From Candidatus Woesearchaeota archaeon (GTDB lineage: Archaea; Nanobdellota; Nanobdellia; Woesearchaeales; GCA-023898365), in NCBI GenBank assembly GCA_023898365.1, contig CP060219.1, forward strand, positions 133,743-197,742: DNA of 64,000 bases, written 5' to 3'. The translations under genes were made by a program, and so were the position numbers. The notes under the pieces are model-generated. The model worked only from the letters and a program-made list of their open reading frames with translations, was not told the DNA's origin and did no database searches. How positions within the stretch are numbered: position 1 is the stretch's first letter; the number at the start of each line of letters is the position of its first letter. Below, one piece after another: positions 1 to 64,000 of the stretch.

Positions 1-3
1 GTC

Positions 4-1212
4 ATGGCAACGTACGCGTTTGATAAGATCAGCGAAGGAGAGGAGATCTTAACTATTCGTTTTAAGCGGTTTTACACATTCACCCTCGCAAAAGATCGCC
101 TGCTGACCCTCGGATCATATCATATCAAAGATAACGCCCTTGTGTTCCCTGATCTTTCTGAGAAAGCGTTCTGGAATAAGTTTCGTTTTGTTCTTCAAGA
201 AGGGATGAGCACACTTACCAGCAATCTTACTGGGAAAAAAGTCATCTATCTTGATGAAGATCTTGGCGTCCCTCTTCTTGGCACCAACGAATTCGGCATT
301 ATTGATAGGGGTTCGAACATTATCGAAATTAAACCGAACACGGGATGTAATCTTAACTGCACGTTTTGTTCAGTAAGTGAAGGCATCAACAAAAAAGACT
401 ATGATTATCTTGTTGATCCTGATTTTTTGCTTAGAGAACTTGAGCCAGTGGTCGCTCTCAAAAAACATCCTGTTGAAATCAATATTGGCCCCCAAGGAGA
501 ACCGTTGTTGTACCCTGATCTTGTTTCGCTGATCAAGGGCCTTAAAGAGATTGCGAACATTGCAACAATAAGTATGAATTCCAACGGGGTCTTGCTCACC
601 AAACAACTTATCGATGAGTTAGCTCACGCAGGTCTTGATCGCATTAATCTTTCCCTGCACACACTTGATGAAACCCTTGCCAAAAAGATTATGGGAAACA
701 AAGCATACAGCGTTACCCATCTTGTTGAACAAATAAACTATTGTAAAGGAAAGATTGCAGTCCTCTTTGCTCCTGTGATGATTAAAGGCGTTAATGAAGA
801 GTTAAAAGATGTTGTAGAACTAAGCAAAGAATTTTCTTCGCCGTTTCCAAAAATGGGCATTCAAAACTACCTCCACTATAAAGGAGGCAGGATTATTGCT
901 AAAGAAATGCAGTGGGACGATTTTTTTAATCGTATCAAAGCGCTTGAGAATGAAACGGGAGAGCAACTCATGCTCAAAACTGACGCCAATCCGTTCCATA
1001 TTTTTCCAGAACAAACATTACCTAAGCCCTTCTTGAAAGGAGAAGTAATCACTGCTGACATAAAGATGCCTGGCAGATTTTCTCGTGATAAAATAGCTGT
1101 TGCTAAGGATCGCGCAATCACCATTCGTAATTGTCCACAAGAAAAAGGATCGATTAAGATCAAGCTCATTCGAGACAAGCACAATATCTTTTCAGGCGTG
1201 CCTTTACGGTAA
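4..1212 (+). CDS. Radical SAM protein (archaeal COG2100-like), possible C-terminal TRAM-like barrel
   Basis: 402-aa ORF with ATG at 4. It carries the CxxxCxxC cluster motif 'GCNLNCTFCSV'. Assignment beyond the radical SAM superfamily is from memory of domain order only. Confidence 0.8.
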   Translation: MATYAFDKISEGEEILTIRFKRFYTFTLAKDRLLTLGSYHIKDNALVFPDLSEKAFWNKFRFVLQEGMSTLTSNLTGKKVIYLDEDLGVPLLGTNEFGIIDRGSNIIEIKPNTGCNLNCTFCSVSEGINKKDYDYLVDPDFLLRELEPVVALKKHPVEINIGPQGEPLLYPDLVSLIKGLKEIANIATISMNSNGVLLTKQLIDELAHAGLDRINLSLHTLDETLAKKIMGNKAYSVTHLVEQINYCKGKIAVLFAPVMIKGVNEELKDVVELSKEFSSPFPKMGIQNYLHYKGGRIIAKEMQWDDFFNRIKALENETGEQLMLKTDANPFHIFPEQTLPKPFLKGEVITADIKMPGRFSRDKIAVAKDRAITIRNCPQEKGSIKIKLIRDKHNIFSGVPLR

Positions 1213-1326
1213 GAATCGTTCTTAAGAAAACACCTGCACAGTTGTTATCCGCGACTAGGATATTTATCGCACAGAAATTTCAAATCCAAAGCTAGTTCTC
1301 ATAACAAATTAAGAAAACGAGAAGAG

Positions 1327-1356
1327 AAAAAGAATAAAAAAAATAAGAAAAAAAAT
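1327..1356 (-). terminator. Oligo-T terminator tract downstream of the S-layer-like gene
   Basis: On the minus strand, two T8 runs (plus-strand A runs at 1336-1343 and 1348-1355) lie 12-35 nt after the stop at 1368. Archaeal termination is known to use oligo-T. Confidence 0.4.
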
Positions 1357-1367
1357 CAGCTTTCGAC

Positions 1368-3563
1368 TTATGCTTCGTCACCAGTGGTGTCATCTTCTTC
1401 TTCTGCTGCAGGTGCAACATAAGGTGCGATGACTGGTGTGTCAGAACCATCTTGTAAGGAAACCATAACTTCGCTTCCAACAAGTTGTCCTGCGTACATG
1501 TCGTAGTTTGCAAGCGTTTGAGCTGCAAGCAAGGTGTCTTCTGCAGTATAACCTGCAACAAGAACTGCATTTTGAGTTCCGAAGAGCTTAATGCGTCCTA
1601 CACCTTGTTCAAAGCCTTCAACACAGTTAGCTGCTGTTACGCCAAGAAGGTCACGTGCAACAGTGTTTGCACATGGTCCGCCGACGACAAGCAAGTTTGT
1701 GTTACCAACAAGGCTTGCTCCAACACTATCCAAGACTCCAAGACCGACTGGGATTTGGTTCACAACATATGAACTTGCATCGCCAGCTGTGGTGGTCACA
1801 GTTGAACCCGACGTCGTAATGATGATGTGGGCTTCGACTTGGTCACTTGGAATGCTAAACTCGACTTTGTCACTATCAAGCTTGTTTTCTGGGTTGTAGA
1901 TAATTGCTCCATACTCAGTTAACAAGTCATAGTCACGAGCACCGATTGCGGTGGTGTCGTAGTACAAGTCCGTTCCGAGATTCTCATCGGTTGCACCAAT
2001 GGTGTAGGTTGCTCCTCGTAATGCATAACGTGCATTGATTCGGATGTTGTCCAATCCACCATCGTCGACAAAGGTGAAGTTACCTTCTGTTGCTCCGTTT
2101 CCAATTGTAACAACGTTAAAGTAATATTTAGCGTCGTTATTTTCAATGTACCACGTTGCAAGATTGTCTTGTGCAAGTGTTGATGCAAGGTCAGTCCAGC
2201 CATCGTCCTCATCGTAGTATGTCACGTTCAAACCATTAGACATGTTGGTTGGATCCGCAAGATACGCTCTGATCTTCTTTGACTGTGTTCCGCCAAGGTT
2301 GAATGCTTGTTCATCAGTTCCCGAAAGAGTAATTTCGAATCCTGGATGTCCCGTATTGTCTTCATCCTTAACTTCCTTTGCATCGACAACAACCTTAAAG
2401 CGATCGTCGTACTTCAAACTGTCGAACGTGACACTCACGTAGTCGTTAGGGAATGGAAGCACTCCACCAACACCGACCATTTCGAAGTAGTCTGCATCAA
2501 GCTCTTCTTCGGTTGCACCAACAACTTCCGACATAGCATTTGTCAACTGAACACCGACACGGTCAAGTGATGCTCCCGCATTGGTATCAATGTTCCAAAC
2601 CCATGGCGCATCTCCGGAATCGTACTCTGTGAAGAGTTCGAAGTCGTCACCGTCGTTTGCAGTCTTACCGCCTGTGTCTTCGCCGATTAATGCTTCAACA
2701 AAGTCGTCTGCATTATCATCTGCGTTGAACAAGGATTCAACTTTAATTTCGATGTCTCCGTAGGTTTCTGTGTTACCAGTGCTGATAACGTCTGAAACGC
2801 CATCTACTTTGATAACTGCGCTGGTGTCTCCAACATTGACAAGCTCAATTTCATGGCCTGCAACAGTAACTGGGTTGTCTCGTGTTAAGATCTCTGTTAC
2901 GGAGTTCTTGTACTTGATTCCCGTTGCAGTAATGTCGATGATTTCGAAAGATTCTCCAAGGAAGTCAAATTCGATGTTGTAATCTTCGTCGTCACTGACA
3001 CCCACACCAACAATTGATGCTTGGTCTGCTGCGTCAACTGCTACATAATATTCGTAGCCAGCTTCATTGACTTGCAAGTATGGATCAGCACCCATATCTT
3101 CTGCTTCAGATGCATAACCTAAGTTATACTGAACTGTCACACCAGAAATGTTCAAATACTCGCCGTAGTCAACGTCCGTGTCGTTGTAGTCGAATTGATC
3201 ATCTGCAAATCCTGCAAGGTCGCCGTCATCTAAGATACCGCTGGTACCGAATTGAACGGATAATGCCTGGCCGAATAAGAGATCTTCAACTTGACCGCCT
3301 TCAACAGTTGTTACACCATCTGTTGATTCATATCCTGTTTTTGCTGCGTACTGTAAGCTCGCCGCAATATCTACTGCGCCGATGACGTCCGAAACTGCTG
3401 CTTCTCCGCCAACAACGATTTTGCCGTTAAATACTCCATCAGTTACGAATGGTTCTGGATAATCTGCCAAACTTGCATATGCTCCCATTGCGGTTGCGCC
3501 AAGCATGACTGCTCCAATGCCAATCGTTCCGATTCGTTTCATAGTTTTTCCCAACTTACTCAT
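1368..3563 (-). CDS. S-layer-like surface protein (MJ0822/S_layer_MJ-like N- and C-terminal signatures)
   Basis: 731 aa with signal peptide 'KRIGTIGIGAVMLGATAMGAYA'. The N-terminal 'LADYPEPFVTDG..IVVGGEAAVSDVIGAVDIAASL' and C-terminal 'LLVVGGPCANTVARDLLG' resemble methanogen-type S-layer proteins. The tail is acidic. GGAGGTG lies just upstream of the ATG. The start could instead be Met8. Confidence 0.7.
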   Translation of the reverse strand: MSKLGKTMKRIGTIGIGAVMLGATAMGAYASLADYPEPFVTDGVFNGKIVVGGEAAVSDVIGAVDIAASLQYAAKTGYESTDGVTTVEGGQVEDLLFGQALSVQFGTSGILDDGDLAGFADDQFDYNDTDVDYGEYLNISGVTVQYNLGYASEAEDMGADPYLQVNEAGYEYYVAVDAADQASIVGVGVSDDEDYNIEFDFLGESFEIIDITATGIKYKNSVTEILTRDNPVTVAGHEIELVNVGDTSAVIKVDGVSDVISTGNTETYGDIEIKVESLFNADDNADDFVEALIGEDTGGKTANDGDDFELFTEYDSGDAPWVWNIDTNAGASLDRVGVQLTNAMSEVVGATEEELDADYFEMVGVGGVLPFPNDYVSVTFDSLKYDDRFKVVVDAKEVKDEDNTGHPGFEITLSGTDEQAFNLGGTQSKKIRAYLADPTNMSNGLNVTYYDEDDGWTDLASTLAQDNLATWYIENNDAKYYFNVVTIGNGATEGNFTFVDDGGLDNIRINARYALRGATYTIGATDENLGTDLYYDTTAIGARDYDLLTEYGAIIYNPENKLDSDKVEFSIPSDQVEAHIIITTSGSTVTTTAGDASSYVVNQIPVGLGVLDSVGASLVGNTNLLVVGGPCANTVARDLLGVTAANCVEGFEQGVGRIKLFGTQNAVLVAGYTAEDTLLAAQTLANYDMYAGQLVGSEVMVSLQDGSDTPVIAPYVAPAAEEEDDTTGDEA

Positions 3564-3936
3564 CTAAACACCTCCGTGTTGGAATGTTTTTTTATTTGTT
3601 TGTCCCATTCGTTGCCGGATGGTTTGCGCTATGGCAAACAACGTGCTTTGTTGCTCACCACAAATTTAAGCCCACCGACACCAAACAGTTCACAATGGTG
3701 ATTGTGCAACCCTTCCAATGTCCAGTTTTATTTATAAACTTTTCGTAGAGGCATAATCTGTTTTCCAAGAAGGGGACGTTTAGAGAGTCCAAAACGCCCA
3801 ATACAGCCAAATAAAACAGTTATTACTCCCGAGTGACCTTCTTGAACATTGGTGCTTTCAAAGGCAATGTTTAAAAACTGAAAGCAAAAAAAAGGCATCA
3901 ATTTAAAAACAAAAATACTGGTAAAAATCATTTTCT

Positions 3937-5718
3937 TCAAGACCGATTCTTTTGAGTTGCATGTCGCTGATCATCAAAAATGTCTGCAACATGATCAAGG
4001 GAAGTTATTGAATCACTGCCTCGATCATCTCGAAGCCGCAAAATTCTTGGAAAACGTAAGGCAAAACCCGCTTCATACGTTGTGCTCTTCTGAATTTCTT
4101 CAAATGCGACTTCAACAACTATGTGGGGAGTCAATCGCACCTCTCGACCGACCTCCTCTAATATATAGGGGCGCAATAACTCAGTCATTTCAGAAAAACT
4201 AACGCCAAGTTCCTCTTTTTCTTTAAGACCAGTACCAACCCGACCTACAGAAACATACTCCCCATCGAATGTTCTGCACGCAAGAAGAAAAGACGTAAGC
4301 CAACCACTGCGCTTACCTTCACCCCATTCAGCTCCAACAATAACCAAGTCAAACGTTTCAAGCGTTGGCTTCATTTTCACCATGTGACCAACACGCTTGC
4401 CTAGGGCATACGGCGAAGACAAATTCTTAAACATGACTCCTTCGTTGCCTGCACCAAGTGAACGTTCATAAAATTCTTGCGCTTCTTGCTCTGAGGATAT
4501 AATTTTTCTTGTTGCAAGTTCAAGTTCATGCGGTAAAGGAACAAGTAACTTTTCCAATGCTGCTCGCCGATGTTCGTTTGACTCATCTAATAAGGTGACC
4601 CCATCAGCAAACAACGCATCAAAAACAACGAACACACAAGGAAGTTTTTTTGCAAGTTCGTCAATACGATACTTTCGTCGTATGCGCTGAGAAACAAATT
4701 GAAAAGGAAGGTACTTCTTTGTTTTGGGATCAATACCTACAGCCTCACCATCAAGAATGAACTCTTTTGCCGCAACTCCCTTATTTAAGGCAGCGACAAC
4801 TTCAGGAAATTGATTGGTGACCAATTCAAGTTTTCTTGTATACAAAGAAATGACGCCATTCACTTTATGAGCAAGAATACGAAACCCATCATATTTATAT
4901 TCAATCGCAGCAGGAACGCCAACTGTTTTGAGTGCTTGCTCGATTGTTTCCATTTTTGGGCCCAGCATGACACGAATAGGACTTCCAGGAACTAAGCGTA
5001 TTTTTTCTAACCCTTCTAATCCTTCAGTCTTTGCAATATAACAGACAAGAGCAAGATCGCCAGAAAGATCTATTGCGCGTTGCACAGCTGAAACGCGAAC
5101 GACATATTGTTCTCGGTCATTATATTTTCCCTCATCAACGCCCTCGTCTTGTTCAAACATGCCATCTTGATCAAGGAACGCGCGCACAATCGCATCGCGA
5201 AGCGTACCTTCGGCAACACCAACTCGTAATTCTTCTAAAACACCCCGCACCAAATACTTTGCCTCAAGCGGAGTGGCGCTTGAAAGGAGACGAGAAAAGA
5301 GCTTGACTTTTTGAGAAACAGATCCTTCGCCCGTGTACGAGGCTATTTTTCTAAAAGAAGAAAAGACTTCATCAACAGAAAGAGGTGAAGAAAAGAGGAC
5401 GTTTTGCTTTTTTTTATGCAGTAATTCTTCAGCAACTAGACCTAAATCGCCAAGGGATCTCCAACGTTCTTCGATTTCTTTTTCTGAAAAGCCAGCTGAG
5501 ATCGCGATTGATTTAATGACCAACCTCGTGGAATAGCCAATTTTTGCTTCATCTGCTTGAGAAAATACTTTGCCCTGAAGTAATAAGATAAGCTCAAGTG
5601 CGTCTTGCTTTGTCGTCACTCCTTTTTTCAAGAGCGTCGCAATAAGTGCTGCTTTTTTCAGCGAACTTGGCTCTGCAACAAGCGAGTCATATACGGCAGC
5701 AAGGTCGATGTATTGCAT
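3937..5718 (-). CDS. lig: ATP-dependent DNA ligase
   Basis: 593 aa with adenylation motif I 'EYKYDGFRILAH'. Length and overall pattern fit archaeal/eukaryotic-type ligase I. Confidence 0.95.
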   Translation of the reverse strand: MQYIDLAAVYDSLVAEPSSLKKAALIATLLKKGVTTKQDALELILLLQGKVFSQADEAKIGYSTRLVIKSIAISAGFSEKEIEERWRSLGDLGLVAEELLHKKKQNVLFSSPLSVDEVFSSFRKIASYTGEGSVSQKVKLFSRLLSSATPLEAKYLVRGVLEELRVGVAEGTLRDAIVRAFLDQDGMFEQDEGVDEGKYNDREQYVVRVSAVQRAIDLSGDLALVCYIAKTEGLEGLEKIRLVPGSPIRVMLGPKMETIEQALKTVGVPAAIEYKYDGFRILAHKVNGVISLYTRKLELVTNQFPEVVAALNKGVAAKEFILDGEAVGIDPKTKKYLPFQFVSQRIRRKYRIDELAKKLPCVFVVFDALFADGVTLLDESNEHRRAALEKLLVPLPHELELATRKIISSEQEAQEFYERSLGAGNEGVMFKNLSSPYALGKRVGHMVKMKPTLETFDLVIVGAEWGEGKRSGWLTSFLLACRTFDGEYVSVGRVGTGLKEKEELGVSFSEMTELLRPYILEEVGREVRLTPHIVVEVAFEEIQKSTTYEAGFALRFPRILRLRDDRGSDSITSLDHVADIFDDQRHATQKNRS

Positions 5719-5753
5719 ATCCTTTCGTACGGGCGTGACGTTTAAAAAACTAT

Positions 5754-6821
5754 TTACGAACGCGATATTCCTTCAGCCCATAGTCGGTCAAATTCGTTCT
5801 GAAATGCAGAAATAAGCGAAGCATCTTGAGAAATGAGCAAGAGCTCGTTGTTTGTTTCATAACCACCACGTGTAGGATTTGCACTCCCTGCAATAAGCGT
5901 TTGATTCCCAATTATGAAGACTTTGTGATGCATCGTCTGAGGATTGCTATCTGTGCGCACCAGTAAGCGAGTGTCGTCAGGGACTAAATATGCCATGCGC
6001 TTTTCCACAAGAAGCCTTACGTTGCTTGTGGGCAAGAGACTTGCGTAAAGGTCGTTGCGAGACGTGACAAACTGCATCGCATCAACCTGCGGAGCAGAAG
6101 TCAGTGCTTTACGAACAAGGTCAGAGCAGGAGTCGTACGGACAATGATAAAAAATAATTGGAAAATTTGAGAACGGCTTATGGTGAAATAAGAGATTGTT
6201 TGAGTAAAATAATTCTGTAAATACTTGTGCAATGAAATGATCATGAATCACAAACACGTTGTTATTATTTAATTCAAGTCCGTTTCTTGTTGGATTTGCA
6301 CTCCCAACAAGGACAAGGTCAGTATCAATCACACAATATTTCACATGATCAATGCCTGCATGATACGAAGGGAGTGCAGATAAAGAATCTTTGCTTAGAG
6401 ATATTTTGTGCGCGTTCTCTTGTTCGACAAGAACAGTAACGGCAATCTCTTGTTGTTTGCGAGCAAGCAATGCGATAAGCGCGGGATGGGTGAAATCATA
6501 AAATGAACAAAGAATTTGTTCGCGCGCTCCCATGAATGCATCGAGAAAGAGTTGGGTGCAAGGAGCTTCAGGGCAAAAATGAACAGAAATTGTTGCAGTG
6601 GGGGTGCGAGAGGTGTGTAAAGCAAATTCATTCATTGCAAACCACGCAAGAAGTTTTCTTATAACAAGATCAAGCGAATCAAAAACAGATCGCTCTTGAA
6701 CAAGTACCGGTTCAGTGCCAAGAATTGTATTTGTTAGTTGCTTAACGCAAGAAAGCAACAGCACAAGCAAAAAAAGAAAGAACAAAAACTTGACAAGAAC
6801 CACAACAAGTCGACGTAACAT
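5754..6821 (-). CDS. Membrane-anchored phospholipase D-family protein with two HKD motifs
   Basis: 355 aa with N-terminal TM 'VVVLVKFLFFLFLLVLLLSCV'. The two HKD motifs are 'HVKYCVIDTDLVLVGSANPT' and 'HHKVFIIGNQTLIAGSANPT' (Asp replaced by Gly in the second). Confidence 0.8.
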   Translation of the reverse strand: MLRRLVVVLVKFLFFLFLLVLLLSCVKQLTNTILGTEPVLVQERSVFDSLDLVIRKLLAWFAMNEFALHTSRTPTATISVHFCPEAPCTQLFLDAFMGAREQILCSFYDFTHPALIALLARKQQEIAVTVLVEQENAHKISLSKDSLSALPSYHAGIDHVKYCVIDTDLVLVGSANPTRNGLELNNNNVFVIHDHFIAQVFTELFYSNNLLFHHKPFSNFPIIFYHCPYDSCSDLVRKALTSAPQVDAMQFVTSRNDLYASLLPTSNVRLLVEKRMAYLVPDDTRLLVRTDSNPQTMHHKVFIIGNQTLIAGSANPTRGGYETNNELLLISQDASLISAFQNEFDRLWAEGISRS

Positions 6822-6947
6822 AAAAAACTAGTAACTTGATTCGCTAAAAAACTAGCTAAAAGAAAGCAAAAAATGTTTCGAAAGTTCCTGGAAACTAGTA
6901 GTTTTCTGCAAAACCTTTTTATACAGAGGCGCAGTAATAAGCATCAG

Positions 6948-8270
6948 ATGAAAGAAAGCAAAAAACAATCTCAATCTAAGGCAGCGTATACCAAGATGCA
7001 TAAGAATGAAGTGACCGTTCAACTCACAGATAAGCAAAGCGTTGAAGGAAAACTCATTACAGAAAATGAAACAACCATCACACTCAAACTTTCTTCAGGC
7101 TACAATCAACTACTCTTGAAAAAACGCATAAAATCAATTACTCAAAAAAATAAGACAACGACAGGAAAAAAAGCAACCGAGGAAAAAAAGAAACAAACCA
7201 CTAAGAAAAAAGAACAAGGGTGGAACGATGCCATTGTCATTCTCAATGTTGGAGGCACCATTGCGTGCAAAATAGATTATGCCACGGGCGCAGTCGTTGC
7301 GCAAACAGAACCTGATGAGCTCACTAGCACCATTCCTGAATTACAAGACTATGCGCCGATTGCGACAAAAAGTCTTTCAAATATGCAATCTGATGATATC
7401 AGACTTCAAGATATTAATGCAATTGTTAAAGCCATCGAAGAATGTGTCAACAAAGGTGCGAGAGGAGTTATTGTCACGCATGGAACTGATTTTCTCCATT
7501 ACAGTGCATCAGGAGTGAGTTTTGCACTTGAGCATCCACCCATTCCAGTTATTTTTGTCGGTTCACAGCGCTCATCAGATCGACCATCATCCGATGCAGC
7601 AATCAACGTCATTAATGCAGCATATACAATAAGAAACAGTTCGTTTACAGGAGTTGCCCTGTGCATGCATAAAAATGCTGACGACGGGACAAATACGTTG
7701 TTTAATCCCCAGCAATGTATGAAGCTTCACACGTCTCGCAGAGATGCATTTAAACAAATCAATGCCGCTCCACTTGGGGAAGTCAATGCAGAACAGAATC
7801 ATCTTGTTTTGTTCCATAATGTAATGAATGAAACAAAACCATTCAAAGCGTATCACTATAATGAAAACTTGCGCATTGGTCTTGTCAAAGCACATCCACA
7901 TATGTTTGTTGAAGAATTTTTACATCTCAACAAGTTCGATGCAGCGATTTTCGAAGCAAGCGGACTGGGACATTTTCCCATTTCTATCCACAAAGAAAAT
8001 GAAAAAATTCGAGCCGCCCTTGCAAAACTATCCTGTAAGAAAGTACTCACTGCACAAACTATTTGGGGCAGGATCAATCTTAATGTTTATTCCCCGCAAC
8101 GGATTTTAAAAGAAATGGGATTTCTGGGACATAACCTTAATGTACCAACCCATGCAGCATTTATGAAGATAGCTTTTCTTCTCAGTAACTTTCCTGAAGA
8201 TGTTGATGAACTCTATGAAATTAATCTTCGCGGAGAACTAACTGAGCGAACAGAAAATGTTACAGATTGA
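6948..8270 (+). CDS. gatD: Glutamyl-tRNA(Gln) amidotransferase subunit D
   Basis: Asparaginase-type motifs 'NVGGTIACKIDYATGAV' and 'VIVTHGTDFLHYS'. A Lys-rich linker 'KNKTTTGKKATEEKKKQTTKKKEQ' follows the small N-terminal domain. The maximal ORF starts at 6873. I prefer the ATG at 6948 because TATA-like TTTTTATACA (6916-6925) is centred about 27 nt upstream. Confidence 0.9.
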   Translation: MKESKKQSQSKAAYTKMHKNEVTVQLTDKQSVEGKLITENETTITLKLSSGYNQLLLKKRIKSITQKNKTTTGKKATEEKKKQTTKKKEQGWNDAIVILNVGGTIACKIDYATGAVVAQTEPDELTSTIPELQDYAPIATKSLSNMQSDDIRLQDINAIVKAIEECVNKGARGVIVTHGTDFLHYSASGVSFALEHPPIPVIFVGSQRSSDRPSSDAAINVINAAYTIRNSSFTGVALCMHKNADDGTNTLFNPQQCMKLHTSRRDAFKQINAAPLGEVNAEQNHLVLFHNVMNETKPFKAYHYNENLRIGLVKAHPHMFVEEFLHLNKFDAAIFEASGLGHFPISIHKENEKIRAALAKLSCKKVLTAQTIWGRINLNVYSPQRILKEMGFLGHNLNVPTHAAFMKIAFLLSNFPEDVDELYEINLRGELTERTENVTD

Positions 8271-9303
8271 TGGAAGCAGTGGTGGCGGGAGCGTCATCAG
8301 ACTTGCTTTGGCACTTTCTAGTATTACAGGAAAAGAATTTTCGGTGACCAACATTCGAGCTTCTCGACCCAATCCGGGTCTTGCCATGCAGCATCTGATG
8401 GCAGTCAACGCGTTTGCCCGCATTAGCAATGCTAAAGTTGTTGGCAACACCAAAGGGAGCCGCGAACTAACATTTTCTCCAGGTACTATTCAAAAAAATA
8501 AATTGTTCATTGATGTGCAAACCGCAGGATCGTTAAGTCTTATCATTGAAGCTCTTCTTCCTTGGTTTGTTGCAACAAAACAACCTCTTGATCTTGAGTT
8601 AATTGGAGGCACGAATGTACCCTGGAGCCCTCCCGTTGATACGCTTCAACTGGTTCTCTTCCCCCTCCTCTACAAATATGGCACGTTCACAGCTACCATA
8701 GGAAGACGTGGTTTTTATCCAAAAGGAAAAGGACAAGTAAGATTTTCGTACAGACCAGGAGAGCAAATACCCTATCGTGCAATTCGTCTTACAAAAAAAC
8801 AAGAACTCCATCATGTTAAAGGAATTCTTATTACCACAGAAAAGGATTTGCGTTTTGCAACTGCAATCCACTCTGCGCTTTCTCAAGTACACGAAACAAG
8901 CGACCTTGAAACATTGCAAGTGACTGCTGCAAGCGAAGGAACACAACTCATCTTACTCGCGTATTATGGTGACGACACCGGTTATGACCCCTTTCGTCCA
9001 ATGATTTTATCTGCAGACTGTTTGCTTGAAAAAAATCCTGAACAAACAACACAAGAAACAATTGCTCGTTTCAAAACATTACTTTCAAGCGCTGCGTGTG
9101 TCGATGAACAAACGGCTGATCAGCTTCTTCCCTATCTGGGATTATTTGGTGGCGAACTTATCACAACGGAGCTTACCAATCATTTGACTATTGCCTGCGA
9201 GCTTCTTTCGCTCTTTTTGGAAATCGATATAAGCGCCCAGCAGGGAAAAATTCTGGTCAAAGAAGGATTTATAGAAAAGGAAGCCAAAAAACAACCTTTA
9301 TAA
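8257..9303 (+). CDS. rtcA: RNA 3'-terminal phosphate cyclase
   Basis: 348 aa. The N-terminus 'MLQIDGSSGGGSVIRLALALSSITGKEFSVTNIRASRPNPGLAMQHL' is typical RtcA. It overlaps gatD by 14 nt. Confidence 0.9.
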   Translation: MLQIDGSSGGGSVIRLALALSSITGKEFSVTNIRASRPNPGLAMQHLMAVNAFARISNAKVVGNTKGSRELTFSPGTIQKNKLFIDVQTAGSLSLIIEALLPWFVATKQPLDLELIGGTNVPWSPPVDTLQLVLFPLLYKYGTFTATIGRRGFYPKGKGQVRFSYRPGEQIPYRAIRLTKKQELHHVKGILITTEKDLRFATAIHSALSQVHETSDLETLQVTAASEGTQLILLAYYGDDTGYDPFRPMILSADCLLEKNPEQTTQETIARFKTLLSSAACVDEQTADQLLPYLGLFGGELITTELTNHLTIACELLSLFLEIDISAQQGKILVKEGFIEKEAKKQPL

Positions 9304-9333
9304 AGCATTTGGCGTTTCTCCCAAGTATCACGC

Positions 9334-9440
9334 GGGGCTATGGGGTAATCTGGTTATCCTTTTCGGTTTGGGACCGAACGATCCCGGTTCGAAGGCTTTA
9401 ATTCAGGTTCCTGAAAGGCGCGAAAGTCCGGGTAGCCCCA
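9334..9440 (+). tRNA. tRNA-Pro (anticodon UGG) with a 33-nt intron in the T-loop; no encoded CCA
   Basis: I folded it by hand. Acceptor GGGGCTA/TAGCCCC. U8, A14, G18G19 and A21 are present. Anticodon stem TTCGG/CCGAA with loop TTTGGGA (U33, G37). T-stem CCCGG/CCGGG (G53-C61). The T-loop TTCGAA...T is interrupted. Mature length would be 74 nt. Confidence 0.85.
9394..9426 (+). other. Non-canonical tRNA intron at position 59/60 (relaxed bulge-helix-bulge)
   Basis: A 4-bp helix TTCG(9388-9391)/CGAA(9421-9424) is flanked by 3-nt bulges AAG (9392-9394) and AGT (9425-9427) on opposite strands. Cutting after the second bulge nucleotide restores T-loop TTCGAAT. The inner helix is GCTTT/AAGGC with one extra G. 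Confidence 0.7.
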
Positions 9441-9455
9441 CTTTATGTTGGGAAA

Positions 9456-9707
9456 ATGGCAAAAAAAAGTATGTACGGTTCAGTGAAGCGGTTTGGTCCA
9501 CGATATGGTCGAACAGTCAAGAACAAACTTGGAAAGATTGAGCACGAACAGCGCAAACTCCATGAATGTCCAAAATGCTTACGCCCTGCGGCGAAGCGAG
9601 ATTCTGTAGGCATCTGGATCTGCACCAAGTGCGGAAATAAATTTGCAAGCAAAGCATACACGGTCGCAAAACCTGCCTTGCTTAAACAAAATGCACAAGA
9701 GGTATGA
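9456..9707 (+). CDS. rpl37ae: Ribosomal protein eL43 (L37Ae)
   Basis: 83 aa. 'MYGSVKRFGPRYGRTVKNKL' plus zinc ribbon 'CPKC...CTKCG'. Confidence 0.95.
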   Translation: MAKKSMYGSVKRFGPRYGRTVKNKLGKIEHEQRKLHECPKCLRPAAKRDSVGIWICTKCGNKFASKAYTVAKPALLKQNAQEV

Positions 9708-9709
9708 TC

Positions 9710-9847
9710 ATGGCTGAATATCGATGTTTTTTCTGTAAACGGACCATCAGTGAAGATCATGTTAGACGACGAGTGCGTTGCATTTACTGCGGATCAAAAA
9801 TATTGTTTAAACCACGAACTGTGGAAACCACCATTGAAGCAGTATGA
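9710..9847 (+). CDS. rpoP: DNA-directed RNA polymerase subunit P (Rpo12)
   Basis: This 45-aa ORF is below the ORF-track cutoff, so I translated it by hand: MAEYRCFFCKRTISEDHVRRRVRCIYCGSKILFKPRTVETTIEAV. It has a CxxC...CxxC zinc ribbon and sits between eL43 and Pcc1. Its stop overlaps the next ATG. Confidence 0.85.
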   Translation: MAEYRCFFCKRTISEDHVRRRVRCIYCGSKILFKPRTVETTIEAV

Positions 9848-10059
9848 TTCGTGCCAAAATCACGTATCCCCAAAAAGTTGCGGACCTGTTTGTTGCTGAA
9901 GAGAAAACTATTGGCAACGATCGAAGCGGCTACGAAGTGAGCGTGGAAGGAAACATGACGGTGTTTAGCATCTTTGCAAAGGATGCAACCTCATTGCGAA
10001 CCATCATCACTTCAATAACAAAAATCCTCAATGTGATTGAACAGGTTGATGCCTTATGA
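9844..10059 (+). CDS. pcc1: KEOPS complex subunit Pcc1-like
   Basis: 71 aa. 'YEVSVEGNMTVFSIFAKDATSLRTIITSITKILNVIEQV' matches the remembered Pcc1 pattern (..ATDSSALRGTVNSYLRWI..). Its position in the eL43/prefoldin operon also fits. Confidence 0.7.
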   Translation: MIRAKITYPQKVADLFVAEEKTIGNDRSGYEVSVEGNMTVFSIFAKDATSLRTIITSITKILNVIEQVDAL

Positions 10060-10352
10060 ACGAGGAAGAAACAAAGAAGATTTCGCTTCTTGAGCAAAAT
10101 CGCGAACATCTTCTCCAACAAAAAAAGCTCTTTGAAAATCAATTAGCAGAAGTTAAACTCGCACAGAAAGAAGTGGAAGCGACAGACACCTGCTATCAAC
10201 TTTTGGGCAACATCATGGTGCGTACAAATAAAGAAAAGCATCAAAAACAATTGCAAGAACAACAAGAATTACTATCACTTCGTCTAAAAACACTCATTGA
10301 TCACGAAGCAAAACTTGAAGCTGAAATAAAAACTATTAAAAATAAAAAATAG
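10056..10352 (+). CDS. pfdB: Prefoldin subunit beta
   Basis: 98 aa, two coiled-coil arms around the central 'CYQLLGNIMVRTNKEK' hairpin. 4-nt overlap with pcc1. Confidence 0.85.
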   Translation: MNEEETKKISLLEQNREHLLQQKKLFENQLAEVKLAQKEVEATDTCYQLLGNIMVRTNKEKHQKQLQEQQELLSLRLKTLIDHEAKLEAEIKTIKNKK

Positions 10353-10355
10353 GGG

Positions 10356-10625
10356 ATGAGTCGCATGCAAGAACTAGATGAAGCAGTTGATTTTCTCAAA
10401 GAAATGCAAGAAGATCACACCATTTCTAAGACGGTCAAGGCAAAGCTTGGCGTTATCATTCAAGAGCTCGAAAAAAGTGCAGACGTTTCTTTAGTTATTA
10501 ACCGCGGGCTTTCTCTCATTGAAGAAATAGCAAACGATATGAACATTCCTCCTTTTCTTCGGACTCAACTCTACAATGTTGCAGGAATTCTCGAGTCAAT
10601 CGACACGCAAGTTGAAAAGAGTTAG
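10356..10625 (+). CDS. UPF0147-family small helical protein
   Basis: 89 aa. 'IEEIANDMNIPPFLRTQLYNVAGILESI' resembles UPF0147. The position after prefoldin beta is conserved in archaea. Confidence 0.65.
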   Translation: MSRMQELDEAVDFLKEMQEDHTISKTVKAKLGVIIQELEKSADVSLVINRGLSLIEEIANDMNIPPFLRTQLYNVAGILESIDTQVEKS

Positions 10626-10805
10626 ATAGCGCAAGAAAGGGTCTTGAAGTTGCGTATCTTCTCCAAATGTTTGCTCTGAAGAAGGCACGGCCGTTTCATT
10701 CGAGTGCATCTGTTGCTGTGTGCCCGTATCTTGCATGAAGGCTACAATCAGTAATACTGCAATGACAATTCCCATTGCAAGAAGTTGCCAAAGTTTTTTT
10801 CTCAT
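10596..10805 (-). CDS. Small single-TM protein (hypothetical)
   Basis: 69 aa with TM 'LWQLLAMGIVIAVLLIVAF'. ATGA overlap with the upstream 545-aa gene. Its 3' end overlaps the convergent UPF0147 gene by 30 nt. Confidence 0.35.
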   Translation of the reverse strand: MRKKLWQLLAMGIVIAVLLIVAFMQDTGTQQQMHSNETAVPSSEQTFGEDTQLQDPFLRYLTLFNLRVD

Positions 10806-12439
10806 TTTTGTAGCACCTCTAACAGCGGTAATTCAGGAGGTAAGAGTAATGGCTGCGCGTCATCAAAACAAATAGGAAGATTACGAGAATACAATCGCAA
10901 ACGAAGTTGACCCATACGAAGAGCGATGAGTTCCAAATCATGATAGGTCGCCATGTAATGATTTGCTAATTTTTTAACGGTTGCTTCATCAACATCACGA
11001 TCAAGATCAGCCAGAGCTTCTCTATCTTTCATAAATGATTCATAGGATAACGCAAGAAGAGTAGATATAGTTTCTGCTTCGCTTCGAAGTAATGATTCTT
11101 CTCGTGGTGCAAGAAAAAGAGAATCATGAAGCCGCATCCCTTGAGAAAACATTCGAATAAATAAATGGTGGAGCCGCGCATCACGCTCAATTAAATGAAA
11201 ATGAACAATATCTTCCTTGATTAAGTCAATTGTGTCAAGATGTTGTTCTTGCCAGAATTGAAGACTTGCATCCGTATCAACAGTGAAAATTTCTTTGTTC
11301 AAAAAATTGAGTGTGTTCTGATGTCCTAAAAGTGTCCGTAACATTGTATCTTTTTGTTTTGGAAAAAGTCCTTGATTGGTTACTATGCGAAGAATAAGTG
11401 TTTCAGTCGTTGCATTCAAACCAAGCAACATATAAGAAAACGCAACGGTGGAAACAAGCACACGATCTTCAGGCACGACCTGTTCGGCAAGCTGCGCAAC
11501 TGATGAAGAAAAATAGGAAAAAGTTCTTTTTGTTTTTTTATGCGAAGCAACCAGTTCAATTTCTGCTCGGCTTTGAATTTCATGAGGAAGATAACTCTTT
11601 GCATAGCCATCAGCAACAAGCAAAGGGTCTTGAAGGGGAGAAAGCTTTTCAAAAAACAAATATGATGGTGGGGCAAATTGCAAAGGCGATGATTCTAAGT
11701 TTGATCCAATCAAATCGCCGTCAGTTCCCAGTAGCAAAGGAAGTCGATAAAAAGAAAGCGAAAGCGGGTTAAAAGAACACGAAGAAGGTTGAATAAAGAG
11801 TTTCTCAAAAAGCAGTTGCACTTCAAGATTGTTAAAATTGTTGTGTATTGCCCTCGAAGAAAAATCTGCATAAATAGAACGAGAATAATTTTTTTCAGAA
11901 GAACCTACCTGCATTGAAAGAAAAGAGGCAGATAGTAAAGCAGTGCAAAATTGGTTAATATCATTAGCGAAAAGGTTCTTATGGAGATGTGCAAAGAGAC
12001 GAAAGCAATATTGAGGATAATCATGAAGAAACAACGCTTCAACACCACTAATAATTTCTTCATTAAATATAAATGGAGTGATGAGTCTTCCTGTTTGTAA
12101 AAGAGCAATCATCTGATCAACATCAAGTACCACTTCAGTACCATTAGTAAGAACAACAAAGGTTGATTTATTTTCATGAGCAAGTACTTGCTGATGCATT
12201 GAAGCAATATACCGATCTATGACAAATTCTTCTTCACGTTCTTGAGCAGCTTGAGCCAAAAGAGCAAACTCTTCCGAAACAGTCGTGTCATTCCCAAGCA
12301 AAGAAAGATTTTCATATAACACAATAACCTGTTCATCAAGAGGAATCGGCCTGGAAATAAAATCATCTAGGACCGCGCCAAAACTTGGAGCGATAAGAAA
12401 GATAAGAATAATTAAACCCCCCGACAACTTCATACTCAA
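10802..12439 (-). CDS. Hypothetical secreted/anchored protein, 545 aa
   Basis: Long uninterrupted ORF with N-terminal hydrophobic signal 'GGLIILIFLIAPSFGA'. I recognised no family motif. Confidence 0.6.
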   Translation of the reverse strand: MSMKLSGGLIILIFLIAPSFGAVLDDFISRPIPLDEQVIVLYENLSLLGNDTTVSEEFALLAQAAQEREEEFVIDRYIASMHQQVLAHENKSTFVVLTNGTEVVLDVDQMIALLQTGRLITPFIFNEEIISGVEALFLHDYPQYCFRLFAHLHKNLFANDINQFCTALLSASFLSMQVGSSEKNYSRSIYADFSSRAIHNNFNNLEVQLLFEKLFIQPSSCSFNPLSLSFYRLPLLLGTDGDLIGSNLESSPLQFAPPSYLFFEKLSPLQDPLLVADGYAKSYLPHEIQSRAEIELVASHKKTKRTFSYFSSSVAQLAEQVVPEDRVLVSTVAFSYMLLGLNATTETLILRIVTNQGLFPKQKDTMLRTLLGHQNTLNFLNKEIFTVDTDASLQFWQEQHLDTIDLIKEDIVHFHLIERDARLHHLFIRMFSQGMRLHDSLFLAPREESLLRSEAETISTLLALSYESFMKDREALADLDRDVDEATVKKLANHYMATYHDLELIALRMGQLRLRLYSRNLPICFDDAQPLLLPPELPLLEVLQK

Positions 12440-12528
12440 GACACATACAAAACTAAATTTAAGAATGTTGTGATTTTAATCAGATGTAGGTAACAATATA
12501 TTTAAATCACACTCACTTGATAACGTTC

Positions 12529-13008
12529 ATGAACTCGTACCTTCACTTCGGCGTTGTGGTTTTGTTGTTGTTAAGTCTTGTAGGAGGTGTGCGAGCCGCA
12601 CAAATTACAGGTACTGTTTATGACGAAGAATTTGAGCCAAAAAAAAATACGCTCTTAATCATTGACGAGACAAGTGAAAATATTCATTATCTTTCGAACA
12701 ATTCTTTCCAAATTAATGTATCTCAGGGAAAACATCATCTTGCCTTTTTCGAACTTGTTGATCAATATATTGTGCGACAAGCAACACTCTCTTTGGATGT
12801 GGAAAATGATTTGAATGTTTCTGTTATTATGCTTCCTCTTCTCGTACCGACCTTAGTCAGTGAAGCGTACAAGCCAAGCACTTCGCAAGACGCATCAAAA
12901 AGTCCCAAGAATATTATGATCAGAGGATTGCTTTCGCTGCTTGTGCTCGGAACGGGGTATGTGATCGTAAAAAAACGTCAGAAAAAATCCTTCAAGAAGC
13001 GACAATAA
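12529..13008 (+). CDS. Hypothetical type I membrane protein with small beta-rich ectodomain
   Basis: Signal 'HFGVVVLLLLSLVGGVRA', C-terminal TM and basic tail 'VKKRQKKSFKKRQ'. The maximal ORF begins with TTG at 12517; the ATG at 12529 is preferred. Confidence 0.6.
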   Translation: MNSYLHFGVVVLLLLSLVGGVRAAQITGTVYDEEFEPKKNTLLIIDETSENIHYLSNNSFQINVSQGKHHLAFFELVDQYIVRQATLSLDVENDLNVSVIMLPLLVPTLVSEAYKPSTSQDASKSPKNIMIRGLLSLLVLGTGYVIVKKRQKKSFKKRQ

Positions 13009-13033
13009 AAAAATTGTAAAAAAAAATTCAAAA

Positions 13034-13240
13034 TTATCGATCAACGGTTATGGGAATAACTCCCTTTTCAAACTCTTGTTCGGCGATCTTGAGTGGATCG
13101 TAACGAATCTTTTCAAGTTCTGCTTTTGAAAGTTTAATGAGAAAAGGAGCACCCATCGAAAGTTGCAAAGCACGGGCACCAACAATTCTTGCTTTCTCAA
13201 AACGAGTTAATCGAATGACTTCTTCTTGTTTCTTAACCAT
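13034..13240 (-). CDS. rpoK: DNA-directed RNA polymerase subunit K (Rpo6)
   Basis: 68 aa. '[22 protein letters not shown]' is the Rpo6/omega-like signature. Confidence 0.9.
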
Positions 13241-13249
13241 AGTTATTCC

Positions 13250-14029
13250 TCAAAGTGCTGCGATTTGTGCACGCAAATCTTTTGCTTTTGAAAAGGCAAG
13301 ATCAAGTGCTTTCTTTAATTCCTCTTCAGAAAAGGGCTGATCTCCTCCTTTTTGCATGGCGCAAACTCTTTTGTCATCAAGCGTTGTAATGGTGATGCGC
13401 GCATCACTCGCTTGTTCTTCAGCTTCAGTTGGATCAACAATTAAATTGTTTCCAATTTTATGTACAGTTACAGGAATAGGAAACTCACTTAATTTTAGTT
13501 TCTCATCCGTTAACTCGCCAAACACAACTTTTCCATTTTCAAGTTTTGGAAATCTTGTCACACGAAGTGCAGCAAGAGAAGCAATTGCTCCCAGATCGAT
13601 AAGGTTGCCATCAGCATTGAGCGGCACAATATCAACTTGCACCATCCACACCAGCTCGCCTTTCTTGATACATAAACTCTTCGTATCAAGCGATCCGCTC
13701 TCACGAATACCTCGATCAATAACTCGAGACGTTTCAATAGAATCAATTGAAGGCGGACCTTCCTCAAAATGAGGGGATGCAAGTGGACGAAGTTCGCAGT
13801 TTACCATAAGAACGCCGTCATCGGGTGTGTCAGGAAAGGGTGTTCCCGCGGTAAGCTTTACACCAACAAGTAACTCTGACTCTCCTGCAATGATCTTTGC
13901 ACTTCCTTCGGCAGTAAAAATACTTCCCACTTCGAAAGAAATTTTTCGAAATTCATCATTCTTTCGCCCATCGAGGCGAAAGCCTTTCTTAATTGCGTTG
14001 GCAACATGGGTTTTCACATTACTATTCAT
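13250..14029 (-). CDS. rrp42: Exosome complex subunit Rrp42 (RNase PH-like, inactive)
   Basis: 259 aa. 'GFRLDGRKNDEFRKISFEVGSIFTAEGSAKI'. Located downstream of rrp41 with a 4-nt overlap. Confidence 0.9.
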   Translation of the reverse strand: MNSNVKTHVANAIKKGFRLDGRKNDEFRKISFEVGSIFTAEGSAKIIAGESELLVGVKLTAGTPFPDTPDDGVLMVNCELRPLASPHFEEGPPSIDSIETSRVIDRGIRESGSLDTKSLCIKKGELVWMVQVDIVPLNADGNLIDLGAIASLAALRVTRFPKLENGKVVFGELTDEKLKLSEFPIPVTVHKIGNNLIVDPTEAEEQASDARITITTLDDKRVCAMQKGGDQPFSEEELKKALDLAFSKAKDLRAQIAAL

Positions 14030-14730
14030 TTTTGTTCACCCTCGCTAAAGCGATCTTTTAATGCCTGCTTTTGAACCTTTAGAATTTCTTGAAGTGCTGG
14101 TTTAACAAGTGTAAGCGCCTCAAGAACTTGATCCTTCGTCATAATACCATCCATTTGCAAGAGAGTGTATTCTCCCGTTGAAGGAATCATTGCAATAGGA
14201 ACATCAGGCGTTTCATTTTCATTCATGTGTTCTTCTTCGCCATCAAGATCTACAACAAGTTCATTGTTAATTAAACCAACGGAAACTGCTGGAACAAGAT
14301 CTTTCATGGTGATTCCTGCGTCAGCAAGAGCAATCGCTGCTGCGCAAATACCTGCACATCTACTTCCCGCATCAGTCTCTGAAAGTTCAATAAACACATC
14401 AACTACTGCGTTAGGATATTCACTTAAATCAACTACGGGAAGCAATGCTTTTTGTGTAACAAGTGAAAGCTCTTTACTTCTTCTTGAAGGTCCAGGTCTA
14501 TTTCGTTCGGTCGTCGAAAAAGGAAGCATGTTGTAAGAACATCGTAAAATTCCCGTTCTCGGATTTTGCATAAATTTTGGATGCAATTCGCGTGGACCAT
14601 ATACTGCTGCATAGGCCGCGGTGTTTCCAATTTTGAAATAGGCAGATCCATCAGCTTTTTTGATCACACCAGCTTTTGCTTGGAGTTTTCGCACATCAAG
14701 ATTTGATCGTCCATCATGTCGTTTTGTCAT
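14026..14730 (-). CDS. rrp41: Exosome complex exonuclease Rrp41 (RNase PH domain)
   Basis: 234 aa. 'HDGRSNLDVRKLQAKAGVIKKADGSAYFKIGNTAAYAAVYGPRE'. Confidence 0.92.
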   Translation of the reverse strand: MTKRHDGRSNLDVRKLQAKAGVIKKADGSAYFKIGNTAAYAAVYGPRELHPKFMQNPRTGILRCSYNMLPFSTTERNRPGPSRRSKELSLVTQKALLPVVDLSEYPNAVVDVFIELSETDAGSRCAGICAAAIALADAGITMKDLVPAVSVGLINNELVVDLDGEEEHMNENETPDVPIAMIPSTGEYTLLQMDGIMTKDQVLEALTLVKPALQEILKVQKQALKDRFSEGEQK

Positions 14731-14732
14731 TT

Positions 14733-15617
14733 TTATTCCTCCGATCCTTGCGGCGTTTTCTCCTCGCTTGCTTGCATAGGAGGCCTATCTCGAGGCGGTC
14801 GTCGTTCTCTTCGGTCGCGTCCTTCGAATCTTGAACGAGGGCGATCACGATCTGGTCGACGCTCTCTCATTGGAGGTCGCTCAGATTCACCCACCTGTTC
14901 TTCGGGAACTTCCGGACGATTTAGCGCTTCTTCACCTAGCTTTTCTTTAAGATAGGTTTCGACGCGATTGGTTAATCCACTTATGTGAGCATATTTTTCG
15001 ATCATACGGATAGCGCCAACAACAACATATTCTTCTTCAGGTGTGCCATTGATCCAAATCAATCCATTTTGACCGACAACGATGCGACAGCCGGTTGCAC
15101 GTTTCAAAAGGGAAACCATGCTACCACTCTTGCCAATAACACGAGGCACTTTTGCAGAATTAACAGTGATAAGTCGGCCACCAGTTAATTTGCCAAGTCC
15201 CTGACCTTTTGCAGAAATATCAATAAGGTTCTGACTGGTAACATTCGTTATTTTCACCGCTGCATAATCATCAATACAAAAATACTTTGTCAAATCTGCT
15301 CCGCGAGCGACAAAATCAAATGTTCCATCTTTAAGACCGATAACAGCCGAGTAGGCTCCGCCGATATCTACGCGCCAACCACTAATCAGCACATCAATGA
15401 CTTTACCGATAACGACATCATTTTTCTTAGGTTGGTAGACGCCAGAAAGAGGCACTGTTTTCACAACCTTTCCAGAAACTTGGAGCAAGCCAAGACGGTT
15501 TGCAATAATGTGGTCATTTGCCCGATAGGTTCCCGTTGAGGGTAGAAAATCCATTCCTTCAGCAATCAATTCGCCGGGCACGACGATTGCGCGTTCATTT
15601 ACTAAAAGTTTACTCAT
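14733..15617 (-). CDS. rrp4: Exosome RNA-binding cap subunit Rrp4 (S1 + KH) with a C-terminal RD/RE-rich extension
   Basis: 294 aa. S1 region 'DVVIGKVIDVLISGWRVDIG' and KH region 'GKSGSMVSLLKRATGCRIVVGQNGLIWI'. The last ~60 aa are 'RERRPDRDRPRSRFEGRDRRERRPPRDRPP...'. Confidence 0.9.
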   Translation of the reverse strand: MSKLLVNERAIVVPGELIAEGMDFLPSTGTYRANDHIIANRLGLLQVSGKVVKTVPLSGVYQPKKNDVVIGKVIDVLISGWRVDIGGAYSAVIGLKDGTFDFVARGADLTKYFCIDDYAAVKITNVTSQNLIDISAKGQGLGKLTGGRLITVNSAKVPRVIGKSGSMVSLLKRATGCRIVVGQNGLIWINGTPEEEYVVVGAIRMIEKYAHISGLTNRVETYLKEKLGEEALNRPEVPEEQVGESERPPMRERRPDRDRPRSRFEGRDRRERRPPRDRPPMQASEEKTPQGSEE

Positions 15618-15801
15618 ATGTAATCCTCCGTATCTCTTTTTCTCTTAGGTAAAAGAGAACCCGATTTGATTTAAAAAGGTTTAGATACGAGCATATAAAA
15701 TAAAGGAATGACCGTTCGACAAGAAAGCCACCAAACCCGCTTCTTCAGGAGACAAACGAGTCAGTATAGTTTTTTCACCAAAAACGACAAAAAAACGAAA
15801 G

Positions 15802-15811
15802 TTTTAAATAT
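15802..15811 (+). promoter_or_regulatory. TATA-like box for the GTPase operon (leaderless geometry)
   Basis: TTTTAAATAT is centred about 27-29 nt upstream of the ATG at 15836. Confidence 0.45.
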
Positions 15812-15835
15812 GAAGTCCTGTCTTTTCGAGCTCAT

Positions 15836-16471
15836 ATGATAAAGAGATTTCAGTCAATCTTGAAACGATTCTTGTCACGTTTCCTTCGAAAACACAAGGA
15901 TGTAAAAATAGGACTATATGGTCCGCCAAACGGAGGAAAGACAACGCTTGCCAACAAGATTTGTAAGGATTGGCTTGGCATCGAAATGGGTACTGTCTCA
16001 AACGTAGCCCATGAAACAAGAGAAGTACAGTTCAAAGAAAACGTGATCATCAAGAACAAAAAAGGACAAACTATAAGTTTCTCACTTGTTGACACGCCAG
16101 GCATCGCAACTAAAATCGACTATGAAGATTTCATGAAAACAGGCATGAAAGAAAAAGACGCCAAAACAAGAGCAAAAGAAGCAACAAAAGGCGTTATCGA
16201 CTCCATCAAATGGCTTGATGACATGGACGTTGTTATTGTTGTGCTCGATGCAACTGTTGATCCCTATAACCAAGTTAACATCACCATCATTGGAAATCTT
16301 GAAGCAAGAAAAATTCCCGTTCTTATTGTTGCAAACAAGACTGATTTGAAAAAGGCAAAAATAAAGAAAGTGCAATCTGCATTTCCACAATATAAAGTCG
16401 TGCCTATTAGCGCAAGAAATGGCACACACATCGAAGATATGTACGAAGCAATCTTCGATATAGCGCGATGA
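15836..16471 (+). CDS. Small GTP-binding protein (archaeal GTPase of the DUF2073/DUF2072 module)
   Basis: 211 aa. G1 'GPPNGGKT', G3 'DTPG', G4 'NKTD', G5 'SAR'. Confidence 0.85.
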   Translation: MIKRFQSILKRFLSRFLRKHKDVKIGLYGPPNGGKTTLANKICKDWLGIEMGTVSNVAHETREVQFKENVIIKNKKGQTISFSLVDTPGIATKIDYEDFMKTGMKEKDAKTRAKEATKGVIDSIKWLDDMDVVIVVLDATVDPYNQVNITIIGNLEARKIPVLIVANKTDLKKAKIKKVQSAFPQYKVVPISARNGTHIEDMYEAIFDIAR

Positions 16472-16860
16472 TCATGAAATCAAAAACGTTGACATTACAA
16501 TTCATCCCCTATCAAGAAATAGAGGGACTTTCTAGCGTCAAGCGAGTTGCGAAACTCCTACGCATTGTAAAATCAGATAAAATTGTTCTTCTCGAAGGTA
16601 AATTAAAAAGCCATGAAGAAGCAGACCTTATCAGAAGAACCATGGAAGAAATCGATGCAAAGTTTAAGGGCATCGAGATCTCCGTCATTGACACACTCAC
16701 AAAGAAAGAAGATATGCAGCTCTTTGAAAAACTTCGCAAAGTAGTGCTTGGATTTATTCTTGGCGCTCGCAGCGGTTTTACGATCATTGGACCGGCCACT
16801 ATCGTAAAGGAAATCAGGCAAGATCCTGACAAAATCCAGCTCTTTATGAGCAATAAATAG
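16468..16860 (+). CDS. DUF2073-like protein
   Basis: 130 aa with a 4-nt overlap with the GTPase. The family call rests on remembered gene neighbourhood (GTPase / DUF2073 / Zn-ribbon DUF2072) and is not verified. Confidence 0.6.
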   Translation: MIMKSKTLTLQFIPYQEIEGLSSVKRVAKLLRIVKSDKIVLLEGKLKSHEEADLIRRTMEEIDAKFKGIEISVIDTLTKKEDMQLFEKLRKVVLGFILGARSGFTIIGPATIVKEIRQDPDKIQLFMSNK

Positions 16861-16867
16861 GTGTTCT

Positions 16868-17269
16868 ATGGCGCATCGCTGTATTAGTTGTGGAAAAATC
16901 TACAAAGATGGGTCAGATGAAATTCTCAAGGGATGTTCTTGTGGAAGCAAACTCTTTTTCTATGTGAAAAATGAAAAAGTAAGTACACCTGAAATCCGCG
17001 AAATCGTTAAGTTAAGCAAAAAAGATCGAGATCAAATTGAACGAGACATCTTTGAAATTATTGGTGTAAACAGAGAAGAAGAGCAACCAGTCGTCTTAGA
17101 TTTGGAATCAATCAAAATCAAACGACCTGGAAAGTACGAACTTGATCTGGTCAACTTATTCAAGAAAAAACACCCTCTTGTTTACAAGCTTGAAGATGGA
17201 AAATACATGATCGACATCATCGAGTCGTTTGAAAAAATGCGCACAAACGATGAAGAAGAGAAATCATGA
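16868..17269 (+). CDS. Zn-ribbon protein (DUF2072-like)
   Basis: 133 aa. N-terminal 'CISCGKIYKDGSDEILKGCSCGSKLF' is a four-Cys ribbon. Confidence 0.65.
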   Translation: MAHRCISCGKIYKDGSDEILKGCSCGSKLFFYVKNEKVSTPEIREIVKLSKKDRDQIERDIFEIIGVNREEEQPVVLDLESIKIKRPGKYELDLVNLFKKKHPLVYKLEDGKYMIDIIESFEKMRTNDEEEKS

Positions 17270-17327
17270 GCAATTATTCTTAAACAAGGGTTCATTTTAT
17301 AAATATCCATTTATTCACTTTCTCTAA

Positions 17328-17633
17328 ATGGCGTTGTTCGATTTACTTGATCCGCAAGAAGCAACTGAGGAAAAAACAAGGGTTCTTGAACAAATTTCTA
17401 GGATTCTTGGAGAAAATGACCCTGTTGGTGTTGACATAGAGGTTCAATCGAGAAGAATCGGTGTTCGCTCACCTCAGCACTTTTCTCAAATCGTGACCGG
17501 TTTCGACAACCCTCGTGTTATGACAAAAGGAGGACCTCATATTCGCATCGAAATAGGAGATTATTTTTACACCGTTCATCTAGAAAAAGAAACTGAGAAG
17601 TATGGTGACCACCCTGTTCAAAACTACGGATAA
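17328..17633 (+). CDS. Hypothetical protein, 101 aa
   Basis: ORF with ATG in an intergenic-sized gap. No motif recognised. Confidence 0.45.
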   Translation: MALFDLLDPQEATEEKTRVLEQISRILGENDPVGVDIEVQSRRIGVRSPQHFSQIVTGFDNPRVMTKGGPHIRIEIGDYFYTVHLEKETEKYGDHPVQNYG

Positions 17634-17684
17634 CAAAATATACTAGTTCACATTATTTCAAGAAAAGAGGAATAAACAACTAAA

Positions 17685-18128
17685 ATGGCGATAAAAAAAG
17701 GCGACAAAGTAAAAGTTGATTACACCGGAACGCTCGATGATGGATCAGTATTTGATGATTCAAAAAAGCACGGCCAACCACTCGAATTTGAAGTTGGAAG
17801 CGGCCAAGTTATTAAAGGATTTGACGACGCGCTTATGGGCATGAATGTTGGCGATGAAAAAGACATCACGATCGAATCAAAAGATGCGTACGGAGATCCT
17901 CGAGAGGACCTGGTTAAGAAAGTTCCTCGAGACCAATTTCCAAAAGACCAACAATTAGAAAAAGGCATGATTCTTGTAATGCAGCTTCAGGACGGTATGC
18001 AGCTCCCCGCTACTGTTGTCGACGTCAGCGACAGTGAAGTGACCATCGACTTAAATCATCCGCTTGCTGGAAAAACACTTCATTTCAAACTTACCGTTGT
18101 TACAATCAACGAAGAAGCAAAGAAATAA
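17685..18128 (+). CDS. FKBP-type peptidyl-prolyl cis-trans isomerase (SlyD-like, with IF insert)
   Basis: 147 aa. 'VKVDYTGTLDDGSVFDDS', 'GSGQVIKGFDDALMGM', 'DLNHPLAGKTLHF'. Confidence 0.9.
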   Translation: MAIKKGDKVKVDYTGTLDDGSVFDDSKKHGQPLEFEVGSGQVIKGFDDALMGMNVGDEKDITIESKDAYGDPREDLVKKVPRDQFPKDQQLEKGMILVMQLQDGMQLPATVVDVSDSEVTIDLNHPLAGKTLHFKLTVVTINEEAKK

Positions 18129-18293
18129 GTGGTTCCACCTTTTTCCACGGAAGACTTAAAAGCAGTAATCACCCCATTCTTACTATAAAGAGTTTTTAAA
18201 CTACTTGAAAATAGTAAACTATATAAATGTCGGTCCATGACCGATCAATGCGTATTTACTCTTATGTAAAGACACTTGGGGAGGATATGAAAA

Positions 18294-20267
18294 ATGAAAC
18301 AAGTTATTATGCTCATGACGTTGGTTGTTGTGCTTCTCTCATACGGAGTCATTGCAAGCCAAGGCGATCAGCACAGAACTGATCCAGACATCTCATTTAT
18401 TGCAGTGCTCGACGATGTGGCAAGCACACAAAGCACAACAGGAACACTTACTATTACCACTACGGGCGAAGCGACCTTTATTGTAACGCTTTCCGCGGGA
18501 ACACTTGAAGGAGCCTGCACCATTAGTGACATTTCTCTCTCACAAGAAGAATTTACCTTTGTGAATGCAAGCACAGAAGAAGTCAATATCAGCGTTTCCT
18601 TACCAGCATGTGCTGCCCGAGGAAACTACACGGGACACTTGTATGCTGACGTTGACATTACAACTAATGAAACTGGCTACATCTACACAGACAACATCTC
18701 AGTAACACTCGAAGTCCTTAATCGAGCACCAGTTATTCAAGCCATTGCAGACATAACTAACCAATCTGGAAGTGCGTTTAGCATGCAAGTTGAAGCATCA
18801 GACGTTGACGGAGATGACTTAACCTATTCACTGAGCGGCACCACCGCATTAAGTATTAATCAAGAGGGACTTCTTGTCGGCACAGTTCCAGAAGGAGCAA
18901 CCACCATCGAAGTGCAAGTAAGTGACGGCACTGTTAGCGTCAGCGACACCTTCGTGTTAACCGGCACGTACCAAGGTAAACGCTTACAAACAAGCACCGC
19001 AACTCTCTTTGTTGGGGGCCCAAGCCAAGACAGAGAAACGAACTTGAGTTTCAGTTTTACCTTAAGCAACACCGGCACAGAAACCATTACGAATTTGCTA
19101 TACGGAAACAATATTGACAGCGAATATGCATTTGCATTTACGAGTGGTCCTAGCTCTCTTGCCCCAGGAGCTCAAGCTCTAGTCACAGGATATATCTACA
19201 TTCCTGACTCTAAAGACTCTGAGCGAGAACAAATCGGCATCATTGCCATAGGAGACGAAACATCAATTCTTGTCACACTCCCAGTCGATATGCAAGCAGT
19301 TTCTGAAGCAGAAATTAAGAAGCTTAAAGTGGAAACCTCACTTGAAGAAGACACCAGCGTGCAAGATGATGAGAAAGTAAAAGCACGTATCGGAGACGAA
19401 GTGACAGTCACCATCACTGTTAAAAATAAATTTAATGAAAATATTGACTTCGAAGACATCACCATTACACTTATCAGCGAAGACTTAAATGATCTCGACG
19501 AAGAAGATAGTTTTGGCGACACCATCAGAGACGGCAAAGATGAAACATTCACCATGACCTTTGACATCGATGAAGATCAAAATGATGGCGAAAACAGAGT
19601 GACTGTTCTTGTTGAAGCTGAAGATGAAAATGGAGCCATCCACACTGTCGAGCAAGACTTCATTATTGATATTAATCAAGAAGATGAAGATTATCGTATT
19701 GATGGATTCACTTTGACGCCACTTACTGTGCAGTGCGGTGGAACGATGACGGTTCGCGCAGATATTGACAATATTGGTGCAGATGATGTTGATCGCGGCA
19801 TGGTTATTTTCAGTGTTGCAGATTTGAATATTGAGCGAGTCAACAACGATGTAAGCATTGATTTTGATGACTCAGACACCATCACGTTCAGTGTTCCAAT
19901 CCCTGCAAACGCTGCGCCAGGATCATATCTTGCAGAAGTTTCAGCATATATCGGCCTTGATCGAGATGATGATTTAACCGATTCTGAAGCAACACAATTT
20001 ATTGTGACGTGCAATGATGATCAGACGTCAACAAACAACAATAACAACCAACAGACGCAAGGAAACACCGGAAACTCAGGCATTGTCTTATTAGATCAAG
20101 ATAATGAAGCATTACAAGAGCTTGTCGGCGTTAGTGCAACAGGAACAGAAAGAAAGGACGCGTCAAGTGGCATTGACACAACAGAAGTGATTCTCTTCGC
20201 TCTTGTTGTTTTAATGATCATTGTGATCTTGCTTCTAGCTGTTAATCTTATGCGTCAAAAAAAGTAG
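18294..20267 (+). CDS. Surface protein with cadherin-like/He_PIG-like module, acidic repeats and C-terminal TM anchor
   Basis: 657 aa. Signal 'VIMLMTLVVVLLSYGVIA'. Module 'NRAPVIQAIADITNQSGSAFSMQVEASDVDGDDLTYSLSG'. C-terminal 'VILFALVVLMIIVILLLAVNLMRQKK'. Confidence 0.75.
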   Translation: MKQVIMLMTLVVVLLSYGVIASQGDQHRTDPDISFIAVLDDVASTQSTTGTLTITTTGEATFIVTLSAGTLEGACTISDISLSQEEFTFVNASTEEVNISVSLPACAARGNYTGHLYADVDITTNETGYIYTDNISVTLEVLNRAPVIQAIADITNQSGSAFSMQVEASDVDGDDLTYSLSGTTALSINQEGLLVGTVPEGATTIEVQVSDGTVSVSDTFVLTGTYQGKRLQTSTATLFVGGPSQDRETNLSFSFTLSNTGTETITNLLYGNNIDSEYAFAFTSGPSSLAPGAQALVTGYIYIPDSKDSEREQIGIIAIGDETSILVTLPVDMQAVSEAEIKKLKVETSLEEDTSVQDDEKVKARIGDEVTVTITVKNKFNENIDFEDITITLISEDLNDLDEEDSFGDTIRDGKDETFTMTFDIDEDQNDGENRVTVLVEAEDENGAIHTVEQDFIIDINQEDEDYRIDGFTLTPLTVQCGGTMTVRADIDNIGADDVDRGMVIFSVADLNIERVNNDVSIDFDDSDTITFSVPIPANAAPGSYLAEVSAYIGLDRDDDLTDSEATQFIVTCNDDQTSTNNNNNQQTQGNTGNSGIVLLDQDNEALQELVGVSATGTERKDASSGIDTTEVILFALVVLMIIVILLLAVNLMRQKK

Positions 20268-20284
20268 GGTTGATTGTAAGCAGA

Positions 20285-20316
20285 TTTTTTTTTAATTTTT
20301 TTCTTTCTCTTTCTTT
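20285..20316 (+). terminator. T-rich terminator tract
   Basis: T9 and T7 runs begin about 18 nt after the stop at 20267. Confidence 0.35.
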
Positions 20317-20376
20317 TTGTTCCAGCCCTTACAGAACAAAACACTTATATACACGATTCGTCCTTTTTTTCTCAGA

Positions 20377-21879
20377 ATGGTGTTGTCGCAGAAAATTCTG
20401 CTTGGCCTCATCGCTGTTGTGAGCGTTACGTGTGTGTATCTTCTTATCGAAATAGTTTTTACGCCAACACTTACTGCTCATGTAATTACTGCATATGGCG
20501 GAGAAATAACCCAGATGAATGTCCATCTTGACACCGTGTATCAAAATGATTGGTGGTTTGCAGTCTATGGCAACATTACGAACACCACAAACAGCACAAA
20601 TATGACTACAAATTCTGCATCAAATGTTGTTGGCGCGACATTATATGTTAATTGGACGGCGTTTTTTGATAATCTTACTGAAGACCGGTATACTAATCTT
20701 AACTTATTTGCTTCAACGCATGAGAATCCAGATCTTACAAATCTTTGGCCCGTTCACCCCGCATGGGCAGATGTGCTTGTGTATGGATTTAACTGGCAAG
20801 ATGGTCGCTCAAATATGGGAACGTTTACCACGTTTCATGATTTCACCATAAACAGTCAGCTTCGTTCCTTATATAGCACGCGCACCAACAGCGTTGAAGG
20901 AGAGTATTGGGTGGGCATTGCGCGCGATGCAACAAACAATAAACCAGTCTTTGTAACTGAGATTGTAAATGGATCGGGATTTGATGGATCTCATGCAGAC
21001 TTCCAATTGATTCTTCCGGTCAACAGTACAAACATTACCTACTACTTTTCTTTTGCAAAAAAAATAGATGCTCTCTTGAATTGCACTGAAGACTTTGAAC
21101 TTAACGCCTCATTACTCGATGATAATCAGACGGTTCAGCTTAATTGGACAAATGTTACAGGAGCTACAAGTTATACGCTTTCTGTGCTTACGGGAAATGT
21201 AACAACCGCTCCTGATTTCAGAAATGCAACGAACAACTCGCTTGCAAACCCTTGGTTTACGTACGTTGATACAGGAACAGAAACTACCTTCTTTCAAGTG
21301 ACCGCCCATAAAGGCATTCAGTCATGCACCTATAACAACACGCTGGCAGGAATCTACAATATCAACACCTACGAAGGTCTCAATCTGGTAAGTGTTCCCG
21401 TCATTCCTGTTGATCCTACAATCGAAGAAGTGTTTAAGACCATTGATGAGTTATATGTTACCATTAATGAATATGACAACTCCATTCAAGATTATCATTT
21501 TTATATTCGTGTTGGCGGTTTTGTTTTTCAAGACTTTTACACCATCAATAAGGACTTTGGCTATTGGATGCTAACAGAAAATGCTGATGGCGTAGCTACA
21601 GTTGTTGGAGCAGTCACGCAACAAAAGAATGAAGCGTTACTCCCAGGAGTTAGCCTTGTCGTGTTCCCAACTCCTCCTGACGAAAATCACACCGTAGAAA
21701 ATAGATTTTCATCAGTGTTTCCAAATCTTTCTACTATTAACGAATATGAGAACAGCATCCACGATTATCACTTTTACATTCTTGTTTCAGGATTTGTGTT
21801 TCAAGACTTTTACAACGCGATTCCAACGAGAGGTTATTGGACGGTACTTACTGGTGCAGACACCATGGTGATTTCATGA
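20377..21879 (+). CDS. Sequon-rich surface protein with an internally duplicated C-terminal module
   Basis: The maximal ORF starts with TTG at 20317; the ATG at 20377 gives the signal-anchor 'MVLSQKILLGLIAVVSVTCVYLLI'. It has many N-x-S/T sequons. It contains two copies of 'INEY[DE]NSI[QH]DYHFYI.V.GFVFQDFY'. Confidence 0.7.
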   Translation: MVLSQKILLGLIAVVSVTCVYLLIEIVFTPTLTAHVITAYGGEITQMNVHLDTVYQNDWWFAVYGNITNTTNSTNMTTNSASNVVGATLYVNWTAFFDNLTEDRYTNLNLFASTHENPDLTNLWPVHPAWADVLVYGFNWQDGRSNMGTFTTFHDFTINSQLRSLYSTRTNSVEGEYWVGIARDATNNKPVFVTEIVNGSGFDGSHADFQLILPVNSTNITYYFSFAKKIDALLNCTEDFELNASLLDDNQTVQLNWTNVTGATSYTLSVLTGNVTTAPDFRNATNNSLANPWFTYVDTGTETTFFQVTAHKGIQSCTYNNTLAGIYNINTYEGLNLVSVPVIPVDPTIEEVFKTIDELYVTINEYDNSIQDYHFYIRVGGFVFQDFYTINKDFGYWMLTENADGVATVVGAVTQQKNEALLPGVSLVVFPTPPDENHTVENRFSSVFPNLSTINEYENSIHDYHFYILVSGFVFQDFYNAIPTRGYWTVLTGADTMVIS

Positions 21880-22526
21880 AAACAATACTAGGCGCGATCT
21901 TATTTTTGCTATTTGTTGCAAGTAGCTTTGCATTTCTTCCCACACCGTTTAATATTGTTGGCACCTATTCTCCTGGCCAAACAGTCACCATCCAACTTGA
22001 AAGTGGGAATCAATTGTTCGAGAAAGAATTCGTTGTGAACGCTGAAGGGTATTATGCGGGCGTTATCTCACTTCCCAGCCAAGAAGATGTTTCAGTGCTT
22101 GTTCGCAATAGTGCAGGAGATATTATTTTTGAAAATGAGGATGTTAATCCATGGAATATGCACATATGGTATTTTGAAAACGGTAATGTTCGTGATGAAT
22201 CCATTCCTGTTGAAAAACCAATTGTTGACTCCTATTTTGTTGACGTAACAGCTCTTGCTCGAGAAACAGACCCCTCGAAACCTTCTCAGGAAACAAATGC
22301 ACTGCGTGATCAATACGCATTCGATATATCTGAACCTCCCGAGGAACTCCTGCAAGAACAGGATCCAACATTCATCATCAAGGGAAGTGCAGAGCACGTT
22401 TCAGGGTATAGTGACAAGACACCGTATTTGTTCATCGTTCTTCTTCTCTTTTTGCTTCTCTTAGTAAACACCTATATCAAGGACCGAGCAACTCCTTCTG
22501 AATTGTTTGAAGATAGATCTAACTAG
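21876..22526 (+). CDS. Hypothetical type I membrane protein
   Basis: The ATG at 21876 overlaps the upstream stop (ATGA). Signal 'MKTILGAILFLLFVASSFA'. C-terminal TM 'YLFIVLLLFLLLLV'. Confidence 0.6.
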   Translation: MKTILGAILFLLFVASSFAFLPTPFNIVGTYSPGQTVTIQLESGNQLFEKEFVVNAEGYYAGVISLPSQEDVSVLVRNSAGDIIFENEDVNPWNMHIWYFENGNVRDESIPVEKPIVDSYFVDVTALARETDPSKPSQETNALRDQYAFDISEPPEELLQEQDPTFIIKGSAEHVSGYSDKTPYLFIVLLLFLLLLVNTYIKDRATPSELFEDRSN

Positions 22527-22574
22527 ATCGAATAATTCTTATTTAACGAAAAAAACATAAATTTACATAATTTT

Positions 22575-22603
22575 TAATTATATCTTAATTATTCACTAAT
22601 TAT
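22575..22603 (+). promoter_or_regulatory. Three TAATTAT direct repeats at exact 11-bp phasing (candidate operator)
   Basis: TAATTAT occurs at 22575, 22586 and 22597 inside a ~165-bp very AT-rich spacer. TATA-like TTTATAAA (22665-22672) is centred about 27 nt before the ATG at 22695. Confidence 0.4.
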
Positions 22604-22694
22604 CCATATTTTCATAAAATCAAATAATAACTATTATTTTCTAAAAATATCATAAAAAGAAAACTTTATAAAGGTAAAAGTTGAGTTCACCCAT

Positions 22695-23246
22695 ATGAAA
22701 TTAACTAGCACGAAGACACTGCCCGTGCTCCTCTCCTTATTTGAATCATTCTCCTTCACACAAACAAGTATCCACGAAGCAACAGGCGTATCTCTTGGTC
22801 GCATCAACGCCATCCTCAAATGGCTTATCGACAAAGAAATCGTGATAAAAATGACAGGAACCTACGAACTCACTCAACCCAATCGGCTTGCAGAACTCAT
22901 CGCGACCGAACTCTCACTAAAAAAGCAACAATCATTCTACATCGACCTACCAAAAAAAGAAGCGCTAGAACTTGTTAGACAAACAAAAGCACAACTGTGT
23001 TCATTTAGCCTCGCAGGCGCATTCAAAAAAGAACTAGACACACCAGAAATCCATGCATTTGGAAATGAAAAATTAACAGCAAAACTCAAAACAATCCCTC
23101 GAGGAGAACACAAACTAAATCTCTACGAACCAAACAATCTCTCATCAGAAGAAACATTCACGTCACTTGTCATACAATTCTCAATCCTAGGACAAACCAA
23201 ACTCCTTGAAAAACAAATACTAACAAAATGGAAAACACTCCAATAA
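22695..23246 (+). CDS. Putative winged-helix transcriptional regulator
   Basis: 183 aa. The N-terminal 'FTQTSIHEATGVSLGRINAILKWLIDKEIVIKMTGTYELT' has an HTH-plus-wing pattern. It overlaps the downstream giant gene by 19 nt. Confidence 0.5.
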   Translation: MKLTSTKTLPVLLSLFESFSFTQTSIHEATGVSLGRINAILKWLIDKEIVIKMTGTYELTQPNRLAELIATELSLKKQQSFYIDLPKKEALELVRQTKAQLCSFSLAGAFKKELDTPEIHAFGNEKLTAKLKTIPRGEHKLNLYEPNNLSSEETFTSLVIQFSILGQTKLLEKQILTKWKTLQ

Positions 23247-26200
23247 AAAAAGAGGTGAACCGCGAGAGTGTTCTTGCACTACTCCTACTTCTAGTTCTCA
23301 CACTCCCTTCAATAACTGCACTCCCACTTAACTATGGAGGAAGCGTCATGGGAGAATGCCGCGAGTTTGCCATAGTCAACATGTCATTTTTCTCATCAGG
23401 AAATGTAGGCAATCCCGCGTTCAGGCTAGGAAGTCAATTAGCGTATGCCAACAGCGTAGGTGTCTTTGGAAATGCGACCTCCTACAACGAAATAACAAAT
23501 CCAACCGTGGACGTCCAATTTCGAGTAACAAACCCCTCCTGTAGCGCAAGCGCAACAGGAACAAACACCTCAACAGGACATAACCTTGCTAATCCAGCCA
23601 TATTCAACGTATTAAGTACAAACCCTGTAAGCCTTATTACCCCAATAAATGGCAATGCGCAAACAACAAATCTTACGGTCTTCGATTGGACGCACACGCA
23701 TCCAACCGCATCATACATGCTTCTTATCAGCAACACCACTAACTTCGCAGTACTTGAAAGAAATATTACGGGCATAGCAGCAACCACCTATACCTTCAAC
23801 AGTTCTGAAGCACTTAATGACGGCACGTATTATTGGCGCATCATGACCTACAACAGAACAGAATACATGGCAACTTCAAGCTACGCATCCTGGCAAGTAG
23901 CAGCAGGAGCCGCATCACTTACCAGTATCACCCCCGCAAATACCTCCTGGCAATCAAGCACCACTATTAGTGCAACCGTTATCACTAACATTCCAGCGAC
24001 ATGCGCCTATTCCCAAACATCAGGAAGTTATGCAAGTAAGACGCCCATGTCAAACACGGGTGGAACAACACACACTACCACGCTTACTGCATATCAAGAA
24101 GGAAGAAATTATTTCTACTTTCAATGTAACACCTCGGTTGTTAGTCAAGAACGAACCCATTACTTCCTCGTCGACACCACCGCTCCCGATAGAACTGCTG
24201 CAGTCCTTCACATAGAAAATGATGCAACATACACAAACGACACCACCCTTAGTCTTAACTGGTCAGGATTCAGTGACGGAACAAACGGAAGCGGCATTAA
24301 TCGCTATTACTATTCATTTACCAATTCGGGAGGAAGCGCAATTGGAACCTGGACAGGATTTACCACGATAACACTTGCAGGAGCAACGGAAGGAACCGAA
24401 CAAGTTTATGTGTGGGCAAGGGACGCTGCGGGAAACATAGGACTTGCAGCAACAGATTCCATCATAGTTGACACGACTCCCCCATCCATGGGAAGCTGGA
24501 GTACGAGTCCCGCCGACTTAACAAAGTACTCAACAGGAAGCTTCACAGTGACGGTCACCATTACCGATTCGACGCCCCTCAACGGACTTCCCCAATTCAG
24601 GTATAGAGTTGGAAATGATACCTACAGCGCATATGCTGCCACAACCAGCCTTGGCAGCGACAGATATCGATTCTCAATACCTGAAGGCAGCGGTGCAAAT
24701 TCGTGGTGGAACAGGGCAGGAGACTACGTGTACTACGACGTTATTGCGTACGATACTTTTAATGAGTTAACTAATCTTACCAGAAGTGAATTTATTAACA
24801 ATCAAACAACAGCACCGGTCTTTCACAGCATAAGCGCAAAAAGTATGCTTGAAGACACGACCCTTACCTTTAACTTAACAGGAGTTGACGTTGATTTTAA
24901 TTATCTGACGTACGGCATTGTTACCAACACAACAGACCTTGATTACACCATCACCGCAATCAACGCCACGAGAAGTAGCGTAAGCATCAGTGCAGAAAAT
25001 GATGATGTTGGAACGCACACCTTGCAATTTTATGTTACTGACCAAATCTATACGATTTATCGCAACGTCACCCTTACCGTTATCAACGTCAATGATGCGC
25101 CCGTTCTTTCATCAATTGGAAACCTCGTAGGTTACCAAGGAGCTTATTTCAATCTAACGCTTAACGCATCAGATGTGGATGATACCACACTCATCTTCTC
25201 ATCAAACTCAACTTTTTTTAGCGTTAATCCAATAACTGGTCACTTCGGATTCACGCCGCTCGCATCAAACAGAGGAGTACACTCACTTGTCTTTCGTGTT
25301 CGTGATGGCAGCAATGCAGAAGATAACGAGACCGTGACGTTCACTGTAAATTACTGCGGCAACAATATTTGCGAAGCAGCTTATGAAACCTGCGGTCGCT
25401 GCGCTGTAGATTGTGGGGTGTGCGGTGATGAAGAATCCAAAGCCCTCCTTATTGAACCAGTAAACTGCGTCAATAAAACAATGACAATAGAAGTTGCAAA
25501 ACTTGTCGAGCGAGGAACTTGCTATCCACGAGGAGAAATTATTCGCAACATGGAAGTATGTGGAAGAATCGCAAGCGAAACCATATCAGTCAGTGTCTAC
25601 GATGAAGATGTCTGGGTGGAACTTGAAGAAGTAACAAGCGACGTTACTGGCGCAATCAGTTGGACACCAACAGAAGTAGGACTGCACAAACTCTCCTTTT
25701 CATCAGGAAGTTATGAAGAAGTCGAATTTACCACAAACTATTGCGGCAAAGAAGAAACTAGTTCGAGCGTTACGCAAACAAGTGATGAAGAAACAGACAA
25801 TACGAAAAAAAACACAGGATCAGACGCGACTTCGCCAACCGCCCCTGATAGGAACGCTTCGCTTGATGGAAACAGCAGATGGTTCTGGTGGACATTATTT
25901 ACCATCTTATTCTTACTTGCGGCCTATCGCATCATAAAACTTGCCTACATTAATTTGGTGCGATCAAACAAAACAAACATATTTGTCAAGTCAGTGGATT
26001 GGTTAATCAAGCTCTACTTCCTTGCAAGCATTCAAACAAACCAATTCCTTGACGATAATCCAAAAGTAAAACATCAAGTGAAAAAGATGAAACGAGCTTT
26101 GCACACAGGAATTGAGTTTTCTGCAGCACTCGCTGCCTCGCTTAAAGCAAGACTTAACTTATTTACTAAAGTCAATGTGCCCTTTTTTGCCATGAATGGA

Positions 26201-26572
26201 GAAGGAGAAGCATCTCTTCTTGTCGCCATATCATTAATGAAAATGAACAGCAAGGATTCGCTTGGCACTTTGTTCGACCGTCTCGGAGGAGCAAAAGTGC
26301 ACACTCTCCAAGCATTATGCGCCACACTTCGCGCACAAGGCATTAATGCCATGTTACGTACAGGAACACTGATCGACATCAAGACAGGTATTGACATGAA
26401 CGAAGCATGCGTTCTTGACAATGGTAAAACAAGACTTATCATCATGGGATATGATACGAATGTTGTCTATGCCCACGACTACGAAAACGGCATCAAATGC
26501 AGGAAAATACCTGATGACGATCTTGAGCGCAATTGGAATGGCGCATTCATTGCAGTAAAAAAAAGAAGGTAG
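23228..26572 (+). CDS. Giant sequon-rich adhesin-like protein with cadherin-like modules, a Cys-rich knot, a TM helix and a cytoplasmic C39-like domain
   Basis: 1114 aa. Signal 'VLALLLLLVLTLPSITA'. Modules 'NDAPVLSSIGNLVGYQGAYFNLTLNASDVDDTTLIFSS' and 'TTAPVFHSISAK...VDVDFNYLTYG'. Cys-rich 'CGNNICEAAYETCGRCAVDCGVCG'. TM 'WFWWTLFTILFLLAAYRII'. About 215 aa of C-terminal tail follow the TM. Confidence 0.8.
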   Translation: MENTPIKKEVNRESVLALLLLLVLTLPSITALPLNYGGSVMGECREFAIVNMSFFSSGNVGNPAFRLGSQLAYANSVGVFGNATSYNEITNPTVDVQFRVTNPSCSASATGTNTSTGHNLANPAIFNVLSTNPVSLITPINGNAQTTNLTVFDWTHTHPTASYMLLISNTTNFAVLERNITGIAATTYTFNSSEALNDGTYYWRIMTYNRTEYMATSSYASWQVAAGAASLTSITPANTSWQSSTTISATVITNIPATCAYSQTSGSYASKTPMSNTGGTTHTTTLTAYQEGRNYFYFQCNTSVVSQERTHYFLVDTTAPDRTAAVLHIENDATYTNDTTLSLNWSGFSDGTNGSGINRYYYSFTNSGGSAIGTWTGFTTITLAGATEGTEQVYVWARDAAGNIGLAATDSIIVDTTPPSMGSWSTSPADLTKYSTGSFTVTVTITDSTPLNGLPQFRYRVGNDTYSAYAATTSLGSDRYRFSIPEGSGANSWWNRAGDYVYYDVIAYDTFNELTNLTRSEFINNQTTAPVFHSISAKSMLEDTTLTFNLTGVDVDFNYLTYGIVTNTTDLDYTITAINATRSSVSISAENDDVGTHTLQFYVTDQIYTIYRNVTLTVINVNDAPVLSSIGNLVGYQGAYFNLTLNASDVDDTTLIFSSNSTFFSVNPITGHFGFTPLASNRGVHSLVFRVRDGSNAEDNETVTFTVNYCGNNICEAAYETCGRCAVDCGVCGDEESKALLIEPVNCVNKTMTIEVAKLVERGTCYPRGEIIRNMEVCGRIASETISVSVYDEDVWVELEEVTSDVTGAISWTPTEVGLHKLSFSSGSYEEVEFTTNYCGKEETSSSVTQTSDEETDNTKKNTGSDATSPTAPDRNASLDGNSRWFWWTLFTILFLLAAYRIIKLAYINLVRSNKTNIFVKSVDWLIKLYFLASIQTNQFLDDNPKVKHQVKKMKRALHTGIEFSAALAASLKARLNLFTKVNVPFFAMNGEGEASLLVAISLMKMNSKDSLGTLFDRLGGAKVHTLQALCATLRAQGINAMLRTGTLIDIKTGIDMNEACVLDNGKTRLIIMGYDTNVVYAHDYENGIKCRKIPDDDLERNWNGAFIAVKKRR

Positions 26573-26577
26573 AATCA

Positions 26578-26742
26578 ATGCAAACAAAAGCTAAAGATGC
26601 TGACTTGTGGAAGTTAGGCTTTCTAGGTTTCCTTGGCATGCTTGGCTTACTAGGAATCGCAACAGACAATCCAGGATTTATGGGCTTCTTTGGTTTCTTT
26701 GCCTTTTTTGCATTCTTTGGACTTAAGAAATCAAACACATAA
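26578..26742 (+). CDS. Gly-zipper two-TM mini-protein (54 aa)
   Basis: The ATG lies 6 nt after the giant gene's stop. Sequence: 'MQTKAKDADLWKLGFLGFLGMLGLLGIATDNPGFMGFFGFFAFFAFFGLKKSNT'. The maximal ORF (26533) overlaps the upstream gene. Confidence 0.5.
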   Translation: MQTKAKDADLWKLGFLGFLGMLGLLGIATDNPGFMGFFGFFAFFAFFGLKKSNT

Positions 26743-26814
26743 GATGCAAAAGATCAATCTATTTCTAGAACGAGTTATATTAGGAAAACTCGAAGAGTTA
26801 GTTTGTCAAAAAAA

Positions 26815-28008
26815 CTAATACACATAATCCATCAAATATACAACTGCACTATCAGATTGGGGAAACACAGAAAGAAGGGTTATTTCATAGCCGAAGAATT
26901 GTTCTGTTTGACCAATAGTGAGAACATCAGACTGTGAACGACCATAGGCATCAGTTACCCTGAGCACAGCAGAATTATTATTTGTAGCATTAAGCACCAC
27001 TTCATGATCAAGGAAGAACGCAGGTTGGTGTTCGACAAGCGTGACGTTTATCATTTGTGTTGGGGGAGGTAAGAGTTCGTAAGTTAAATCTGCAATTTCT
27101 GCATTATGTTCTAAACCAAGCGCGTCAACGCCAGATAAAGATAAAAGATAAGTTCCCTCGTTTTGATCGCCCCACGGATAACTTTGATCTGCCCATTGGG
27201 TGTACGTGTAGGTTGGCACGGGAAGGGAAAGCGTTCGATAGTAATGGTTGACCCCAATATTTGTTTCTCTTAGTCCATCTACTTGGCCAAAACTTGATTG
27301 CCAAGAAGTATCAAGATAGGTTAATGGTGTTGAGACTTCGTAATTGAACGTGATGTTAACAAGTGCACCAGGAGGTAAGAGAAGTGCAGGTTCTGAAAAT
27401 GGAGGAGTAACTTGGTGAACTTCTCCCGTAACAAAATTGGTGATGCGAACGCGTTGAATCTGCATGAACAATTCGTTTTCTCGAGCATAAAGCCATTCGT
27501 TTACAAAATTGTTTTGAGAATCAATATCCTGCTTATTTAGTAAAGATGCCTCAATATAATAAGAGGAATTTGTTTCGTTGGTAAAGTTGCACACTCCAAG
27601 TTCTTGGAGAACAGTAACCTCATCACCTTGACGAAGTGTTTGAGAAAAGACGAGGTTTGACGTAGTGAGTTCGTCCGATTGCGGGCAGCCACTAATAAGC
27701 TCATAACGAGAACCTGCAGCAATAACTGAAGAACCTACATTTGCGAATTTGATGCGAGCTTGAGGAACGGGATTGGCTGGATCGATTCGGTGATCGAAGT
27801 TAACTGTTTCTATGGCTAAATCATACAGCCTTGTTGGGGCAATTTCTTCCCCACCAGGCAGCCTCGTTTGAGCAGCCACGTCAACACGCAACGCGTTTCC
27901 TGCAAGATTACCGTCTTGTTGTGAAAAGAAAGCTAAGAACACACCTACAAGAGCAACTAGTCCGACAAGACCAACAAATCCAAAAAATGACGAATTATGC
28001 GATATCAT
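26815..28008 (-). CDS. Hypothetical secreted/anchored beta-rich protein, 397 aa
   Basis: N-terminal 'MISHNSSFFGFVGLVGLVALVGVFLAFF' anchor. No family recognised. Confidence 0.65.
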   Translation of the reverse strand: MISHNSSFFGFVGLVGLVALVGVFLAFFSQQDGNLAGNALRVDVAAQTRLPGGEEIAPTRLYDLAIETVNFDHRIDPANPVPQARIKFANVGSSVIAAGSRYELISGCPQSDELTTSNLVFSQTLRQGDEVTVLQELGVCNFTNETNSSYYIEASLLNKQDIDSQNNFVNEWLYARENELFMQIQRVRITNFVTGEVHQVTPPFSEPALLLPPGALVNITFNYEVSTPLTYLDTSWQSSFGQVDGLRETNIGVNHYYRTLSLPVPTYTYTQWADQSYPWGDQNEGTYLLSLSGVDALGLEHNAEIADLTYELLPPPTQMINVTLVEHQPAFFLDHEVVLNATNNNSAVLRVTDAYGRSQSDVLTIGQTEQFFGYEITLLSVFPQSDSAVVYLMDYVY

Positions 28009-28035
28009 AAGCGTTCTCTTCCCGAAGCAATTTAC

Positions 28036-28125
28036 CTAAGATAAGTATAAGACAATGATTGCAACGACCGCAACGACTGCCACAAAACCCACGTAGGCAA
28101 AAAATGACGAATTATGTTCAATCAT
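28036..28125 (-). CDS. 29-aa mini-ORF paralogous to the N-terminus of the downstream 397-aa protein
   Basis: Hand translation gives MIEHNSSFFAYVGFVAVVAVVAIIVLYLS*. The downstream gene begins MISHNSSFFGFVGLVGLVALVGV. Confidence 0.3.
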   Translation of the reverse strand: MIEHNSSFFAYVGFVAVVAVVAIIVLYLS

Positions 28126-28167
28126 AACCACACCCTCTGAAAAACACCTAACCTTTTTTGTTTATAA

Positions 28168-28199
28168 AGGTTTTTATAGAAAGAGGTTTTTATAGAAAG
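28168..28199 (-). repeat. Perfect 16-bp tandem duplication carrying TATA-like boxes
   Basis: AGGTTTTTATAGAAAG occurs twice (28168-28183 and 28184-28199). On the minus strand this reads CTTTCTATAAAAACCT x2. It lies between the leuS stop and the mini-ORF. Confidence 0.85.
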
Positions 28200-28202
28200 T
28201 AA

Positions 28203-31040
28203 TCATTCGACCACTATAGCAGGTTTCAAAGGTAGTGCTTGCGATTTCTTTTGATGAGAAGAATCCTTTGCATGCACAATAGTTGGCACGAGTCCAAATT
28301 CTTCTTTGAAAAGGTTCGTTGCTGTTTGAAGAATTTCTTTATCGTTATCTGCACTACCAAATTCATCAAGAACAAAAGGATTCTTTACCACTTTACCAAT
28401 TGTTGCAATTACTTCTTTGCTATGTGGTTTGTATGCTTCTTGACCCATAAAATGAGAAATAAGATCCTTAGGGTTCATTGTTTGAGCAAGCTTCCTTGCG
28501 AGCTCTGCATAAAAACCATACTTCCACTCATCTGCAATAATAAAGGTGATGCTCGAGGGCGTTTCTATTTTAGCAAGATCAAGCACGGTTCTCGTATCGG
28601 TAATGAGCCGAGAAATCATGTCTTCTGCAGCGTCAAGTAACGCGCCGTTTGCAATTGAAGGAACAACAGGGTATTCGCTTGTACAGACTAGTTCTTTTCG
28701 CCCGAGCAAGGTGCCAAGTTCTTCAGCAAGGTAAGGGGTGAACATACTCATCAAAACACTCCAAGAGGAAAAATAGGTTTTGAGAAGATCAAGGTTGTGT
28801 CCTCCTCGCTTCACATACCACTGCAGGTGTCTTTGCATCTGAAAATAAATGACATCTGTTGCTGTTTTCATTTCGAATGCGAGCATGTGTTGATCAACGT
28901 TTCGAATGGCTTCTTCAAGTTTAAATGAAAGCCATGCATCAAGATGGTTGTTTGGTTGAGATTCTGTACTGAGCAATTCTTCAGCGAACGAATAAATTTT
29001 TTCTAATCGATGTTTATGCTTGGTTATTTCTTCTTCGTCAAAAATGATGTCAACAAAAGGATTTGCGATGTTTGCATAGAACAAGCGAAGCGCGTCAACA
29101 GAGTATTCCTCGCCAACTTCAGCTATTGATTTAGCCCCTTTCTTACTCTTGCTCTTTGAGATTTTTCCGTCCTTGCTTTTCACCCACCAATTGACAAAAA
29201 TACCTCCTGGCTGCATATGCGCAGGAAGAATTGCTGCGTGATTCATCAAGAATACGGGAAAGTGCACTGTTTGATGTTCTTTGCCGCCAAGATTGATATC
29301 TAATGGATAAAAATATTCCACATCTTTGCGAATATCTTGATACCATTCTTTTGCAGGAGTTCCTTTTCCTAAGAAAACATAATCAAAGAATGGTTCATTT
29401 AATTCATCAAGAGAAAGTTTTCCTTCATTGTAATATTTAGAAACTAAATAGTAAATTGGATAAAGTGTCGAGTCAGATATGGGTTCAACAATGTATGATT
29501 CATCAAATGGCAGAGGAGTTCCAAGCCATCTTCCTTGCCTTGCACAAGCCCGATCGGAAAACCATTCCAAAACAGAAGAGAGGTTTTCTTTGAACTGAGC
29601 GGGAAATATAGTCATGTTCTTTGTGAACGATTTTGTTTTCTCAGTTAATTCCTTATCAGAATAGCGAATAAACCATTGGTCGTCTACTCGTTTGATGAAG
29701 ACTTGTTTGCCGCATCGACACAATACTTCTTCTGAAAGATCAAAGAAGATATCTGCTTGACCAGCAGCAATTAAATCAGCCTTCATCTTCTCTTTAGCTT
29801 GATCGACGCGCATACCTGCATAAGGACCGCAGTTCTCGAGCATCACACCCGTATGAAATCCTTTCTTATACACAATTTTTTTTGCTTCATCAAGCTTTTC
29901 GTGATCATGTTGGTTTTGCACGCCAAGTTGTTCACACATTTCTTTTCCGGGAAGAAGTCCAAAGTCAGGTGACTTTATGATTGCAATAGGTTCGATTGCT
30001 TTGATTGTTTCATAATCAAGACCGTGCTCTTTGCAAAGAGCTGCATCATGCTGCAAATCATGAAGGGCGATCCAATCAGCTGGCGCATCACTTGGCACAC
30101 TCGTTACAATGCCTGTTCCGATTGTTGGATCACAAAATGCGGAAGGCAAAATAATGACATCACGATTGACTGCAGGAGCTGTTGCATACGTGCCAAGCAT
30201 TTCTTTACCTGCTAGTTCTCCAACAAGTTCCACGTCATCTTTTTGATGCTGAAGTTTTTCAGCTGCTTCTCGTGAAAGAATCCACGTTTCTGATCCGACG
30301 CGTGCTTTAACATACCTTACGTTTTCGTCAAGCCAGATATTTGTCTGACCATACATGGTTTCAGGACGAAGTGTGGCAACAACAATGAATTGATTTGGTT
30401 CCTTGTAAGCAAGTTTAATTAACGTGTACTCGGTTTTTGTTGCGTTGCCCCCTTTTGAAAGATCCATTTCGCTTGGATCAATAGCAACAGGTCCGTGTTC
30501 CAGACAAACAGGAGAGTAATAGGGTTTTTGCACAAGCAAATTATTTTCTTTTAATTTCAAGAATTGCCATTGAATGAATTTTTGATAATCAGGAAAGGTG
30601 GTAACCGTAAACCGTCTCCAGTCGCCAAGAAAACCATACTCTTGATAATCTTCAATGTACCGCTCAGAAAAGTAGTTTACAAAACCTTCGGGTGTGCTTA
30701 TTGTCTGCACGTCTTCATCAGATAAGCCCATGGCCTTATAATACGCAACCGTATCAGCGTCGCCTTCTTTGACCAGTTGTGCTTTAGCAACAGCCCCGTT
30801 CCCAGAAGCGTGACCTCCCGCGCATAAGAGCACATTGTAGCCTTTAAGACGTTTATATCGGGCAAAAGCATCAGTGTAAGAATAGCCTCGCATATGACCT
30901 ACGTGATGGAATCCTGAAACAGTCAAATACGCCCAAATAATAAAGAACTTAGGTTTTTCTGAGCGATCAGCCTCCCCAAGGGATAATTCCTTGAATTTTG
31001 CCTTCCACTTTTCCTTTGCAGCGCGATGATCGTAAGACAT
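28203..31040 (-). CDS. leuS: Leucyl-tRNA synthetase (archaeal type)
   Basis: 945 aa. HIGH motif 'HVGHMRGY' and KMSKS motif 'KISKSKS'. The CP1 editing region is present. Confidence 0.97.
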   Translation of the reverse strand: MSYDHRAAKEKWKAKFKELSLGEADRSEKPKFFIIWAYLTVSGFHHVGHMRGYSYTDAFARYKRLKGYNVLLCAGGHASGNGAVAKAQLVKEGDADTVAYYKAMGLSDEDVQTISTPEGFVNYFSERYIEDYQEYGFLGDWRRFTVTTFPDYQKFIQWQFLKLKENNLLVQKPYYSPVCLEHGPVAIDPSEMDLSKGGNATKTEYTLIKLAYKEPNQFIVVATLRPETMYGQTNIWLDENVRYVKARVGSETWILSREAAEKLQHQKDDVELVGELAGKEMLGTYATAPAVNRDVIILPSAFCDPTIGTGIVTSVPSDAPADWIALHDLQHDAALCKEHGLDYETIKAIEPIAIIKSPDFGLLPGKEMCEQLGVQNQHDHEKLDEAKKIVYKKGFHTGVMLENCGPYAGMRVDQAKEKMKADLIAAGQADIFFDLSEEVLCRCGKQVFIKRVDDQWFIRYSDKELTEKTKSFTKNMTIFPAQFKENLSSVLEWFSDRACARQGRWLGTPLPFDESYIVEPISDSTLYPIYYLVSKYYNEGKLSLDELNEPFFDYVFLGKGTPAKEWYQDIRKDVEYFYPLDINLGGKEHQTVHFPVFLMNHAAILPAHMQPGGIFVNWWVKSKDGKISKSKSKKGAKSIAEVGEEYSVDALRLFYANIANPFVDIIFDEEEITKHKHRLEKIYSFAEELLSTESQPNNHLDAWLSFKLEEAIRNVDQHMLAFEMKTATDVIYFQMQRHLQWYVKRGGHNLDLLKTYFSSWSVLMSMFTPYLAEELGTLLGRKELVCTSEYPVVPSIANGALLDAAEDMISRLITDTRTVLDLAKIETPSSITFIIADEWKYGFYAELARKLAQTMNPKDLISHFMGQEAYKPHSKEVIATIGKVVKNPFVLDEFGSADNDKEILQTATNLFKEEFGLVPTIVHAKDSSHQKKSQALPLKPAIVVE

Positions 31041-31119
31041 AGTTCAACCCGTAGTTATCTTTCTAGAAGAGGCGCAGGCTCATTTAAATAAGTGTTGGTG
31101 AAGAACTGTTCTAGGAAAT

Positions 31120-32214
31120 TTACTTCCATCCCCAGTTTTTTTGGAACGCTGTTTTGAACGCTTCAAAAGTGTTAGTCTTGATTTCTTCGCGTGAACGATC
31201 CATGAGCCGTTGCATAAAACGAAGGTTGTGGATTTGTTCAAAGCGTTTACCGACAGGATCGCCAATTTTTGAAAGGTGGTAGACATAAGCTTTCGTATAC
31301 TTTTGACACACCAGGCAATCACAGCCTTCTTCAAGTGGAGAAAAATCGAGGCGATACTTTCCTTGGTCAATAGTAAGTGGTCCGGCGAAGGTAAACAGTT
31401 TATGATGCCTGCCAGATTTTGTTGGGTAGATGCTATCAAACATGTCCGCGCCAAGACTGATTGCTTCAAGCACATCAGGCGGAGAACCAAGTCCCATGAC
31501 ATAGCGAGGTTTATGCTCATCAAGCAACGGCAAGCTGATGCGTAGTGCTTGAAACATTTCACTTGAAGGTTCGCCAATAGCAAGGCCGCCAACAGCATTT
31601 CCTGGAAAATCCATCTCGTTTATTGCTTTTGCTGCAAAGGCTCGTAATTCATCTGAAAATCCTCCCTGAACAATGCCAAAGAGTAATTGTTTCGCATCAG
31701 TATGTGCTTTTTTCGCGCGCTGATGCCAGGCAAGCGTTATATCAAGTGCTTTTTTGAAGTCCGCTTCACTCGATCCATATGGCATCATAACATCAAGTGC
31801 CATGGCAATATCGGATCCTAAAGTCATCTCTATGTCCATCATTTTTTCTGGCGTGATTACATGAAGTGATTGATCGTAAGGACTGCGAAAATGTAAGGCG
31901 TTTTTTGATGATTTTTCAAAAAAACCTCTGGACATTTGAAACCCCCCCGAGTCTGTTGCGATAAGACCGTGGAAATTCATAAACTTATGAAGGCCTCCTG
32001 CTTTTTTGATTGCTTCAAGACCTGGACGAAGATACGTAACAAGCGCGTTACAAATTATTGCTTGCTGCGCATTTGCGTTGTAATCATCACTTGTAATTAT
32101 TTTTCCTGTTGCTCGCGTTGCAACTGCCATAAAGAAAGGTGTTTGCATCACGCCACTTCTTGATACGAACTCAAGAACGCGGGCTTTTCCTGAACGTGCA
32201 AGAATTGTTGCCAT
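31120..32214 (-). CDS. tgt: tRNA-guanine transglycosylase, catalytic domain only
   Basis: 'SGVMQTPFFMAVAT', 'LIATDSGGFQMS', Zn site 'CDCLVCQKYTKAYVYHL'. The maximal ORF starts with GTG at 32232; the ATG at 32214 is preferred (364 aa). No C2/PUA extension. Confidence 0.9.
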   Translation of the reverse strand: MATILARSGKARVLEFVSRSGVMQTPFFMAVATRATGKIITSDDYNANAQQAIICNALVTYLRPGLEAIKKAGGLHKFMNFHGLIATDSGGFQMSRGFFEKSSKNALHFRSPYDQSLHVITPEKMMDIEMTLGSDIAMALDVMMPYGSSEADFKKALDITLAWHQRAKKAHTDAKQLLFGIVQGGFSDELRAFAAKAINEMDFPGNAVGGLAIGEPSSEMFQALRISLPLLDEHKPRYVMGLGSPPDVLEAISLGADMFDSIYPTKSGRHHKLFTFAGPLTIDQGKYRLDFSPLEEGCDCLVCQKYTKAYVYHLSKIGDPVGKRFEQIHNLRFMQRLMDRSREEIKTNTFEAFKTAFQKNWGWK

Positions 32215-32266
32215 AAGAAAAAGAGAAAGCACAAGTTATTTTTTAAAATGATGGTTTATTGAAGAT

Positions 32267-33832
32267 TCAATGTTCATTCCTACAATTACTCGAACAACCA
32301 TCACCATCTCTCCAATTGCCATCATCACATTCTTCCGAGTCTTCTCGTATGCCATTACCGCACCATCGCGGCAAGGAAATTGATGAATGAACACAATATA
32401 GCCGATATTCATTTTCACAAGTTTTTTTCTCACCAGTATCAGTCCACTTAAAGTTAGTGCTTGTCGAATCACCTACTATTCCAAGCTGAGAAGATTTGGT
32501 CCAGACATCGCAATTATCTCCAAAGAGAAATCCGTGCCTGAGACCAGTCCACACAAAATCTGAAACTGTATGTCCGTATTCATCATACATGATTGGAAAG
32601 TAAAGATCATAAAGGCCTAAATCTTGAAAACTATCGGCAACAAGGGTTGCGTTTGCACTTTCATTTGCTGAACGGACATAATACTCAACTCCGCTGTCAG
32701 GAATAGCTATATGACTCAACACGCCAACACGAGGCATCGCGCCTAACCAGGCAATCCATGCCCCTTGACCGATTGTTATTCCGTCAGAATTTTTTGCTAA
32801 ATAATTACAAATAGCATCAGCAGCAAGTAGTTCGTTTGCTTCTTCAGGACTATTTATCATGTTCTTTGTGTAGGGATTAATCAAACCAACGGCATAATTT
32901 AAAAACTTCCCTCCTTCATAGATTTGGCTTGTTACAAAAACATTTGAATAATACTTACATTTCGCATTACAATAATCACCACCATTATCAATGCCGTCGT
33001 CGCATTGTTCGCCATATTCTTGCCCGCCTAAAGTCACATTTCCTATTTGAGCATCACCGCAGAAGAGAGGAGAATCAATTCGTACATTGCCACAGGTTGC
33101 GTTGCAGTAATAACAAGCACTGCCATATGGTGGAGGAACGCAGAGTTGACCGTTTCCTGCGCCATCGTCGCATACTTCTCCTGGTTCTGCAAATCCATTT
33201 CCGCAGGACGTGAAGCATTGTGAAATGTCAAGTTGACAATTCGCTGTGCATTGCATCGTCCCTCCTTCATAATATCCTTGCGAGAGGCAAGTTGCGCCTC
33301 CTAAACTTGCACCATCACATTGTTCGCCAGTCTCAATTATGCCATTGCCGCATTCAGCGCCAAGTGCTTGTTCAACTTCTCTTGCGGCAACTTCTGTAAC
33401 GATAGTACCAAGCGCGTCGTATTCTATTCCAGATCCTGAACTTAATAAATAGGTGAAGTTAAGTGTGAGAATTACTGTTGTTCCGGGAGCAAATTCTTTG
33501 TTGAGATCAAATCGTGTTTGACGAGATTCGGAAGGATTAAGAACCAGAGGTGTTGAAAACTCTTGTGTGGCTGATGAAAATTCGAGAATGCGTACACTTG
33601 TTATATTTACCGGACGCGCAACTTCATTTCGAAAGTTTATTGCAAACAAGCCGCTTTCGGTGAGAAGCGCATCTTCACAGGCAAAGGTTGACCCAAGATC
33701 ACAAACCCGTTGCGTAATAACAGTTGGTTCAAATATGGTTGAGGAAAGCAAGAAGCCAACTCCTCCAAGGACTATGAGAAGAGTGAGAGAATAAAAAACA
33801 ATGGTTTCAATTGCCGCAGCACGATGATTCAT
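32267..33832 (-). CDS. Secreted protein with Myxococcus-type cysteine-rich repeats and a C-type-lectin/DUF1554-like module
   Basis: 521 aa. Repeats 'CGNGIIETGEQCDG', 'CGNGFAEPGEVCDDG', 'GEQCDDGIDNGGDYCNAKC', 'CGNGIREDSEECDDGNWRDGDGCSSNC'. Central region 'VFVTSQIYEGG...ADAICN...VWTG...CDVWT...YRLYCV'. Confidence 0.75.
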   Translation of the reverse strand: MNHRAAAIETIVFYSLTLLIVLGGVGFLLSSTIFEPTVITQRVCDLGSTFACEDALLTESGLFAINFRNEVARPVNITSVRILEFSSATQEFSTPLVLNPSESRQTRFDLNKEFAPGTTVILTLNFTYLLSSGSGIEYDALGTIVTEVAAREVEQALGAECGNGIIETGEQCDGASLGGATCLSQGYYEGGTMQCTANCQLDISQCFTSCGNGFAEPGEVCDDGAGNGQLCVPPPYGSACYYCNATCGNVRIDSPLFCGDAQIGNVTLGGQEYGEQCDDGIDNGGDYCNAKCKYYSNVFVTSQIYEGGKFLNYAVGLINPYTKNMINSPEEANELLAADAICNYLAKNSDGITIGQGAWIAWLGAMPRVGVLSHIAIPDSGVEYYVRSANESANATLVADSFQDLGLYDLYFPIMYDEYGHTVSDFVWTGLRHGFLFGDNCDVWTKSSQLGIVGDSTSTNFKWTDTGEKKTCENEYRLYCVHSSISLPRWCGNGIREDSEECDDGNWRDGDGCSSNCRNEH

Positions 33833-34368
33833 TTTAGTTTTTTATCCATTTTTTGAGCAACTGCTGCTAGTTTTGCTACGTTTTCTGTAAAGAGCGGCAG
33901 AACTTGCGAGAATACTTTTTCCATAGCTTTCACTTCTGCGCCAACATTCAAAATGTGCTTGTCGTATTCTGCAACTTTTCCAAGAACAGATTCGTTAAGC
34001 ATTTTTACTTGTGCTTGCACGTCGTTGAGCTGTTGCGAAAGTTTGCTTAGCGTGATTTGTGTTTCGTTTTTCCAATCAATTATTTTGTTAATGTCAGCAA
34101 TGACTTCATTCCATTTTTCATCAATGACCGTTTCGACAAGTTCTTCGACCGCAAGATGTTGACGTTTTGGCGAAGATACATGATCTTGTGGCTGGACTTC
34201 TTGACCAAAGGTTGCATCATTTTGTGTATGGGCAGTTTTAATTTCTGCTCGACTTAATGCGTTGAAGATGTCTGATGATGAGTGACCTTCTTTTTGAAGA
34301 ATTTCAATAATTTGTTGCTTTGTCAGGCCTTGCCCTTGCATATCCTGAATTCTTGTAGTTTGAATCAC
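33829..34368 (-). CDS. Coiled-coil protein with small N-terminal helical domain
   Basis: 179 aa. 'GQGLTKQQIIEILQKEGHSSSDIFNALS' is followed by a long heptad region containing 'VIDEKWNEVIADINKIIDW'. Confidence 0.6.
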   Translation of the reverse strand: MIQTTRIQDMQGQGLTKQQIIEILQKEGHSSSDIFNALSRAEIKTAHTQNDATFGQEVQPQDHVSSPKRQHLAVEELVETVIDEKWNEVIADINKIIDWKNETQITLSKLSQQLNDVQAQVKMLNESVLGKVAEYDKHILNVGAEVKAMEKVFSQVLPLFTENVAKLAAVAQKMDKKLK

Positions 34369-34745
34369 TTTTTCACCTCTTCAAGCTCTTGTCTTGTTAC
34401 AAAGTTCTGTGGTTGCCAAAGATTAATATATGTTTCTATTTCTTTAAGTTCGGGCTGTCTTGCCAAAAACTTCATTTCTGAGCGTAATAGTGCAAGTTCT
34501 GCTTGCATTTCATGCAGTGTTGACTTTATGGCAAGAAGATCTTCTGAAAGGTCTCTTATTTCTCTCACTGCGTCTTTACTTACTTCTCTGAATCGATCGT
34601 CAGTTATTTGGTTTTTTTTGTGGAGCGTTCCATTTCGTTCTTCAAGAAGCTTGATGCGCGTATTAAGGTGAGTTATTTTTTCAGAATAATCTGTTCCCTC
34701 TTGTTTTTTCCCCTTTTCAGGAGGTGGAAAGAGTTCATTTGCCAT
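34365..34745 (-). CDS. Coiled-coil protein
   Basis: 126 aa with a 4-nt overlap with the downstream gene. Heptad-rich, ending 'YINLWQPQNFVTRQELEEVKK'. Confidence 0.6.
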   Translation of the reverse strand: MANELFPPPEKGKKQEGTDYSEKITHLNTRIKLLEERNGTLHKKNQITDDRFREVSKDAVREIRDLSEDLLAIKSTLHEMQAELALLRSEMKFLARQPELKEIETYINLWQPQNFVTRQELEEVKK

Positions 34746-34888
34746 ACGCTATGCCTTTGCAAGTATCATTTATTAAGCTATTGTTTGTTTAGCTCAATTT
34801 ATTGAGTTGTAAGAAACAAAGAATGTAACCTAAAAATATTAACTTTTCAGTAGTAATATTTATAAACAAGATATGAGTTTCTCTTCCT

Positions 34889-35155
34889 ATGAAAGCACTT
34901 ATCATGCTCCCCATCGTTCTTGGCATCATTCTCACTACAGCAATGAGTTTGCAGGAATTTGCAGAATCTTCAAGTGAGAAAGCAATAGATTTTGCAGATG
35001 ATATGAACAACGCATTTAGCTGCGCGGCGCTAGGAAAATCAATCTTTGAGTGCTCACCAGATCTGAAAACCACAGATTTTACCAATGAAACCATCAAAGC
35101 AAAAGAACTCATTGCAGAACTCGAAGAGAATCTCGACGACGCAAACCAATTCTAA
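34889..35155 (+). CDS. Small secreted/anchored acidic protein
   Basis: 88 aa with N-terminal hydrophobic 'MKALIMLPIVLGIILTTAMS'. Confidence 0.4.
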   Translation: MKALIMLPIVLGIILTTAMSLQEFAESSSEKAIDFADDMNNAFSCAALGKSIFECSPDLKTTDFTNETIKAKELIAELEENLDDANQF

Positions 35156-35169
35156 AGTAGTAGTTACGT

Positions 35170-37032
35170 TTATTGCTTTTTAACCTTCTGTTTTAACCGA
35201 GCAATCATGTCTTCGCTTTGTTTAATCCGCTCATAGCGCTGTTGACGAAGAGCATCTTCCTGAGAAGCAAAAGTGGCCTGCGCTGCAACCACCTCTTTTT
35301 TTGCAAGGTCATCAATAGGAGGGGCAGCACCACCACCCGATCTCGAAGAAGAAATGTGAGATTTCAACGCCTTCGTTCGTTCATGCATCTGCTTAAGTGA
35401 TCGCACTTGTTTTCGTTTAGAGGAAGAAAAATAATTTGCAGGAAGCAAATAGACAAGGAGAAACAAAATAACTGATGCAAGACCAACCAATTCAAACCAA
35501 TGAATGGCAAGTAGGGCGATGCGAGACTCGATGATATTTACTAACAAAATTGTGGAACGCACAGAAGACATAGGAACTCCAAAAACACTCGGCAACGTAT
35601 TTAACACATCTTCAGAATCAGTAACATAAGAAGTGATCCACGATTCACCCTGATCGATACGATCAACCACCCAAACACCCTTCTTGGTGAACGGTTGAGA
35701 AATCTCTCTAAATTCAGCAGACTCCGGAATCAACTCTTTAACAACAAGATCTTCCAACGGACTTTCTCCCAAATTCAACAAATTAAGTGTGACGCGAATC
35801 TCATCTTGCGTAATGTACGCGACACTCTTTTGCACGAAGAGTTTTTTCTCAGGAATATATTGGCGAATGAACGGCAATGACGAGCTATACACCCTGTTTT
35901 TCCCATAAACAAATTCTCCAGCAGGGAAAAAATCAACACCTAACGAATCTTCATCAACATATTTGATCGCGTATTCGACCCGTTTTGACTTTCGAGGATT
36001 TAACGACATATCCCACGTAAGTGTTGAACCATCAGCATTCTTTGTTCCTTCGCCCGTATCAATAATTTCAAAACCCGAAGGAATCTCATCAGTGAGTTTT
36101 CCTGAAACAAGAAGCGGATCAAAATTATTCAAAATAAGTTTGACGTCAATAACGTCTCCTGGTAAGACTTGTGTTGAAGAAACAGTTTTTCTTAAAAACA
36201 CATTATTCAAAAGGAAGCTATTAAAGAACACATCTCGTCCAGTCCCATTTACTGAGGCATTCAAACTGTAATTAATCAAATCATCTTCAGTAAAGAGAGA
36301 AATATTGTTTGTTCTATTATACACGAACTGAGAGGCATCAAGAAACACGTCCGCTTGAAGCCAATAAATCTCCCCTTCGACCACTTCTTCATCGAAAAAA
36401 TCCTTCGCGTAAAATTCGCCAGGGCCAATTTGAGTAACCTCTCCTGTAAAATCCCACGATTCGAGTTCACGCGTAATATCCAAATCAGATGTTTTCGTCA
36501 CTTTAAATAAATCAAGTGTTAAATTAAAACTTGTTGGATTCTCAAAATGAACACTGATTAATCTTCTATCACGGCCAGTGATTGCTTCAACTTCTGGTTC
36601 GTTTTTGAGAAGTTGACCGAACACATCAGTGTAGACTTCGGGTTCTTCTTGGAAGATGCCACCTGCAAGAATAGGTTCCCCATCAACAATAGGATTAATC
36701 GACGTAATACCCAAAATATTGTAACTGAGTGAAATTGAGCTTTGCGGTTCAATACTAAAAATTATCAATCCTTGCGACGTCATCAATTGACCTGAAGAAG
36801 TTGCATTAGAGCGAAGTTCAAGACCAAACAAATTATACGGTATGTTAAGATTGTTAAGCGTGACTTCTTCTTGGTTATATATAGTGATTACTCCATCAAC
36901 ATTGACAACATAAAAATCATCGTAGAAACTTGTAATCTTGCCCGATTCGACAATATCAAAGACTATAGTACCTGCCGTTGCAAAAGGAAGGAGAAAAATG
37001 GCAAGAGTGAAAAAAAGAACAAACCATTTCAT
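35170..37032 (-). CDS. Type I membrane surface protein with two DUF11/CARDB-like modules and a cytoplasmic coiled-coil tail
   Basis: 620 aa. Signal 'FVLFFTLAIFLLPFATA'. Modules 'LPGDVIDVKLILNNFDPLLVSGKLTDEIPSGFEII' and 'IRVTLNLLNLGESPLEDLVVKELIPESAEF'. TM 'VGLASVILFLLVYLL'. Confidence 0.7.
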   Translation of the reverse strand: MKWFVLFFTLAIFLLPFATAGTIVFDIVESGKITSFYDDFYVVNVDGVITIYNQEEVTLNNLNIPYNLFGLELRSNATSSGQLMTSQGLIIFSIEPQSSISLSYNILGITSINPIVDGEPILAGGIFQEEPEVYTDVFGQLLKNEPEVEAITGRDRRLISVHFENPTSFNLTLDLFKVTKTSDLDITRELESWDFTGEVTQIGPGEFYAKDFFDEEVVEGEIYWLQADVFLDASQFVYNRTNNISLFTEDDLINYSLNASVNGTGRDVFFNSFLLNNVFLRKTVSSTQVLPGDVIDVKLILNNFDPLLVSGKLTDEIPSGFEIIDTGEGTKNADGSTLTWDMSLNPRKSKRVEYAIKYVDEDSLGVDFFPAGEFVYGKNRVYSSSLPFIRQYIPEKKLFVQKSVAYITQDEIRVTLNLLNLGESPLEDLVVKELIPESAEFREISQPFTKKGVWVVDRIDQGESWITSYVTDSEDVLNTLPSVFGVPMSSVRSTILLVNIIESRIALLAIHWFELVGLASVILFLLVYLLPANYFSSSKRKQVRSLKQMHERTKALKSHISSSRSGGGAAPPIDDLAKKEVVAAQATFASQEDALRQQRYERIKQSEDMIARLKQKVKKQ

Positions 37033-37739
37033 TCTGCACCCTTCTTTCGAAACGTAAAAACTGTTTTACCTAAGACGAGCACGATAACAATCAACCAAAA
37101 GATGTTTACCGCCCTAATCTTATCGTTTCTAAAGAAGGGAATAATCGAGTATTCAAAACTCAAACGCTCAGTTGGACCCCATTCGAGCAAAGTTGATGAG
37201 CCTTCTGAAGAAACAAGGGCATCAGGGGCGAACGTTACATGATATTTCTTTGGCAAGACAAACGAGGTCGTCTCAACTTTCCGTGGAATGGTAGTGTGCT
37301 CAGCAGGAATATCAATGCCATAGAATAAGATGCCTCGAGGCTTAAAATCTAACCAGTACGTCATAGTCACATCATAATAAAATTGTGGCAAAAGAGGATC
37401 CCAAATGGTAAACACAAGATCGGTAAAATCTGTTCCGGGAACAATCTTAGTATCTAGTCGTTGATCAAATTTGTTTTTTACGACAAATTCTGAGGCGCCA
37501 ATTGATTCTTCACGATCACCACCACTTACTAACTTTGAAAGTTTGAAATGAATCTCACCAGGAATAATAGGATTGTCGCCAACATTCTTGAGGCGAATTT
37601 CTTTTTGTACAAGAATTTTTCCATCTTCTAAAGAGTAAGTGGTTTGATAATTATCAAAAACAACAACTTCAGCAGAAACTTGAGATAGAGTGATAAGTAG
37701 GGAGAATAACAAAACCAGTAACGTAATTGATGTTCTCAC
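37029..37739 (-). CDS. Type I membrane protein, beta-rich ectodomain
   Basis: 236 aa with a GTG start. Signal 'ITLLVLLFSLLITLSQVSA' and C-terminal TM 'IFWLIVIVLVLG'. ATGA overlap with the 620-aa gene. Confidence 0.65.
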   Translation of the reverse strand: MRTSITLLVLLFSLLITLSQVSAEVVVFDNYQTTYSLEDGKILVQKEIRLKNVGDNPIIPGEIHFKLSKLVSGGDREESIGASEFVVKNKFDQRLDTKIVPGTDFTDLVFTIWDPLLPQFYYDVTMTYWLDFKPRGILFYGIDIPAEHTTIPRKVETTSFVLPKKYHVTFAPDALVSSEGSSTLLEWGPTERLSFEYSIIPFFRNDKIRAVNIFWLIVIVLVLGKTVFTFRKKGAE

Positions 37740-37794
37740 GGAACTTTACACCCCCAAAGTTGAAAAAATGAAAATAAAAAAAAATTGGAAGAAC

Positions 37795-39639
37795 CTATTT
37801 GTACTTCCTTAGCTTATGATTGATCTGCCTAGTCATCAACACGTTTGCTACATTGATCGCGATCAAAAACACCACGAGGCCAACATAGAACAATTCTCTT
37901 GTTCGCGTGCCAAGGACCGATCTCATCAAAATAGCTTCCGAACCACCAGCTCCATCAACTTTACGAGGGTCCAATCCTACAATGTAAAGTTCAGACGCAC
38001 GATAGTCACCGGATCCGTTTACCCAGTAACTCACATTCCAAGTCCTGTTATTGTATGACTCACTGATTGGACCAAGAGATGAGTTGTAAGGATTCTTCAA
38101 TGGAATATTCCATTGATGAGTCGTACCGTTAAACTCGGTGTTGGTAACGTTGGCGGACGCGTCTGGCGTTCTACTATACGTATAGTTGAATGGCGTGAAT
38201 TCTGAAGGCACGAAGTCGTAGACCGTGACCACTAAGTGTTGTGGCGTCCAGTCATTTCCAATGTTTTCAACTAAGATGTCAATGCGATATTGATCTTCGT
38301 ATGTTGAAACAACATCCTTATGCACTTCAAGCCAGTAGCCATTTACCACGTAGATGTACTTCATATAATAATCGTTGCCATTTCTCGTATATGTCGAGTT
38401 TAAAATTTGATTATAGGCGTTGATTATGTTGAAGTAAGGCAACATCCACACAACAGGTGGTGGAGAAGTTACCGGATCACTTCCGTCGGTAAAGTTAAAT
38501 TCCCATGCAGTGCTTAAGTAACCTGTTGACAAGTTGATTTCTTGATTTGGATACACCGTTGAGTTGAGTAATCCAAAGTCAGTCGTTCGGTTCGTCATAT
38601 TAAGCGTTGTTGTAACCCACATAGATAATTTTGTCAAGCGGTAAGCAATGTTAATTGGCGTGGTAACATTAGACCGCGCTTCCCACGTCACATTTGTATT
38701 GTTCTCATTATCTGCAGGCTGCACAATTCTTTTTGTTAAGTGATCATGTGCTTGCGCAGAAGCAATAACTGAATCTAAAGAGAGGTTAGATGCTAAATAG
38801 GAAATATTGTATCTAAGCGTCTCAGTGATTGCCTTGTACGTATCTGACGTTGGAACATTGTTTGGCGCAGTCACATTGTACTGAATCCAGACAGTTTCGC
38901 CAGGAACTAAGGTTCCTGCACTCGCTTGCCAATACCAACTCGTGTTACTTGTTCCATTCCCGTGGAGATTAGCAAAATCTCCAAGCTCGTAGAGTTCGTC
39001 AAGAGAGAACAAACTGTTTGTTCCATTCCATAAAATACCATTAACTTGGATAGAAATATTAATATCATTTACATTCTGGCCGACAGCTAAAACGTTGCTT
39101 GCTGATTGATTAACTTGCCAAGTGTGACCAGCAAGAACCTTCCTGTTAAATCCATGTTCGACATTTCCATAAGAAGTGTTAATATCTAATGGTGGTTGAA
39201 CTGAACCACAAGACATATTATAGTTAAACGTTGAAAAATTTCCTGCTCGAAGTTGAGGAATATGAACTTGAAAGACATCTCCTGGAGCAGAACCAAGAGT
39301 TTGCGAACCGTATCTTCCTGCAATGAGTGTGAAATTCGTACTCATTGTGTCCGTGTTCGAGAAGTTAATATAGATATCATCTACCGTGTCCGGACTTGGA
39401 TTAGTCACGTTGAGAATTCCAATGATCTCACATGTTGTCGTTGATTCCGTTAAATAAAAATTTTCTGCGTAGGTAACATTCTGATTGACTGTTTCAACCA
39501 ATGAAATGTTAATCCTTGTCGGAAGCGCTGAAGCCACCGACATAAATAGCAATCCTAACACTAAGAGAAAAATAGCTCGTCTCACCTTGGTCACCTTTGT
39601 ATATCTTTGAAAACGAATAGTTTCATGCGAGCAACACAC
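37795..39639 (-). CDS. Heavily sequon-decorated type I membrane surface protein
   Basis: 614 aa with about 30 N-x-S/T sequons counted by eye. Signal 'AIFLLVLGLLFMSVASA' and C-terminal TM 'LFYVGLVVFLIAINVANVLM'. An alternative GTG start at 39585 has GGTGA upstream. Confidence 0.7.
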   Translation of the reverse strand: MCCSHETIRFQRYTKVTKVRRAIFLLVLGLLFMSVASALPTRINISLVETVNQNVTYAENFYLTESTTTCEIIGILNVTNPSPDTVDDIYINFSNTDTMSTNFTLIAGRYGSQTLGSAPGDVFQVHIPQLRAGNFSTFNYNMSCGSVQPPLDINTSYGNVEHGFNRKVLAGHTWQVNQSASNVLAVGQNVNDINISIQVNGILWNGTNSLFSLDELYELGDFANLHGNGTSNTSWYWQASAGTLVPGETVWIQYNVTAPNNVPTSDTYKAITETLRYNISYLASNLSLDSVIASAQAHDHLTKRIVQPADNENNTNVTWEARSNVTTPINIAYRLTKLSMWVTTTLNMTNRTTDFGLLNSTVYPNQEINLSTGYLSTAWEFNFTDGSDPVTSPPPVVWMLPYFNIINAYNQILNSTYTRNGNDYYMKYIYVVNGYWLEVHKDVVSTYEDQYRIDILVENIGNDWTPQHLVVTVYDFVPSEFTPFNYTYSRTPDASANVTNTEFNGTTHQWNIPLKNPYNSSLGPISESYNNRTWNVSYWVNGSGDYRASELYIVGLDPRKVDGAGGSEAILMRSVLGTRTRELFYVGLVVFLIAINVANVLMTRQINHKLRKYK

Positions 39640-39870
39640 CCTTGAAACCCACAGAGCTAAAAACCGAAGTTTTCATATATAAATGTTTCGAAAAAATGTC
39701 TGTTAGAATAGAAAAATCTGACATTTTTTGTTAGCACGTTTGAAGAGTAACGAAAAACTATGTAAAAAAATATTCAACAAAAACTTCTGCTTGAGAACAG
39801 TCACTAACATCACGTTCTATGACTGCATCTATAGCAAGACTTATAAAGTGGATTTATCCAAAATAGGTTC

Positions 39871-40800
39871 ATGGTTCATAGGAAACCAGCTGGTCCAAAA
39901 GGACTTGGGCTAGTTGTTATACTTTTCACGCTCTTCTTCTTAGTGGCAGTAATCCCTTTCACAACAAGCATTAGCGTTAATCCACAAGAAACAATAATTG
40001 AGCGGATTGACCAAGAAAATATCATTCGCATCAGCATCATCAATAATGATGTTGAAGTCCAAAACATTCAACTGCAAACGAGTCAAGAATCAAAGTATCT
40101 TGACAGACATTTTTCTATCAACCCAACATTATTCGGTCTTTCACCTGGCGAAACAAAAGTTATTGAAGTGCAACCAACAGACTTACTTTCTGTAACACCC
40201 GAAAAACATCATTTTTCCTTATTAGTAATCAGTGTTGACGAAGAAAATCAAGAGCAAACAATTAGTGGCGCAATCACCATTTATTTTACCAAAGAAGGAG
40301 ATCAACAACCTTCTCTTCATTTTGACAAACTTACCGTGGTGAGTTCTTCACCAGAAGAAATTGTTTACAGTGTAGATCTTCTTAACAATGGCAACATAAA
40401 TGATTGGATTAAGCCACGCGTTTCTTTATTTGACGAATCAAGAAATGAGGTGTTCTCTACAACGTATAAAAAACCATTTCTTCTTGAACCAAGCCAATCA
40501 ACGACTTTGACTCTCCCTCAGCAATTTAGTAGATTAGAAAGAGGAACCTATACACTTCGTGTTCAGATGATTTACAACGAAAATCTCTCCTCGCCGCTTC
40601 GAGAAGCGCAAATTACTATTAACCAAGAACGTGCAAGGACAACAGAAGGAAACGATTACTCAATCCCTCTGGTCATCTCTCTAGGTGTGCTCGGACTCTT
40701 AGGATTCATCTTGTATCGATACCGAGAATACATAAAAATCAAAGAAGAGCTTGAAAAAAAGCACAGCAACAAAGAAGGAACAAACACGAAGAAAAAATGA
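39871..40800 (+). CDS. Membrane-anchored protein with two Ig-like-looking beta modules; possible class III-like N-terminus
   Basis: 309 aa. N-terminus 'MVHRKPAGPKGLGLVVILFTLFFLVAVIPF'. C-terminal TM 'IPLVISLGVLGLLGFILY' with a Lys-rich tail. Confidence 0.65.
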   Translation: MVHRKPAGPKGLGLVVILFTLFFLVAVIPFTTSISVNPQETIIERIDQENIIRISIINNDVEVQNIQLQTSQESKYLDRHFSINPTLFGLSPGETKVIEVQPTDLLSVTPEKHHFSLLVISVDEENQEQTISGAITIYFTKEGDQQPSLHFDKLTVVSSSPEEIVYSVDLLNNGNINDWIKPRVSLFDESRNEVFSTTYKKPFLLEPSQSTTLTLPQQFSRLERGTYTLRVQMIYNENLSSPLREAQITINQERARTTEGNDYSIPLVISLGVLGLLGFILYRYREYIKIKEELEKKHSNKEGTNTKKK

Positions 40801-42188
40801 AACGCGTAATTATTTTCATTTCTGTTGCGATAGTGATTTCGCTTATCTTCCTCTTTCCAAAACAAAGTGATGGATGCGATTGCGCAGGATCATTACTCTC
40901 AAAAGAAACCTTATGTCTTGGCATTCCTCTTTGTCAGGAAACGATTGTGGCGGCTCCAGAAAAAGAACCAACAGCTATTGATCAAACAACCAGTATTCCA
41001 AACAGTAGCAATACGACTTCCGTACTGCAGAACTCCACTATCAGTAATACCACAAATCAAAATCAGTCGCAAGCTGTTGAGCTAGTCACTGAGAACCCTG
41101 TTTCCACTTCATCCAACACAAGTTCAAATGAATCACTGGTGTGTTCCGCTGATTGCGCAACAATTCGTGAACTGCTCAAAGCAACAGAGCTTGGCACGTA
41201 CGAACAATTTTCAAATTACACGTATAGTAACAATGAGCGAGAAGCAATTGTGCTTGCCATCGACACGTCTGAAAGCATGCAGCGTAGAATCGGACATGCA
41301 AAAGAAGCAGCAAAACAACTTATCGATCTCATCGGCTATGAAGATAGCGTTCTCATTCTCTCATTTGATCAAGAAACAAAAATTTCGTATGGGTTTACGA
41401 ACGACAAAACAGTGCTCAAGAGCCAAATCGATGCATTGACGGTAGGTCTTGGCACTGACGGGTATGAGTTATTTAGAAAAACAAATCTTGTCTTAAACAC
41501 ATTTGACGCGCCAGTAAAAAAACTCATCGTTATTACTGATGGTATTTTTTGGGATGATGGCACAAACCAAACTGCAATTGAAGCTGCACAAGCCACGTAC
41601 TGCATAAATATTATTACTCAAGGTGTTGATATCCTCAAGGATAAAAACAAAGAAAAGCGGATCAAGAATCTAGTAAATGCATGTGGCAGTTATTATTACA
41701 GCCCAGAAACCCCTGAAGAATTGTTTACTCTTATGAATTTGATTTATCACGAAATTGAAGAAGGGTCAAACGAGTTATCCCTTCGCATCAAACTATCACA
41801 TGACCTGGTTGCAAAAAATGAAAATGTAACCATTTCTAGTCTTGCATTCTCCTCATACACAGGCATGGTCTTGCCGTTTTCAAACGACGCATACTGTATT
41901 GAAGCGCCCATTATTACTCTAAATACAAAGGAGTTGTCGACGAAAGGGAGCTGGCAAGAACTATCAACCAACGATCTTATTCCAGGAGAAAACATTCTTG
42001 TTTTACATGCCAAGATCCCCGGATGCAATATTGTAGGTTCAAAAGAATTTGAAGTTATCGTACAGCGAAACAAAGATTATGATTTCCTCACCGTTCTATT
42101 CATTCTCCTTCTGGTTGGGAGCAGCAGTTATTTCTTTATCAAACCAAAACATGTTCGCGCAGTTAAGTTGTTCTTCGGGTTTAAATAA
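40797..42188 (+). CDS. von Willebrand factor A domain membrane protein
   Basis: 463 aa. MIDAS 'AIDTSESM', '...GLGTDG...' and 'IVITDG'. TM helices at both the N- and C-terminus. 4-nt overlap with the upstream gene. Confidence 0.8.
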   Translation: MKRVIIFISVAIVISLIFLFPKQSDGCDCAGSLLSKETLCLGIPLCQETIVAAPEKEPTAIDQTTSIPNSSNTTSVLQNSTISNTTNQNQSQAVELVTENPVSTSSNTSSNESLVCSADCATIRELLKATELGTYEQFSNYTYSNNEREAIVLAIDTSESMQRRIGHAKEAAKQLIDLIGYEDSVLILSFDQETKISYGFTNDKTVLKSQIDALTVGLGTDGYELFRKTNLVLNTFDAPVKKLIVITDGIFWDDGTNQTAIEAAQATYCINIITQGVDILKDKNKEKRIKNLVNACGSYYYSPETPEELFTLMNLIYHEIEEGSNELSLRIKLSHDLVAKNENVTISSLAFSSYTGMVLPFSNDAYCIEAPIITLNTKELSTKGSWQELSTNDLIPGENILVLHAKIPGCNIVGSKEFEVIVQRNKDYDFLTVLFILLLVGSSSYFFIKPKHVRAVKLFFGFK

Positions 42189-42379
42189 AAGCAATAAACA
42201 GTCTTTCATAAGAGGAAGCGAACTCTCGCAGTGCTCGTTTTTTCACAAAGAATCATTCTCTTACCAAACAAAAAGCTAATTGCGCAAAAGATAGGAAAAT
42301 CATCAAAAGAAAAACACATGAAGAGATAAACACGTGAAGAACTTAAAAAAAACACTATTAAAAAAATATACGATCGCTC

Positions 42380-43690
42380 TTAACTCATTTTTACTGGCCA
42401 GACATACTCCAATTCCTGATTGATCGCTTCAGGAGCAGTAACAACCACTTCTTCAGTTGTGCCTGTTCTTGGAATAAGTCGAATATCAAATGATTCGCCG
42501 CCTTCAATCGAAGAAGGTAAACGGAAATGTATTTTGATGACGTCATCTTCATGAACTGAACCAAGTGAATAATCAGGTCCACGTTTTGCATAGGTTACTG
42601 CGAACGTTCCTTGACCCACAGAAGGAGGTGAAACTGTAAACGTGTCGCCCGCATCAATAGTACGCTTAGCAGTCGTCAGACCATACGTTTCTAAATAACC
42701 TGCAGGATCACCAGCAAGCGTAGTAAAAGACGTCCTTGACTTGTCAAAGGTTGCACCAATCGAAGAAATATCTCCTCCTAAAGGAACGGCGACACCTTCT
42801 GTTGAGTTATATTGCACAGAAACATTTCCATCCGATGAGAAGAAAAAGATAGCGTGCGACTCATTCAAACCCATCCACTCATACTCTTGATCGTTATCAT
42901 GATCATTAGCTAAATAGTAAGGATTCCTAAATAGATGCACTTGATTTGCGTTAATGCCGTTCGAGTTGTTGTTTTTTCCAAAAATAGAAATTAGCCCATA
43001 TCCGGATATGTTTGTTAAAAAGTTTCCAAACTGACCCCCGCCAGAACCGATAAGTCGAACGCCACCAGATGCATTAACAGGCCTCACGTACTGAATTCCT
43101 GCACTGGAGACATTGATCATGAGCCATCTTGTTCTCGAAGCTTGACCAAAGCAAGGATTCGTGGCAAGATTTCCAACATCACTTCGACAAGATCTCGCAG
43201 TTTCATTGATGCCATCGCCGTCAATATCCACATTCAGATTGACAAAGGCAAAAAATCCAATTTGCACTTTATTTGTCCCATAAAAAGGAGCATGAAGTTC
43301 ATCAAATTCTTGATCAGAATAAATAGTATACCCCGTAAATGAGTACGCAGCCTCAGCATCAACACCAGCATATTGATAGGAAGATGACGCATCGCTTGCA
43401 CCCGCCAGAATAGTGAGTTGACTTAGTGACATAATATCAGAACCAGGAGTTAAGTGAGCTACAACTTGGACATCTTCCAAATAACTGTCCGTACCATCAG
43501 TAGCAGTAATTTCGGTAACCAGTAAGTGCGAAGCAACATTTGAGTTCACAGAATTTCCCGCTTGGATGGTAGTTTCTTGAAACGACCCACTCGTTCGAAT
43601 TATAACTAATGAAACAAATCCAGCAATAATTATCATAGACAAGACGACAAGCACTAATCCGAGACCAGCAACAGCTCGCTTTCCAACCAT
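42380..43690 (-). CDS. Archaellin-domain (class III signal) protein, about twice normal archaellin length
   Basis: 'MVGKRAVAGLGLVLVVLSMIIIAGFVSLVIIRTSGSFQETTIQAGNSVNSNVASHLLV' aligns by eye to the archaellin N-terminus (..[45 protein letters not shown]). The maximal ORF starts at 43753. The ATG at 43690 is preferred: it gives a short basic pre-sequence and has GGGGTG 8-10 nt upstream. Confidence 0.75.
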   Translation of the reverse strand: MVGKRAVAGLGLVLVVLSMIIIAGFVSLVIIRTSGSFQETTIQAGNSVNSNVASHLLVTEITATDGTDSYLEDVQVVAHLTPGSDIMSLSQLTILAGASDASSSYQYAGVDAEAAYSFTGYTIYSDQEFDELHAPFYGTNKVQIGFFAFVNLNVDIDGDGINETARSCRSDVGNLATNPCFGQASRTRWLMINVSSAGIQYVRPVNASGGVRLIGSGGGQFGNFLTNISGYGLISIFGKNNNSNGINANQVHLFRNPYYLANDHDNDQEYEWMGLNESHAIFFFSSDGNVSVQYNSTEGVAVPLGGDISSIGATFDKSRTSFTTLAGDPAGYLETYGLTTAKRTIDAGDTFTVSPPSVGQGTFAVTYAKRGPDYSLGSVHEDDVIKIHFRLPSSIEGGESFDIRLIPRTGTTEEVVVTAPEAINQELEYVWPVKMS

Positions 43691-43818
43691 TGGACTACAC
43701 CCCACGATAATTCGTAAGTTGCACAATTTATAAAACTTCTCATTTAAGGACATGCTGGCAAGTTGAAGAAATAGTAAAAAACAAAACTATATAAAACAAA
43801 GTTTTTGTGCTTTAACCA

Positions 43819-44274
43819 ATGAAAATAAGCAAAGAAGTCATAAACAAAGCCGTTGGTGTCAAAGAGAGCTCCTGGCTAATTTCAGAACTCGAACTCTATG
43901 ACATTGATGGTGAAACAGAAGAAGAACTTCGTACGCAAGTTATTGAACACATTATTGAATATCTCGAAGATGTAAGCAAAATAGTAGTAGAAGTTGCCCA
44001 TCCTGAAAACATCACTTCGATGGAAGAAAGCGCTTGTTTTGCTGAAGAAGATATGCAAGAAGTAGACCTTCTGTTTAGAGACGTACATTATTTGCTGCGA
44101 AAGGCACAACGCATAAGGTACCTTCAAAATAAAGAGGAACTTTCTTCCTATCTTCTTGAATTTGAAACGAATTGGAAAGAACATAAAAAAACGTTCATAA
44201 CAATGCTTTCAAAACTCGAGAACTGCTGGAAAGAAAAAAAATCCATGCAAAAAACGGGTGCGTATTTTATATGA
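43819..44274 (+). CDS. Hypothetical acidic helical protein
   Basis: 151 aa. TATA-like CTATATAAAA (43787-43796) is centred about 27 nt upstream of the ATG. Confidence 0.5.
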   Translation: MKISKEVINKAVGVKESSWLISELELYDIDGETEEELRTQVIEHIIEYLEDVSKIVVEVAHPENITSMEESACFAEEDMQEVDLLFRDVHYLLRKAQRIRYLQNKEELSSYLLEFETNWKEHKKTFITMLSKLENCWKEKKSMQKTGAYFI

Positions 44275-44804
44275 ACATCATCATTTTTGGGAAACAAGGA
44301 TGTGGCAAAGGAACACAGGCAGCCAAACTTGCGCAAAAATTTGGCATCCCCGCAGTTTCTGTTGGCAACCGACTGCGAGAACTCGTCGCTTCTGGAAGTG
44401 AATTGGGTTTGAAGTTAAAGTCGTACATGGACAAAGGAGAACTCGTTCCTTTTGAAATCAACGTTGCCATTGTTAAGGAACTTATTGATACGCATCCGCA
44501 AGGCATGATTCTAGATGGATTTCCAAGAAATAAAGAACAAGCAGCGTGGCTTGCAAAAGAATGGCAGGTTGACGTCGTTATCGAATTAGAGATATCAGAC
44601 GAAGAAGCTATACGAAGAATTCTTGAACGAGCAGCGATTGAACATCGAAGCGATGACACCCCTGAAGTCATTCAAAAGCGCCTTGACATCTATCATCATG
44701 AAACCGAGCCTCTAAAACATTTACTTTCTGCAAAAAAAATAATAATCATTGATGGTTCTGGCAGCATTGAAGCAGTATTTGAACAAATTTGCAAGAAACT
44801 CTAA
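44271..44804 (+). CDS. adk: Adenylate kinase (short, bacterial-type, no Zn lid)
   Basis: 177 aa. P-loop 'GKQGCGKGTQ', 'MILDGFPRN', 'RSDDTPEVIQKRL'. Confidence 0.9.
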   Translation: MNIIIFGKQGCGKGTQAAKLAQKFGIPAVSVGNRLRELVASGSELGLKLKSYMDKGELVPFEINVAIVKELIDTHPQGMILDGFPRNKEQAAWLAKEWQVDVVIELEISDEEAIRRILERAAIEHRSDDTPEVIQKRLDIYHHETEPLKHLLSAKKIIIIDGSGSIEAVFEQICKKL

Positions 44805-44812
44805 ACGTGCAG

Positions 44813-45673
44813 TTAAACGCCAACAAATTTTCTTAACAGCAAACCAAAGAGGAAGCTAATGCAAGCAACACCCAGTGAAATTACAGCCATTTCTACAAAC
44901 CGTCTCCAAAACGAAAGTCCTTTTGCAGTTGTAATGTAAAAGGTGTAGAGTGAAATGATCAAGAGCACGACTCCAATCATGACACCAATAGCAACAAAGA
45001 CGTCAAAAAGCACATACGGCAAAATAAGCAAAACCACGGTTACCACGTACGCGATGCCCGTATACATTGCACCTTTAAGCGGAGCTTTTCCAACAATATC
45101 TTCTTCTCGCGTTGAAAGATAACCTGAGGCTGCCATCGAAAGTGATGCGGCAAAGCCAGTGATCGCCCCCGTAATAGCAATAAGTTTAGCATCACGAAGT
45201 GCAATAGAAAAACCAACAAGAGCTGCAGAAATTTCAACTAGCGCATCATTAAGTCCAAGCACGACAGAACTTGCGTAGACGAGACGCTCATCTGAAAGCA
45301 TGCCAATCAAGAGTCGTTCGTGTTTTTCCTCGTCTTTAATGATGGCTTTTGCTTTCGTGAATTGTTTAACGCGTTCCTTATAAAATTTTGTCGCACCAAC
45401 TTCTAAACTCTCCATGAAACGAAGAGCGAACGAAACACCAAAAAGAGACGCGAAGAACAAAATCATACATTTTCTGAAACGCAAAGGAGCCACATCGATT
45501 TTCGAATACGATTTCCAAAACGCGTAATGATGTTGTTCATCCTTTGCAATGGTAAGAAGAATTTTTTTATTCTTAGGATCCTTTTCTTTTCGAGCAAGAG
45601 CTTCGTACACCTGCAAGTCAGTGAGTTCTGCACGCTGCGCTTTATGCACAAAAACTAAGGAATCTTGATCCAT
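44813..45673 (-). CDS. VIT1/CCC1-family iron/manganese transporter with N-terminal ferritin-like domain
   Basis: 'TIAKDEQHHYAFW' and 'IIKDEEKHERLL' are ferritin-like. 'VLGLNDALVEISAALVGF' plus C-terminal TMs mark VIT1. The maximal ORF starts with TTG at 45682; the ATG at 45673 is preferred. Confidence 0.85.
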   Translation of the reverse strand: MDQDSLVFVHKAQRAELTDLQVYEALARKEKDPKNKKILLTIAKDEQHHYAFWKSYSKIDVAPLRFRKCMILFFASLFGVSFALRFMESLEVGATKFYKERVKQFTKAKAIIKDEEKHERLLIGMLSDERLVYASSVVLGLNDALVEISAALVGFSIALRDAKLIAITGAITGFAASLSMAASGYLSTREEDIVGKAPLKGAMYTGIAYVVTVVLLILPYVLFDVFVAIGVMIGVVLLIISLYTFYITTAKGLSFWRRFVEMAVISLGVACISFLFGLLLRKFVGV

Positions 45674-45722
45674 GGAAGGCAAAGAGAGAAGTTGTTTTAT
45701 AAAAACTTTGAAAATGAAAACA

Positions 45723-47132
45723 CTATTTTTTTAGACGATCGAATTCGACTTCGCTGACCGCCTTAGCAGAAATTCCTCTTTTTTGTAAAGCTCGCTCAAC
45801 AGTAAACGACTTATACCCTCCCTTGCAAATAATAAGGTACGATTTCTTTTTATCAAAATCATCAAGCTCGTCAAGAATTTCTGGGAACGAACGCACTTCA
45901 AAAGAAGCGCCGAATTTGAGTACTTTTGCATCAGTTCGCAAATCAATAATCGCTAAATCAGCAAGCGAAGTAAAAGATAATGTTTCTTCATACAACCCAG
46001 CAAAAGTAAGTGACTCGAGGATGAGTTTCTTTGCACGAGCACGAAACGAAGGAATGTGCTCTTCGTCTTTCTCTTTTGGAGACGTTGCAACAGGACCTTC
46101 AGAAAGAGAACAATGTTCCTGAACATGTTCTGAGTACGTAAACGTTCCCGCCCATCTGGCCAGAGCAATAATATCTTGCTTGTTTTGTGTGAGAAGCGGA
46201 CGAAATACAGGAACAGGAAATTTCTTTTGAATAAACGCAAGACTCGCACCCGTCTGACTCGATTTTTGGCTGAGCACTTCACCCGTTGCAAGCGCAACAT
46301 ACGCATGCTGAGTAATAAGAATGGCAGAAAGTTCATACAGAAAACGTTTAAACGCGATTTGTCGAAAACGGGAAGGAACAGCAGACGTAATTTCTTCAGC
46401 TACAACAGAAGCATCCACAATAAAGAGTTTTGGCTTGTAATTAAAACAAAAAGTATCAACAAGATAATTATAGCCACGCGCAACCTCTTCACGCTGCGCA
46501 TCACCAGCCGTTTGTACAAATAAAAAATCGATAAGAAAACCACGCTTCAACAATTCAATCGCGGCAACAGGACTATCAATCCCACCAGAATACAAGAGCA
46601 AGAGTTTCTCTCCGCTACCAGGAGGAAGACCGCCAAGCCCCCGTTCTTGAGAAGCATACACAAAACACTCCGATTGACGCACCTCAACAAAAATAGTCAC
46701 TTCAGGCGTGTGTAAATCAACACCTGCACTTGCTTTGTAAAGCTTTGCGCCAAGCTCCTTTGCAACATCATCAGAAGAAAACTCGTGTTTACCAGTCCTT
46801 GACTTCACCCGCACACGAAACTTCTTGTTTGCAACCAAAGGAAGGCCAAAACGAGTAGCTTGCATAAGCAACTCATCAAGCGAAGCAAATGAAAACGAGA
46901 AAGCAGGAGACAAACTGGCAACAGCAGGCACAAACTTACACGCTTGAAGAACCTCATCAGGAGAAGAAGAATAAATAATAAAACGACCACCGAAATTCTT
47001 AATCCGACCCTTCACACCCTTTCTGCGAAGCGCATCCCTTAGCGCAAACACGTATTTGCGCTCAAAAATCATTCTCGCACCACGGCTCTTAATACCGAGC
47101 TCATCATAGCGAAGGAGGACTGCGTTAATCAT
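45723..47132 (-). CDS. thiI: tRNA 4-thiouridine synthase ThiI with C-terminal rhodanese domain
   Basis: 469 aa. THUMP-like N-terminus, PP-loop 'LLLLYSGGIDSPVAA', rhodanese-like 'LIICKGGYKSFTVERALQKRG'. Confidence 0.9.
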   Translation of the reverse strand: MINAVLLRYDELGIKSRGARMIFERKYVFALRDALRRKGVKGRIKNFGGRFIIYSSSPDEVLQACKFVPAVASLSPAFSFSFASLDELLMQATRFGLPLVANKKFRVRVKSRTGKHEFSSDDVAKELGAKLYKASAGVDLHTPEVTIFVEVRQSECFVYASQERGLGGLPPGSGEKLLLLYSGGIDSPVAAIELLKRGFLIDFLFVQTAGDAQREEVARGYNYLVDTFCFNYKPKLFIVDASVVAEEITSAVPSRFRQIAFKRFLYELSAILITQHAYVALATGEVLSQKSSQTGASLAFIQKKFPVPVFRPLLTQNKQDIIALARWAGTFTYSEHVQEHCSLSEGPVATSPKEKDEEHIPSFRARAKKLILESLTFAGLYEETLSFTSLADLAIIDLRTDAKVLKFGASFEVRSFPEILDELDDFDKKKSYLIICKGGYKSFTVERALQKRGISAKAVSEVEFDRLKK

Positions 47133-47300
47133 AAGAAAAGAGAAGTTCCGACCACTTTATAATTATTCCCCAATAACTTTTACTAAGACACGTTTCTTTC
47201 GTTGACCGTCGAATTCCGATAATCAGCATACCAGAGGATTCATTAATACAGAAAAACACATATGAACACCTATTAAAGATAAGCTTATCTTAAGCAGATA

Positions 47301-49019
47301 TCACCTGCCTACATGAGTTGGGTGTTCATGTCCTGCCTCTTTTCTTCGATTCAAATGCTCTAAATGCACCATCTTTTCTTTTATGAATTTGTTTATGTCG
47401 GTTTTGTTTTTTTCAATCATTGTTGAAAAATGTTTTCCACCTAAAAAATGAGGCATTAAAACATATGTTGCGCCTTCATCGTACAATCTAACAGCATCAT
47501 CTATCTGATGCGACACCACTGCTATAATTGCTTTTTTATTATCCTCTTTAACTTTGTTTATTAATAACATGTTAGTGTCAATGAGAGGTATTGTCGAGAC
47601 AACCATTTTTGCCTTAGAAAAGTTAACCTCATTTAGAAATTCAGAATCTTCTGCATCCCCATATCTGCAATCGTATCCTTCTTTGAATAATTTTGTAATG
47701 ACTTCAGGATCATAATCAATAATGAGAAATTTCTTCTTTATTTTTTTTAGAGATTCCAAAATGTCGAACCCGATTCTATTATAACCAACAAGAATAATCT
47801 CATGATCGTCTTTCTCATGATACTTATGCTCATCAACTTTTCTTCCTTTTTTTTCAAATATGCTTAAATAATTTGATAGTGCTGGATAAAGTTTGTTGGC
47901 ATACAAGATCATATACGTCGATCCTGCAAACGTTATTAAACCTACTGCAGTGACTAAGGACAAGATTTCATTACTCACGTGACCTACTGAAACTCCTAAA
48001 GCAACAACAATCAAGGAGAATTCGCTTATTTGTGCAACTGTAAGTCCTGCTAAAAAACTGTTTCTCTTAGTATAACCCAAGAATCCCATAAGAGTCATTA
48101 CAATAATTGGATTGCCGATCATCACAAACAGAGAGAAAATCATGATAATGCCAATATTGTGATATAAATTTGAGAATGTCATTTGTGAGCCCAGCACAAT
48201 GAAAAATAGAACCAAGAAAAAATCCCTTAAAGGTTTCATTTTTGAACTTATCTCGAAATGATAAGGAGATACAGAAAGGGTCATTCCAGCAAGCAGCGCT
48301 CCCGCCTCAATAGAAAAATTGAGGTAGTGGAAAATTGTTGCAATGGCAAAACACCAACTAATTGAGAATAATAGTAAGAATTCTTGAGATTTGGCAATAA
48401 TCTTAATTACAGGCGGCATGATATACTTAGTGAAAATGAACAACAACAGCATTGCCCCCATACCTTTCAAAAAAGATCCTAGAGCTAAAGAAGTTAAACT
48501 AGAACCGTTACTAAGAGAAGAAATAACTAATAGAATCCCTATTGCTATGAAATCTTGCACAATCAAAAATCCTATAGCTATTCTCCCATATAATGATTCT
48601 AGGTCTTTCTTATCAGACAGCAGCTTCATGATAATAATCGTGCTGCTAAAAGTAAGTGCGATCGCAACATATACTGAAACCAGAGTGGATAGTCCTAATG
48701 CTTTTGAGATCAAAAACCCAACTGACGCAGTAAATACTACTTGGCCAATTCCTGTGATAAGGGATATTTTTCCAACATCTTTTATCACTTTTGGATTTAA
48801 ATTTAAACCCACAAAAAATAATAGCAGTGCAACTCCTATCTGAGAAAAAGCAGTCAGCGTATCAGAAGAATCAATTATGTTTAAGACAAAAGGACCAACA
48901 ATGATGCCGCTCAAGATGTACCCTATTATTGCTGGCTGCTTCAGAAGTCTTACAAAACCAGTAATAGCTACTGTTATAACAAGTATTTTGCTTAACTCAA
49001 CAAATATATCTGAACTCAT
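47301..49019 (-). CDS. CPA2-family cation:proton antiporter with C-terminal RCK/TrkA-N domain (Kef-like)
   Basis: 572 aa with about 12 predicted TMs, followed by 'IILVGYNRIGFDILESL', a Rossmann-like segment. Confidence 0.85.
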   Translation of the reverse strand: MSSDIFVELSKILVITVAITGFVRLLKQPAIIGYILSGIIVGPFVLNIIDSSDTLTAFSQIGVALLLFFVGLNLNPKVIKDVGKISLITGIGQVVFTASVGFLISKALGLSTLVSVYVAIALTFSSTIIIMKLLSDKKDLESLYGRIAIGFLIVQDFIAIGILLVISSLSNGSSLTSLALGSFLKGMGAMLLLFIFTKYIMPPVIKIIAKSQEFLLLFSISWCFAIATIFHYLNFSIEAGALLAGMTLSVSPYHFEISSKMKPLRDFFLVLFFIVLGSQMTFSNLYHNIGIIMIFSLFVMIGNPIIVMTLMGFLGYTKRNSFLAGLTVAQISEFSLIVVALGVSVGHVSNEILSLVTAVGLITFAGSTYMILYANKLYPALSNYLSIFEKKGRKVDEHKYHEKDDHEIILVGYNRIGFDILESLKKIKKKFLIIDYDPEVITKLFKEGYDCRYGDAEDSEFLNEVNFSKAKMVVSTIPLIDTNMLLINKVKEDNKKAIIAVVSHQIDDAVRLYDEGATYVLMPHFLGGKHFSTMIEKNKTDINKFIKEKMVHLEHLNRRKEAGHEHPTHVGR

Positions 49020-49027
49020 TTTATTGA

Positions 49028-49525
49028 TTAATAGTCTTTTAACAATTTTATAATACTGCTTGGAGTGACAACACCAATTACCTTGTCGTTTTCATTGAGA
49101 ACAGGAACATATTCAAATCCTTTTTTCCCCACTAATTTTATCACTTTATTGATTGGAGTGTCAGCTCTGACAAATGATTTGTGCTTATTTATCATACTTA
49201 TAGCTGATTTGTGGAGAAATTCTCTTCTATACCCAATGTTAAGTAGTTGAACAAGTGGTTCGTATTTAACTTGCTGCAAAAAGAGCCTAACAATATCATT
49301 ATCACTAATTTCTCCTAAAAACTTTTTTTCTTTTGTCACAACAATACATGCATTCACGTGCTCTTTCTCCAGTTTTTTCAGTATCTTCTTCACCGTATCA
49401 TCGGGATACAATAATACTGGCTTAACCATTGCATCTTTCGCACATAATTGCTTAACTTCTAATTCGCTACGCAACCTTTCTGCATGTTCTCTTCTTTTGA
49501 CTTGAAAATCCGTTAACTCACTCAT
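49028..49525 (-). CDS. CBS-domain pair protein
   Basis: 165 aa. 'AKDAMVKPVLLYPDDTV...ACIVVTKEKKFLGEISDNDIV' and 'VPVLNENDKVIGVVTPSSIIK'. ATGA overlap with the ATPase gene. Confidence 0.8.
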   Translation of the reverse strand: MSELTDFQVKRREHAERLRSELEVKQLCAKDAMVKPVLLYPDDTVKKILKKLEKEHVNACIVVTKEKKFLGEISDNDIVRLFLQQVKYEPLVQLLNIGYRREFLHKSAISMINKHKSFVRADTPINKVIKLVGKKGFEYVPVLNENDKVIGVVTPSSIIKLLKDY

Positions 49526-52209
49526 TGAACATACCTCCTTCCAAACATATTTGATTTCATCAACAACTTACTCAATTCCATAAATAGTAAACCAAATAAT
49601 GAAACAAGCAGTATGATTAGCCAATCACCCCAGAGCAAAGGAACAGTGCCAAATATTGCTTGCAAAGGAACCCAGTAAATAACAGCCAAATGAACCATTA
49701 CTGAAAGACAAACAGCCCCAAACAGCAGTTTGTTTGAAAAAGGATTTAATTTCGCCAAAGAAGGCGACAATGATCTGCTACTCATTACAGCAAACATCTG
49801 AATCATAACTAACGCAGTAAATGCTACTGTTTGCGCTTTAACTAAACTGACATCTTTGTATAAAACAAATAAGAATAATGTGCCAAGACCCATTATAAGA
49901 CCTATTATGATAATAGAAGCAAAAAGTTTATTTGAAATAGGTTTTTCATCGGGATCTCTTGGCTGCCGCTTCATAATCCCCTCTTCGGCAGCTTCAAACC
50001 CCAAACCCAAAGCTGGAGATGTATCCGTAAGCATGTTTATCAGGAGGATTTGAAGCGGCAGTAATGGCAATGGAAAATTAAGAAGAATAGCAGTAAGTAT
50101 AGTAATAATTTCTCCTGTGTTGCACGACAAAAGATATTTTGCAGATTTAATCATTTTGTCATAAATATTTCTTCCTTCCTTAATTGCACTAACAATCGAT
50201 GCAAAATTATCATCAGTCAGAATAGCTTTTGAAACTTCTTTGGCGACATCAGTTCCGGTAATACCCATTGCAATCCCTATGTCTGCTTTTTTAAGAGCGG
50301 GAGCATCGTTAACTCCATCTCCAGTCATGGCAACAATATGACCTTTATTCTGTAATACATTGACGATTCTAAGTTTATGAATGGGCATCGCACGAGCAAT
50401 TATTCTCACATCATCAATAATTTTCTCGAGCTCAAAATCGCTCATTTTTTCGACATCTTCACCAGATAATATCAAATCCCCTTTCCTAAATAACCCAATT
50501 TGCTCTGCTACTGCTTTTGTTGTTATTGCCTGATCCCCTGTTATGATCATAACTTTTATTCCAGCATCCTGACATTGTTCAACTGCTAGCCTAACTTCAT
50601 CTCTTGCAGGATCGATCATTCCGGCAAGACCAACAAAAACAAGGTTATTCTCCACGTTGCTTATCATATACTTTTTAGAATGAGGAAGTTCTCGGTAGGC
50701 CAATGCGAGAACTCGCAGGGCTTTTTTTGCATAGTTACGATTCACATCTAAAATTTTTTTTCTATCTTCTTTTGTGAGCTTTCTTATTACCCCATTTTCA
50801 AATATTTTATCGCATCTGTCAAGTAATAGATCGGGGGCGCCTTTAACATATGCTTCTGCCTTTTTACTAATATTGTTCTTAAAAATAACCGACATTCGTT
50901 TTCTGTCAGAATCAAAAGGTAATTCTTCAATGAAAGTAAATTTCTTCTGCAATTGTTTGTCATCAAGACATCCTTTTTTACCAAGAACTATCAAAGATCC
51001 TTCTGTCGGATCTCCTAAAATTTCACTTTTTTTTCCGTTCCTCACTAGTTTGGCATTGTTGCACATATACCCTATTCTGAAGAATAATTCTAATTTTTTA
51101 GGATTGATCTGTTTTTTTCCTTCGAAAAAATTCCCTTCAGGATTGTAGCCAGTTCCACTGACAGTAATAGTTCTATTACTGCAAAACAAGCTGGTAATAG
51201 TCATTTGATTTTTTGTTATCGTCCCAGTTTTATCACTGCATATAATCGTAGAAGCACCTAAGCTTTCCGCTGCGGGAAGCTTTTTAATTAGCATTTTCTT
51301 TTTTGCGAGGTCTTTTGCTCCTTTTGATAATCCAACAGTCACAATTACTGGAAGAGCGCTTGGAATTGTTGCTACAGCAAGAACTAGCGCGAACAAAAGC
51401 ATTTTTCCAAATGTTAGCGTGCCTTGTAATGTTCCAGAGATCAGTACAATGATAATTAAAATAACTGCGGCAATCCCTATTTGCTTTGCCAGTCTTTCAA
51501 ATTTAGCCTGAAGCGGAGTGATAGTTTCTTTTGTTGTTTGCAGCGAAGCAGCAATTTTACCAAATTCTGTTTTTATTCCAGTATTAGTAACAATACTTTT
51601 TCCTTTCCCATAGGTAACAGTGCAACCCATGAAAGCCATGTTTTCTTGATCTGATATGGAAATGCCAGCTTTGAATGGTTCTATTGTTTTCTTTGAAGGG
51701 ACGGATTCTCCTGTTAAGGATGCTTCATCAATTTGCAGGCTCGATATATCTAATAATCTTGAATCTGCCGGAACAATATCCCCTGCTTCAAGTAATAGAA
51801 TGTCACCTGGAACTACTTCTTTTGCAGGAATTTTTTGTTCTTCTCCACTTCGTAGGACTCTTGCTGTTGGAGAGGAAAGTTTCTCTAATGCTTCTATTGC
51901 TTTTTCAGCTTTATATTCTTGATAAAAGCCAAGCAAAGCATTTAGAATTACTATTGCAAAAATTGCTATTGATTCAACCAATTCGCCAAGGAAAAAAGAT
52001 ATGATGCCTGCAAGAATAAGCAGAAGGATAAGAGGATTTTTGAATTGACCGATGAAAATGTTCAGCAATCTAAACTTTTTTTCTTTAGGCAGTTCATTAT
52101 AACCAAATTCTTCCAATCTTTTTTGGGCTTCTTTTTTAGTCAAACCATACTCTGAGCTGTTCAACAACCTAATTGATTCCTTTGAACTAACAGCATAATA
52201 GTCGTTCAT
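49522..52209 (-). CDS. P-type cation-transporting ATPase (type II, Ca2+/cation-like)
   Basis: 895 aa. 'LTGES', 'CSDKTGTITKNQM', 'KGAPD', 'MITGDQ', 'GDGVNDAPALKKADIGIAMG'. Confidence 0.95.
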   Translation of the reverse strand: MNDYYAVSSKESIRLLNSSEYGLTKKEAQKRLEEFGYNELPKEKKFRLLNIFIGQFKNPLILLLILAGIISFFLGELVESIAIFAIVILNALLGFYQEYKAEKAIEALEKLSSPTARVLRSGEEQKIPAKEVVPGDILLLEAGDIVPADSRLLDISSLQIDEASLTGESVPSKKTIEPFKAGISISDQENMAFMGCTVTYGKGKSIVTNTGIKTEFGKIAASLQTTKETITPLQAKFERLAKQIGIAAVILIIIVLISGTLQGTLTFGKMLLFALVLAVATIPSALPVIVTVGLSKGAKDLAKKKMLIKKLPAAESLGASTIICSDKTGTITKNQMTITSLFCSNRTITVSGTGYNPEGNFFEGKKQINPKKLELFFRIGYMCNNAKLVRNGKKSEILGDPTEGSLIVLGKKGCLDDKQLQKKFTFIEELPFDSDRKRMSVIFKNNISKKAEAYVKGAPDLLLDRCDKIFENGVIRKLTKEDRKKILDVNRNYAKKALRVLALAYRELPHSKKYMISNVENNLVFVGLAGMIDPARDEVRLAVEQCQDAGIKVMIITGDQAITTKAVAEQIGLFRKGDLILSGEDVEKMSDFELEKIIDDVRIIARAMPIHKLRIVNVLQNKGHIVAMTGDGVNDAPALKKADIGIAMGITGTDVAKEVSKAILTDDNFASIVSAIKEGRNIYDKMIKSAKYLLSCNTGEIITILTAILLNFPLPLLPLQILLINMLTDTSPALGLGFEAAEEGIMKRQPRDPDEKPISNKLFASIIIIGLIMGLGTLFLFVLYKDVSLVKAQTVAFTALVMIQMFAVMSSRSLSPSLAKLNPFSNKLLFGAVCLSVMVHLAVIYWVPLQAIFGTVPLLWGDWLIILLVSLFGLLFMELSKLLMKSNMFGRRYVQ

Positions 52210-52454
52210 CTATTTCGGCCCCACTTATCATTTAATAATAATCCTGTAAACGCAAAATAGATTGAGAGAATAAAAAATATGAGACCAGTTCCTAAATACA
52301 CCGTATACTGCTTTAATTGCCCAGGATATAGAGTTGACCAAATAATAACACCCGAGTAAACAATAATATAAATAACCGAAAAAATACCTAGAGGGCGTTC
52401 TATGTATCTTACTTTCATCCAAAAGGAATATCTTTCCATTTCTTCTTTTTTCAA
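52206..52454 (-). CDS. Small two-TM protein
   Basis: 82 aa maximal ORF (TTG start; an ATG alternative at 52439). ATGA overlap with the ATPase gene. Confidence 0.4.
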   Translation of the reverse strand: MKKEEMERYSFWMKVRYIERPLGIFSVIYIIVYSGVIIWSTLYPGQLKQYTVYLGTGLIFFILSIYFAFTGLLLNDKWGRNR

Positions 52455-52531
52455 ATGGCGTTATGACATAATAGACCTTTTTAAAGAAGAAACCAAAAGT
52501 AAGTAAAAAAAAGGAAAAAAGAAGGAAAAAA

Positions 52532-52960
52532 TCACTTAAATAGGGAATTGCCGAGCGTCGTTAATTTAAGATATTTGTTATTACCTTTTTCTTCAAAAGA
52601 AACATAATTCATTTCGATTAAGAAATCAATTCTTTTTTTTATAGTAGGTTTTGTAATTTTTAATTTTTTTCTTAATTTTGACTGATTAATCAAAATTCCT
52701 TTTTTATTCTCATCATCAATCATTTGCATGATTTTCATCAATTCTTCCGGCATAAGCTTATTTATTCTTCTTTTGTAATATCCTAAGAATGCTTTTGCCA
52801 CAATTATAAATAAGGTAAGAAAGAGCATTAATTGAATTATGGAATGTACAACTGAACTACCTAATAAGTGATCGAAGATGTCATCCACTATTTCAGTGAT
52901 AATAAAAAGCGTAAAAAGCACAATAAAAAGATTCCTATCCTGCCGATTATAACTGATCAT
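52532..52960 (-). CDS. Membrane-tethered winged-helix protein
   Basis: Two N-terminal TMs, then 'LINQSKLRKKLKITKPTIKKRIDFLIEMNYVSFEEKGNNKYLKLT'. The ATG at 52960 is preferred over the maximal ORF start at 53005. Confidence 0.5.
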   Translation of the reverse strand: MISYNRQDRNLFIVLFTLFIITEIVDDIFDHLLGSSVVHSIIQLMLFLTLFIIVAKAFLGYYKRRINKLMPEELMKIMQMIDDENKKGILINQSKLRKKLKITKPTIKKRIDFLIEMNYVSFEEKGNNKYLKLTTLGNSLFK

Positions 52961-53146
52961 TTTTTCTCCAACGCACTTCGAGTAACTTCTTTGACAGATT
53001 CTCACATAAGAATTTGCCTCAATAAACTTTGAAAAATGTCCCTCTATCGTATCATGATCTTGTAAGCTTTCTTTTGCTCATCGATCAGTATTCATACAAA
53101 AAGCTCCAAAAGCATCAGGATTTAAACATGTTTGCATGTAAAGCAA

Positions 53147-53884
53147 TTAATCATTATCCACTCGTGGTGCGAGGACAAAGCTTAACTCTAATTTGTTGAG
53201 TTGTTTGTACTCGATGTTGAGCGGGTAATCATCTGAGAATTTGAGCGTCATTTTATCTGCAAGTTTGCTTCCTTGCATGATTTTCTTTAAGTACTCAATG
53301 GAGTATTTTGATTTTGCTTCTTTTTCTACCACTATTTTTGTGGTGTCGTCGCCTTCCATTTCAACGTCCGCTTTTGTGAGGTCGTTTTGGGATGCGATGA
53401 TGAATTTGTTCTTTTCTGTTTGTAAGGTGACTGATTCACCAACAATATCCATATCATCAATTGCTTCTGCGAAGCTTGAGGAAAGGGTTACTATAGTTGA
53501 AGAAAAGGTTAGTCCTGGAACGCGTTGTTCTTGTTCGTCCATTTCTAAGAGTGGTAATTGGAAGGATCTCTTTGTTTTTGCTTTTAAGGTAATGTGAAGT
53601 TTTGAATCCTTAAGTTCGAGTGTGAGCGTGTCGTTTGGTCCTGCTCGTCTAAGAACTTGTTTGAGATTGTTCAGATTAATCGCGATTGTTTGCGGTTCTT
53701 TTATGTCATATTCGACAAAACAGGAAGATAGAAGCTTGAAAATGACCATGGCAACGTTTGCTGGGTCAATTGCGACGAGTTCCAAGCCATCGCTTGTGAA
53801 CTTCATGGAAGTTTCAGTGACAAGATCAGAAATTATGGTAATTGAATCTTTGAGCAATCTTGGTTCAGATAGTGTTAGTCTCAT
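53147..53884 (-). CDS. pcn: DNA polymerase sliding clamp PCNA
   Basis: 245 aa from the ATG at 53884. 'MRLTLSEPRLLKDSITIISDLVTETSMKFTSDGLELVAIDPANVAMV' and two-domain length match the PCNA pattern. Confidence 0.88.
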   Translation of the reverse strand: MRLTLSEPRLLKDSITIISDLVTETSMKFTSDGLELVAIDPANVAMVIFKLLSSCFVEYDIKEPQTIAINLNNLKQVLRRAGPNDTLTLELKDSKLHITLKAKTKRSFQLPLLEMDEQEQRVPGLTFSSTIVTLSSSFAEAIDDMDIVGESVTLQTEKNKFIIASQNDLTKADVEMEGDDTTKIVVEKEAKSKYSIEYLKKIMQGSKLADKMTLKFSDDYPLNIEYKQLNKLELSFVLAPRVDND

Positions 53885-53960
53885 TTTCTCCTCCCAGTAT
53901 AAGAAAAAGATCACGTTCTCTTTATATATTTTTTACTTTTCAAGAGTATATAAAGGATGC

Positions 53961-55214
53961 CTATGGCCAGACGAAAACATCTCCGTTTTCAAGAATGCGT
54001 GCTTGTGCACCGTGTTGTTCTGCAAGGAGTTTCACGGAATTGTTTAATTCTGGCGTGCCATGTGTTGGCAGGACCAATTTTGGCTGTGCAAGCGTAAGAA
54101 GTTTCTCCCTATCAGGCCTTGTTGCGTGTCCCGAGGTGTGAATTTCTTTTGTGACGTTCGTGTTCCGTTCTTCAAGGAGAGCTTCAAGTGCTCGGCGATT
54201 CTCTTCATTTTCTGGTGTTGGTATGACTCTGCAACTAAAGATGACTTCGTCACCTTTCTTAAAGTTGTAAAGGCCCTTTCTGACCATACGCGAAAGAACT
54301 GCTGAAGGCTCAGCTTGATGGCCAGTGACAAGAAGGACGTGCTGCGAGGGATCAACAAGTGATGCAAGAAAATTTTCGATCTTCTTTGGACGTTTAAGCA
54401 CCCGAACGTCTTCAAAATCAATACCTATCTCTTCGGCTGCTTTCACATACTTGTGCAAAGAATTGCCAAGGAGGGTGATTGTTCGACCAGAACGCTTTGC
54501 GCAATCTATAATGGTCTTGATTCGGGAAATATGTGATGCGAAAGTCGTAACGACAACCAAACCTTTTTGTTTGGTAATTTTTCGAAGCAAAGAACACATA
54601 TCCCGCGCAACCGACTGTTCTGTAGGATTCGTTGTCATCACTTCATTATTCAAACTGTTCAAAATAAGAATATCTGGCTTTGCAGCGACAATCCCTTCAT
54701 AATCAGGAGGTTCGCCAAGTGTTGGGGCATCATCTAAACGAAAATCATTCGCGTAAAGAATTCTTGCTGTTTTGGTTTTGACAAGAATAAGTGCGCTTTG
54801 GATCGTAGAATGTGTCACATGAATAAATTTTACTTGAATATTCCCGACCTTGATGTTGCGCTCGAAAGACACAGGTTTAAGATTGAGCTTCTTATTATAC
54901 TGTCGGATAACTGCCAAAGAAAAAGGCGTACCATACACGGGAAAAGGAAGGTGTTTGTAAAATTGCAACGCGCCCAAATGATCAAGATGCGCGTGAGAGA
55001 TAAACAAGGCCTTAACCTTTTTTTTCACATCCGTAATATTAGGGATTGCTCCAATACTGCGCAACGCCTTCAAACTCATTTCGGGAAGCGCATTCTTGCT
55101 GAAACGATCGACATGAAGACCAAGATCGAGTAAGAGACCATCACTTCCTTCTTCAATGTACGTGCAATTCCTACCTATCTCGCCATAACCACCCAAAGGA
55201 ATAATTTTTACCAT
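53961..55214 (-). CDS. rnj: Archaeal RNase J-like metallo-beta-lactamase/beta-CASP ribonuclease
   Basis: 417 aa. 'KIIPLGGYGEIGRNCTYIE', 'FISHAHLDHLGA', C-terminal 'HTSGHA'. Confidence 0.8.
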   Translation of the reverse strand: MVKIIPLGGYGEIGRNCTYIEEGSDGLLLDLGLHVDRFSKNALPEMSLKALRSIGAIPNITDVKKKVKALFISHAHLDHLGALQFYKHLPFPVYGTPFSLAVIRQYNKKLNLKPVSFERNIKVGNIQVKFIHVTHSTIQSALILVKTKTARILYANDFRLDDAPTLGEPPDYEGIVAAKPDILILNSLNNEVMTTNPTEQSVARDMCSLLRKITKQKGLVVVTTFASHISRIKTIIDCAKRSGRTITLLGNSLHKYVKAAEEIGIDFEDVRVLKRPKKIENFLASLVDPSQHVLLVTGHQAEPSAVLSRMVRKGLYNFKKGDEVIFSCRVIPTPENEENRRALEALLEERNTNVTKEIHTSGHATRPDREKLLTLAQPKLVLPTHGTPELNNSVKLLAEQHGAQARILENGDVFVWP

Positions 55215-55309
55215 TCGTTCAAACCGGTATCGATAAGGGGCTTCAATTGAAATAGTTAACGATTCTTAGTGCCGACTAGTAAAGAACACAAAGCAACATA
55301 ATAAGGTAA

Positions 55310-55774
55310 TTACTCGCCTACCTCAATGTAAAAAGAAGGTCTCCAGATATGAACACGAGATTCTGATTGCTCACTAAGTTTTTGCGCGTCAGCATAAAAA
55401 ATTATCTTATGATAAGTATACTCAAGAGGTTTAGGATCATCAACACCTGAAAGTTGCACATCAAGACTGATCGAGTCTCCAGAGCCAAGATTATACCCGC
55501 CAAGACGTTTCAGAATGATGCCATCCTGATCAGTATACTCAAAATTGCTCACTTCATGATCAATTACAAAAGAATTATCCTCGCCATTTCCATTACTAGA
55601 TGACTTAGCTACGTGATACCAGACCTTCTGGCCGACAACAGGTTCTGCATTGTACAAAACACGCACATCCAACATGACATCAACAGGAATTACTCTTGAA
55701 TCAAGAAAACAACCAGAAAGAAAAAAACTACCCAAGAGCAAAAACAAAAGAATGAAAGCAGGAGTGAATTTCAC
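55310..55774 (-). CDS. Small secreted/lipoprotein-like protein
   Basis: 154 aa with a GTG start. 'FILLFLLLGSFFLSGC' is a lipobox-like Cys. Confidence 0.5.
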   Translation of the reverse strand: MKFTPAFILLFLLLGSFFLSGCFLDSRVIPVDVMLDVRVLYNAEPVVGQKVWYHVAKSSSNGNGEDNSFVIDHEVSNFEYTDQDGIILKRLGGYNLGSGDSISLDVQLSGVDDPKPLEYTYHKIIFYADAQKLSEQSESRVHIWRPSFYIEVGE

Positions 55775-55961
55775 ACCTTACCATATTCGTAACCATATAA
55801 ATAAGTTTCGATAAAAGAAGCTTTGAAAGAGAAAAAAAGAACAACAATCAAAGATGAGATTTCATGAAGGCAACCATGTCGTTTTCTGCCATGTTTACTA
55901 CCTCGTAAAGCACGGTTTTATTTAAACATCGGTCAGACAGCGCATTAGAATGTAATAAAAG

Positions 55962-56127
55962 TGCGGAGGAAAGTAACTTCATTAGCATTCAGGACCTTCC
56001 TGAGAAACACACAAGAAAAATAAATGCGGGGGAAGGTAACTTCATTAGCATTCAGGACCTTCCTGAGAAACAAACAAGAAAAATAAATGCGGGGGAAGGT
56101 AACTTCATTAGCATTCAGGACCTTCCC
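55962..56127 (-). repeat. 63-bp tandem repeat (2.6 copies), each copy starting with a 12-nt copy of the tRNA-Leu 3' end
   Basis: Copies lie at 55962-56024, 56025-56087 (3 mismatches between them) and 56088-56127 (identical to copy 2 over 40 nt). On the minus strand each unit reads GGAAGGT-19 nt-ACCTTCCCCCGCA followed by TTTATTTTTCTTG. Confidence 0.9.
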
Positions 56128-56175
56128 ACAATTGAGAAAATCCTAAAAACCAACGAAGCCCTTCAATCCGCATGA

Positions 56176-56312
56176 TGCGGGGGAAGGGATTCGAACCCTC
56201 GAACCTACTTAAGGACTAGATTCCTCAAAGGCGCAAACGATCCAAATGATAGTTTGCCTGCGTAAGCAGTTTCTTGAGTCTAGCGCATTTGACCAGACTT
56301 TGCTACCCCCGC
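56176..56312 (-). tRNA. tRNA-Leu (anticodon CAA), class II, with a 51-nt canonical intron; no encoded CCA
   Basis: I folded it by hand. Acceptor GCGGGGG/CCCCCGC. D-arm TAGCAAAGTCTGGTCAAATGC is archaeal Leu-like. Anticodon stem CTAGA/TCTAG with loop CTCAAG|A. It has a long variable arm and T-arm GAGGG-TTCGAAT-CCCTT. Confidence 0.9.
56222..56272 (-). other. tRNA-Leu intron at canonical 37/38
   Basis: The 51 nt lie between CTCAAG and ATCTAG. The intron 3' segment TTTGAG pairs with anticodon-loop CTCAAG, leaving a GA|A bulge as expected for a bulge-helix-bulge motif. Confidence 0.8.
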
Positions 56313-56372
56313 GCTAAGGAGAAGAAAACCTAGCTGGTTTTTTAAATGTGATGGTAAGAAAGAGAAAAAGAA

Positions 56373-56732
56373 TCAGAGATTTTTCAGTTTTTCATCAATC
56401 TCGGCAAGCGTTGCCTTTATCATTTCATAGTCTTCGCTTGGTCCTTTTTTGACAGCTAACTGTTTGGATTGTGCTGGCGCTAACTGTTTTTTCGCAGTTA
56501 CTGGTTTCTTTTCTCGTTTAATGCTTTTTTCTGGAAGCAATCCATCAAGTTTTTGCACAAGAAGAGTGAGCTCTTTGAGTTGCCCTTTCAAGTTCGAGAT
56601 TTGCAAAATTTTTTCTTTTCGCAAATTAAGTACTTTAACGTATCGCTGCATGTCTGAAAGAACAAGTTTTGATGTTTCTAAGGTTCGTCTGCGAAAAGAA
56701 TCCTTGTCCGCAATCGTTTTGTAGAGAGTCAT
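56373..56732 (-). CDS. Coiled-coil protein (third gene of a three-gene operon)
   Basis: 119 aa. ATGA overlap with the upstream gene. 'DMQRYVKVLNLRKEKILQISNLKGQLKEL...LLPEK' and a Lys-rich middle. Confidence 0.55.
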   Translation of the reverse strand: MTLYKTIADKDSFRRRTLETSKLVLSDMQRYVKVLNLRKEKILQISNLKGQLKELTLLVQKLDGLLPEKSIKREKKPVTAKKQLAPAQSKQLAVKKGPSEDYEMIKATLAEIDEKLKNL

Positions 56733-56950
56733 TTTTGTCCAGTTGAGAGCGCGTCATGGAGCGCTTGAATGCGTTCTTCAACAGTGCTAATATTTTCTGT
56801 CCAATTGTCCAGTTCGTCGTCTTCTTGACGTTTAAGGTCATTGATTGATTTGAGCGTTAGTTTTGCTTCGTTTACTTTTTCTTTAAGCACTGCTAGGATG
56901 CCAAGCACCTCTTTGTATTCATCTATTTTGATAAACGTTGGATTTTCCAT
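56729..56950 (-). CDS. Coiled-coil protein (second gene)
   Basis: 73 aa from the ATG at 56950 (the maximal ORF starts with TTG at 56989). 'MENPTFIKIDEYKEVLGILAVLKEKVNEAKLTLKSINDLK'. GAGGT lies upstream within the preceding stop region. Confidence 0.55.
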   Translation of the reverse strand: MENPTFIKIDEYKEVLGILAVLKEKVNEAKLTLKSINDLKRQEDDELDNWTENISTVEERIQALHDALSTGQK

Positions 56951-56954
56951 AGTT

Positions 56955-58043
56955 TTAACCTCGTTCAAACAAGCGGCTATCAATTGCAAGAAGTTTTTCT
57001 TGCACCTCGTTCATTTTGTCATACCAAGATTGCATTGCGTTATTGAGTTTGCTATACTTCAAAATATACCCGTCTATGCGTCGAAACTGCTTGGAAACGT
57101 GTTGTTTGACATTGTCCACATCATGAAGAAAGTCGTGGTATTCCCATTTTTCTACAAACACGCCTTCGTCGTCTTGCACCAAGGATTGTTCTGCGATTGG
57201 AAGATCATTTTTTGCAATAAGCGTTGGGGGAACAAATGCTGGCAGTTCTTCTGATGGCGCAACATCTTGTCCGAAGTCAGGAAGCACAGAAAGATCATCT
57301 GCTTCTTTCACCGGTTCAGGTTTCACCTCATCTTCAGGTCGGACTTGAATAGGTAAATCAATTCCTTCATCAAGATTAAGATCTGCAATGTCTTTTGTTA
57401 AATCATCATCAAACTCAGGCATTTCTTCAGATTCTTTTTCAGGAACCACTTCTTTTTTGGGAAGTGATGGGCTTACCAAGGAAACATCATCAGATTCCGG
57501 AGTAGTATCCGTACTGCGTCTTCCAAACATTGAAGGTTCGTCAGTAGCATCTTGCAGTACAAAATCTTTTTCTGCATCTTGCATGGCCGTGTCAGGAAGC
57601 ACTTCTTGGCCAATAATGCTCTCTTCATCAGATGATCCTTTCGCTCCGACAACGGTTGGCGTCATAAGTTCTCCTTCTTCATCTTGCAGTTGTCCAAAAT
57701 TTCTTGAAGGAGGAGGAGCTTGCAAAGTAGATTTCTTTTCTGTTGCTCCAGGCAAAAGGTCTGAATGATCATGTGAAGGGGCATCTGAAAAGAATGAATC
57801 TTCTGAAGAAGCATCAGATTGTTCTTCACCATCAACCTCTTGTTTTGTTGCTAGAGAGGAAACGGGAGATGGCTTCGCACTCGCAGCTGAAAACGCTGAA
57901 GGAATTTCTTGCAAAGGAGGCTCTTGAGAAGGAGCGGGCACACTCTTCATCGTAGGTGGTGGCGGAACAGCCAAATCACCAGAACTTGTTTCAAGCAGAG
58001 GGTTAACGTCCTCTGGCTTTTTCTTTCTACTAAATAATCCCAA
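56955..58043 (-). CDS. Protein with basic amphipathic N-terminus, about 270-aa acidic/Pro-rich disordered region and C-terminal coiled-coil domain (first gene)
   Basis: The maximal ORF reaches the ATG at 58193 but would overlap aCPSF2 by 70 nt. A TTG at 58043 follows GAGGTG (58052-57) and TATA-like TATATAAATA (58081-90), giving (M)GLFSRKKKPEDVNPLL... The C-terminus is 'VFVEKWEYHDFLHDVDNVKQH...'. Confidence 0.55.
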   Translation of the reverse strand: MGLFSRKKKPEDVNPLLETSSGDLAVPPPPTMKSVPAPSQEPPLQEIPSAFSAASAKPSPVSSLATKQEVDGEEQSDASSEDSFFSDAPSHDHSDLLPGATEKKSTLQAPPPSRNFGQLQDEEGELMTPTVVGAKGSSDEESIIGQEVLPDTAMQDAEKDFVLQDATDEPSMFGRRSTDTTPESDDVSLVSPSLPKKEVVPEKESEEMPEFDDDLTKDIADLNLDEGIDLPIQVRPEDEVKPEPVKEADDLSVLPDFGQDVAPSEELPAFVPPTLIAKNDLPIAEQSLVQDDEGVFVEKWEYHDFLHDVDNVKQHVSKQFRRIDGYILKYSKLNNAMQSWYDKMNEVQEKLLAIDSRLFERG

Positions 58044-58123
58044 AAATCCTACACCTCTAATCTTTGTTTTATCTAAACAGTATTTATATACTTTTCTGTT
58101 TAGAAAAAAATATTTTTTGTCAT

Positions 58124-59413
58124 TCAAAACGTAATGGTTTCCCCAATTGAAGGGCCCATTACCGTTGTTTGTGGCAACGCTTTCTTTCCCCATGCAAGCA
58201 TGGCTTCAATTGCTTCAGGATCTCCATGCTGCACAATAAGCTTTTTTGGATTGATGCTTTCAATAAATGCATGTAAATGATTTTGATCTGCATGACCTGA
58301 AAACATGAATTGTTTCACATCACAGTCAACTTGGGTTTTCCAACCTTTTAGGTAAATTGCACGTTCTTCGAGAAGCATTCTTCCTTGGCATCGATGGCAT
58401 TGATAGCCTGTTAAGAAGATTGCTGATTTCGGATCATGCCAAATATGTTTTATGTAATGAATAACCGGGCCTCCTTGCACCATACCTGATGTCGAGACAA
58501 AAATTCCTGGTCTTGTTGCAGCATAATTTCTTCGTTTTTCACTTGAAACAAAACGCACCTTTGAAAACATTTCTTTTAATGCAGGCCTTCCTTGGAGATG
58601 CCGTTCAGAATTTCTTAGAACTGTTTTGGTTATTTTAGTGGCCATTCCATCAAAATACACAGGAACATCCCATTTTGCGCGAGAGAGAATTATGAGAATG
58701 TCTTGCGCTCGTCCAACGGCAAAAACAGGAATAACGACGCGCCCACCATTTTTTACAACACGTTCAACTTCGCTCAAAAACTCTTCAGCAAGTTGGGCCT
58801 TCTCTGGTAGAGGCCTGTTTCCATAGGTTGATTCAGTTATCATAATATCAATTGGTGGAAGATGCGCATCAGCAGGCGCCATGAGAAGTTGTTTTCCAGG
58901 ATTAAAATCACCCGTGTAGAGAATATTCTTCCCTTCGGTTTGAAGCAAGAGCATGCCAGCACCAGGTATGTGTCCTGCGTTATAAAAACTGAATGCATCT
59001 CCTCGATGTTCGTATTGCGTGCCAAGACGTACAGGTTTAACATATAAGGAGATTTTTCGCAGATCTAAACTATCATATGCTGGATGCAAATGTTTGATGC
59101 GAGCTATCTTGTAAGAATCTTTGAGAAGAATTTTTATCAAACCCCACGTTTGTGGCGTCATGTAGAAAGGAAATTTTACTTTTTTTGCAGAAAGTTCATG
59201 CACAAGAAGTGGAAGTCCTCCTGAATGATCAAGATGAGCGTGGCTCAAAAACAACGCACTTACTTGTTCAGGATCTTTGAGTCCTTCAGGATAATCATAC
59301 CCTGACGAACTGAATTTGATTCCGTAATCGAACAAATATCTATTCTTTGATCGTAACTCAATACAACTACGGCCTACTTCATTAGCTGCGCCATGAAAAA
59401 CCAACTCACCCAT
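58124..59413 (-). CDS. beta-CASP metallo-beta-lactamase ribonuclease, aCPSF2-like (no KH domains)
   Basis: 429 aa. 'FLSHAHLDHSGGLP', 'NAGHIPGA', C-terminal 'FSGHAD'. TATA-like ACATATAAAT (59435-59444) is centred about 27 nt upstream of the ATG. Confidence 0.85.
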   Translation of the reverse strand: MGELVFHGAANEVGRSCIELRSKNRYLFDYGIKFSSSGYDYPEGLKDPEQVSALFLSHAHLDHSGGLPLLVHELSAKKVKFPFYMTPQTWGLIKILLKDSYKIARIKHLHPAYDSLDLRKISLYVKPVRLGTQYEHRGDAFSFYNAGHIPGAGMLLLQTEGKNILYTGDFNPGKQLLMAPADAHLPPIDIMITESTYGNRPLPEKAQLAEEFLSEVERVVKNGGRVVIPVFAVGRAQDILIILSRAKWDVPVYFDGMATKITKTVLRNSERHLQGRPALKEMFSKVRFVSSEKRRNYAATRPGIFVSTSGMVQGGPVIHYIKHIWHDPKSAIFLTGYQCHRCQGRMLLEERAIYLKGWKTQVDCDVKQFMFSGHADQNHLHAFIESINPKKLIVQHGDPEAIEAMLAWGKKALPQTTVMGPSIGETITF

Positions 59414-59567
59414 ACCTTCACTTATCGCGCAGCAATTTATATGTGTTGCGATTATGAAAAAAAGATAGTAAGTGATTCCGAAAACTTAGTTCATTTCGGA
59501 TACGTCAAGAAATATTTCAGAGTTCTTACAAGAAAATTATCAAAGAATGGTTGCGCCAAGAGAGACT

Positions 59568-61253
59568 ATGAAAAAAACCCAGATAGTGTTCATTATCATC
59601 CTCGGGTGCTGTATGATAAGTTCCTTCGCCAGTTCTTGCAATGAAAACATGACAGGATGTTTTGACGTAGAACTAACACTCCACCAAACAGAACCAGTAC
59701 TTAACACAACATACACGAATTTATTTCGATTGGAAAATTTAGATCATGAACAAGGAGTGGAAGAACAACTACGCATTTTTGTAACCTATAATGTATCATG
59801 GCATAACGAAACGTACAATAATTCATTTCTCAAGACAATCAACTCCTATTCAACGACCGGAACAGGAACGTTTACGTTTTCTGCAAACACAAGCCATCTT
59901 CTCTGCGGCGAAATCAGAAACATTTCACAAAACGGAGAGCAGATTAGTGATCCCCACCCGGAAAATAATGTTCTTTGCACCGCAATTGTTTTCGATAACA
60001 CCAGTAATGCAACGGTCAACGAAACAGGTAACGCAACAAACGAGTCTGAAGAAGGAGTTTGCAATCAATCAGTACGTTTCCTCGTTTTGCAGGCGCTAAG
60101 CAATCACAGTTTTCAATTTAAACCAATAATTTCTGCAGAACAACATTGGACGCTCACCTATTGGATAGAAGATCTTGATGGTGTCATATTCAAACAACCT
60201 ATGAACACAACAAACACGAACTGGAAATCATTTACTCCCAGCTCAAGTGTTACGGGAGAAAAAATATTCAGGCTTTACGGACGTCTCAACACAACGTGTG
60301 CACAAACAGAAAACTCAACGTTTCTTTTGCTCAAAAGAGCGCAAGAAGAAAATGAAGAATCATCAGAAAGTGAATGCGTAGAAGATGAAGAAGAACAACA
60401 AGAATCAGCATTGTCATTTACCGCATTACCTGAGGAAATAATTGCAGGATCGACAATTTCGATAAAAGTCAAGGCATACCGAGGAAATACGCTCAAAAGG
60501 AAAGTGACGTTGAGAGGTCCTGGCAATCAAATGAGTTTTTTGATTAACGACAAATATGCTGAAACAGAAGTGACCATTCCCTTCACTATTGAGAAGAGTT
60601 GTTCACTCGAAGAAGGACCAGTTGATTTTATCCTTTCAGGTCTTGACGAAGAAAAAATTATTACCGCGCAGCTTTTCAGACCAACTCAAGATGAGTGCCA
60701 ACCAGCAGAAACGAATGCGACTACCAGCTCACCAAGTCAAAATAGCATTGCAAGTTTTTATACGCGAAAGAAAAAATATGCGCCGCACATAAATTTTTCC
60801 TATCGTCTTGAGCAAGAGTCAAACGACAGCTCAATACTACTTATCATTCCACATCTCCTTCTCAATACAACGACAAATGTGCCTGCTAAGCCAGGCAACA
60901 ACACCGTTTTTTTTCTGCTTAAAGAAGGAGAAGACATAATTGATTTTTTTGAATATCAGTATTTTCTTGAAGATGATTCGCTTAGTCTTGGCGAAAGTGA
61001 AGATCAAAAAGAATCCGAATCCGACTCGTCGAACAACACTCAACGTGAAGACAGTGATCGTTCTCCGCTTACTGGTTTAACCATTTCAGTTCCAAAGAAT
61101 GAGGGGAAGAAAGTAATCGCAATTAGTGTTTTAATCATGCTCGGCATAGCAACATTCGCTGTTGCGCTCATCAAACGAAAGAACATTATTTACGCGGTAC
61201 AACATAGTAGCTTTTATCTTCATAAGAAGAATTCAAAGGATGGAAAGGGTTGA
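59568..61253 (+). CDS. Sequon-rich type I membrane surface protein
   Basis: The ATG at 59568 gives 'MKKTQIVFIIILGCCMISSFASS' (maximal ORF starts at 59547). It has many N-x-S/T sequons and a C-terminal TM 'VIAISVLIMLGIATFAVALI'. Confidence 0.65.
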   Translation: MKKTQIVFIIILGCCMISSFASSCNENMTGCFDVELTLHQTEPVLNTTYTNLFRLENLDHEQGVEEQLRIFVTYNVSWHNETYNNSFLKTINSYSTTGTGTFTFSANTSHLLCGEIRNISQNGEQISDPHPENNVLCTAIVFDNTSNATVNETGNATNESEEGVCNQSVRFLVLQALSNHSFQFKPIISAEQHWTLTYWIEDLDGVIFKQPMNTTNTNWKSFTPSSSVTGEKIFRLYGRLNTTCAQTENSTFLLLKRAQEENEESSESECVEDEEEQQESALSFTALPEEIIAGSTISIKVKAYRGNTLKRKVTLRGPGNQMSFLINDKYAETEVTIPFTIEKSCSLEEGPVDFILSGLDEEKIITAQLFRPTQDECQPAETNATTSSPSQNSIASFYTRKKKYAPHINFSYRLEQESNDSSILLIIPHLLLNTTTNVPAKPGNNTVFFLLKEGEDIIDFFEYQYFLEDDSLSLGESEDQKESESDSSNNTQREDSDRSPLTGLTISVPKNEGKKVIAISVLIMLGIATFAVALIKRKNIIYAVQHSSFYLHKKNSKDGKG

Positions 61254-63906
61254 GTTCAAGATGAGTATTTGTTGAAACGTCAATCATTCTTCGCCACACT
61301 TCTTGTGACACGTCAGGAGACATCGGATAGGATTGTTCGAGGAGGCCATGATATGCTTGAGAAGTAAACAGCAATTGCCCCACATTAAATCCTGAAAAAA
61401 CTGCACCTTTTCCTCTACGAGAATATCTGCGTAGATCTGATTGACCTCGTTCACTTGAAACATTTAAGAAACCAATATTCCCTCCAAGTCCAAGAACAAA
61501 ATTTGCTTCTCGCGTATCACCACCAATATCTGCAGTGCCCGATTTCCCCCACAACAATTCTTCCCCTGCTTGATCGGTTAAAAAAACGCCAGTTGGCCAC
61601 GTTCGAAGACGCTGCCTCCACTCAGCTCGGTCTTTCTCAGATGGTGCAATAAGTGAATTTGGAGGCAATCCTTCGTAACCATATGAATAAGGAACAATCC
61701 TCGCATATGCTTGCGTTGCAGAAGCTGCAAAGGGTGAAAGCCCTCCATGAGGACTTATAGCCCGCTCAACAAAGACCGTGTCAGCACTACCGTTTGAAAC
61801 AACAAGTTTCGAAAACCAGCGAAGACCTGGAACTTCAATTGGTGCAGCTCCTTCGAATAGTACTTTGTTTGTTGTCAGCGCACCATGGTTTTGAAACATT
61901 AACAGGTAGGTAAGCGCATCATCAATATGAAGGGGCACTGCGCCAAGAATAGTTGCGTCAATCTTTGGATCTAATTGGTGTGATCGAGAAAATCCGATAC
62001 GCTCATTCCAAAATGAAGCAAGTTCTTCAGTGATAGTTGGCCTGCCTTCTTCTCTTCGTGCATTGTTTCCAATATTAAGAAGATTGACAAAATAGCGGTT
62101 TATTGACTTGCCAAGCGCAAAACTAAAATCGACAAGACCCCAATATTTATTTTTAAAATTTTTTATAGGAGGAGAAAATACGGGTCTTCCTTTCCAGTTA
62201 ATTCGTTTGTAGCGAACAGGATTAACGGGCGTGTCAGAAAAAATTTCTCTATCAAGTCCTTCTTCGATAAAGAAAGGAGCGTAGAGAAGCTTGCAAATAC
62301 TTCCAATTTGCCTTGGTTCATCAAACGAATGACCAGTTGCTTTTCCTCGGGTATTACTAAAAGCGGCAATGACATCGCCTTGTCTGCTTGCAACAATTCC
62401 CGTGAGATTAGGATCATCATCAATCGATAAGAGCGTGTCAAGAGATCCGAAGAGGCGAGGAACAAGCGTCTGTTGTTGATAAGGAAAATTTGTCAACGTC
62501 GTATGCACAGCAAGGTTTCTTGCAAGCAATTCTTCTCCCGTTTGTTTTGAAAGGTAACGCAAAATTTCACTTGCACGAGCATAGAGTGTGTTTTTTAACG
62601 CAATAGCGCCAGCGTTTTCCAAAGGTGCAGGTTTGCGGCCAGCAATTGAACTTGCAAACGAAAGAGATGAAGGAGGAGTAATACCATTTCCTTCAAGCGT
62701 TGGAGCAATTCTATAATGAAAATCATCTTGAAACAATTGTGCGAGAGAATCAACATATGCTTGCTGCGTGTTTGGTTCTCCTAAAAATCCTTCTGAATTA
62801 ATCGAAGGTTTGTTTGTTGAGGTGAGAAGCATCATCATTTCTGTTTCTGAAAGTGGCGAAGTGCGACCAAAATGGTGTAAAGATGCTGCGGCAAGGCCTC
62901 TTGAAAAAACACCTCTGTCAAGGCCAAACGGGATGTTATTAAGCGCGAGTTCGAGTAAGCGATACTTAATTACTTCTCTTACTTGTCTTTCAGGAAGCGT
63001 TGCTGCAAATGTTCGCTCCGCATCAGAAAAGAGGGGTGTTGTGGAAGGGTCAGCTACAAGAACAGAACGCGTAATTTCCTCAAGTTTTCTACCATAATCT
63101 CGTTCAAATTGTTTGTCGTCGCCAAGACGCATGAGTTGTTGCACAATAGTGCTGCTTCCTTTTGGAGATCCTGGTTTACTATCACTTCGCAGACCTCGAA
63201 CTAAGGAAGGCAAATCAATTCCGAAAAGCGAATATCCTTCGACCCCCTCCCAGTAATTCAAGAATTGAAGAACTTCAGAAGGCCTATACGTGGTGGTGTC
63301 TTGATGCCACGCACCTTTTTCAAAAAATTGTGAGTAAAATCCTGGAAGTACCTTCCCCTCTGAATCGCGAAGAACGGTAAGCGAATCTGGCAAGAAAATA
63401 GGAGGAGGAGTTCTATTTCGAAACATTTCTTTGCCTTGCACATCATAGACAATGAATTGTCGATTATGAGCAAATCCTTGCAAAGAAGCGATTTGATCCT
63501 CAAGAGAGTGTTCGTGAAGTTCCCTTTCAATACTCTGCGATAGCGCGTCCCAATCATGACCTTTGCGTTCAAGCACCACATCAATTCCTTTGAAAAGAGC
63601 TTGTTGGGTGAGTCCTAGACCTTCGTTTTTCCCTCCAAACCGCGCCACAAATGCTGCTGCAACGTTATCGTTACCTGATCGAAGGACAGCAGTTCCTACC
63701 TCTTGAACAAGTGACCGATAAGGAACGTGTGCAAGGGAGACGCCTATTGCAGATCCTGCGGCAAGAAGAGAAGCTGTTTTGAGAAGAGAGCGACGTTTTC
63801 GCGGAGCTCGTTCCTTGCTTGGAGAACCTTCTTTATTGAAATCTATCGTATAGAGTGGATCCTTCACAGATCCTTCTAAAGAGGGTTTAGAATCAGGCGC
63901 AACCAT
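61186..63906 (-). CDS. Class A penicillin-binding-protein-like bifunctional protein (GT51 glycosyltransferase + acyl-serine transpeptidase) with a Tat-like signal
   Basis: 906 aa. Tat-like signal 'RKRRSLLKTASLLAAGSAIGVSLA'. GT51 motifs 'EGVEGYSLFGID', 'KGSSTIVQQ', 'RKLEE', 'RLLELALNNIPFG..RGLAAASLHHFG'. Transpeptidase motifs SxxK 'GSICK', SxN 'KSINR', KSG 'GKSGTA'. TATA-like CATATATAAA (63929-63938) is centred about 27 nt upstream of the ATG. Confidence 0.8.
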   Translation of the reverse strand: MVAPDSKPSLEGSVKDPLYTIDFNKEGSPSKERAPRKRRSLLKTASLLAAGSAIGVSLAHVPYRSLVQEVGTAVLRSGNDNVAAAFVARFGGKNEGLGLTQQALFKGIDVVLERKGHDWDALSQSIERELHEHSLEDQIASLQGFAHNRQFIVYDVQGKEMFRNRTPPPIFLPDSLTVLRDSEGKVLPGFYSQFFEKGAWHQDTTTYRPSEVLQFLNYWEGVEGYSLFGIDLPSLVRGLRSDSKPGSPKGSSTIVQQLMRLGDDKQFERDYGRKLEEITRSVLVADPSTTPLFSDAERTFAATLPERQVREVIKYRLLELALNNIPFGLDRGVFSRGLAAASLHHFGRTSPLSETEMMMLLTSTNKPSINSEGFLGEPNTQQAYVDSLAQLFQDDFHYRIAPTLEGNGITPPSSLSFASSIAGRKPAPLENAGAIALKNTLYARASEILRYLSKQTGEELLARNLAVHTTLTNFPYQQQTLVPRLFGSLDTLLSIDDDPNLTGIVASRQGDVIAAFSNTRGKATGHSFDEPRQIGSICKLLYAPFFIEEGLDREIFSDTPVNPVRYKRINWKGRPVFSPPIKNFKNKYWGLVDFSFALGKSINRYFVNLLNIGNNARREEGRPTITEELASFWNERIGFSRSHQLDPKIDATILGAVPLHIDDALTYLLMFQNHGALTTNKVLFEGAAPIEVPGLRWFSKLVVSNGSADTVFVERAISPHGGLSPFAASATQAYARIVPYSYGYEGLPPNSLIAPSEKDRAEWRQRLRTWPTGVFLTDQAGEELLWGKSGTADIGGDTREANFVLGLGGNIGFLNVSSERGQSDLRRYSRRGKGAVFSGFNVGQLLFTSQAYHGLLEQSYPMSPDVSQEVWRRMIDVSTNTHLELNPFHPLNSSYEDKSYYVVPRK

Positions 63907-64000
63907 ACTTAGAGCGAATCAACAACCATTTATATATGTTACTCTTGTGAAGTGATAATTCATCTCTTTTTTGGTGGTTTTCGAGGAGAAACAACCCGTT

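Follow-up and report, generated by a model that had tools for sequence, protein, structure and literature searches.

The window, by which the whole analysed stretch of 64,000 nucleotides is meant, contains on its minus strand three closely spaced genes of a Candidatus Woesearchaeota MAG. Gene A (56955..58043, H6502_01145) encodes 362 amino acids from a TTG start, gene B (56729..56950, H6502_01140) a protein of 73 amino acids predicted to form a single long coiled-coil helix, and gene C (56373..56732, H6502_01135) a protein of 119 amino acids belonging to a separate coiled-coil family. Between the stop codon of A (56955-56957) and the ATG of B at 56950 there is a gap of 4 nt, and the stop of B overlaps the start of C as ATGA at 56729-56732. 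The ORF coordinates thus bear out the tight packing noted in the preliminary description, and the trio is a real set of coiled-coil proteins that looks co-transcribed. A putative promoter and RBS region of A is located at 58052..58090 (minus strand), with TATATAAATA at 58081-58090 and GAGGTG at 58052-58057, the latter 8 nt upstream of the TTG. Directly 3' of the stop codon of C lies a T-rich run, ttctttttctctttctta (56355..56372, minus strand), possibly a candidate archaeal oligo-T terminator.

The gene end of A is placed at 58043 and not at 58193 because, with starts assigned correctly, about 75 of the 80 homologues retain the N-terminal motif of the protein. The NCBI annotation likewise gives a 362-aa product, identical to the ORF read here. 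The TTG start, which had been proposed together with GAGGTG and a TATA box, can be regarded as settled and correct on sequence grounds.

Residues 1-9 of A, (M)GLFSRKKK (58017..58043, minus strand), constitute a hydrophobic-plus-polybasic motif with the family consensus MG-[LFIV]-[FLM]-x-[FL]-[LF]-K-K-K, summarised as MG-Φ-F-x-F-L-K-K-K. In the window protein the motif is short and is broken by Pro10. It had been described as a basic amphipathic start; it is indeed hydrophobic and basic, whereas its hydrophobic moment of 0.25–0.28 equals the background and the amphipathic character is lost from the claim. In the A family as a whole the N-terminus is moderately amphipathic, with a median hydrophobic moment of 0.45 versus a linker background of 0.26, yet this median stays below the 95th percentile of that background (0.53). 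As the N-terminus of the window protein is not amphipathic, membrane binding would rest on Leu-Phe and four basic residues.

The bulk of the mass of A is made up by residues 10-291 (57171..58016, minus strand), an acidic, Pro-rich linker predicted to be disordered from its composition and from pLDDT values below 50. Residues 14-270 contain 23% Asp plus Glu and 12.5% Pro. Within the family the linker varies in length from 49 to 323 aa, at a median net charge of -14.5; cysteines are absent from the window protein and number 17 in 17,675 residues of the family. The linker of A harbors short motifs of the type [DE]-Φ-P-x-Φ, for example DLAVPPPP, EIPSAF, EMPEF, VLPDF, ELPAF and DLPIA. Counted over all A-family linkers, [DE][LIVM]P is found 299 times and [DE]x?ΦPxΦ 140 times, compared with 84±9 and 28±5, respectively, in shuffled sequences, and the enrichment of linker motifs over shuffles amounts to 3.5- to 7-fold.

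The C-terminal module of A (residues 292-362; 56958..57170, minus strand) resembles B and comprises an FVxK cap (VFVEKW) followed by a heptad helix of about 60 residues ending in LLAIDSRLFERG. In the AF2 model, full-length A is disordered apart from a single helix of 60 residues (302-361, pLDDT 78–96); the model was built from a single sequence and has low confidence outside this C-terminal helix. The overall layout previously claimed for A, namely an N-terminus of the membrane-targeting type, an acidic, Pro-rich low-complexity stretch and a structured C-terminus, holds and is conserved in the family. For B, AF2 with an alignment of 130 sequences yields one helix of 68 residues (4-71, pLDDT 93), in which Tyr12, Lys40, Glu43 and Trp50 are near-invariant.

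The preliminary description had treated all three proteins as paralogues, which is true of A and B. Their kinship is revealed by profile methods and not by BLASTP, which finds no significant similarity in any pairing of A, B and C. In hhalign, the C-terminal 70 or so residues of A match B over 70 columns with 99.7% probability (E 1.5e-25), as compared with a score of 20.3 and an E-value of about 1e-3 for the reversed-sequence null; from these profiles the two are clearly paralogues, aligned exactly as had been proposed (VFVEKWEYHDFL of A with FIKIDEYKEVL of B). The C profile scores 20.8 against A and 22.9 against B, no different from the reversed-sequence null, and C was consequently rejected as an unproven member of the A/B paralogue group. 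The segment of C previously equated with the module (DMQRYVKVLNLRKEKILQI) is not the equivalent one either, for the family alignment sets the FVxI-type cap at residues 3-7 (LYKTI).

C nevertheless resembles A and B in having an FVxI-type cap, in its heptad register and in the length of its helix. Its cap is followed by a helix of about 60 residues that extends to a conserved LP, by a Lys-rich linker (approximately residues 67-98) and by a conserved C-terminal amphipathic helix (DYEMIKATLAEIDEKLKNL). In the C family this linker is variable in sequence and has a median length of 31 aa (range 19–79 aa), a median net charge of +6 and a median of 31% Lys plus Arg, so that a basic linker in C contrasts with an acidic one in A. 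The pattern Φ..[KR]Φ..Φ at the C-terminus is present in 69 of 75 family members compared to 13 of 581 background ORFs.

The heptad repeats claimed for all three proteins are confirmed by the hydrophobic periodicity, the best period over about 60 residues being 3.50 in A, 3.50 in B and 3.45 in C and representing the strongest signal in each family. All three thus display the 3.5-residue core periodicity over at least four heptads that characterizes canonical left-handed coiled coils. When the core-position profiles are anchored at the FVxI cap, offset 0 fits best (r=0.53 for B versus C, r=0.54 for A versus C), while offsets of ±7 give correlations of 0.13–0.22; for C the correlation at offset 0 is modestly higher than at offset +14 (0.50 versus 0.40). 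The helices also stop at the same position, with LFE-P in A and B and LP in C. Isolated helices of 60–68 residues need partners.

Word-indexed homologue searches returned almost exclusively self matches, and the family was found by exhaustive profile search (E<=1e-3), in which B is represented by 1,464 cluster representatives; relatives of B occur in 223 GTDB species genomes. In 80 DPANN loci from different species, retrieved with a 9-sequence alignment as query, the order A-B-C recurs with gaps of 0–5 nt in about 75 (range 73–79). A homologous gene corresponding to A lies upstream of B in 70–72 of these loci and C lies directly downstream of B in 77, the median gaps being 5 nt (A-B) and 0 nt (B-C). 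The retention of order and spacing across species argues for stoichiometric co-production. A viral or mobile origin of the trio was rejected, as IMG/VR contains no relatives.

No named family accommodates the three proteins, as the preliminary description had already stated. Searches of Pfam, NCBIfam, PADLOC and PHROGs with the window proteins, 130 B members and 26 C members produced nothing beyond coiled-coil noise below threshold, for instance Med9, NPV_P10, Laminin_II and Occludin; PADLOC gave zero matches and PHROGs noise at E>=0.007, so that no known anti-phage defence or phage family is matched. The best matches in PDB sequence and profile searches (E 0.004–0.19) are all generic coiled coils, and Foldseek of the B model against the PDB gave 0 hits, an uninformative result that is expected of a lone helix. 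As to the SepF/ESCRT-III-like layout suggested earlier, hmmscan of A, B and C against Pfam at E<=1 detected no SepF, Snf7 or PspA_IM30 match, these families are absent from the top families for the 130 B and 26 C members, and a single uninterrupted helix is predicted in place of a helical hairpin or an alpha/beta core. Literature searches retrieved no earlier description of the families. The trio is a real, unnamed, lineage-wide protein system and not kin of SepF or ESCRT-III.

By analogy of architecture only, the best reading of the trio is a membrane-associated scaffold. We propose, with a probability of about 0.55, that A, B and C form one peripheral-membrane complex in which a parallel heteromeric coiled coil acts as a tethered scaffold or adaptor. 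Each subunit would contribute one heptad helix of about 60–68 residues, reaching from the FVxI-type cap to the common end, and the three helices would pack in parallel and in register, most simply with 1:1:1 stoichiometry, to a length of about 9 nm. Judging from its sequence, A is probably held at the membrane by its short N-terminal motif and long floppy linker: the complex would hang at the cytoplasmic face, anchored by the hydrophobic-plus-polybasic MG-Φ-F-x-F-L-KKK, with the flexible acidic, proline-rich linker of 49–323 residues as tether. The repeated [DE]-Φ-P-x-Φ(-P) motifs of the linker could serve as multivalent docking sites, and the Lys-rich linker of C together with its terminal amphipathic helix may provide a second interaction surface, for which acidic lipid, nucleic acid, the acidic linker of A or a partner protein are candidate targets. 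Such a scaffold or adaptor would be specific to Woesearchaeales-type DPANN archaea and would follow the same principle as anchors of the ZipA, CdpC and SepF type. Any role in division or segregation would be a guess. A bolder and unlikely version has the trio as a cell-biological module not recognised before and common to all Woesearchaeales, a membrane-tethered heterotrimeric coiled-coil hub. Its multivalent [DE]ΦPxΦ(P) motifs, together with the amphipathic helix at the C-terminus, would recruit a division, segregation or membrane-remodelling machine (e.g. FtsZ or an MIT-domain ATPase) to the membrane, as a new archaeal divisome or remodelling adaptor of no sequence kinship to SepF, CdpC, ZipA or ESCRT-III.

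SepF (PF04472) anchors FtsZ to the membrane in archaea and Gram-positive bacteria. Its layout is like that of A, with a short N-terminal membrane-targeting sequence (a putative one in A), a linker and an interaction domain, and physicochemically the A-family consensus MGLFDFLKKK belongs to the same type as the SepF N-terminus. The dimerising alpha/beta core of SepF is compact and its linker short; A, in contrast, has a lone helix and a linker of 50–320 aa. An alpha/beta core is found in none of A, B and C by Pfam hmmscan, and AF2 predicts one long helix each for A and B. ZipA is a gammaproteobacterial single gene product with a transmembrane-helix anchor and a globular FtsZ-binding domain, in all of which it is unlike the trio. 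Common to E. coli ZipA and the layout proposed for A are a membrane anchor, a charged Pro-rich flexible tether and a C-terminal partner-binding domain (10.1101/2020.10.06.327809). The haloarchaeal membrane anchor of FtsZ1, CdpC (HVO_0399), has been shown by experiment to consist of an N-terminal amphipathic helix, a disordered linker and a partner-binding C-terminal domain (bioRxiv 10.64898/2026.07.16.738847). It is like A in architecture only, that is in the membrane-type N-terminal element, the disordered linker and the C-terminal interaction domain, and both proteins are archaeal and fast-evolving; no sequence relationship exists between them. Each terminal domain of CdpC contains an essential zinc finger, in contrast to the cysteine-free window protein, and in A the C-terminal domain consists of one coiled-coil helix, for which the two adjoining genes encode partner helices.

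The same long heptad-repeat helices, which account for every structured part of the trio, would also suit a self-assembling sub-membrane cytoskeletal lattice or filament of the DivIVA or crescentin kind instead of a discrete adaptor, in which homo- and hetero-oligomers polymerise and A pins the polymer to the membrane, and three co-encoded subunits with an N-terminus of the membrane-targeting type are compatible with it. We consider this unlikely, as a helix of about 9 nm is short and its defined cap and end are conserved residue by residue, extended rod domains and stutter-rich repeats are lacking, and A is mostly disordered linker. Quite unlikely, in turn, is a complex tying nucleic acid, chromosome or RNA, to the membrane for segregation or nucleoid organisation, with the Lys-rich linker of C as the binding and A as the anchoring part. 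The basic composition of the C linker speaks for it, as does the neighbourhood: the window operon is flanked by a beta-CASP nuclease on one side and RNase J/PCNA on the other, and within ±4 kb of the 80 related loci RNase J recurs in 41, PCNA in 25 and ScpB in 22. These neighbours are found on either strand and none is near-universal (<=41/80 loci), so that their proximity may reflect lineage synteny rather than a functional link; moreover, profile scans of A, B and C show no recognisable DNA- or RNA-binding domain, and the Lys-rich segment of C varies in sequence and length.

An ESCRT-III/PspA/Vipp1- or SepF-like protein that remodels membranes or anchors FtsZ, perhaps engaging an MIT-domain ATPase via MIM-like motifs (the ΦPxΦP repeats of A and the C-terminal LxxKLxxL helix of C, which recall MIM2 and MIM1), is very unlikely. 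The trio does share with this superfamily an MG-[LI]-F-type start and an all-helical, charged and putatively membrane-associated character, and we take the A N-terminus (MGLFSR.../MGLFDF...) to resemble the beginning of helix α0 of PspA/Vipp1 and of some targeting sequences in ESCRT-III and SepF. In the A family ΦPxΦP is counted 129 times and LPELP 22 times, where shuffles give 18±4 and 0.4, respectively, and the C-terminal pattern of C described above is of the MIM1-like kind. The MIM1 consensus is (D/E)xxLxxRLxxL(K/R), and its acidic position (-3) is present in 0 of 75 C proteins. The sequence LPELP is also part of the Sulfolobus CdvB MIM2, RELLPELPHPP, but the full MIM2 consensus, φPxφPxxPφP, is found once in 80 A proteins and not in window A, with a relaxed form in 30 of the 80 (PMC5840170 for both MIM2 sequences). 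The MIT-binding reading was dropped on these counts. In addition to the missing profile and PDB matches, the models of A and B show single helices and no α1-α2 hairpin, the helices of the trio are spread over three genes, and Woesearchaeota already own a SepF (10.1101/2020.10.06.327809). Adjacency by chance of three unrelated small or partly spurious ORFs, to which the negative BLASTP comparisons and the missing family annotation might point, is refuted by the conservation data and hardly tenable: the size of the B family, the order and spacing kept in about 75 species-level genomes, the strong A/B profile homology and the confident AF2 helix of B all stand against it.

The results make of three 'hypothetical proteins' a defined, testable system of two unnamed families (A/B and C), encoded as a conserved operon in hundreds of species, with a settled start codon, a conserved membrane-type N-terminal motif, a motif-rich linker and a parallel heteromeric coiled-coil model. 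Woesearchaeota and other DPANN archaea have for the most part not been cultured, and the majority of their lineage-specific genes lack an assigned function. Should the trio truly serve division, segregation or membrane remodelling as an anchor or hub, it would represent a new archaeal means of fixing cytoplasmic machinery at the membrane, beside SepF and the recently described CdpC; should it not, it would still be a clean target for Pfam/arCOG curation, AF3 or biochemistry. The A-B-C order is also present on marine-metagenome contigs from Tara Oceans.

The minus-strand genes A, B and C constitute a genuine, conserved, unannotated and DPANN-specific three-gene system. Gene A (56955–58043, TTG start, 362 aa), gene B (56729–56950, 73 aa) and gene C (56373–56732, 119 aa) are identical to NCBI H6502_01145, H6502_01140 and H6502_01135, respectively, which are encoded on a 1.13-Mb contig of a Candidatus Woesearchaeota MAG. 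In the window sequence 4 nt lie between A and B, and the end of B overlaps the start of C in an ATGA. Upstream, an aCPSF-like beta-CASP/metallo-beta-lactamase ribonuclease gene (58124–59413, minus strand) ends at 58124. Downstream of C follow an intron-containing tRNA-Leu(CAA) (56176–56312, minus strand) at a distance of 60 nt, a small lipoprotein-like ORF, a second beta-CASP/metallo-beta-lactamase ribonuclease, namely RNase J (53961–55214, minus strand), and PCNA (53147–53914). The anticodon loop of this tRNA is followed by a 43-nt intron, and the gene was recovered by Rfam and ARAGORN -i, while default ARAGORN reported zero tRNAs across the entire window.

With B and its single detectable relative as the query, exhaustive profile searching at E<=1e-3 returned 1,464 cluster representatives, of which 186 reach E<=1e-10; nearly all are 70–80 aa long. 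Relatives of B were located in 223 genomes by a pattern-seeded scan using one genome per GTDB species, and gene order was counted in the 80 loci returned from it, all of which belong to Woesearchaeota/Nanoarchaeota-type DPANN MAGs (the titles 'uncultured Methanosarcinales' of some were taken as placeholder names). An A-type gene lies directly upstream of B in 70–72 of these loci and a C-type gene directly downstream in 77, with median gaps of 5 nt between A and B and 0 nt between B and C. The identical arrangement is found on Tara Oceans marine-metagenome contigs, and a search of IMG/VR viral contigs gave zero relatives. Genes, order and coupling are thus conserved beyond chance. RNase J (41/80 loci) and PCNA (25/80) recur downstream in other genomes as well, and together with ScpB, which is near the trio in 22/80 loci, they point only weakly to cell-cycle functions. 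In 45/80 loci, L011 included, a conserved protein of about 197 aa (MKEAEIQEKLKAGFMRARIIFEMIGNPKEH...) without Pfam match is encoded on the opposite strand some 2.4 kb upstream of the trio, often close to a ScpB homologue; none was seen adjoining the operon in the window.

The TTG start of A at 58043 is preceded by GAGGTG at 58052–58057 and by a TATATAAATA box at 58081–58090. The NCBI gene call gives the same 362-aa product, and the resulting N-terminus, MGLFSRKKK, fits the motif MG-[LFIV]-[FLM]-x-[FL]-[LF]-K-K-K kept in about 75 of 80 homologues (e.g. MGLFGFLKKK, MGFLKFLKREKK, MSGLFSRKKK and MGLFGKKKK). The alternative ATG at 58193 would entail a 70-nt overlap with the upstream gene and reading through the promoter-like intergenic region; it was rejected on these grounds, and the feature therefore ends at 58043 and not at 58193. 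The N-terminus had been described as amphipathic, which does not hold for the window protein: its segment MGLFSRKKKPED has a hydrophobic moment of 0.25–0.28, which is background level, and is interrupted by Pro10. The description as a hydrophobic dipeptide plus a polybasic cluster suits it better than that of an amphipathic helix. Moderate amphipathicity is seen in the family consensus, MGLFDFLKKK: the median moment is 0.45, against 0.26 for the linker background (95th percentile of the background, 0.53).

Pairwise BLASTP among A, B and C detected no similarity. In about 72 loci the B profile matches the A-type neighbour at its C-terminus (E 1e-4 to 1e-21), and hhalign, run on the alignments of the A C-terminus and of B, yields a probability of 99.7% and E 1.5e-25 over 70 columns, whereas a reversed-sequence control retaining the heptad periodicity scores 20.3 with E about 1e-3. 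At the level of profile comparison the C-terminal module of A and B are shown to be paralogues, and VFVEKWEYHDFL... of A is paired with TFIKIDEYKEVL... of B exactly as previously proposed. The preliminary description was largely right on the operon, the start codon, the layout of A and this A/B module. Five short A-type proteins of 134–175 aa (P0060, P0110, P0129, P0144 and P0146), all beginning MG[LIF]F.KKK, carry a C-terminal module that scores (E about 1e-11 to 1e-14) as strongly as true B proteins do, and are intermediates joining the two families. In P0154 (204 aa), another protein from the B profile search, a B-like module is joined to an N-terminal stretch that looks like part of a bacterial solute-binding protein; this fusion is probably a chimeric metagenome assembly and not real.

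The paralogy had been extended to C, but the profile scores of C against A (20.8) and B (22.9) are at the level of the reversed-sequence null (20.3), and homology of C to A or B is therefore not demonstrated. The segment of C originally chosen is not the module equivalent, as the family alignment places the cap, the short motif opening each helix (C-family consensus FFVGI.DP.E.RR..LESSK), at C residues 3–7. Despite the null-level scores C shares the architecture of A and B. When hydrophobic-core profiles are anchored on this FVxI cap, C fits best at offset 0 (r=0.53 vs B and 0.54 vs A, compared with 0.13–0.22 at ±7; without the cap 0.50 at offset 0 vs 0.40 at +14), and the helices of all three proteins stop at one position, about 62–63 residues past the cap. 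In C the helix of about 60 residues is followed by a conserved LP, a variable Lys-rich linker (family median 31 aa, net charge +6, 31% K+R) and a conserved terminal helix (SELeKLEsELaaIEeKLgsL). The pattern Φ..[KR]Φ..Φ (Φ, hydrophobic) is present at the extreme C-terminus of 69/75 family members versus 13/581 background ORFs.

From a 130-sequence alignment AlphaFold2 models B as one helix (residues 4–71, mean pLDDT 93), and in single-sequence mode full-length A is predicted to be disordered (pLDDT below 50) apart from helix 302–361 (pLDDT 78–96). A 3.5-residue period dominates the Fourier spectra of the A, B and C family profiles. Y12, K40, E43 and W50 are near-invariant in B; K40 and E43 would occupy core positions of the heptad register, which suggests a specificity-determining polar layer. 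The proposed layout of A, with N-terminal motif, acidic Pro-rich linker of predicted disorder and C-terminal helix, stands. Residues 14–270 of window A contain 23% D+E, 12.5% Pro and 17% S+T, and the family linkers (49–323 aa) about 20% Pro and 21% D+E, and their net charge has a median of -14.5. The linker has features of its own, with short motifs enriched over composition-preserving shuffles: [DE][LIVM]P (299 vs 84±9), [DE]x?ΦPxΦ (140 vs 28±5), ΦPxΦP (129 vs 18±4) and LPELP (22 vs 0.4). Window A has the ΦPxF flavour (EIPSAF, EMPEF, VLPDF, ELPAF, also AVPPPP) and no ΦPxΦP.

The likeness of A to SepF and ESCRT-III proteins is sustained as an analogy of layout and not as a relationship. For A, B, C, 130 B members and 26 C members no match reached a Pfam or NCBIfam threshold, and what did turn up was scattered coiled-coil noise; no Pfam match of the trio to SepF, Snf7 or PspA_IM30 appeared even at E<=1, and PDB sequence and profile searches, Foldseek, PADLOC and PHROGs returned nothing meaningful. 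These searches thus lend no support to membership in SepF or ESCRT-III/PspA, and a hairpin or alpha/beta core is contradicted by the predicted single helices. A reading of the short motifs as MIM motifs was likewise discarded. The MIM1 consensus includes an acidic position, which is absent from all C proteins. A single instance of the complete MIM2 consensus φPxφPxxPφP (PMC5840170) was counted among 80 A proteins, and window A has none. The closest working analogues are membrane anchors built of membrane element, disordered tether and interaction domain, such as haloarchaeal CdpC (10.64898/2026.07.16.738847), SepF and ZipA; CdpC, however, has essential zinc fingers, whereas A contains no Cys. 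Woesearchaeota have a SepF of their own (10.1101/2020.10.06.327809), and no account of the A/B/C family was found in the literature.

Hetero-oligomerisation, membrane binding, any partners and the cellular process are what we infer for this system. The B-like helix of A would pack with B and C into a heteromeric coiled coil, parallel and in register and probably of 1:1:1 stoichiometry, kept at the membrane by the N-terminal motif of A. The connection would run through the long acidic Pro-rich tether of A, which would display multivalent short motifs, and C may contribute its basic linker and terminal helix as extra interaction surfaces.

Elsewhere in the window, a 906-aa protein (61186–63906, minus strand) carries a GT51 peptidoglycan-type transglycosylase domain (Pfam Transgly, E 4e-11), which is unusual in archaea; a murein-related, pseudomurein-related or host-directed function is worth checking. 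An archaeal exosome operon (13250–15617, minus strand) encodes a Rrp41/Rrp42-like RNase PH pair and Rrp4, and housekeeping genes encode DNA ligase (3937–5718), RNA 3'-phosphate cyclase (8257–9303), a class I aminoacyl-tRNA synthetase (28203–31040) and archaeosine TGT (31120–32232). Two runs of large ORFs (18294–26572, plus strand, and 32267–39639, minus strand) with no Pfam match or only the surface-type domains Big_9, DUF11 and DUF4215, an S-layer-like protein (1368–3563) and an archaellin/pilin-like protein (42380–43753, sub-threshold Arch_flagellin match) are probably cell-surface proteins of this DPANN archaeon.

Follow-up and report, generated by a model that had tools for sequence, protein, structure and literature searches.

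A diverged class A penicillin-binding protein-like gene on the chromosome of a Woesearchaeota archaeon

Results and discussion

A small-genome Woesearchaeota archaeon possesses an intact gene for a 906-amino-acid protein which, as judged from profile comparisons, has the architecture of a class A penicillin-binding protein (PBP), namely a GT51 module followed by a penicillin-binding-type acyl-serine transferase module. The gene is situated in the 64,000-nt stretch of contig CP060219.1 analyzed in this study (the window), and is real and native to the archaeal chromosome. Its catalytic residues E220, E277, S536/K539, S601/N603 and K788-S-G are conserved and occupy invariant columns of the family, while the remainder of the protein has diverged past every sampled bacterial class A PBP. 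We tentatively favor, with a probability of roughly 0.4, that it is an old, ameliorated bacterial import which is exported and acts on the peptidoglycan of a bacterial partner. What the initial annotation had observed was partly confirmed, and its interpretation is supported in part; the role considered here is inferred.

Gene, promoter and genomic context

The ORF at 61186–63906 of the minus strand encodes a GT51 and then a penicillin-binding-type domain, as the initial annotation had it, and begins with the ATG at 63906, the first start past the upstream stop. It is deposited as USN45722.1, 'MAG: transglycosylase domain-containing protein [Candidatus Woesearchaeota archaeon]', on a contig of 1,131,583 bp. 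The ORF and its regions are:

63928..63937, minus strand: TATA-like box ATATATAAAT, candidate promoter read from the sequence by consensus match
61186..63906, minus strand: ORF of the divergent class A PBP-like protein, stop codon included; intact, identical in the Logan assembly, native codon usage
63730..63798, minus strand: residues 37–59, KRRSLLK and a weakly hydrophobic A/G/S-rich segment ending SLA/H; candidate twin-arginine export signal or weak signal-anchor
63397..63729, minus strand: residues 60–170, extra, mostly helical region of low pLDDT, no family assignment
62722..63387, minus strand: residues ~174–395, peptidoglycan-glycosyltransferase-type (GT51) domain, predicted from Pfam PF00912 (43.1 bits) and several alignments
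62410..62721, minus strand: residues ~396–499, predicted interdomain linker, collinear with the class A PBP linker in a continuous hhalign alignment
61357..62409, minus strand: residues ~500–850, predicted penicillin-binding/DD-transpeptidase-type domain with S536-I-C-K539, S601-I-N603 and K788-S-G-T791
61189..61356, minus strand: residues ~851–906, C-terminal tail without detectable relatives, pLDDT below 50

A convergent neighbor ORF (59547–61253, plus strand) overlaps the 3' end of the gene by 68 bp (61186–61253), corresponding to its last 65 coding bases and the stop codon. With its center ~27 nt ahead of the ATG, the TATA-like box implies a transcript that is leaderless or nearly so. The resemblance of this geometry to that of the archaeal genes, pointed out previously, holds for about ten other ORFs of the window, with spacings of –24 to –30. 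The archaeal gene context is likewise evident, from genes for PCNA, the exosome, an ATP-dependent DNA ligase and beta-CASP nucleases, and from an intron-containing tRNA; a conventional S-layer-type protein and an archaellin-like protein are also encoded in the window.

Since the gene is located only 94 bp from the window end and its family is otherwise bacterial, an assembly or binning artefact had to be considered, in which a bacterial fragment was wrongly joined to the archaeal contig; a mis-join of the last ~3 kb had been named as a finding that would speak against the gene. However, the NCBI contig of 1.13 Mb extends beyond the gene, and an independent Logan assembly of SRR12358676 contains the same sequence and neighbors without a single mismatch in 7,716 bases, spans both gene junctions, and adds 10 kb beyond the shared part with similar GC content (0.400 vs 0.402). 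The codon-usage distance of the gene is the second lowest among 22 long ORFs, and its GC, GC3 and tetranucleotide values fall within range. Because the two assemblies are equal base for base and the codon usage is native, such a mis-join is extremely unlikely, and the archaeal-type promoter as well as the lack of close resemblance to any known bacterial PBP also argue against it. The native composition moreover indicates that the gene is not a recent import.

Homology to class A PBPs and extent of divergence

The Pfam model Transgly (PF00912) matched the protein with 43.1 bits (cutoff 27, E 4e-11), and an HMM built exclusively from 44 bacterial class A PBPs, 43 of them full-length, gave 45.5 bits in three collinear pieces. 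Alignment with class A PBP profiles by hhalign yielded a probability of 98.2% (E 3.3e-14) in one alignment over residues 150–681, running without a break through GT51 and the linker into the transpeptidase domain. Among 41 conserved columns, defined as those kept in all or all but one of 32 references, 31 are retained (76%, as compared to 21% background identity); changes at the other ten near-invariant positions include D→G221, F→G224, Y→A321 and two Trp after the KTG strand. The earlier concern that the motif matches might be spurious is not borne out by PF00912, the 44-PBP HMM, hhalign and the retained columns; by these comparisons, the matches are homologous and not due to chance. An alignment-guided structural model also best matched class A PBPs, although this match depends on the alignment from which the model was built.

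Divergence is nevertheless extreme relative to the bacterial members, which score 42–1480 bits (median 283) among themselves in pairwise phmmer comparisons, whereas the archaeal protein reached at most 14 bits with any sampled PBP. Searches of 1.84 billion (1.84e9) representatives and of 5.8e9 clusters returned the self match alone; relatives were not found in metagenome and viral contigs, nor was an orthologue in other archaea in the representative, genome and metagenome searches. The best genome matches, of ~30% identity over ~130–160 residues of the GT domain, are scattered across unrelated phyla. The proposed bacterial acquisition is a sensible conclusion given that the family is bacterial, but no donor lineage is identifiable.

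Catalytic motifs and domain organization

In motif 1 of the GT51 domain (EGVEGYSLFGID, residues 220–231, with the catalytic-type Glu E220), the pattern reads EGxxGxxLxGxD, so that the Glu and GxD alone survive; G221, G224 and L227 stand where all 43 references occupying these columns carry D, F/Y and H/N, respectively. Motif 2 (GSSTIVQQ, residues 250–257), motif 3 (RKLEE, 273–277, with E277) and motif 4 (K314...L-E-L-A-L-N323; LLELALNNIPFG at 317–328) are present, and AAASLHHFG occupies residues 339–347; an insertion of ~25 residues follows motif 3. Motif 5 is degenerate, with QQAYVD in place of RRxxVL. BLASTP against E. coli PBP1b paired E220 with E233, GSSTIVQQ with GASTLTQQ, RK..E277 with RK..E290, SIN with SMN, and KSGT with KTGT. 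Terrak et al. reportedly found in 2008 that substitutions of the motif 1 Asp, Phe and His strongly cut the glycosyltransferase activity of E. coli PBP1b; the GT module of the archaeal protein may therefore be weak or inactive. The altered acceptor-site residues of motif 1 suggest that the substrate preference has shifted or become relaxed.

In the transpeptidase-type domain, SxxK corresponds to SICK (536–539) and SxN to SIN (601–603), a second SIN at 368 being irrelevant, and KSGT (788–791) is the sole K(S/T)G of the protein. Alignments A2 and A4, as well as a local MAFFT alignment, support its register, whereas it is misaligned in A3, and the C-terminal part alone is not significant for this register against the PBP profile (E 0.31). 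About 100 residues ahead of the KSG strand (685–785) are poorly modelled. In contrast to class A PBPs, the protein has no match to Pfam Transpeptidase (PF00905) at E ≤ 1 and scores far under the cutoffs of the NCBIfam PBP models, PBP_1a_fam matching partially at residues 450–611. The statement that every hallmark motif is readable is overstated, given motifs 1 and 5 and the silence of PF00905; retention of both Glu residues and of the Ser nucleophile was corroborated by the BLASTP, hhalign and MAFFT alignments.

The previously noted KRRSLLK does occur, at residues 37–43, and its role as a signal is a candidate one. The N-terminal segment has a maximum Kyte-Doolittle value of 1.52, as compared to 1.58–2.88 in the 43 full-length references, and the RRx##K pattern is found in none of the 44 references. 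Together, motif and hydrophobicity make the N-terminus a candidate Tat-type or cleaved export signal, weakly hydrophobic with RR, and not the strong membrane anchor of class A PBPs. The spacer to the catalytic Glu comprises 161 aa (median 58 in bacterial PBPs), and residues 60–170 within it did not match the PBP profile significantly (E 0.11).

Class A PBPs such as E. coli PBP1b and PBP1a, S. aureus PBP2 and L. monocytogenes PBP4 have a like module order (export or anchor segment, GT51, linker, transpeptidase) and have in common with the archaeal protein GT51 motifs 2, 3 and 4, the motif 1 Glu, SxxK, SxN and K(S/T)G. Apart from its archaeal host, the protein differs from them by the extra regions 60–170 and 851–906, by the insertions after motif 3 and before the KSG strand, and by the absence of the accessory domains of the reference subfamilies (UB2H, OB/ODD, PBP1c C-terminal domain). 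In view of the departures in motifs 1 and 5 and the atypical N-terminus, regarding it as a standard murein synthase would not be justified.

Possible function

According to the explanation we favor, the bacterial gene would have been imported long ago, fully ameliorated, and provided with an archaeal leaderless promoter. The protein would be exported via its RRSLLK-type N-terminal signal and then be released, or tethered by a long stalk outside the membrane, where it would engage peptidoglycan or lipid-linked precursors of bacteria that are partners or prey, and would not make murein for the archaeon itself. Acylation of the transpeptidase module would take place on D-Ala-D-Ala stem peptides, and glycan strands would be bound or extended in the GT51 groove. 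GT51 enzymes normally act on lipid II within their own embedding membrane, and the need for an archaeal surface protein to reach the lipid II of a bacterium counts against a partner-directed role.

It is rather unlikely that the protein is a pseudo-enzyme or binding module which kept the fold, lost one or both activities, and serves as an adhesin or receptor for glycan strands or stem peptides, or in an unrelated structural role. The ten changed near-invariant positions, among them D→G221 and F→G224 beside the catalytic Glu, the degenerate motif 5, the failure of PF00905, and a divergence typical of relaxed or shifted constraint would fit such a protein. However, the residues kept (at 76% against the 21% background) coincide exactly with the catalytic set of two Glu, Ser and Lys, SxN and K-S-G, which is hard to explain had the chemistry ceased to matter. 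The same retention of both catalytic sets despite strong divergence argues for continuing catalytic use, as would be expected of an archaeal membrane protein polymerizing an endogenous lipid-pyrophosphate-linked saccharide to a glycan strand, perhaps cross-linked by the transpeptidase module, and thereby forming a non-canonical wall polymer.

Enzyme and substrate in one membrane would be the simplest mechanistic setting for GT51, with either a murein-like precursor or, as in N-glycosylation, a dolichol-PP-linked GlcNAc disaccharide as the possible substrate; the motif 1 changes could fit a non-murein substrate, and archaeal MurG-like and MraY-like enzymes make lipid-linked chitobiose, according to a preprint (bioRxiv 10.1101/2021.01.19.427365). 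Nevertheless, we consider such synthesis for the archaeon's own envelope unlikely. The 74 kb inspected (~7% of the genome) contained no murein-precursor gene, and the window encodes the conventional S-layer-type protein. All full-length bacterial anchors are more hydrophobic than the N-terminal segment, whose distance of 161 residues from the GT active site is poorly suited to keeping the jaw subdomain at the membrane. A core envelope function would not be expected of a singleton lacking an archaeal orthologue in the searches run, and a CAZy survey of 2012 reported a GT51 gene in 0 of 101 archaeal genomes (PMC3541169).

Action on a partner's wall is in line with the lifestyle proposed for small-genome Woesearchaeota and Pacearchaeota, which possess large GH23/SLT lytic murein transglycosylases and have been proposed to live on bacteria as episymbionts or to prey on them (PMC8204110, PMC9723730); archaeal peptidoglycan hydrolases kill bacteria (PMC12352652). 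The host type, small-genome DPANN archaea, is alike, and the GH23/SLT proteins, of bacterial origin, predicted to be extracellular and murein-directed, provide an ecological rationale for a partner-wall target. They differ in fold and chemistry, being glycan-cleaving and comprising up to 3,000 aa (PMC8204110, PMC9723730), whereas the archaeal PBP-like protein, in which no SLT family was detected, is of the GT51 synthase type fused to a penicillin-binding domain. If the favored explanation is correct, the protein would join the lytic transglycosylases of small-genome Woesearchaeota in a toolkit against bacterial walls. Monofunctional GT51 enzymes (MtgA/SaMGT) share the motif 1 Glu and the motif 3 Glu with the archaeal protein, and the NCBIfam model mono_pep_trsgly matched it weakly; compared to these enzymes, it has an altered acceptor-site motif and adds a full C-terminal penicillin-binding-type domain.

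Gene, promoter and genomic context

The PBP-like protein USN45722.1 is encoded by an uninterrupted open reading frame of 906 codons on the reverse strand (61186-63906), which starts at the first ATG past an in-frame stop. The public record, on a contig of 1,131,583 bp, labels it 'MAG: transglycosylase domain-containing protein [Candidatus Woesearchaeota archaeon]', and thus already annotates the transglycosylase domain. What is new, as far as can be read from the sequence, is the apparent full bifunctional architecture, the retention of the putative catalytic residues, the extreme divergence and the atypical predicted export segment. The analysis concerns one gene in one genome, and what is said of its function is predicted.

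The archaeal gene context described in the initial annotation is borne out. The window encodes PCNA, two beta-CASP nucleases, a P-type ATPase, an archaellin-like protein, the Rrp4/Rrp41/Rrp42 exosome, an ATP-dependent DNA ligase and an S-layer-family protein (1368-3563), together with a tRNA that probably carries an intron, because its span exceeds that of the Rfam model. This tRNA was missed by ARAGORN, which reported no tRNA anywhere in the window. Features referred to here are:

53961-55214 and 58124-59413, both reverse strand: beta-CASP metallo-beta-lactamase nucleases within 5 kb, one RNase J-like and one aCPSF-like
56176-56312, reverse strand: tRNA, probably intron-containing (Rfam 45.9 bits; 137 nt versus a 71-position model)
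63928-63937, reverse strand: TATA-like box ATATATAAAT, its centre about 27 nt before the ATG of the PBP-like gene

TATA-like boxes are located 24-30 nt upstream of the start codon in about ten other ORFs of the window, including those of DNA ligase, ThiI and beta-CASP proteins. Leaderless archaeal promoter geometry therefore is a property of the genome which the PBP-like gene has in common with its neighbours, as had been noticed at first reading.

The same reading had left room for a bacterial mis-join of the last ~3 kb. An identical gene is present on a 26-kb contig of a separate Logan assembly (run SRR12358676), which matches the window in 7,716 of 7,716 bases and runs 10 kb beyond its end, the GC content of these additional 10 kb being 0.400 as compared to 0.402 for the window. 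In codon usage, just one of the 22 ORFs of at least 400 aa lies closer to the remainder of the window than this gene, whose composition is unremarkable (GC 0.432; GC3 0.291; tetranucleotide distance 0.222, with a median of 0.200). Since the second assembly is identical across the gene, and codon usage and composition are native, it is very unlikely that the gene is a bacterial fragment mis-joined to an archaeal contig. The gene appears intact and native, and looks expressed.

Class A architecture and the GT51 module

Comparison by hhalign of residues 150-681 with a class A profile yielded a single alignment (98.2% probability, E 3.3e-14) spanning GT51, the linker and two thirds of the transpeptidase domain. 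An HMM built from 44 bacterial class A PBPs alone gave the protein 45.5 bits, spread over three collinear pieces. Both methods thus place a GT51 module and, collinear with it, a penicillin-binding transpeptidase module in one polypeptide, which is the class A arrangement. Running the profile of A4 (one of A1-A4, our alignments of the protein with bacterial class A PBP references) against the PDB shows only that the reference profile is that of class A PBPs, and carries no evidence on the PBP-like protein. Single-sequence AlphaFold modelling gave a pLDDT of 34 and was unusable.

Pfam Transgly (PF00912) matches residues 215-370 with 43.1 bits (gathering threshold 27; E 4e-11). In BLASTP alignment with E. 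coli PBP1b, E220 falls on the catalytic E233, GSSTIVQQ on GASTLTQQ, and RK..E277 on RK..E290. The motif 1 Glu is the catalytic base of GT51 (PMC3608906). In A2, A3 and A4, E220 and E277 occupy an invariant and a near-invariant column, respectively, so that both candidate catalytic Glu residues named in the initial annotation are indeed retained and in register. Motif 1 as a whole, EGVEGYSLFGID (E-G-V-E-G-Y-S-L-F-G-I-D), departs from the consensus EDxxFxxHxGxD: the references with residues in these columns have D at position 2, F/Y at position 5 and H/N at position 8 (43/43 each), whereas the PBP-like protein has G221, G224 and L227. Motif 2 (GxSTxTQQ) is present as GSSTIVQQ at residues 250-257 and motif 4 (KxxILExYLN) as K314-YRLLELALN323, its conserved Tyr being replaced by A321. 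Motif 3 is followed by an insertion of about 25 residues. At the site of motif 5 (RRxxVL) the protein has QQAYVD, plus a deletion relative to the E. coli PBPs.

Transpeptidase module

When the protein was aligned with 3, 9 or 32 reference PBPs, the invariant columns included E220, G250/S252/T253/Q257, K274, S536/K539 and S601/N603. The SxxK (S536/K539) and SxN (S601/N603) motifs fall inside the significant HMM and hhalign alignments, and S536xxK539 is in register, which upholds the earlier claim that the Ser nucleophile is retained. K788-S-G-T, the sole K[ST]G of the protein, aligns with the family KTGT in A2 and A4 as well as in four of the six local MAFFT runs, K788/G790/T791 falling in invariant columns of A2 and A4; for the C-terminal 225 residues tested alone, this register was not significant (E 0.31). 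A3 places the KTG column at L752. We regard this as a MAFFT artefact, because the K788 register, picked by A2, A4 and most local runs, also fits the downstream strands and helix. K788-S-G is accepted as the candidate for the family K(T/S)G since it is the only such motif, is chosen by three alignments and explains the strands and helix that follow. The strand carrying it is preceded by a poorly modelled stretch of about 100 residues.

All peptide strings quoted in the initial annotation were located in the protein (residues 220-231, 250-257, 273-277, 317-328, 339-347, 536-539, 601-603, 788-791 and 37-43). Its statement that every hallmark motif is readable holds for GT51 motifs 2, 3 and 4, SxxK and SxN, but not for the full consensus of motif 1 or for motif 5. 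In 41 columns, at least 31 of the 32 references share the conserved residue; the PBP-like protein retains 31 of these columns (76%), as compared to a background identity of 21% and to 91-100% in the references themselves. Near-invariant positions lost elsewhere are Y->A321, P->L540, Y->A543, W->N802, W->N810 and G->S829, and two extra regions, residues 60-170 and 851-906, lack detectable relatives. Pfam Transpeptidase (PF00905) gave nothing at E <= 1. The scores for PBP_1a_fam (35.6 versus a cutoff of 508.75) and PBP_1c (40.5 versus 494.2) were more than ten-fold below the NCBIfam cutoffs, and the protein stays under the curated thresholds of PF00905, PBP_1a_fam, PBP_1b and PBP_1c alike.

N-terminus

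The N-terminal region contains a candidate export segment:

Residues 37-59, reverse strand: KRRSLLK-TASLLAAGSAIGVSLA-H, candidate export segment of the PBP-like protein

The best 19-residue Kyte-Doolittle value is 1.52, below those of all 43 full-length reference anchors (1.58-2.88). The pattern RRx##K, here RRSLLK, occurs in none of the 44 references, and 161 residues separate the hydrophobic segment from the catalytic Glu, as compared to a reference median of 58; the strongly hydrophobic anchor that directly precedes the GT module of class A PBPs is lacking. The N-terminus would fit an export signal of the twin-arginine type, for which cleavage after SLA is possible, or else a weak anchor with a long stalk. 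The bacterial arrangement, in which a strong transmembrane helix keeps the GT jaw at the membrane, would be a poorer fit.

Taken together, the protein appears to have a class A PBP architecture with the catalytic inventory kept and an altered GT acceptor site. Because motif 1, motif 5, the transpeptidase and whole-protein scores and the type of anchor all deviate, it is best described as a divergent variant and not as a class member in good standing.

A segment encoded by 63523-63660 on the reverse strand (residues 83-128, AAAFVARFGGKNEGLGLTQQALFKGI...) resembles the GT51 pattern 'AAxxYFGKxxxxLxLxExAxLAG', which recurs at residues 339-365, but not significantly (hhalign E 0.11). The wider interpretation of residues 56-172 as a partial GT51 duplicate, suggested by a weak BLAST piece ('AAxxYFGK...LxLxExA'), was rejected; hhalign gave an E value of 0.11, and self-BLAST was not significant.

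Isolation and origin

A word-index search of 5.8e9 clusters with the full protein, as well as an exhaustive phmmer search of 1.84e9 representatives, retrieved only the PBP-like protein itself. The GT region alone had no match in the word-index search at E <= 10, phmmer against the PDB gave no match, and scans of JGI metagenome contigs and IMG/VR retrieved no relatives. A scan of species-representative genomes, seeded with the A1 profile and with matches confirmed against the PBP-like protein, revealed at least ten distant bacterial PBPs. Among the matches listed are bacterial PBPs from Rhizobiaceae, Anaerolineales, Methylomirabilia, Rokubacteria and others, with about 28-33% identity over about 130-160 residues of the GT domain; no archaeal relative is among the matches listed. 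Pairwise phmmer scores against the 44 diverse class A PBPs did not exceed 14.3 bits, whereas the same PBPs scored 41.9-1480 bits (median 283) against one another.

The protein thus lies well outside the sampled bacterial radiation with its catalytic residues kept. This combination suggests that the transfer is old and that the gene has since evolved fast, with functional constraint persisting but probably shifted. We infer that it descends from class A PBPs and would work like them. The bacterial acquisition proposed in the initial annotation is supported to the extent that class A descent and an old transfer are indicated, but the scatter of the matches listed does not allow a donor lineage to be named.

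Possible role

The presence of GT51 is taken as an almost perfect indicator of murein. In a CAZy survey of 2012, it was reported in 0 of 101 archaeal genomes (PMC3541169), and the murein-directed genes of DPANN archaea described so far are degradative and not of the synthase type (PMC8204110, PMC9723730). For these reasons, an intact and apparently native GT51-transpeptidase gene on a chromosome-length archaeal contig is unusual. Our literature search found no report of a GT51 or class A PBP in DPANN archaea, and nothing relevant on PF00912 in archaea. Unlike the SLT/GH23 'transglycosylase' of Woesearchaeota, the protein has the synthase-type PF00912 as its sole Pfam family, the lytic SLT/GH23 domain being absent according to Pfam.

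The protein would be exported and act outside the archaeal cell, its target being the peptidoglycan or the lipid-linked precursors of a bacterial partner or prey; we favour this reading tentatively, at a probability of roughly 0.4. Small-genome Woesearchaeota have extracellular lytic murein transglycosylases and have been proposed to be bacterial episymbionts or predators (PMC8204110, PMC9723730), and archaea use peptidoglycan hydrolases against bacteria (PMC12352652). No murA-G, mraY, flippase or other lipid II precursor genes were found in the 64-kb window and the adjoining 10 kb, out of a genome of 1.13 Mb. It is this absence over 74 kb, the class of organism, the anti-bacterial hydrolases of archaea, the export-type N-terminus and the singleton status of the protein that argue for action on a partner. 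Normally, the lipid II on which a GT51 enzyme acts resides in the same membrane as the enzyme, which is the main, mechanistic weakness of a partner-directed role. This consideration would favour glycan synthesis for the cell's own envelope from an endogenous lipid-PP-saccharide, which we nevertheless consider unlikely; the singleton distribution is odd for a core envelope enzyme. Quite improbable is the further step that this PBP-type synthase converts the Woesearchaeon's own lipid-linked precursor to a murein-like or novel glycan(-peptide) envelope polymer; were this so, it would provide the first example of an archaeal wall built with GT51/transpeptidase chemistry and independently of pseudomurein. 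That the protein is a pseudo-enzyme or an adhesin with a conserved fold is rather unlikely, as the residues selectively kept are exactly the catalytic ones, and an assembly artefact is hardly credible given the identical second assembly.

The gene offers a concrete, clonable handle on the physical interaction of small-genome DPANN archaea with bacteria, and on the question of whether any archaeon uses PBP-type chemistry. Having diverged extremely while its catalytic residues were retained, the protein also provides a natural experiment on the indispensable parts of a class A PBP.

Other features of the window

Cell-surface proteins are abundant in the window. The large ORFs of two runs (18294-26572 and 32267-39639; 520-1114 aa) encode proteins with no domain matches or with weak adhesin-type ones (Big_9, DUF11, DUF4215, DUF7507, MG2), and genes of a VWA-domain and an archaellin-like protein are located nearby at 39871-43753. 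ORF 59547-61253 on the forward strand (568 aa) and the PBP-like gene converge, their 3' ends sharing 68 bp. No Pfam family matched this ORF; its product combines a Sec-type signal and a hydrophobic anchor at the C-terminus with numerous N-x-S/T sequons and an acidic region rich in Ser and Glu, and is probably a surface protein that is glycosylated.

The sole metagenome relative of the beta-CASP protein encoded by 58124-59413 is 41% identical; the contig that carries this single match measures just 2.7 kb, not enough for conclusions on synteny. ORF 56955-58193 on the reverse strand encodes a Pro/Ser/Glu/Asp-rich protein of 412 aa that matched no family, and shares 70 bp, read in a different frame, with the 3' end of the beta-CASP gene upstream of it; the Logan gene call in this region is shorter (362 aa). 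The block 47301-52209, comprising a Na+/H+ exchanger-TrkA gene and genes of a CBS-domain protein and a P-type cation ATPase, has a clearly lower GC content (0.34-0.36) and the largest tetranucleotide distances of the window (0.29-0.33 versus a median of 0.20), and may be horizontally acquired or otherwise atypical.

The 370-aa protein encoded by 31120-32232 on the reverse strand shows a very strong match to queuine tRNA-ribosyltransferase (TGT; 397.7 bits); an alternative ORF (31080-31598) overlaps the gene in another frame. Archaeosine TGTs are longer, and the size of the protein suggests the bacterial queuine type. An enzyme of this type would fit the queuosine pathway reported for some DPANN genomes (PMC8204110).
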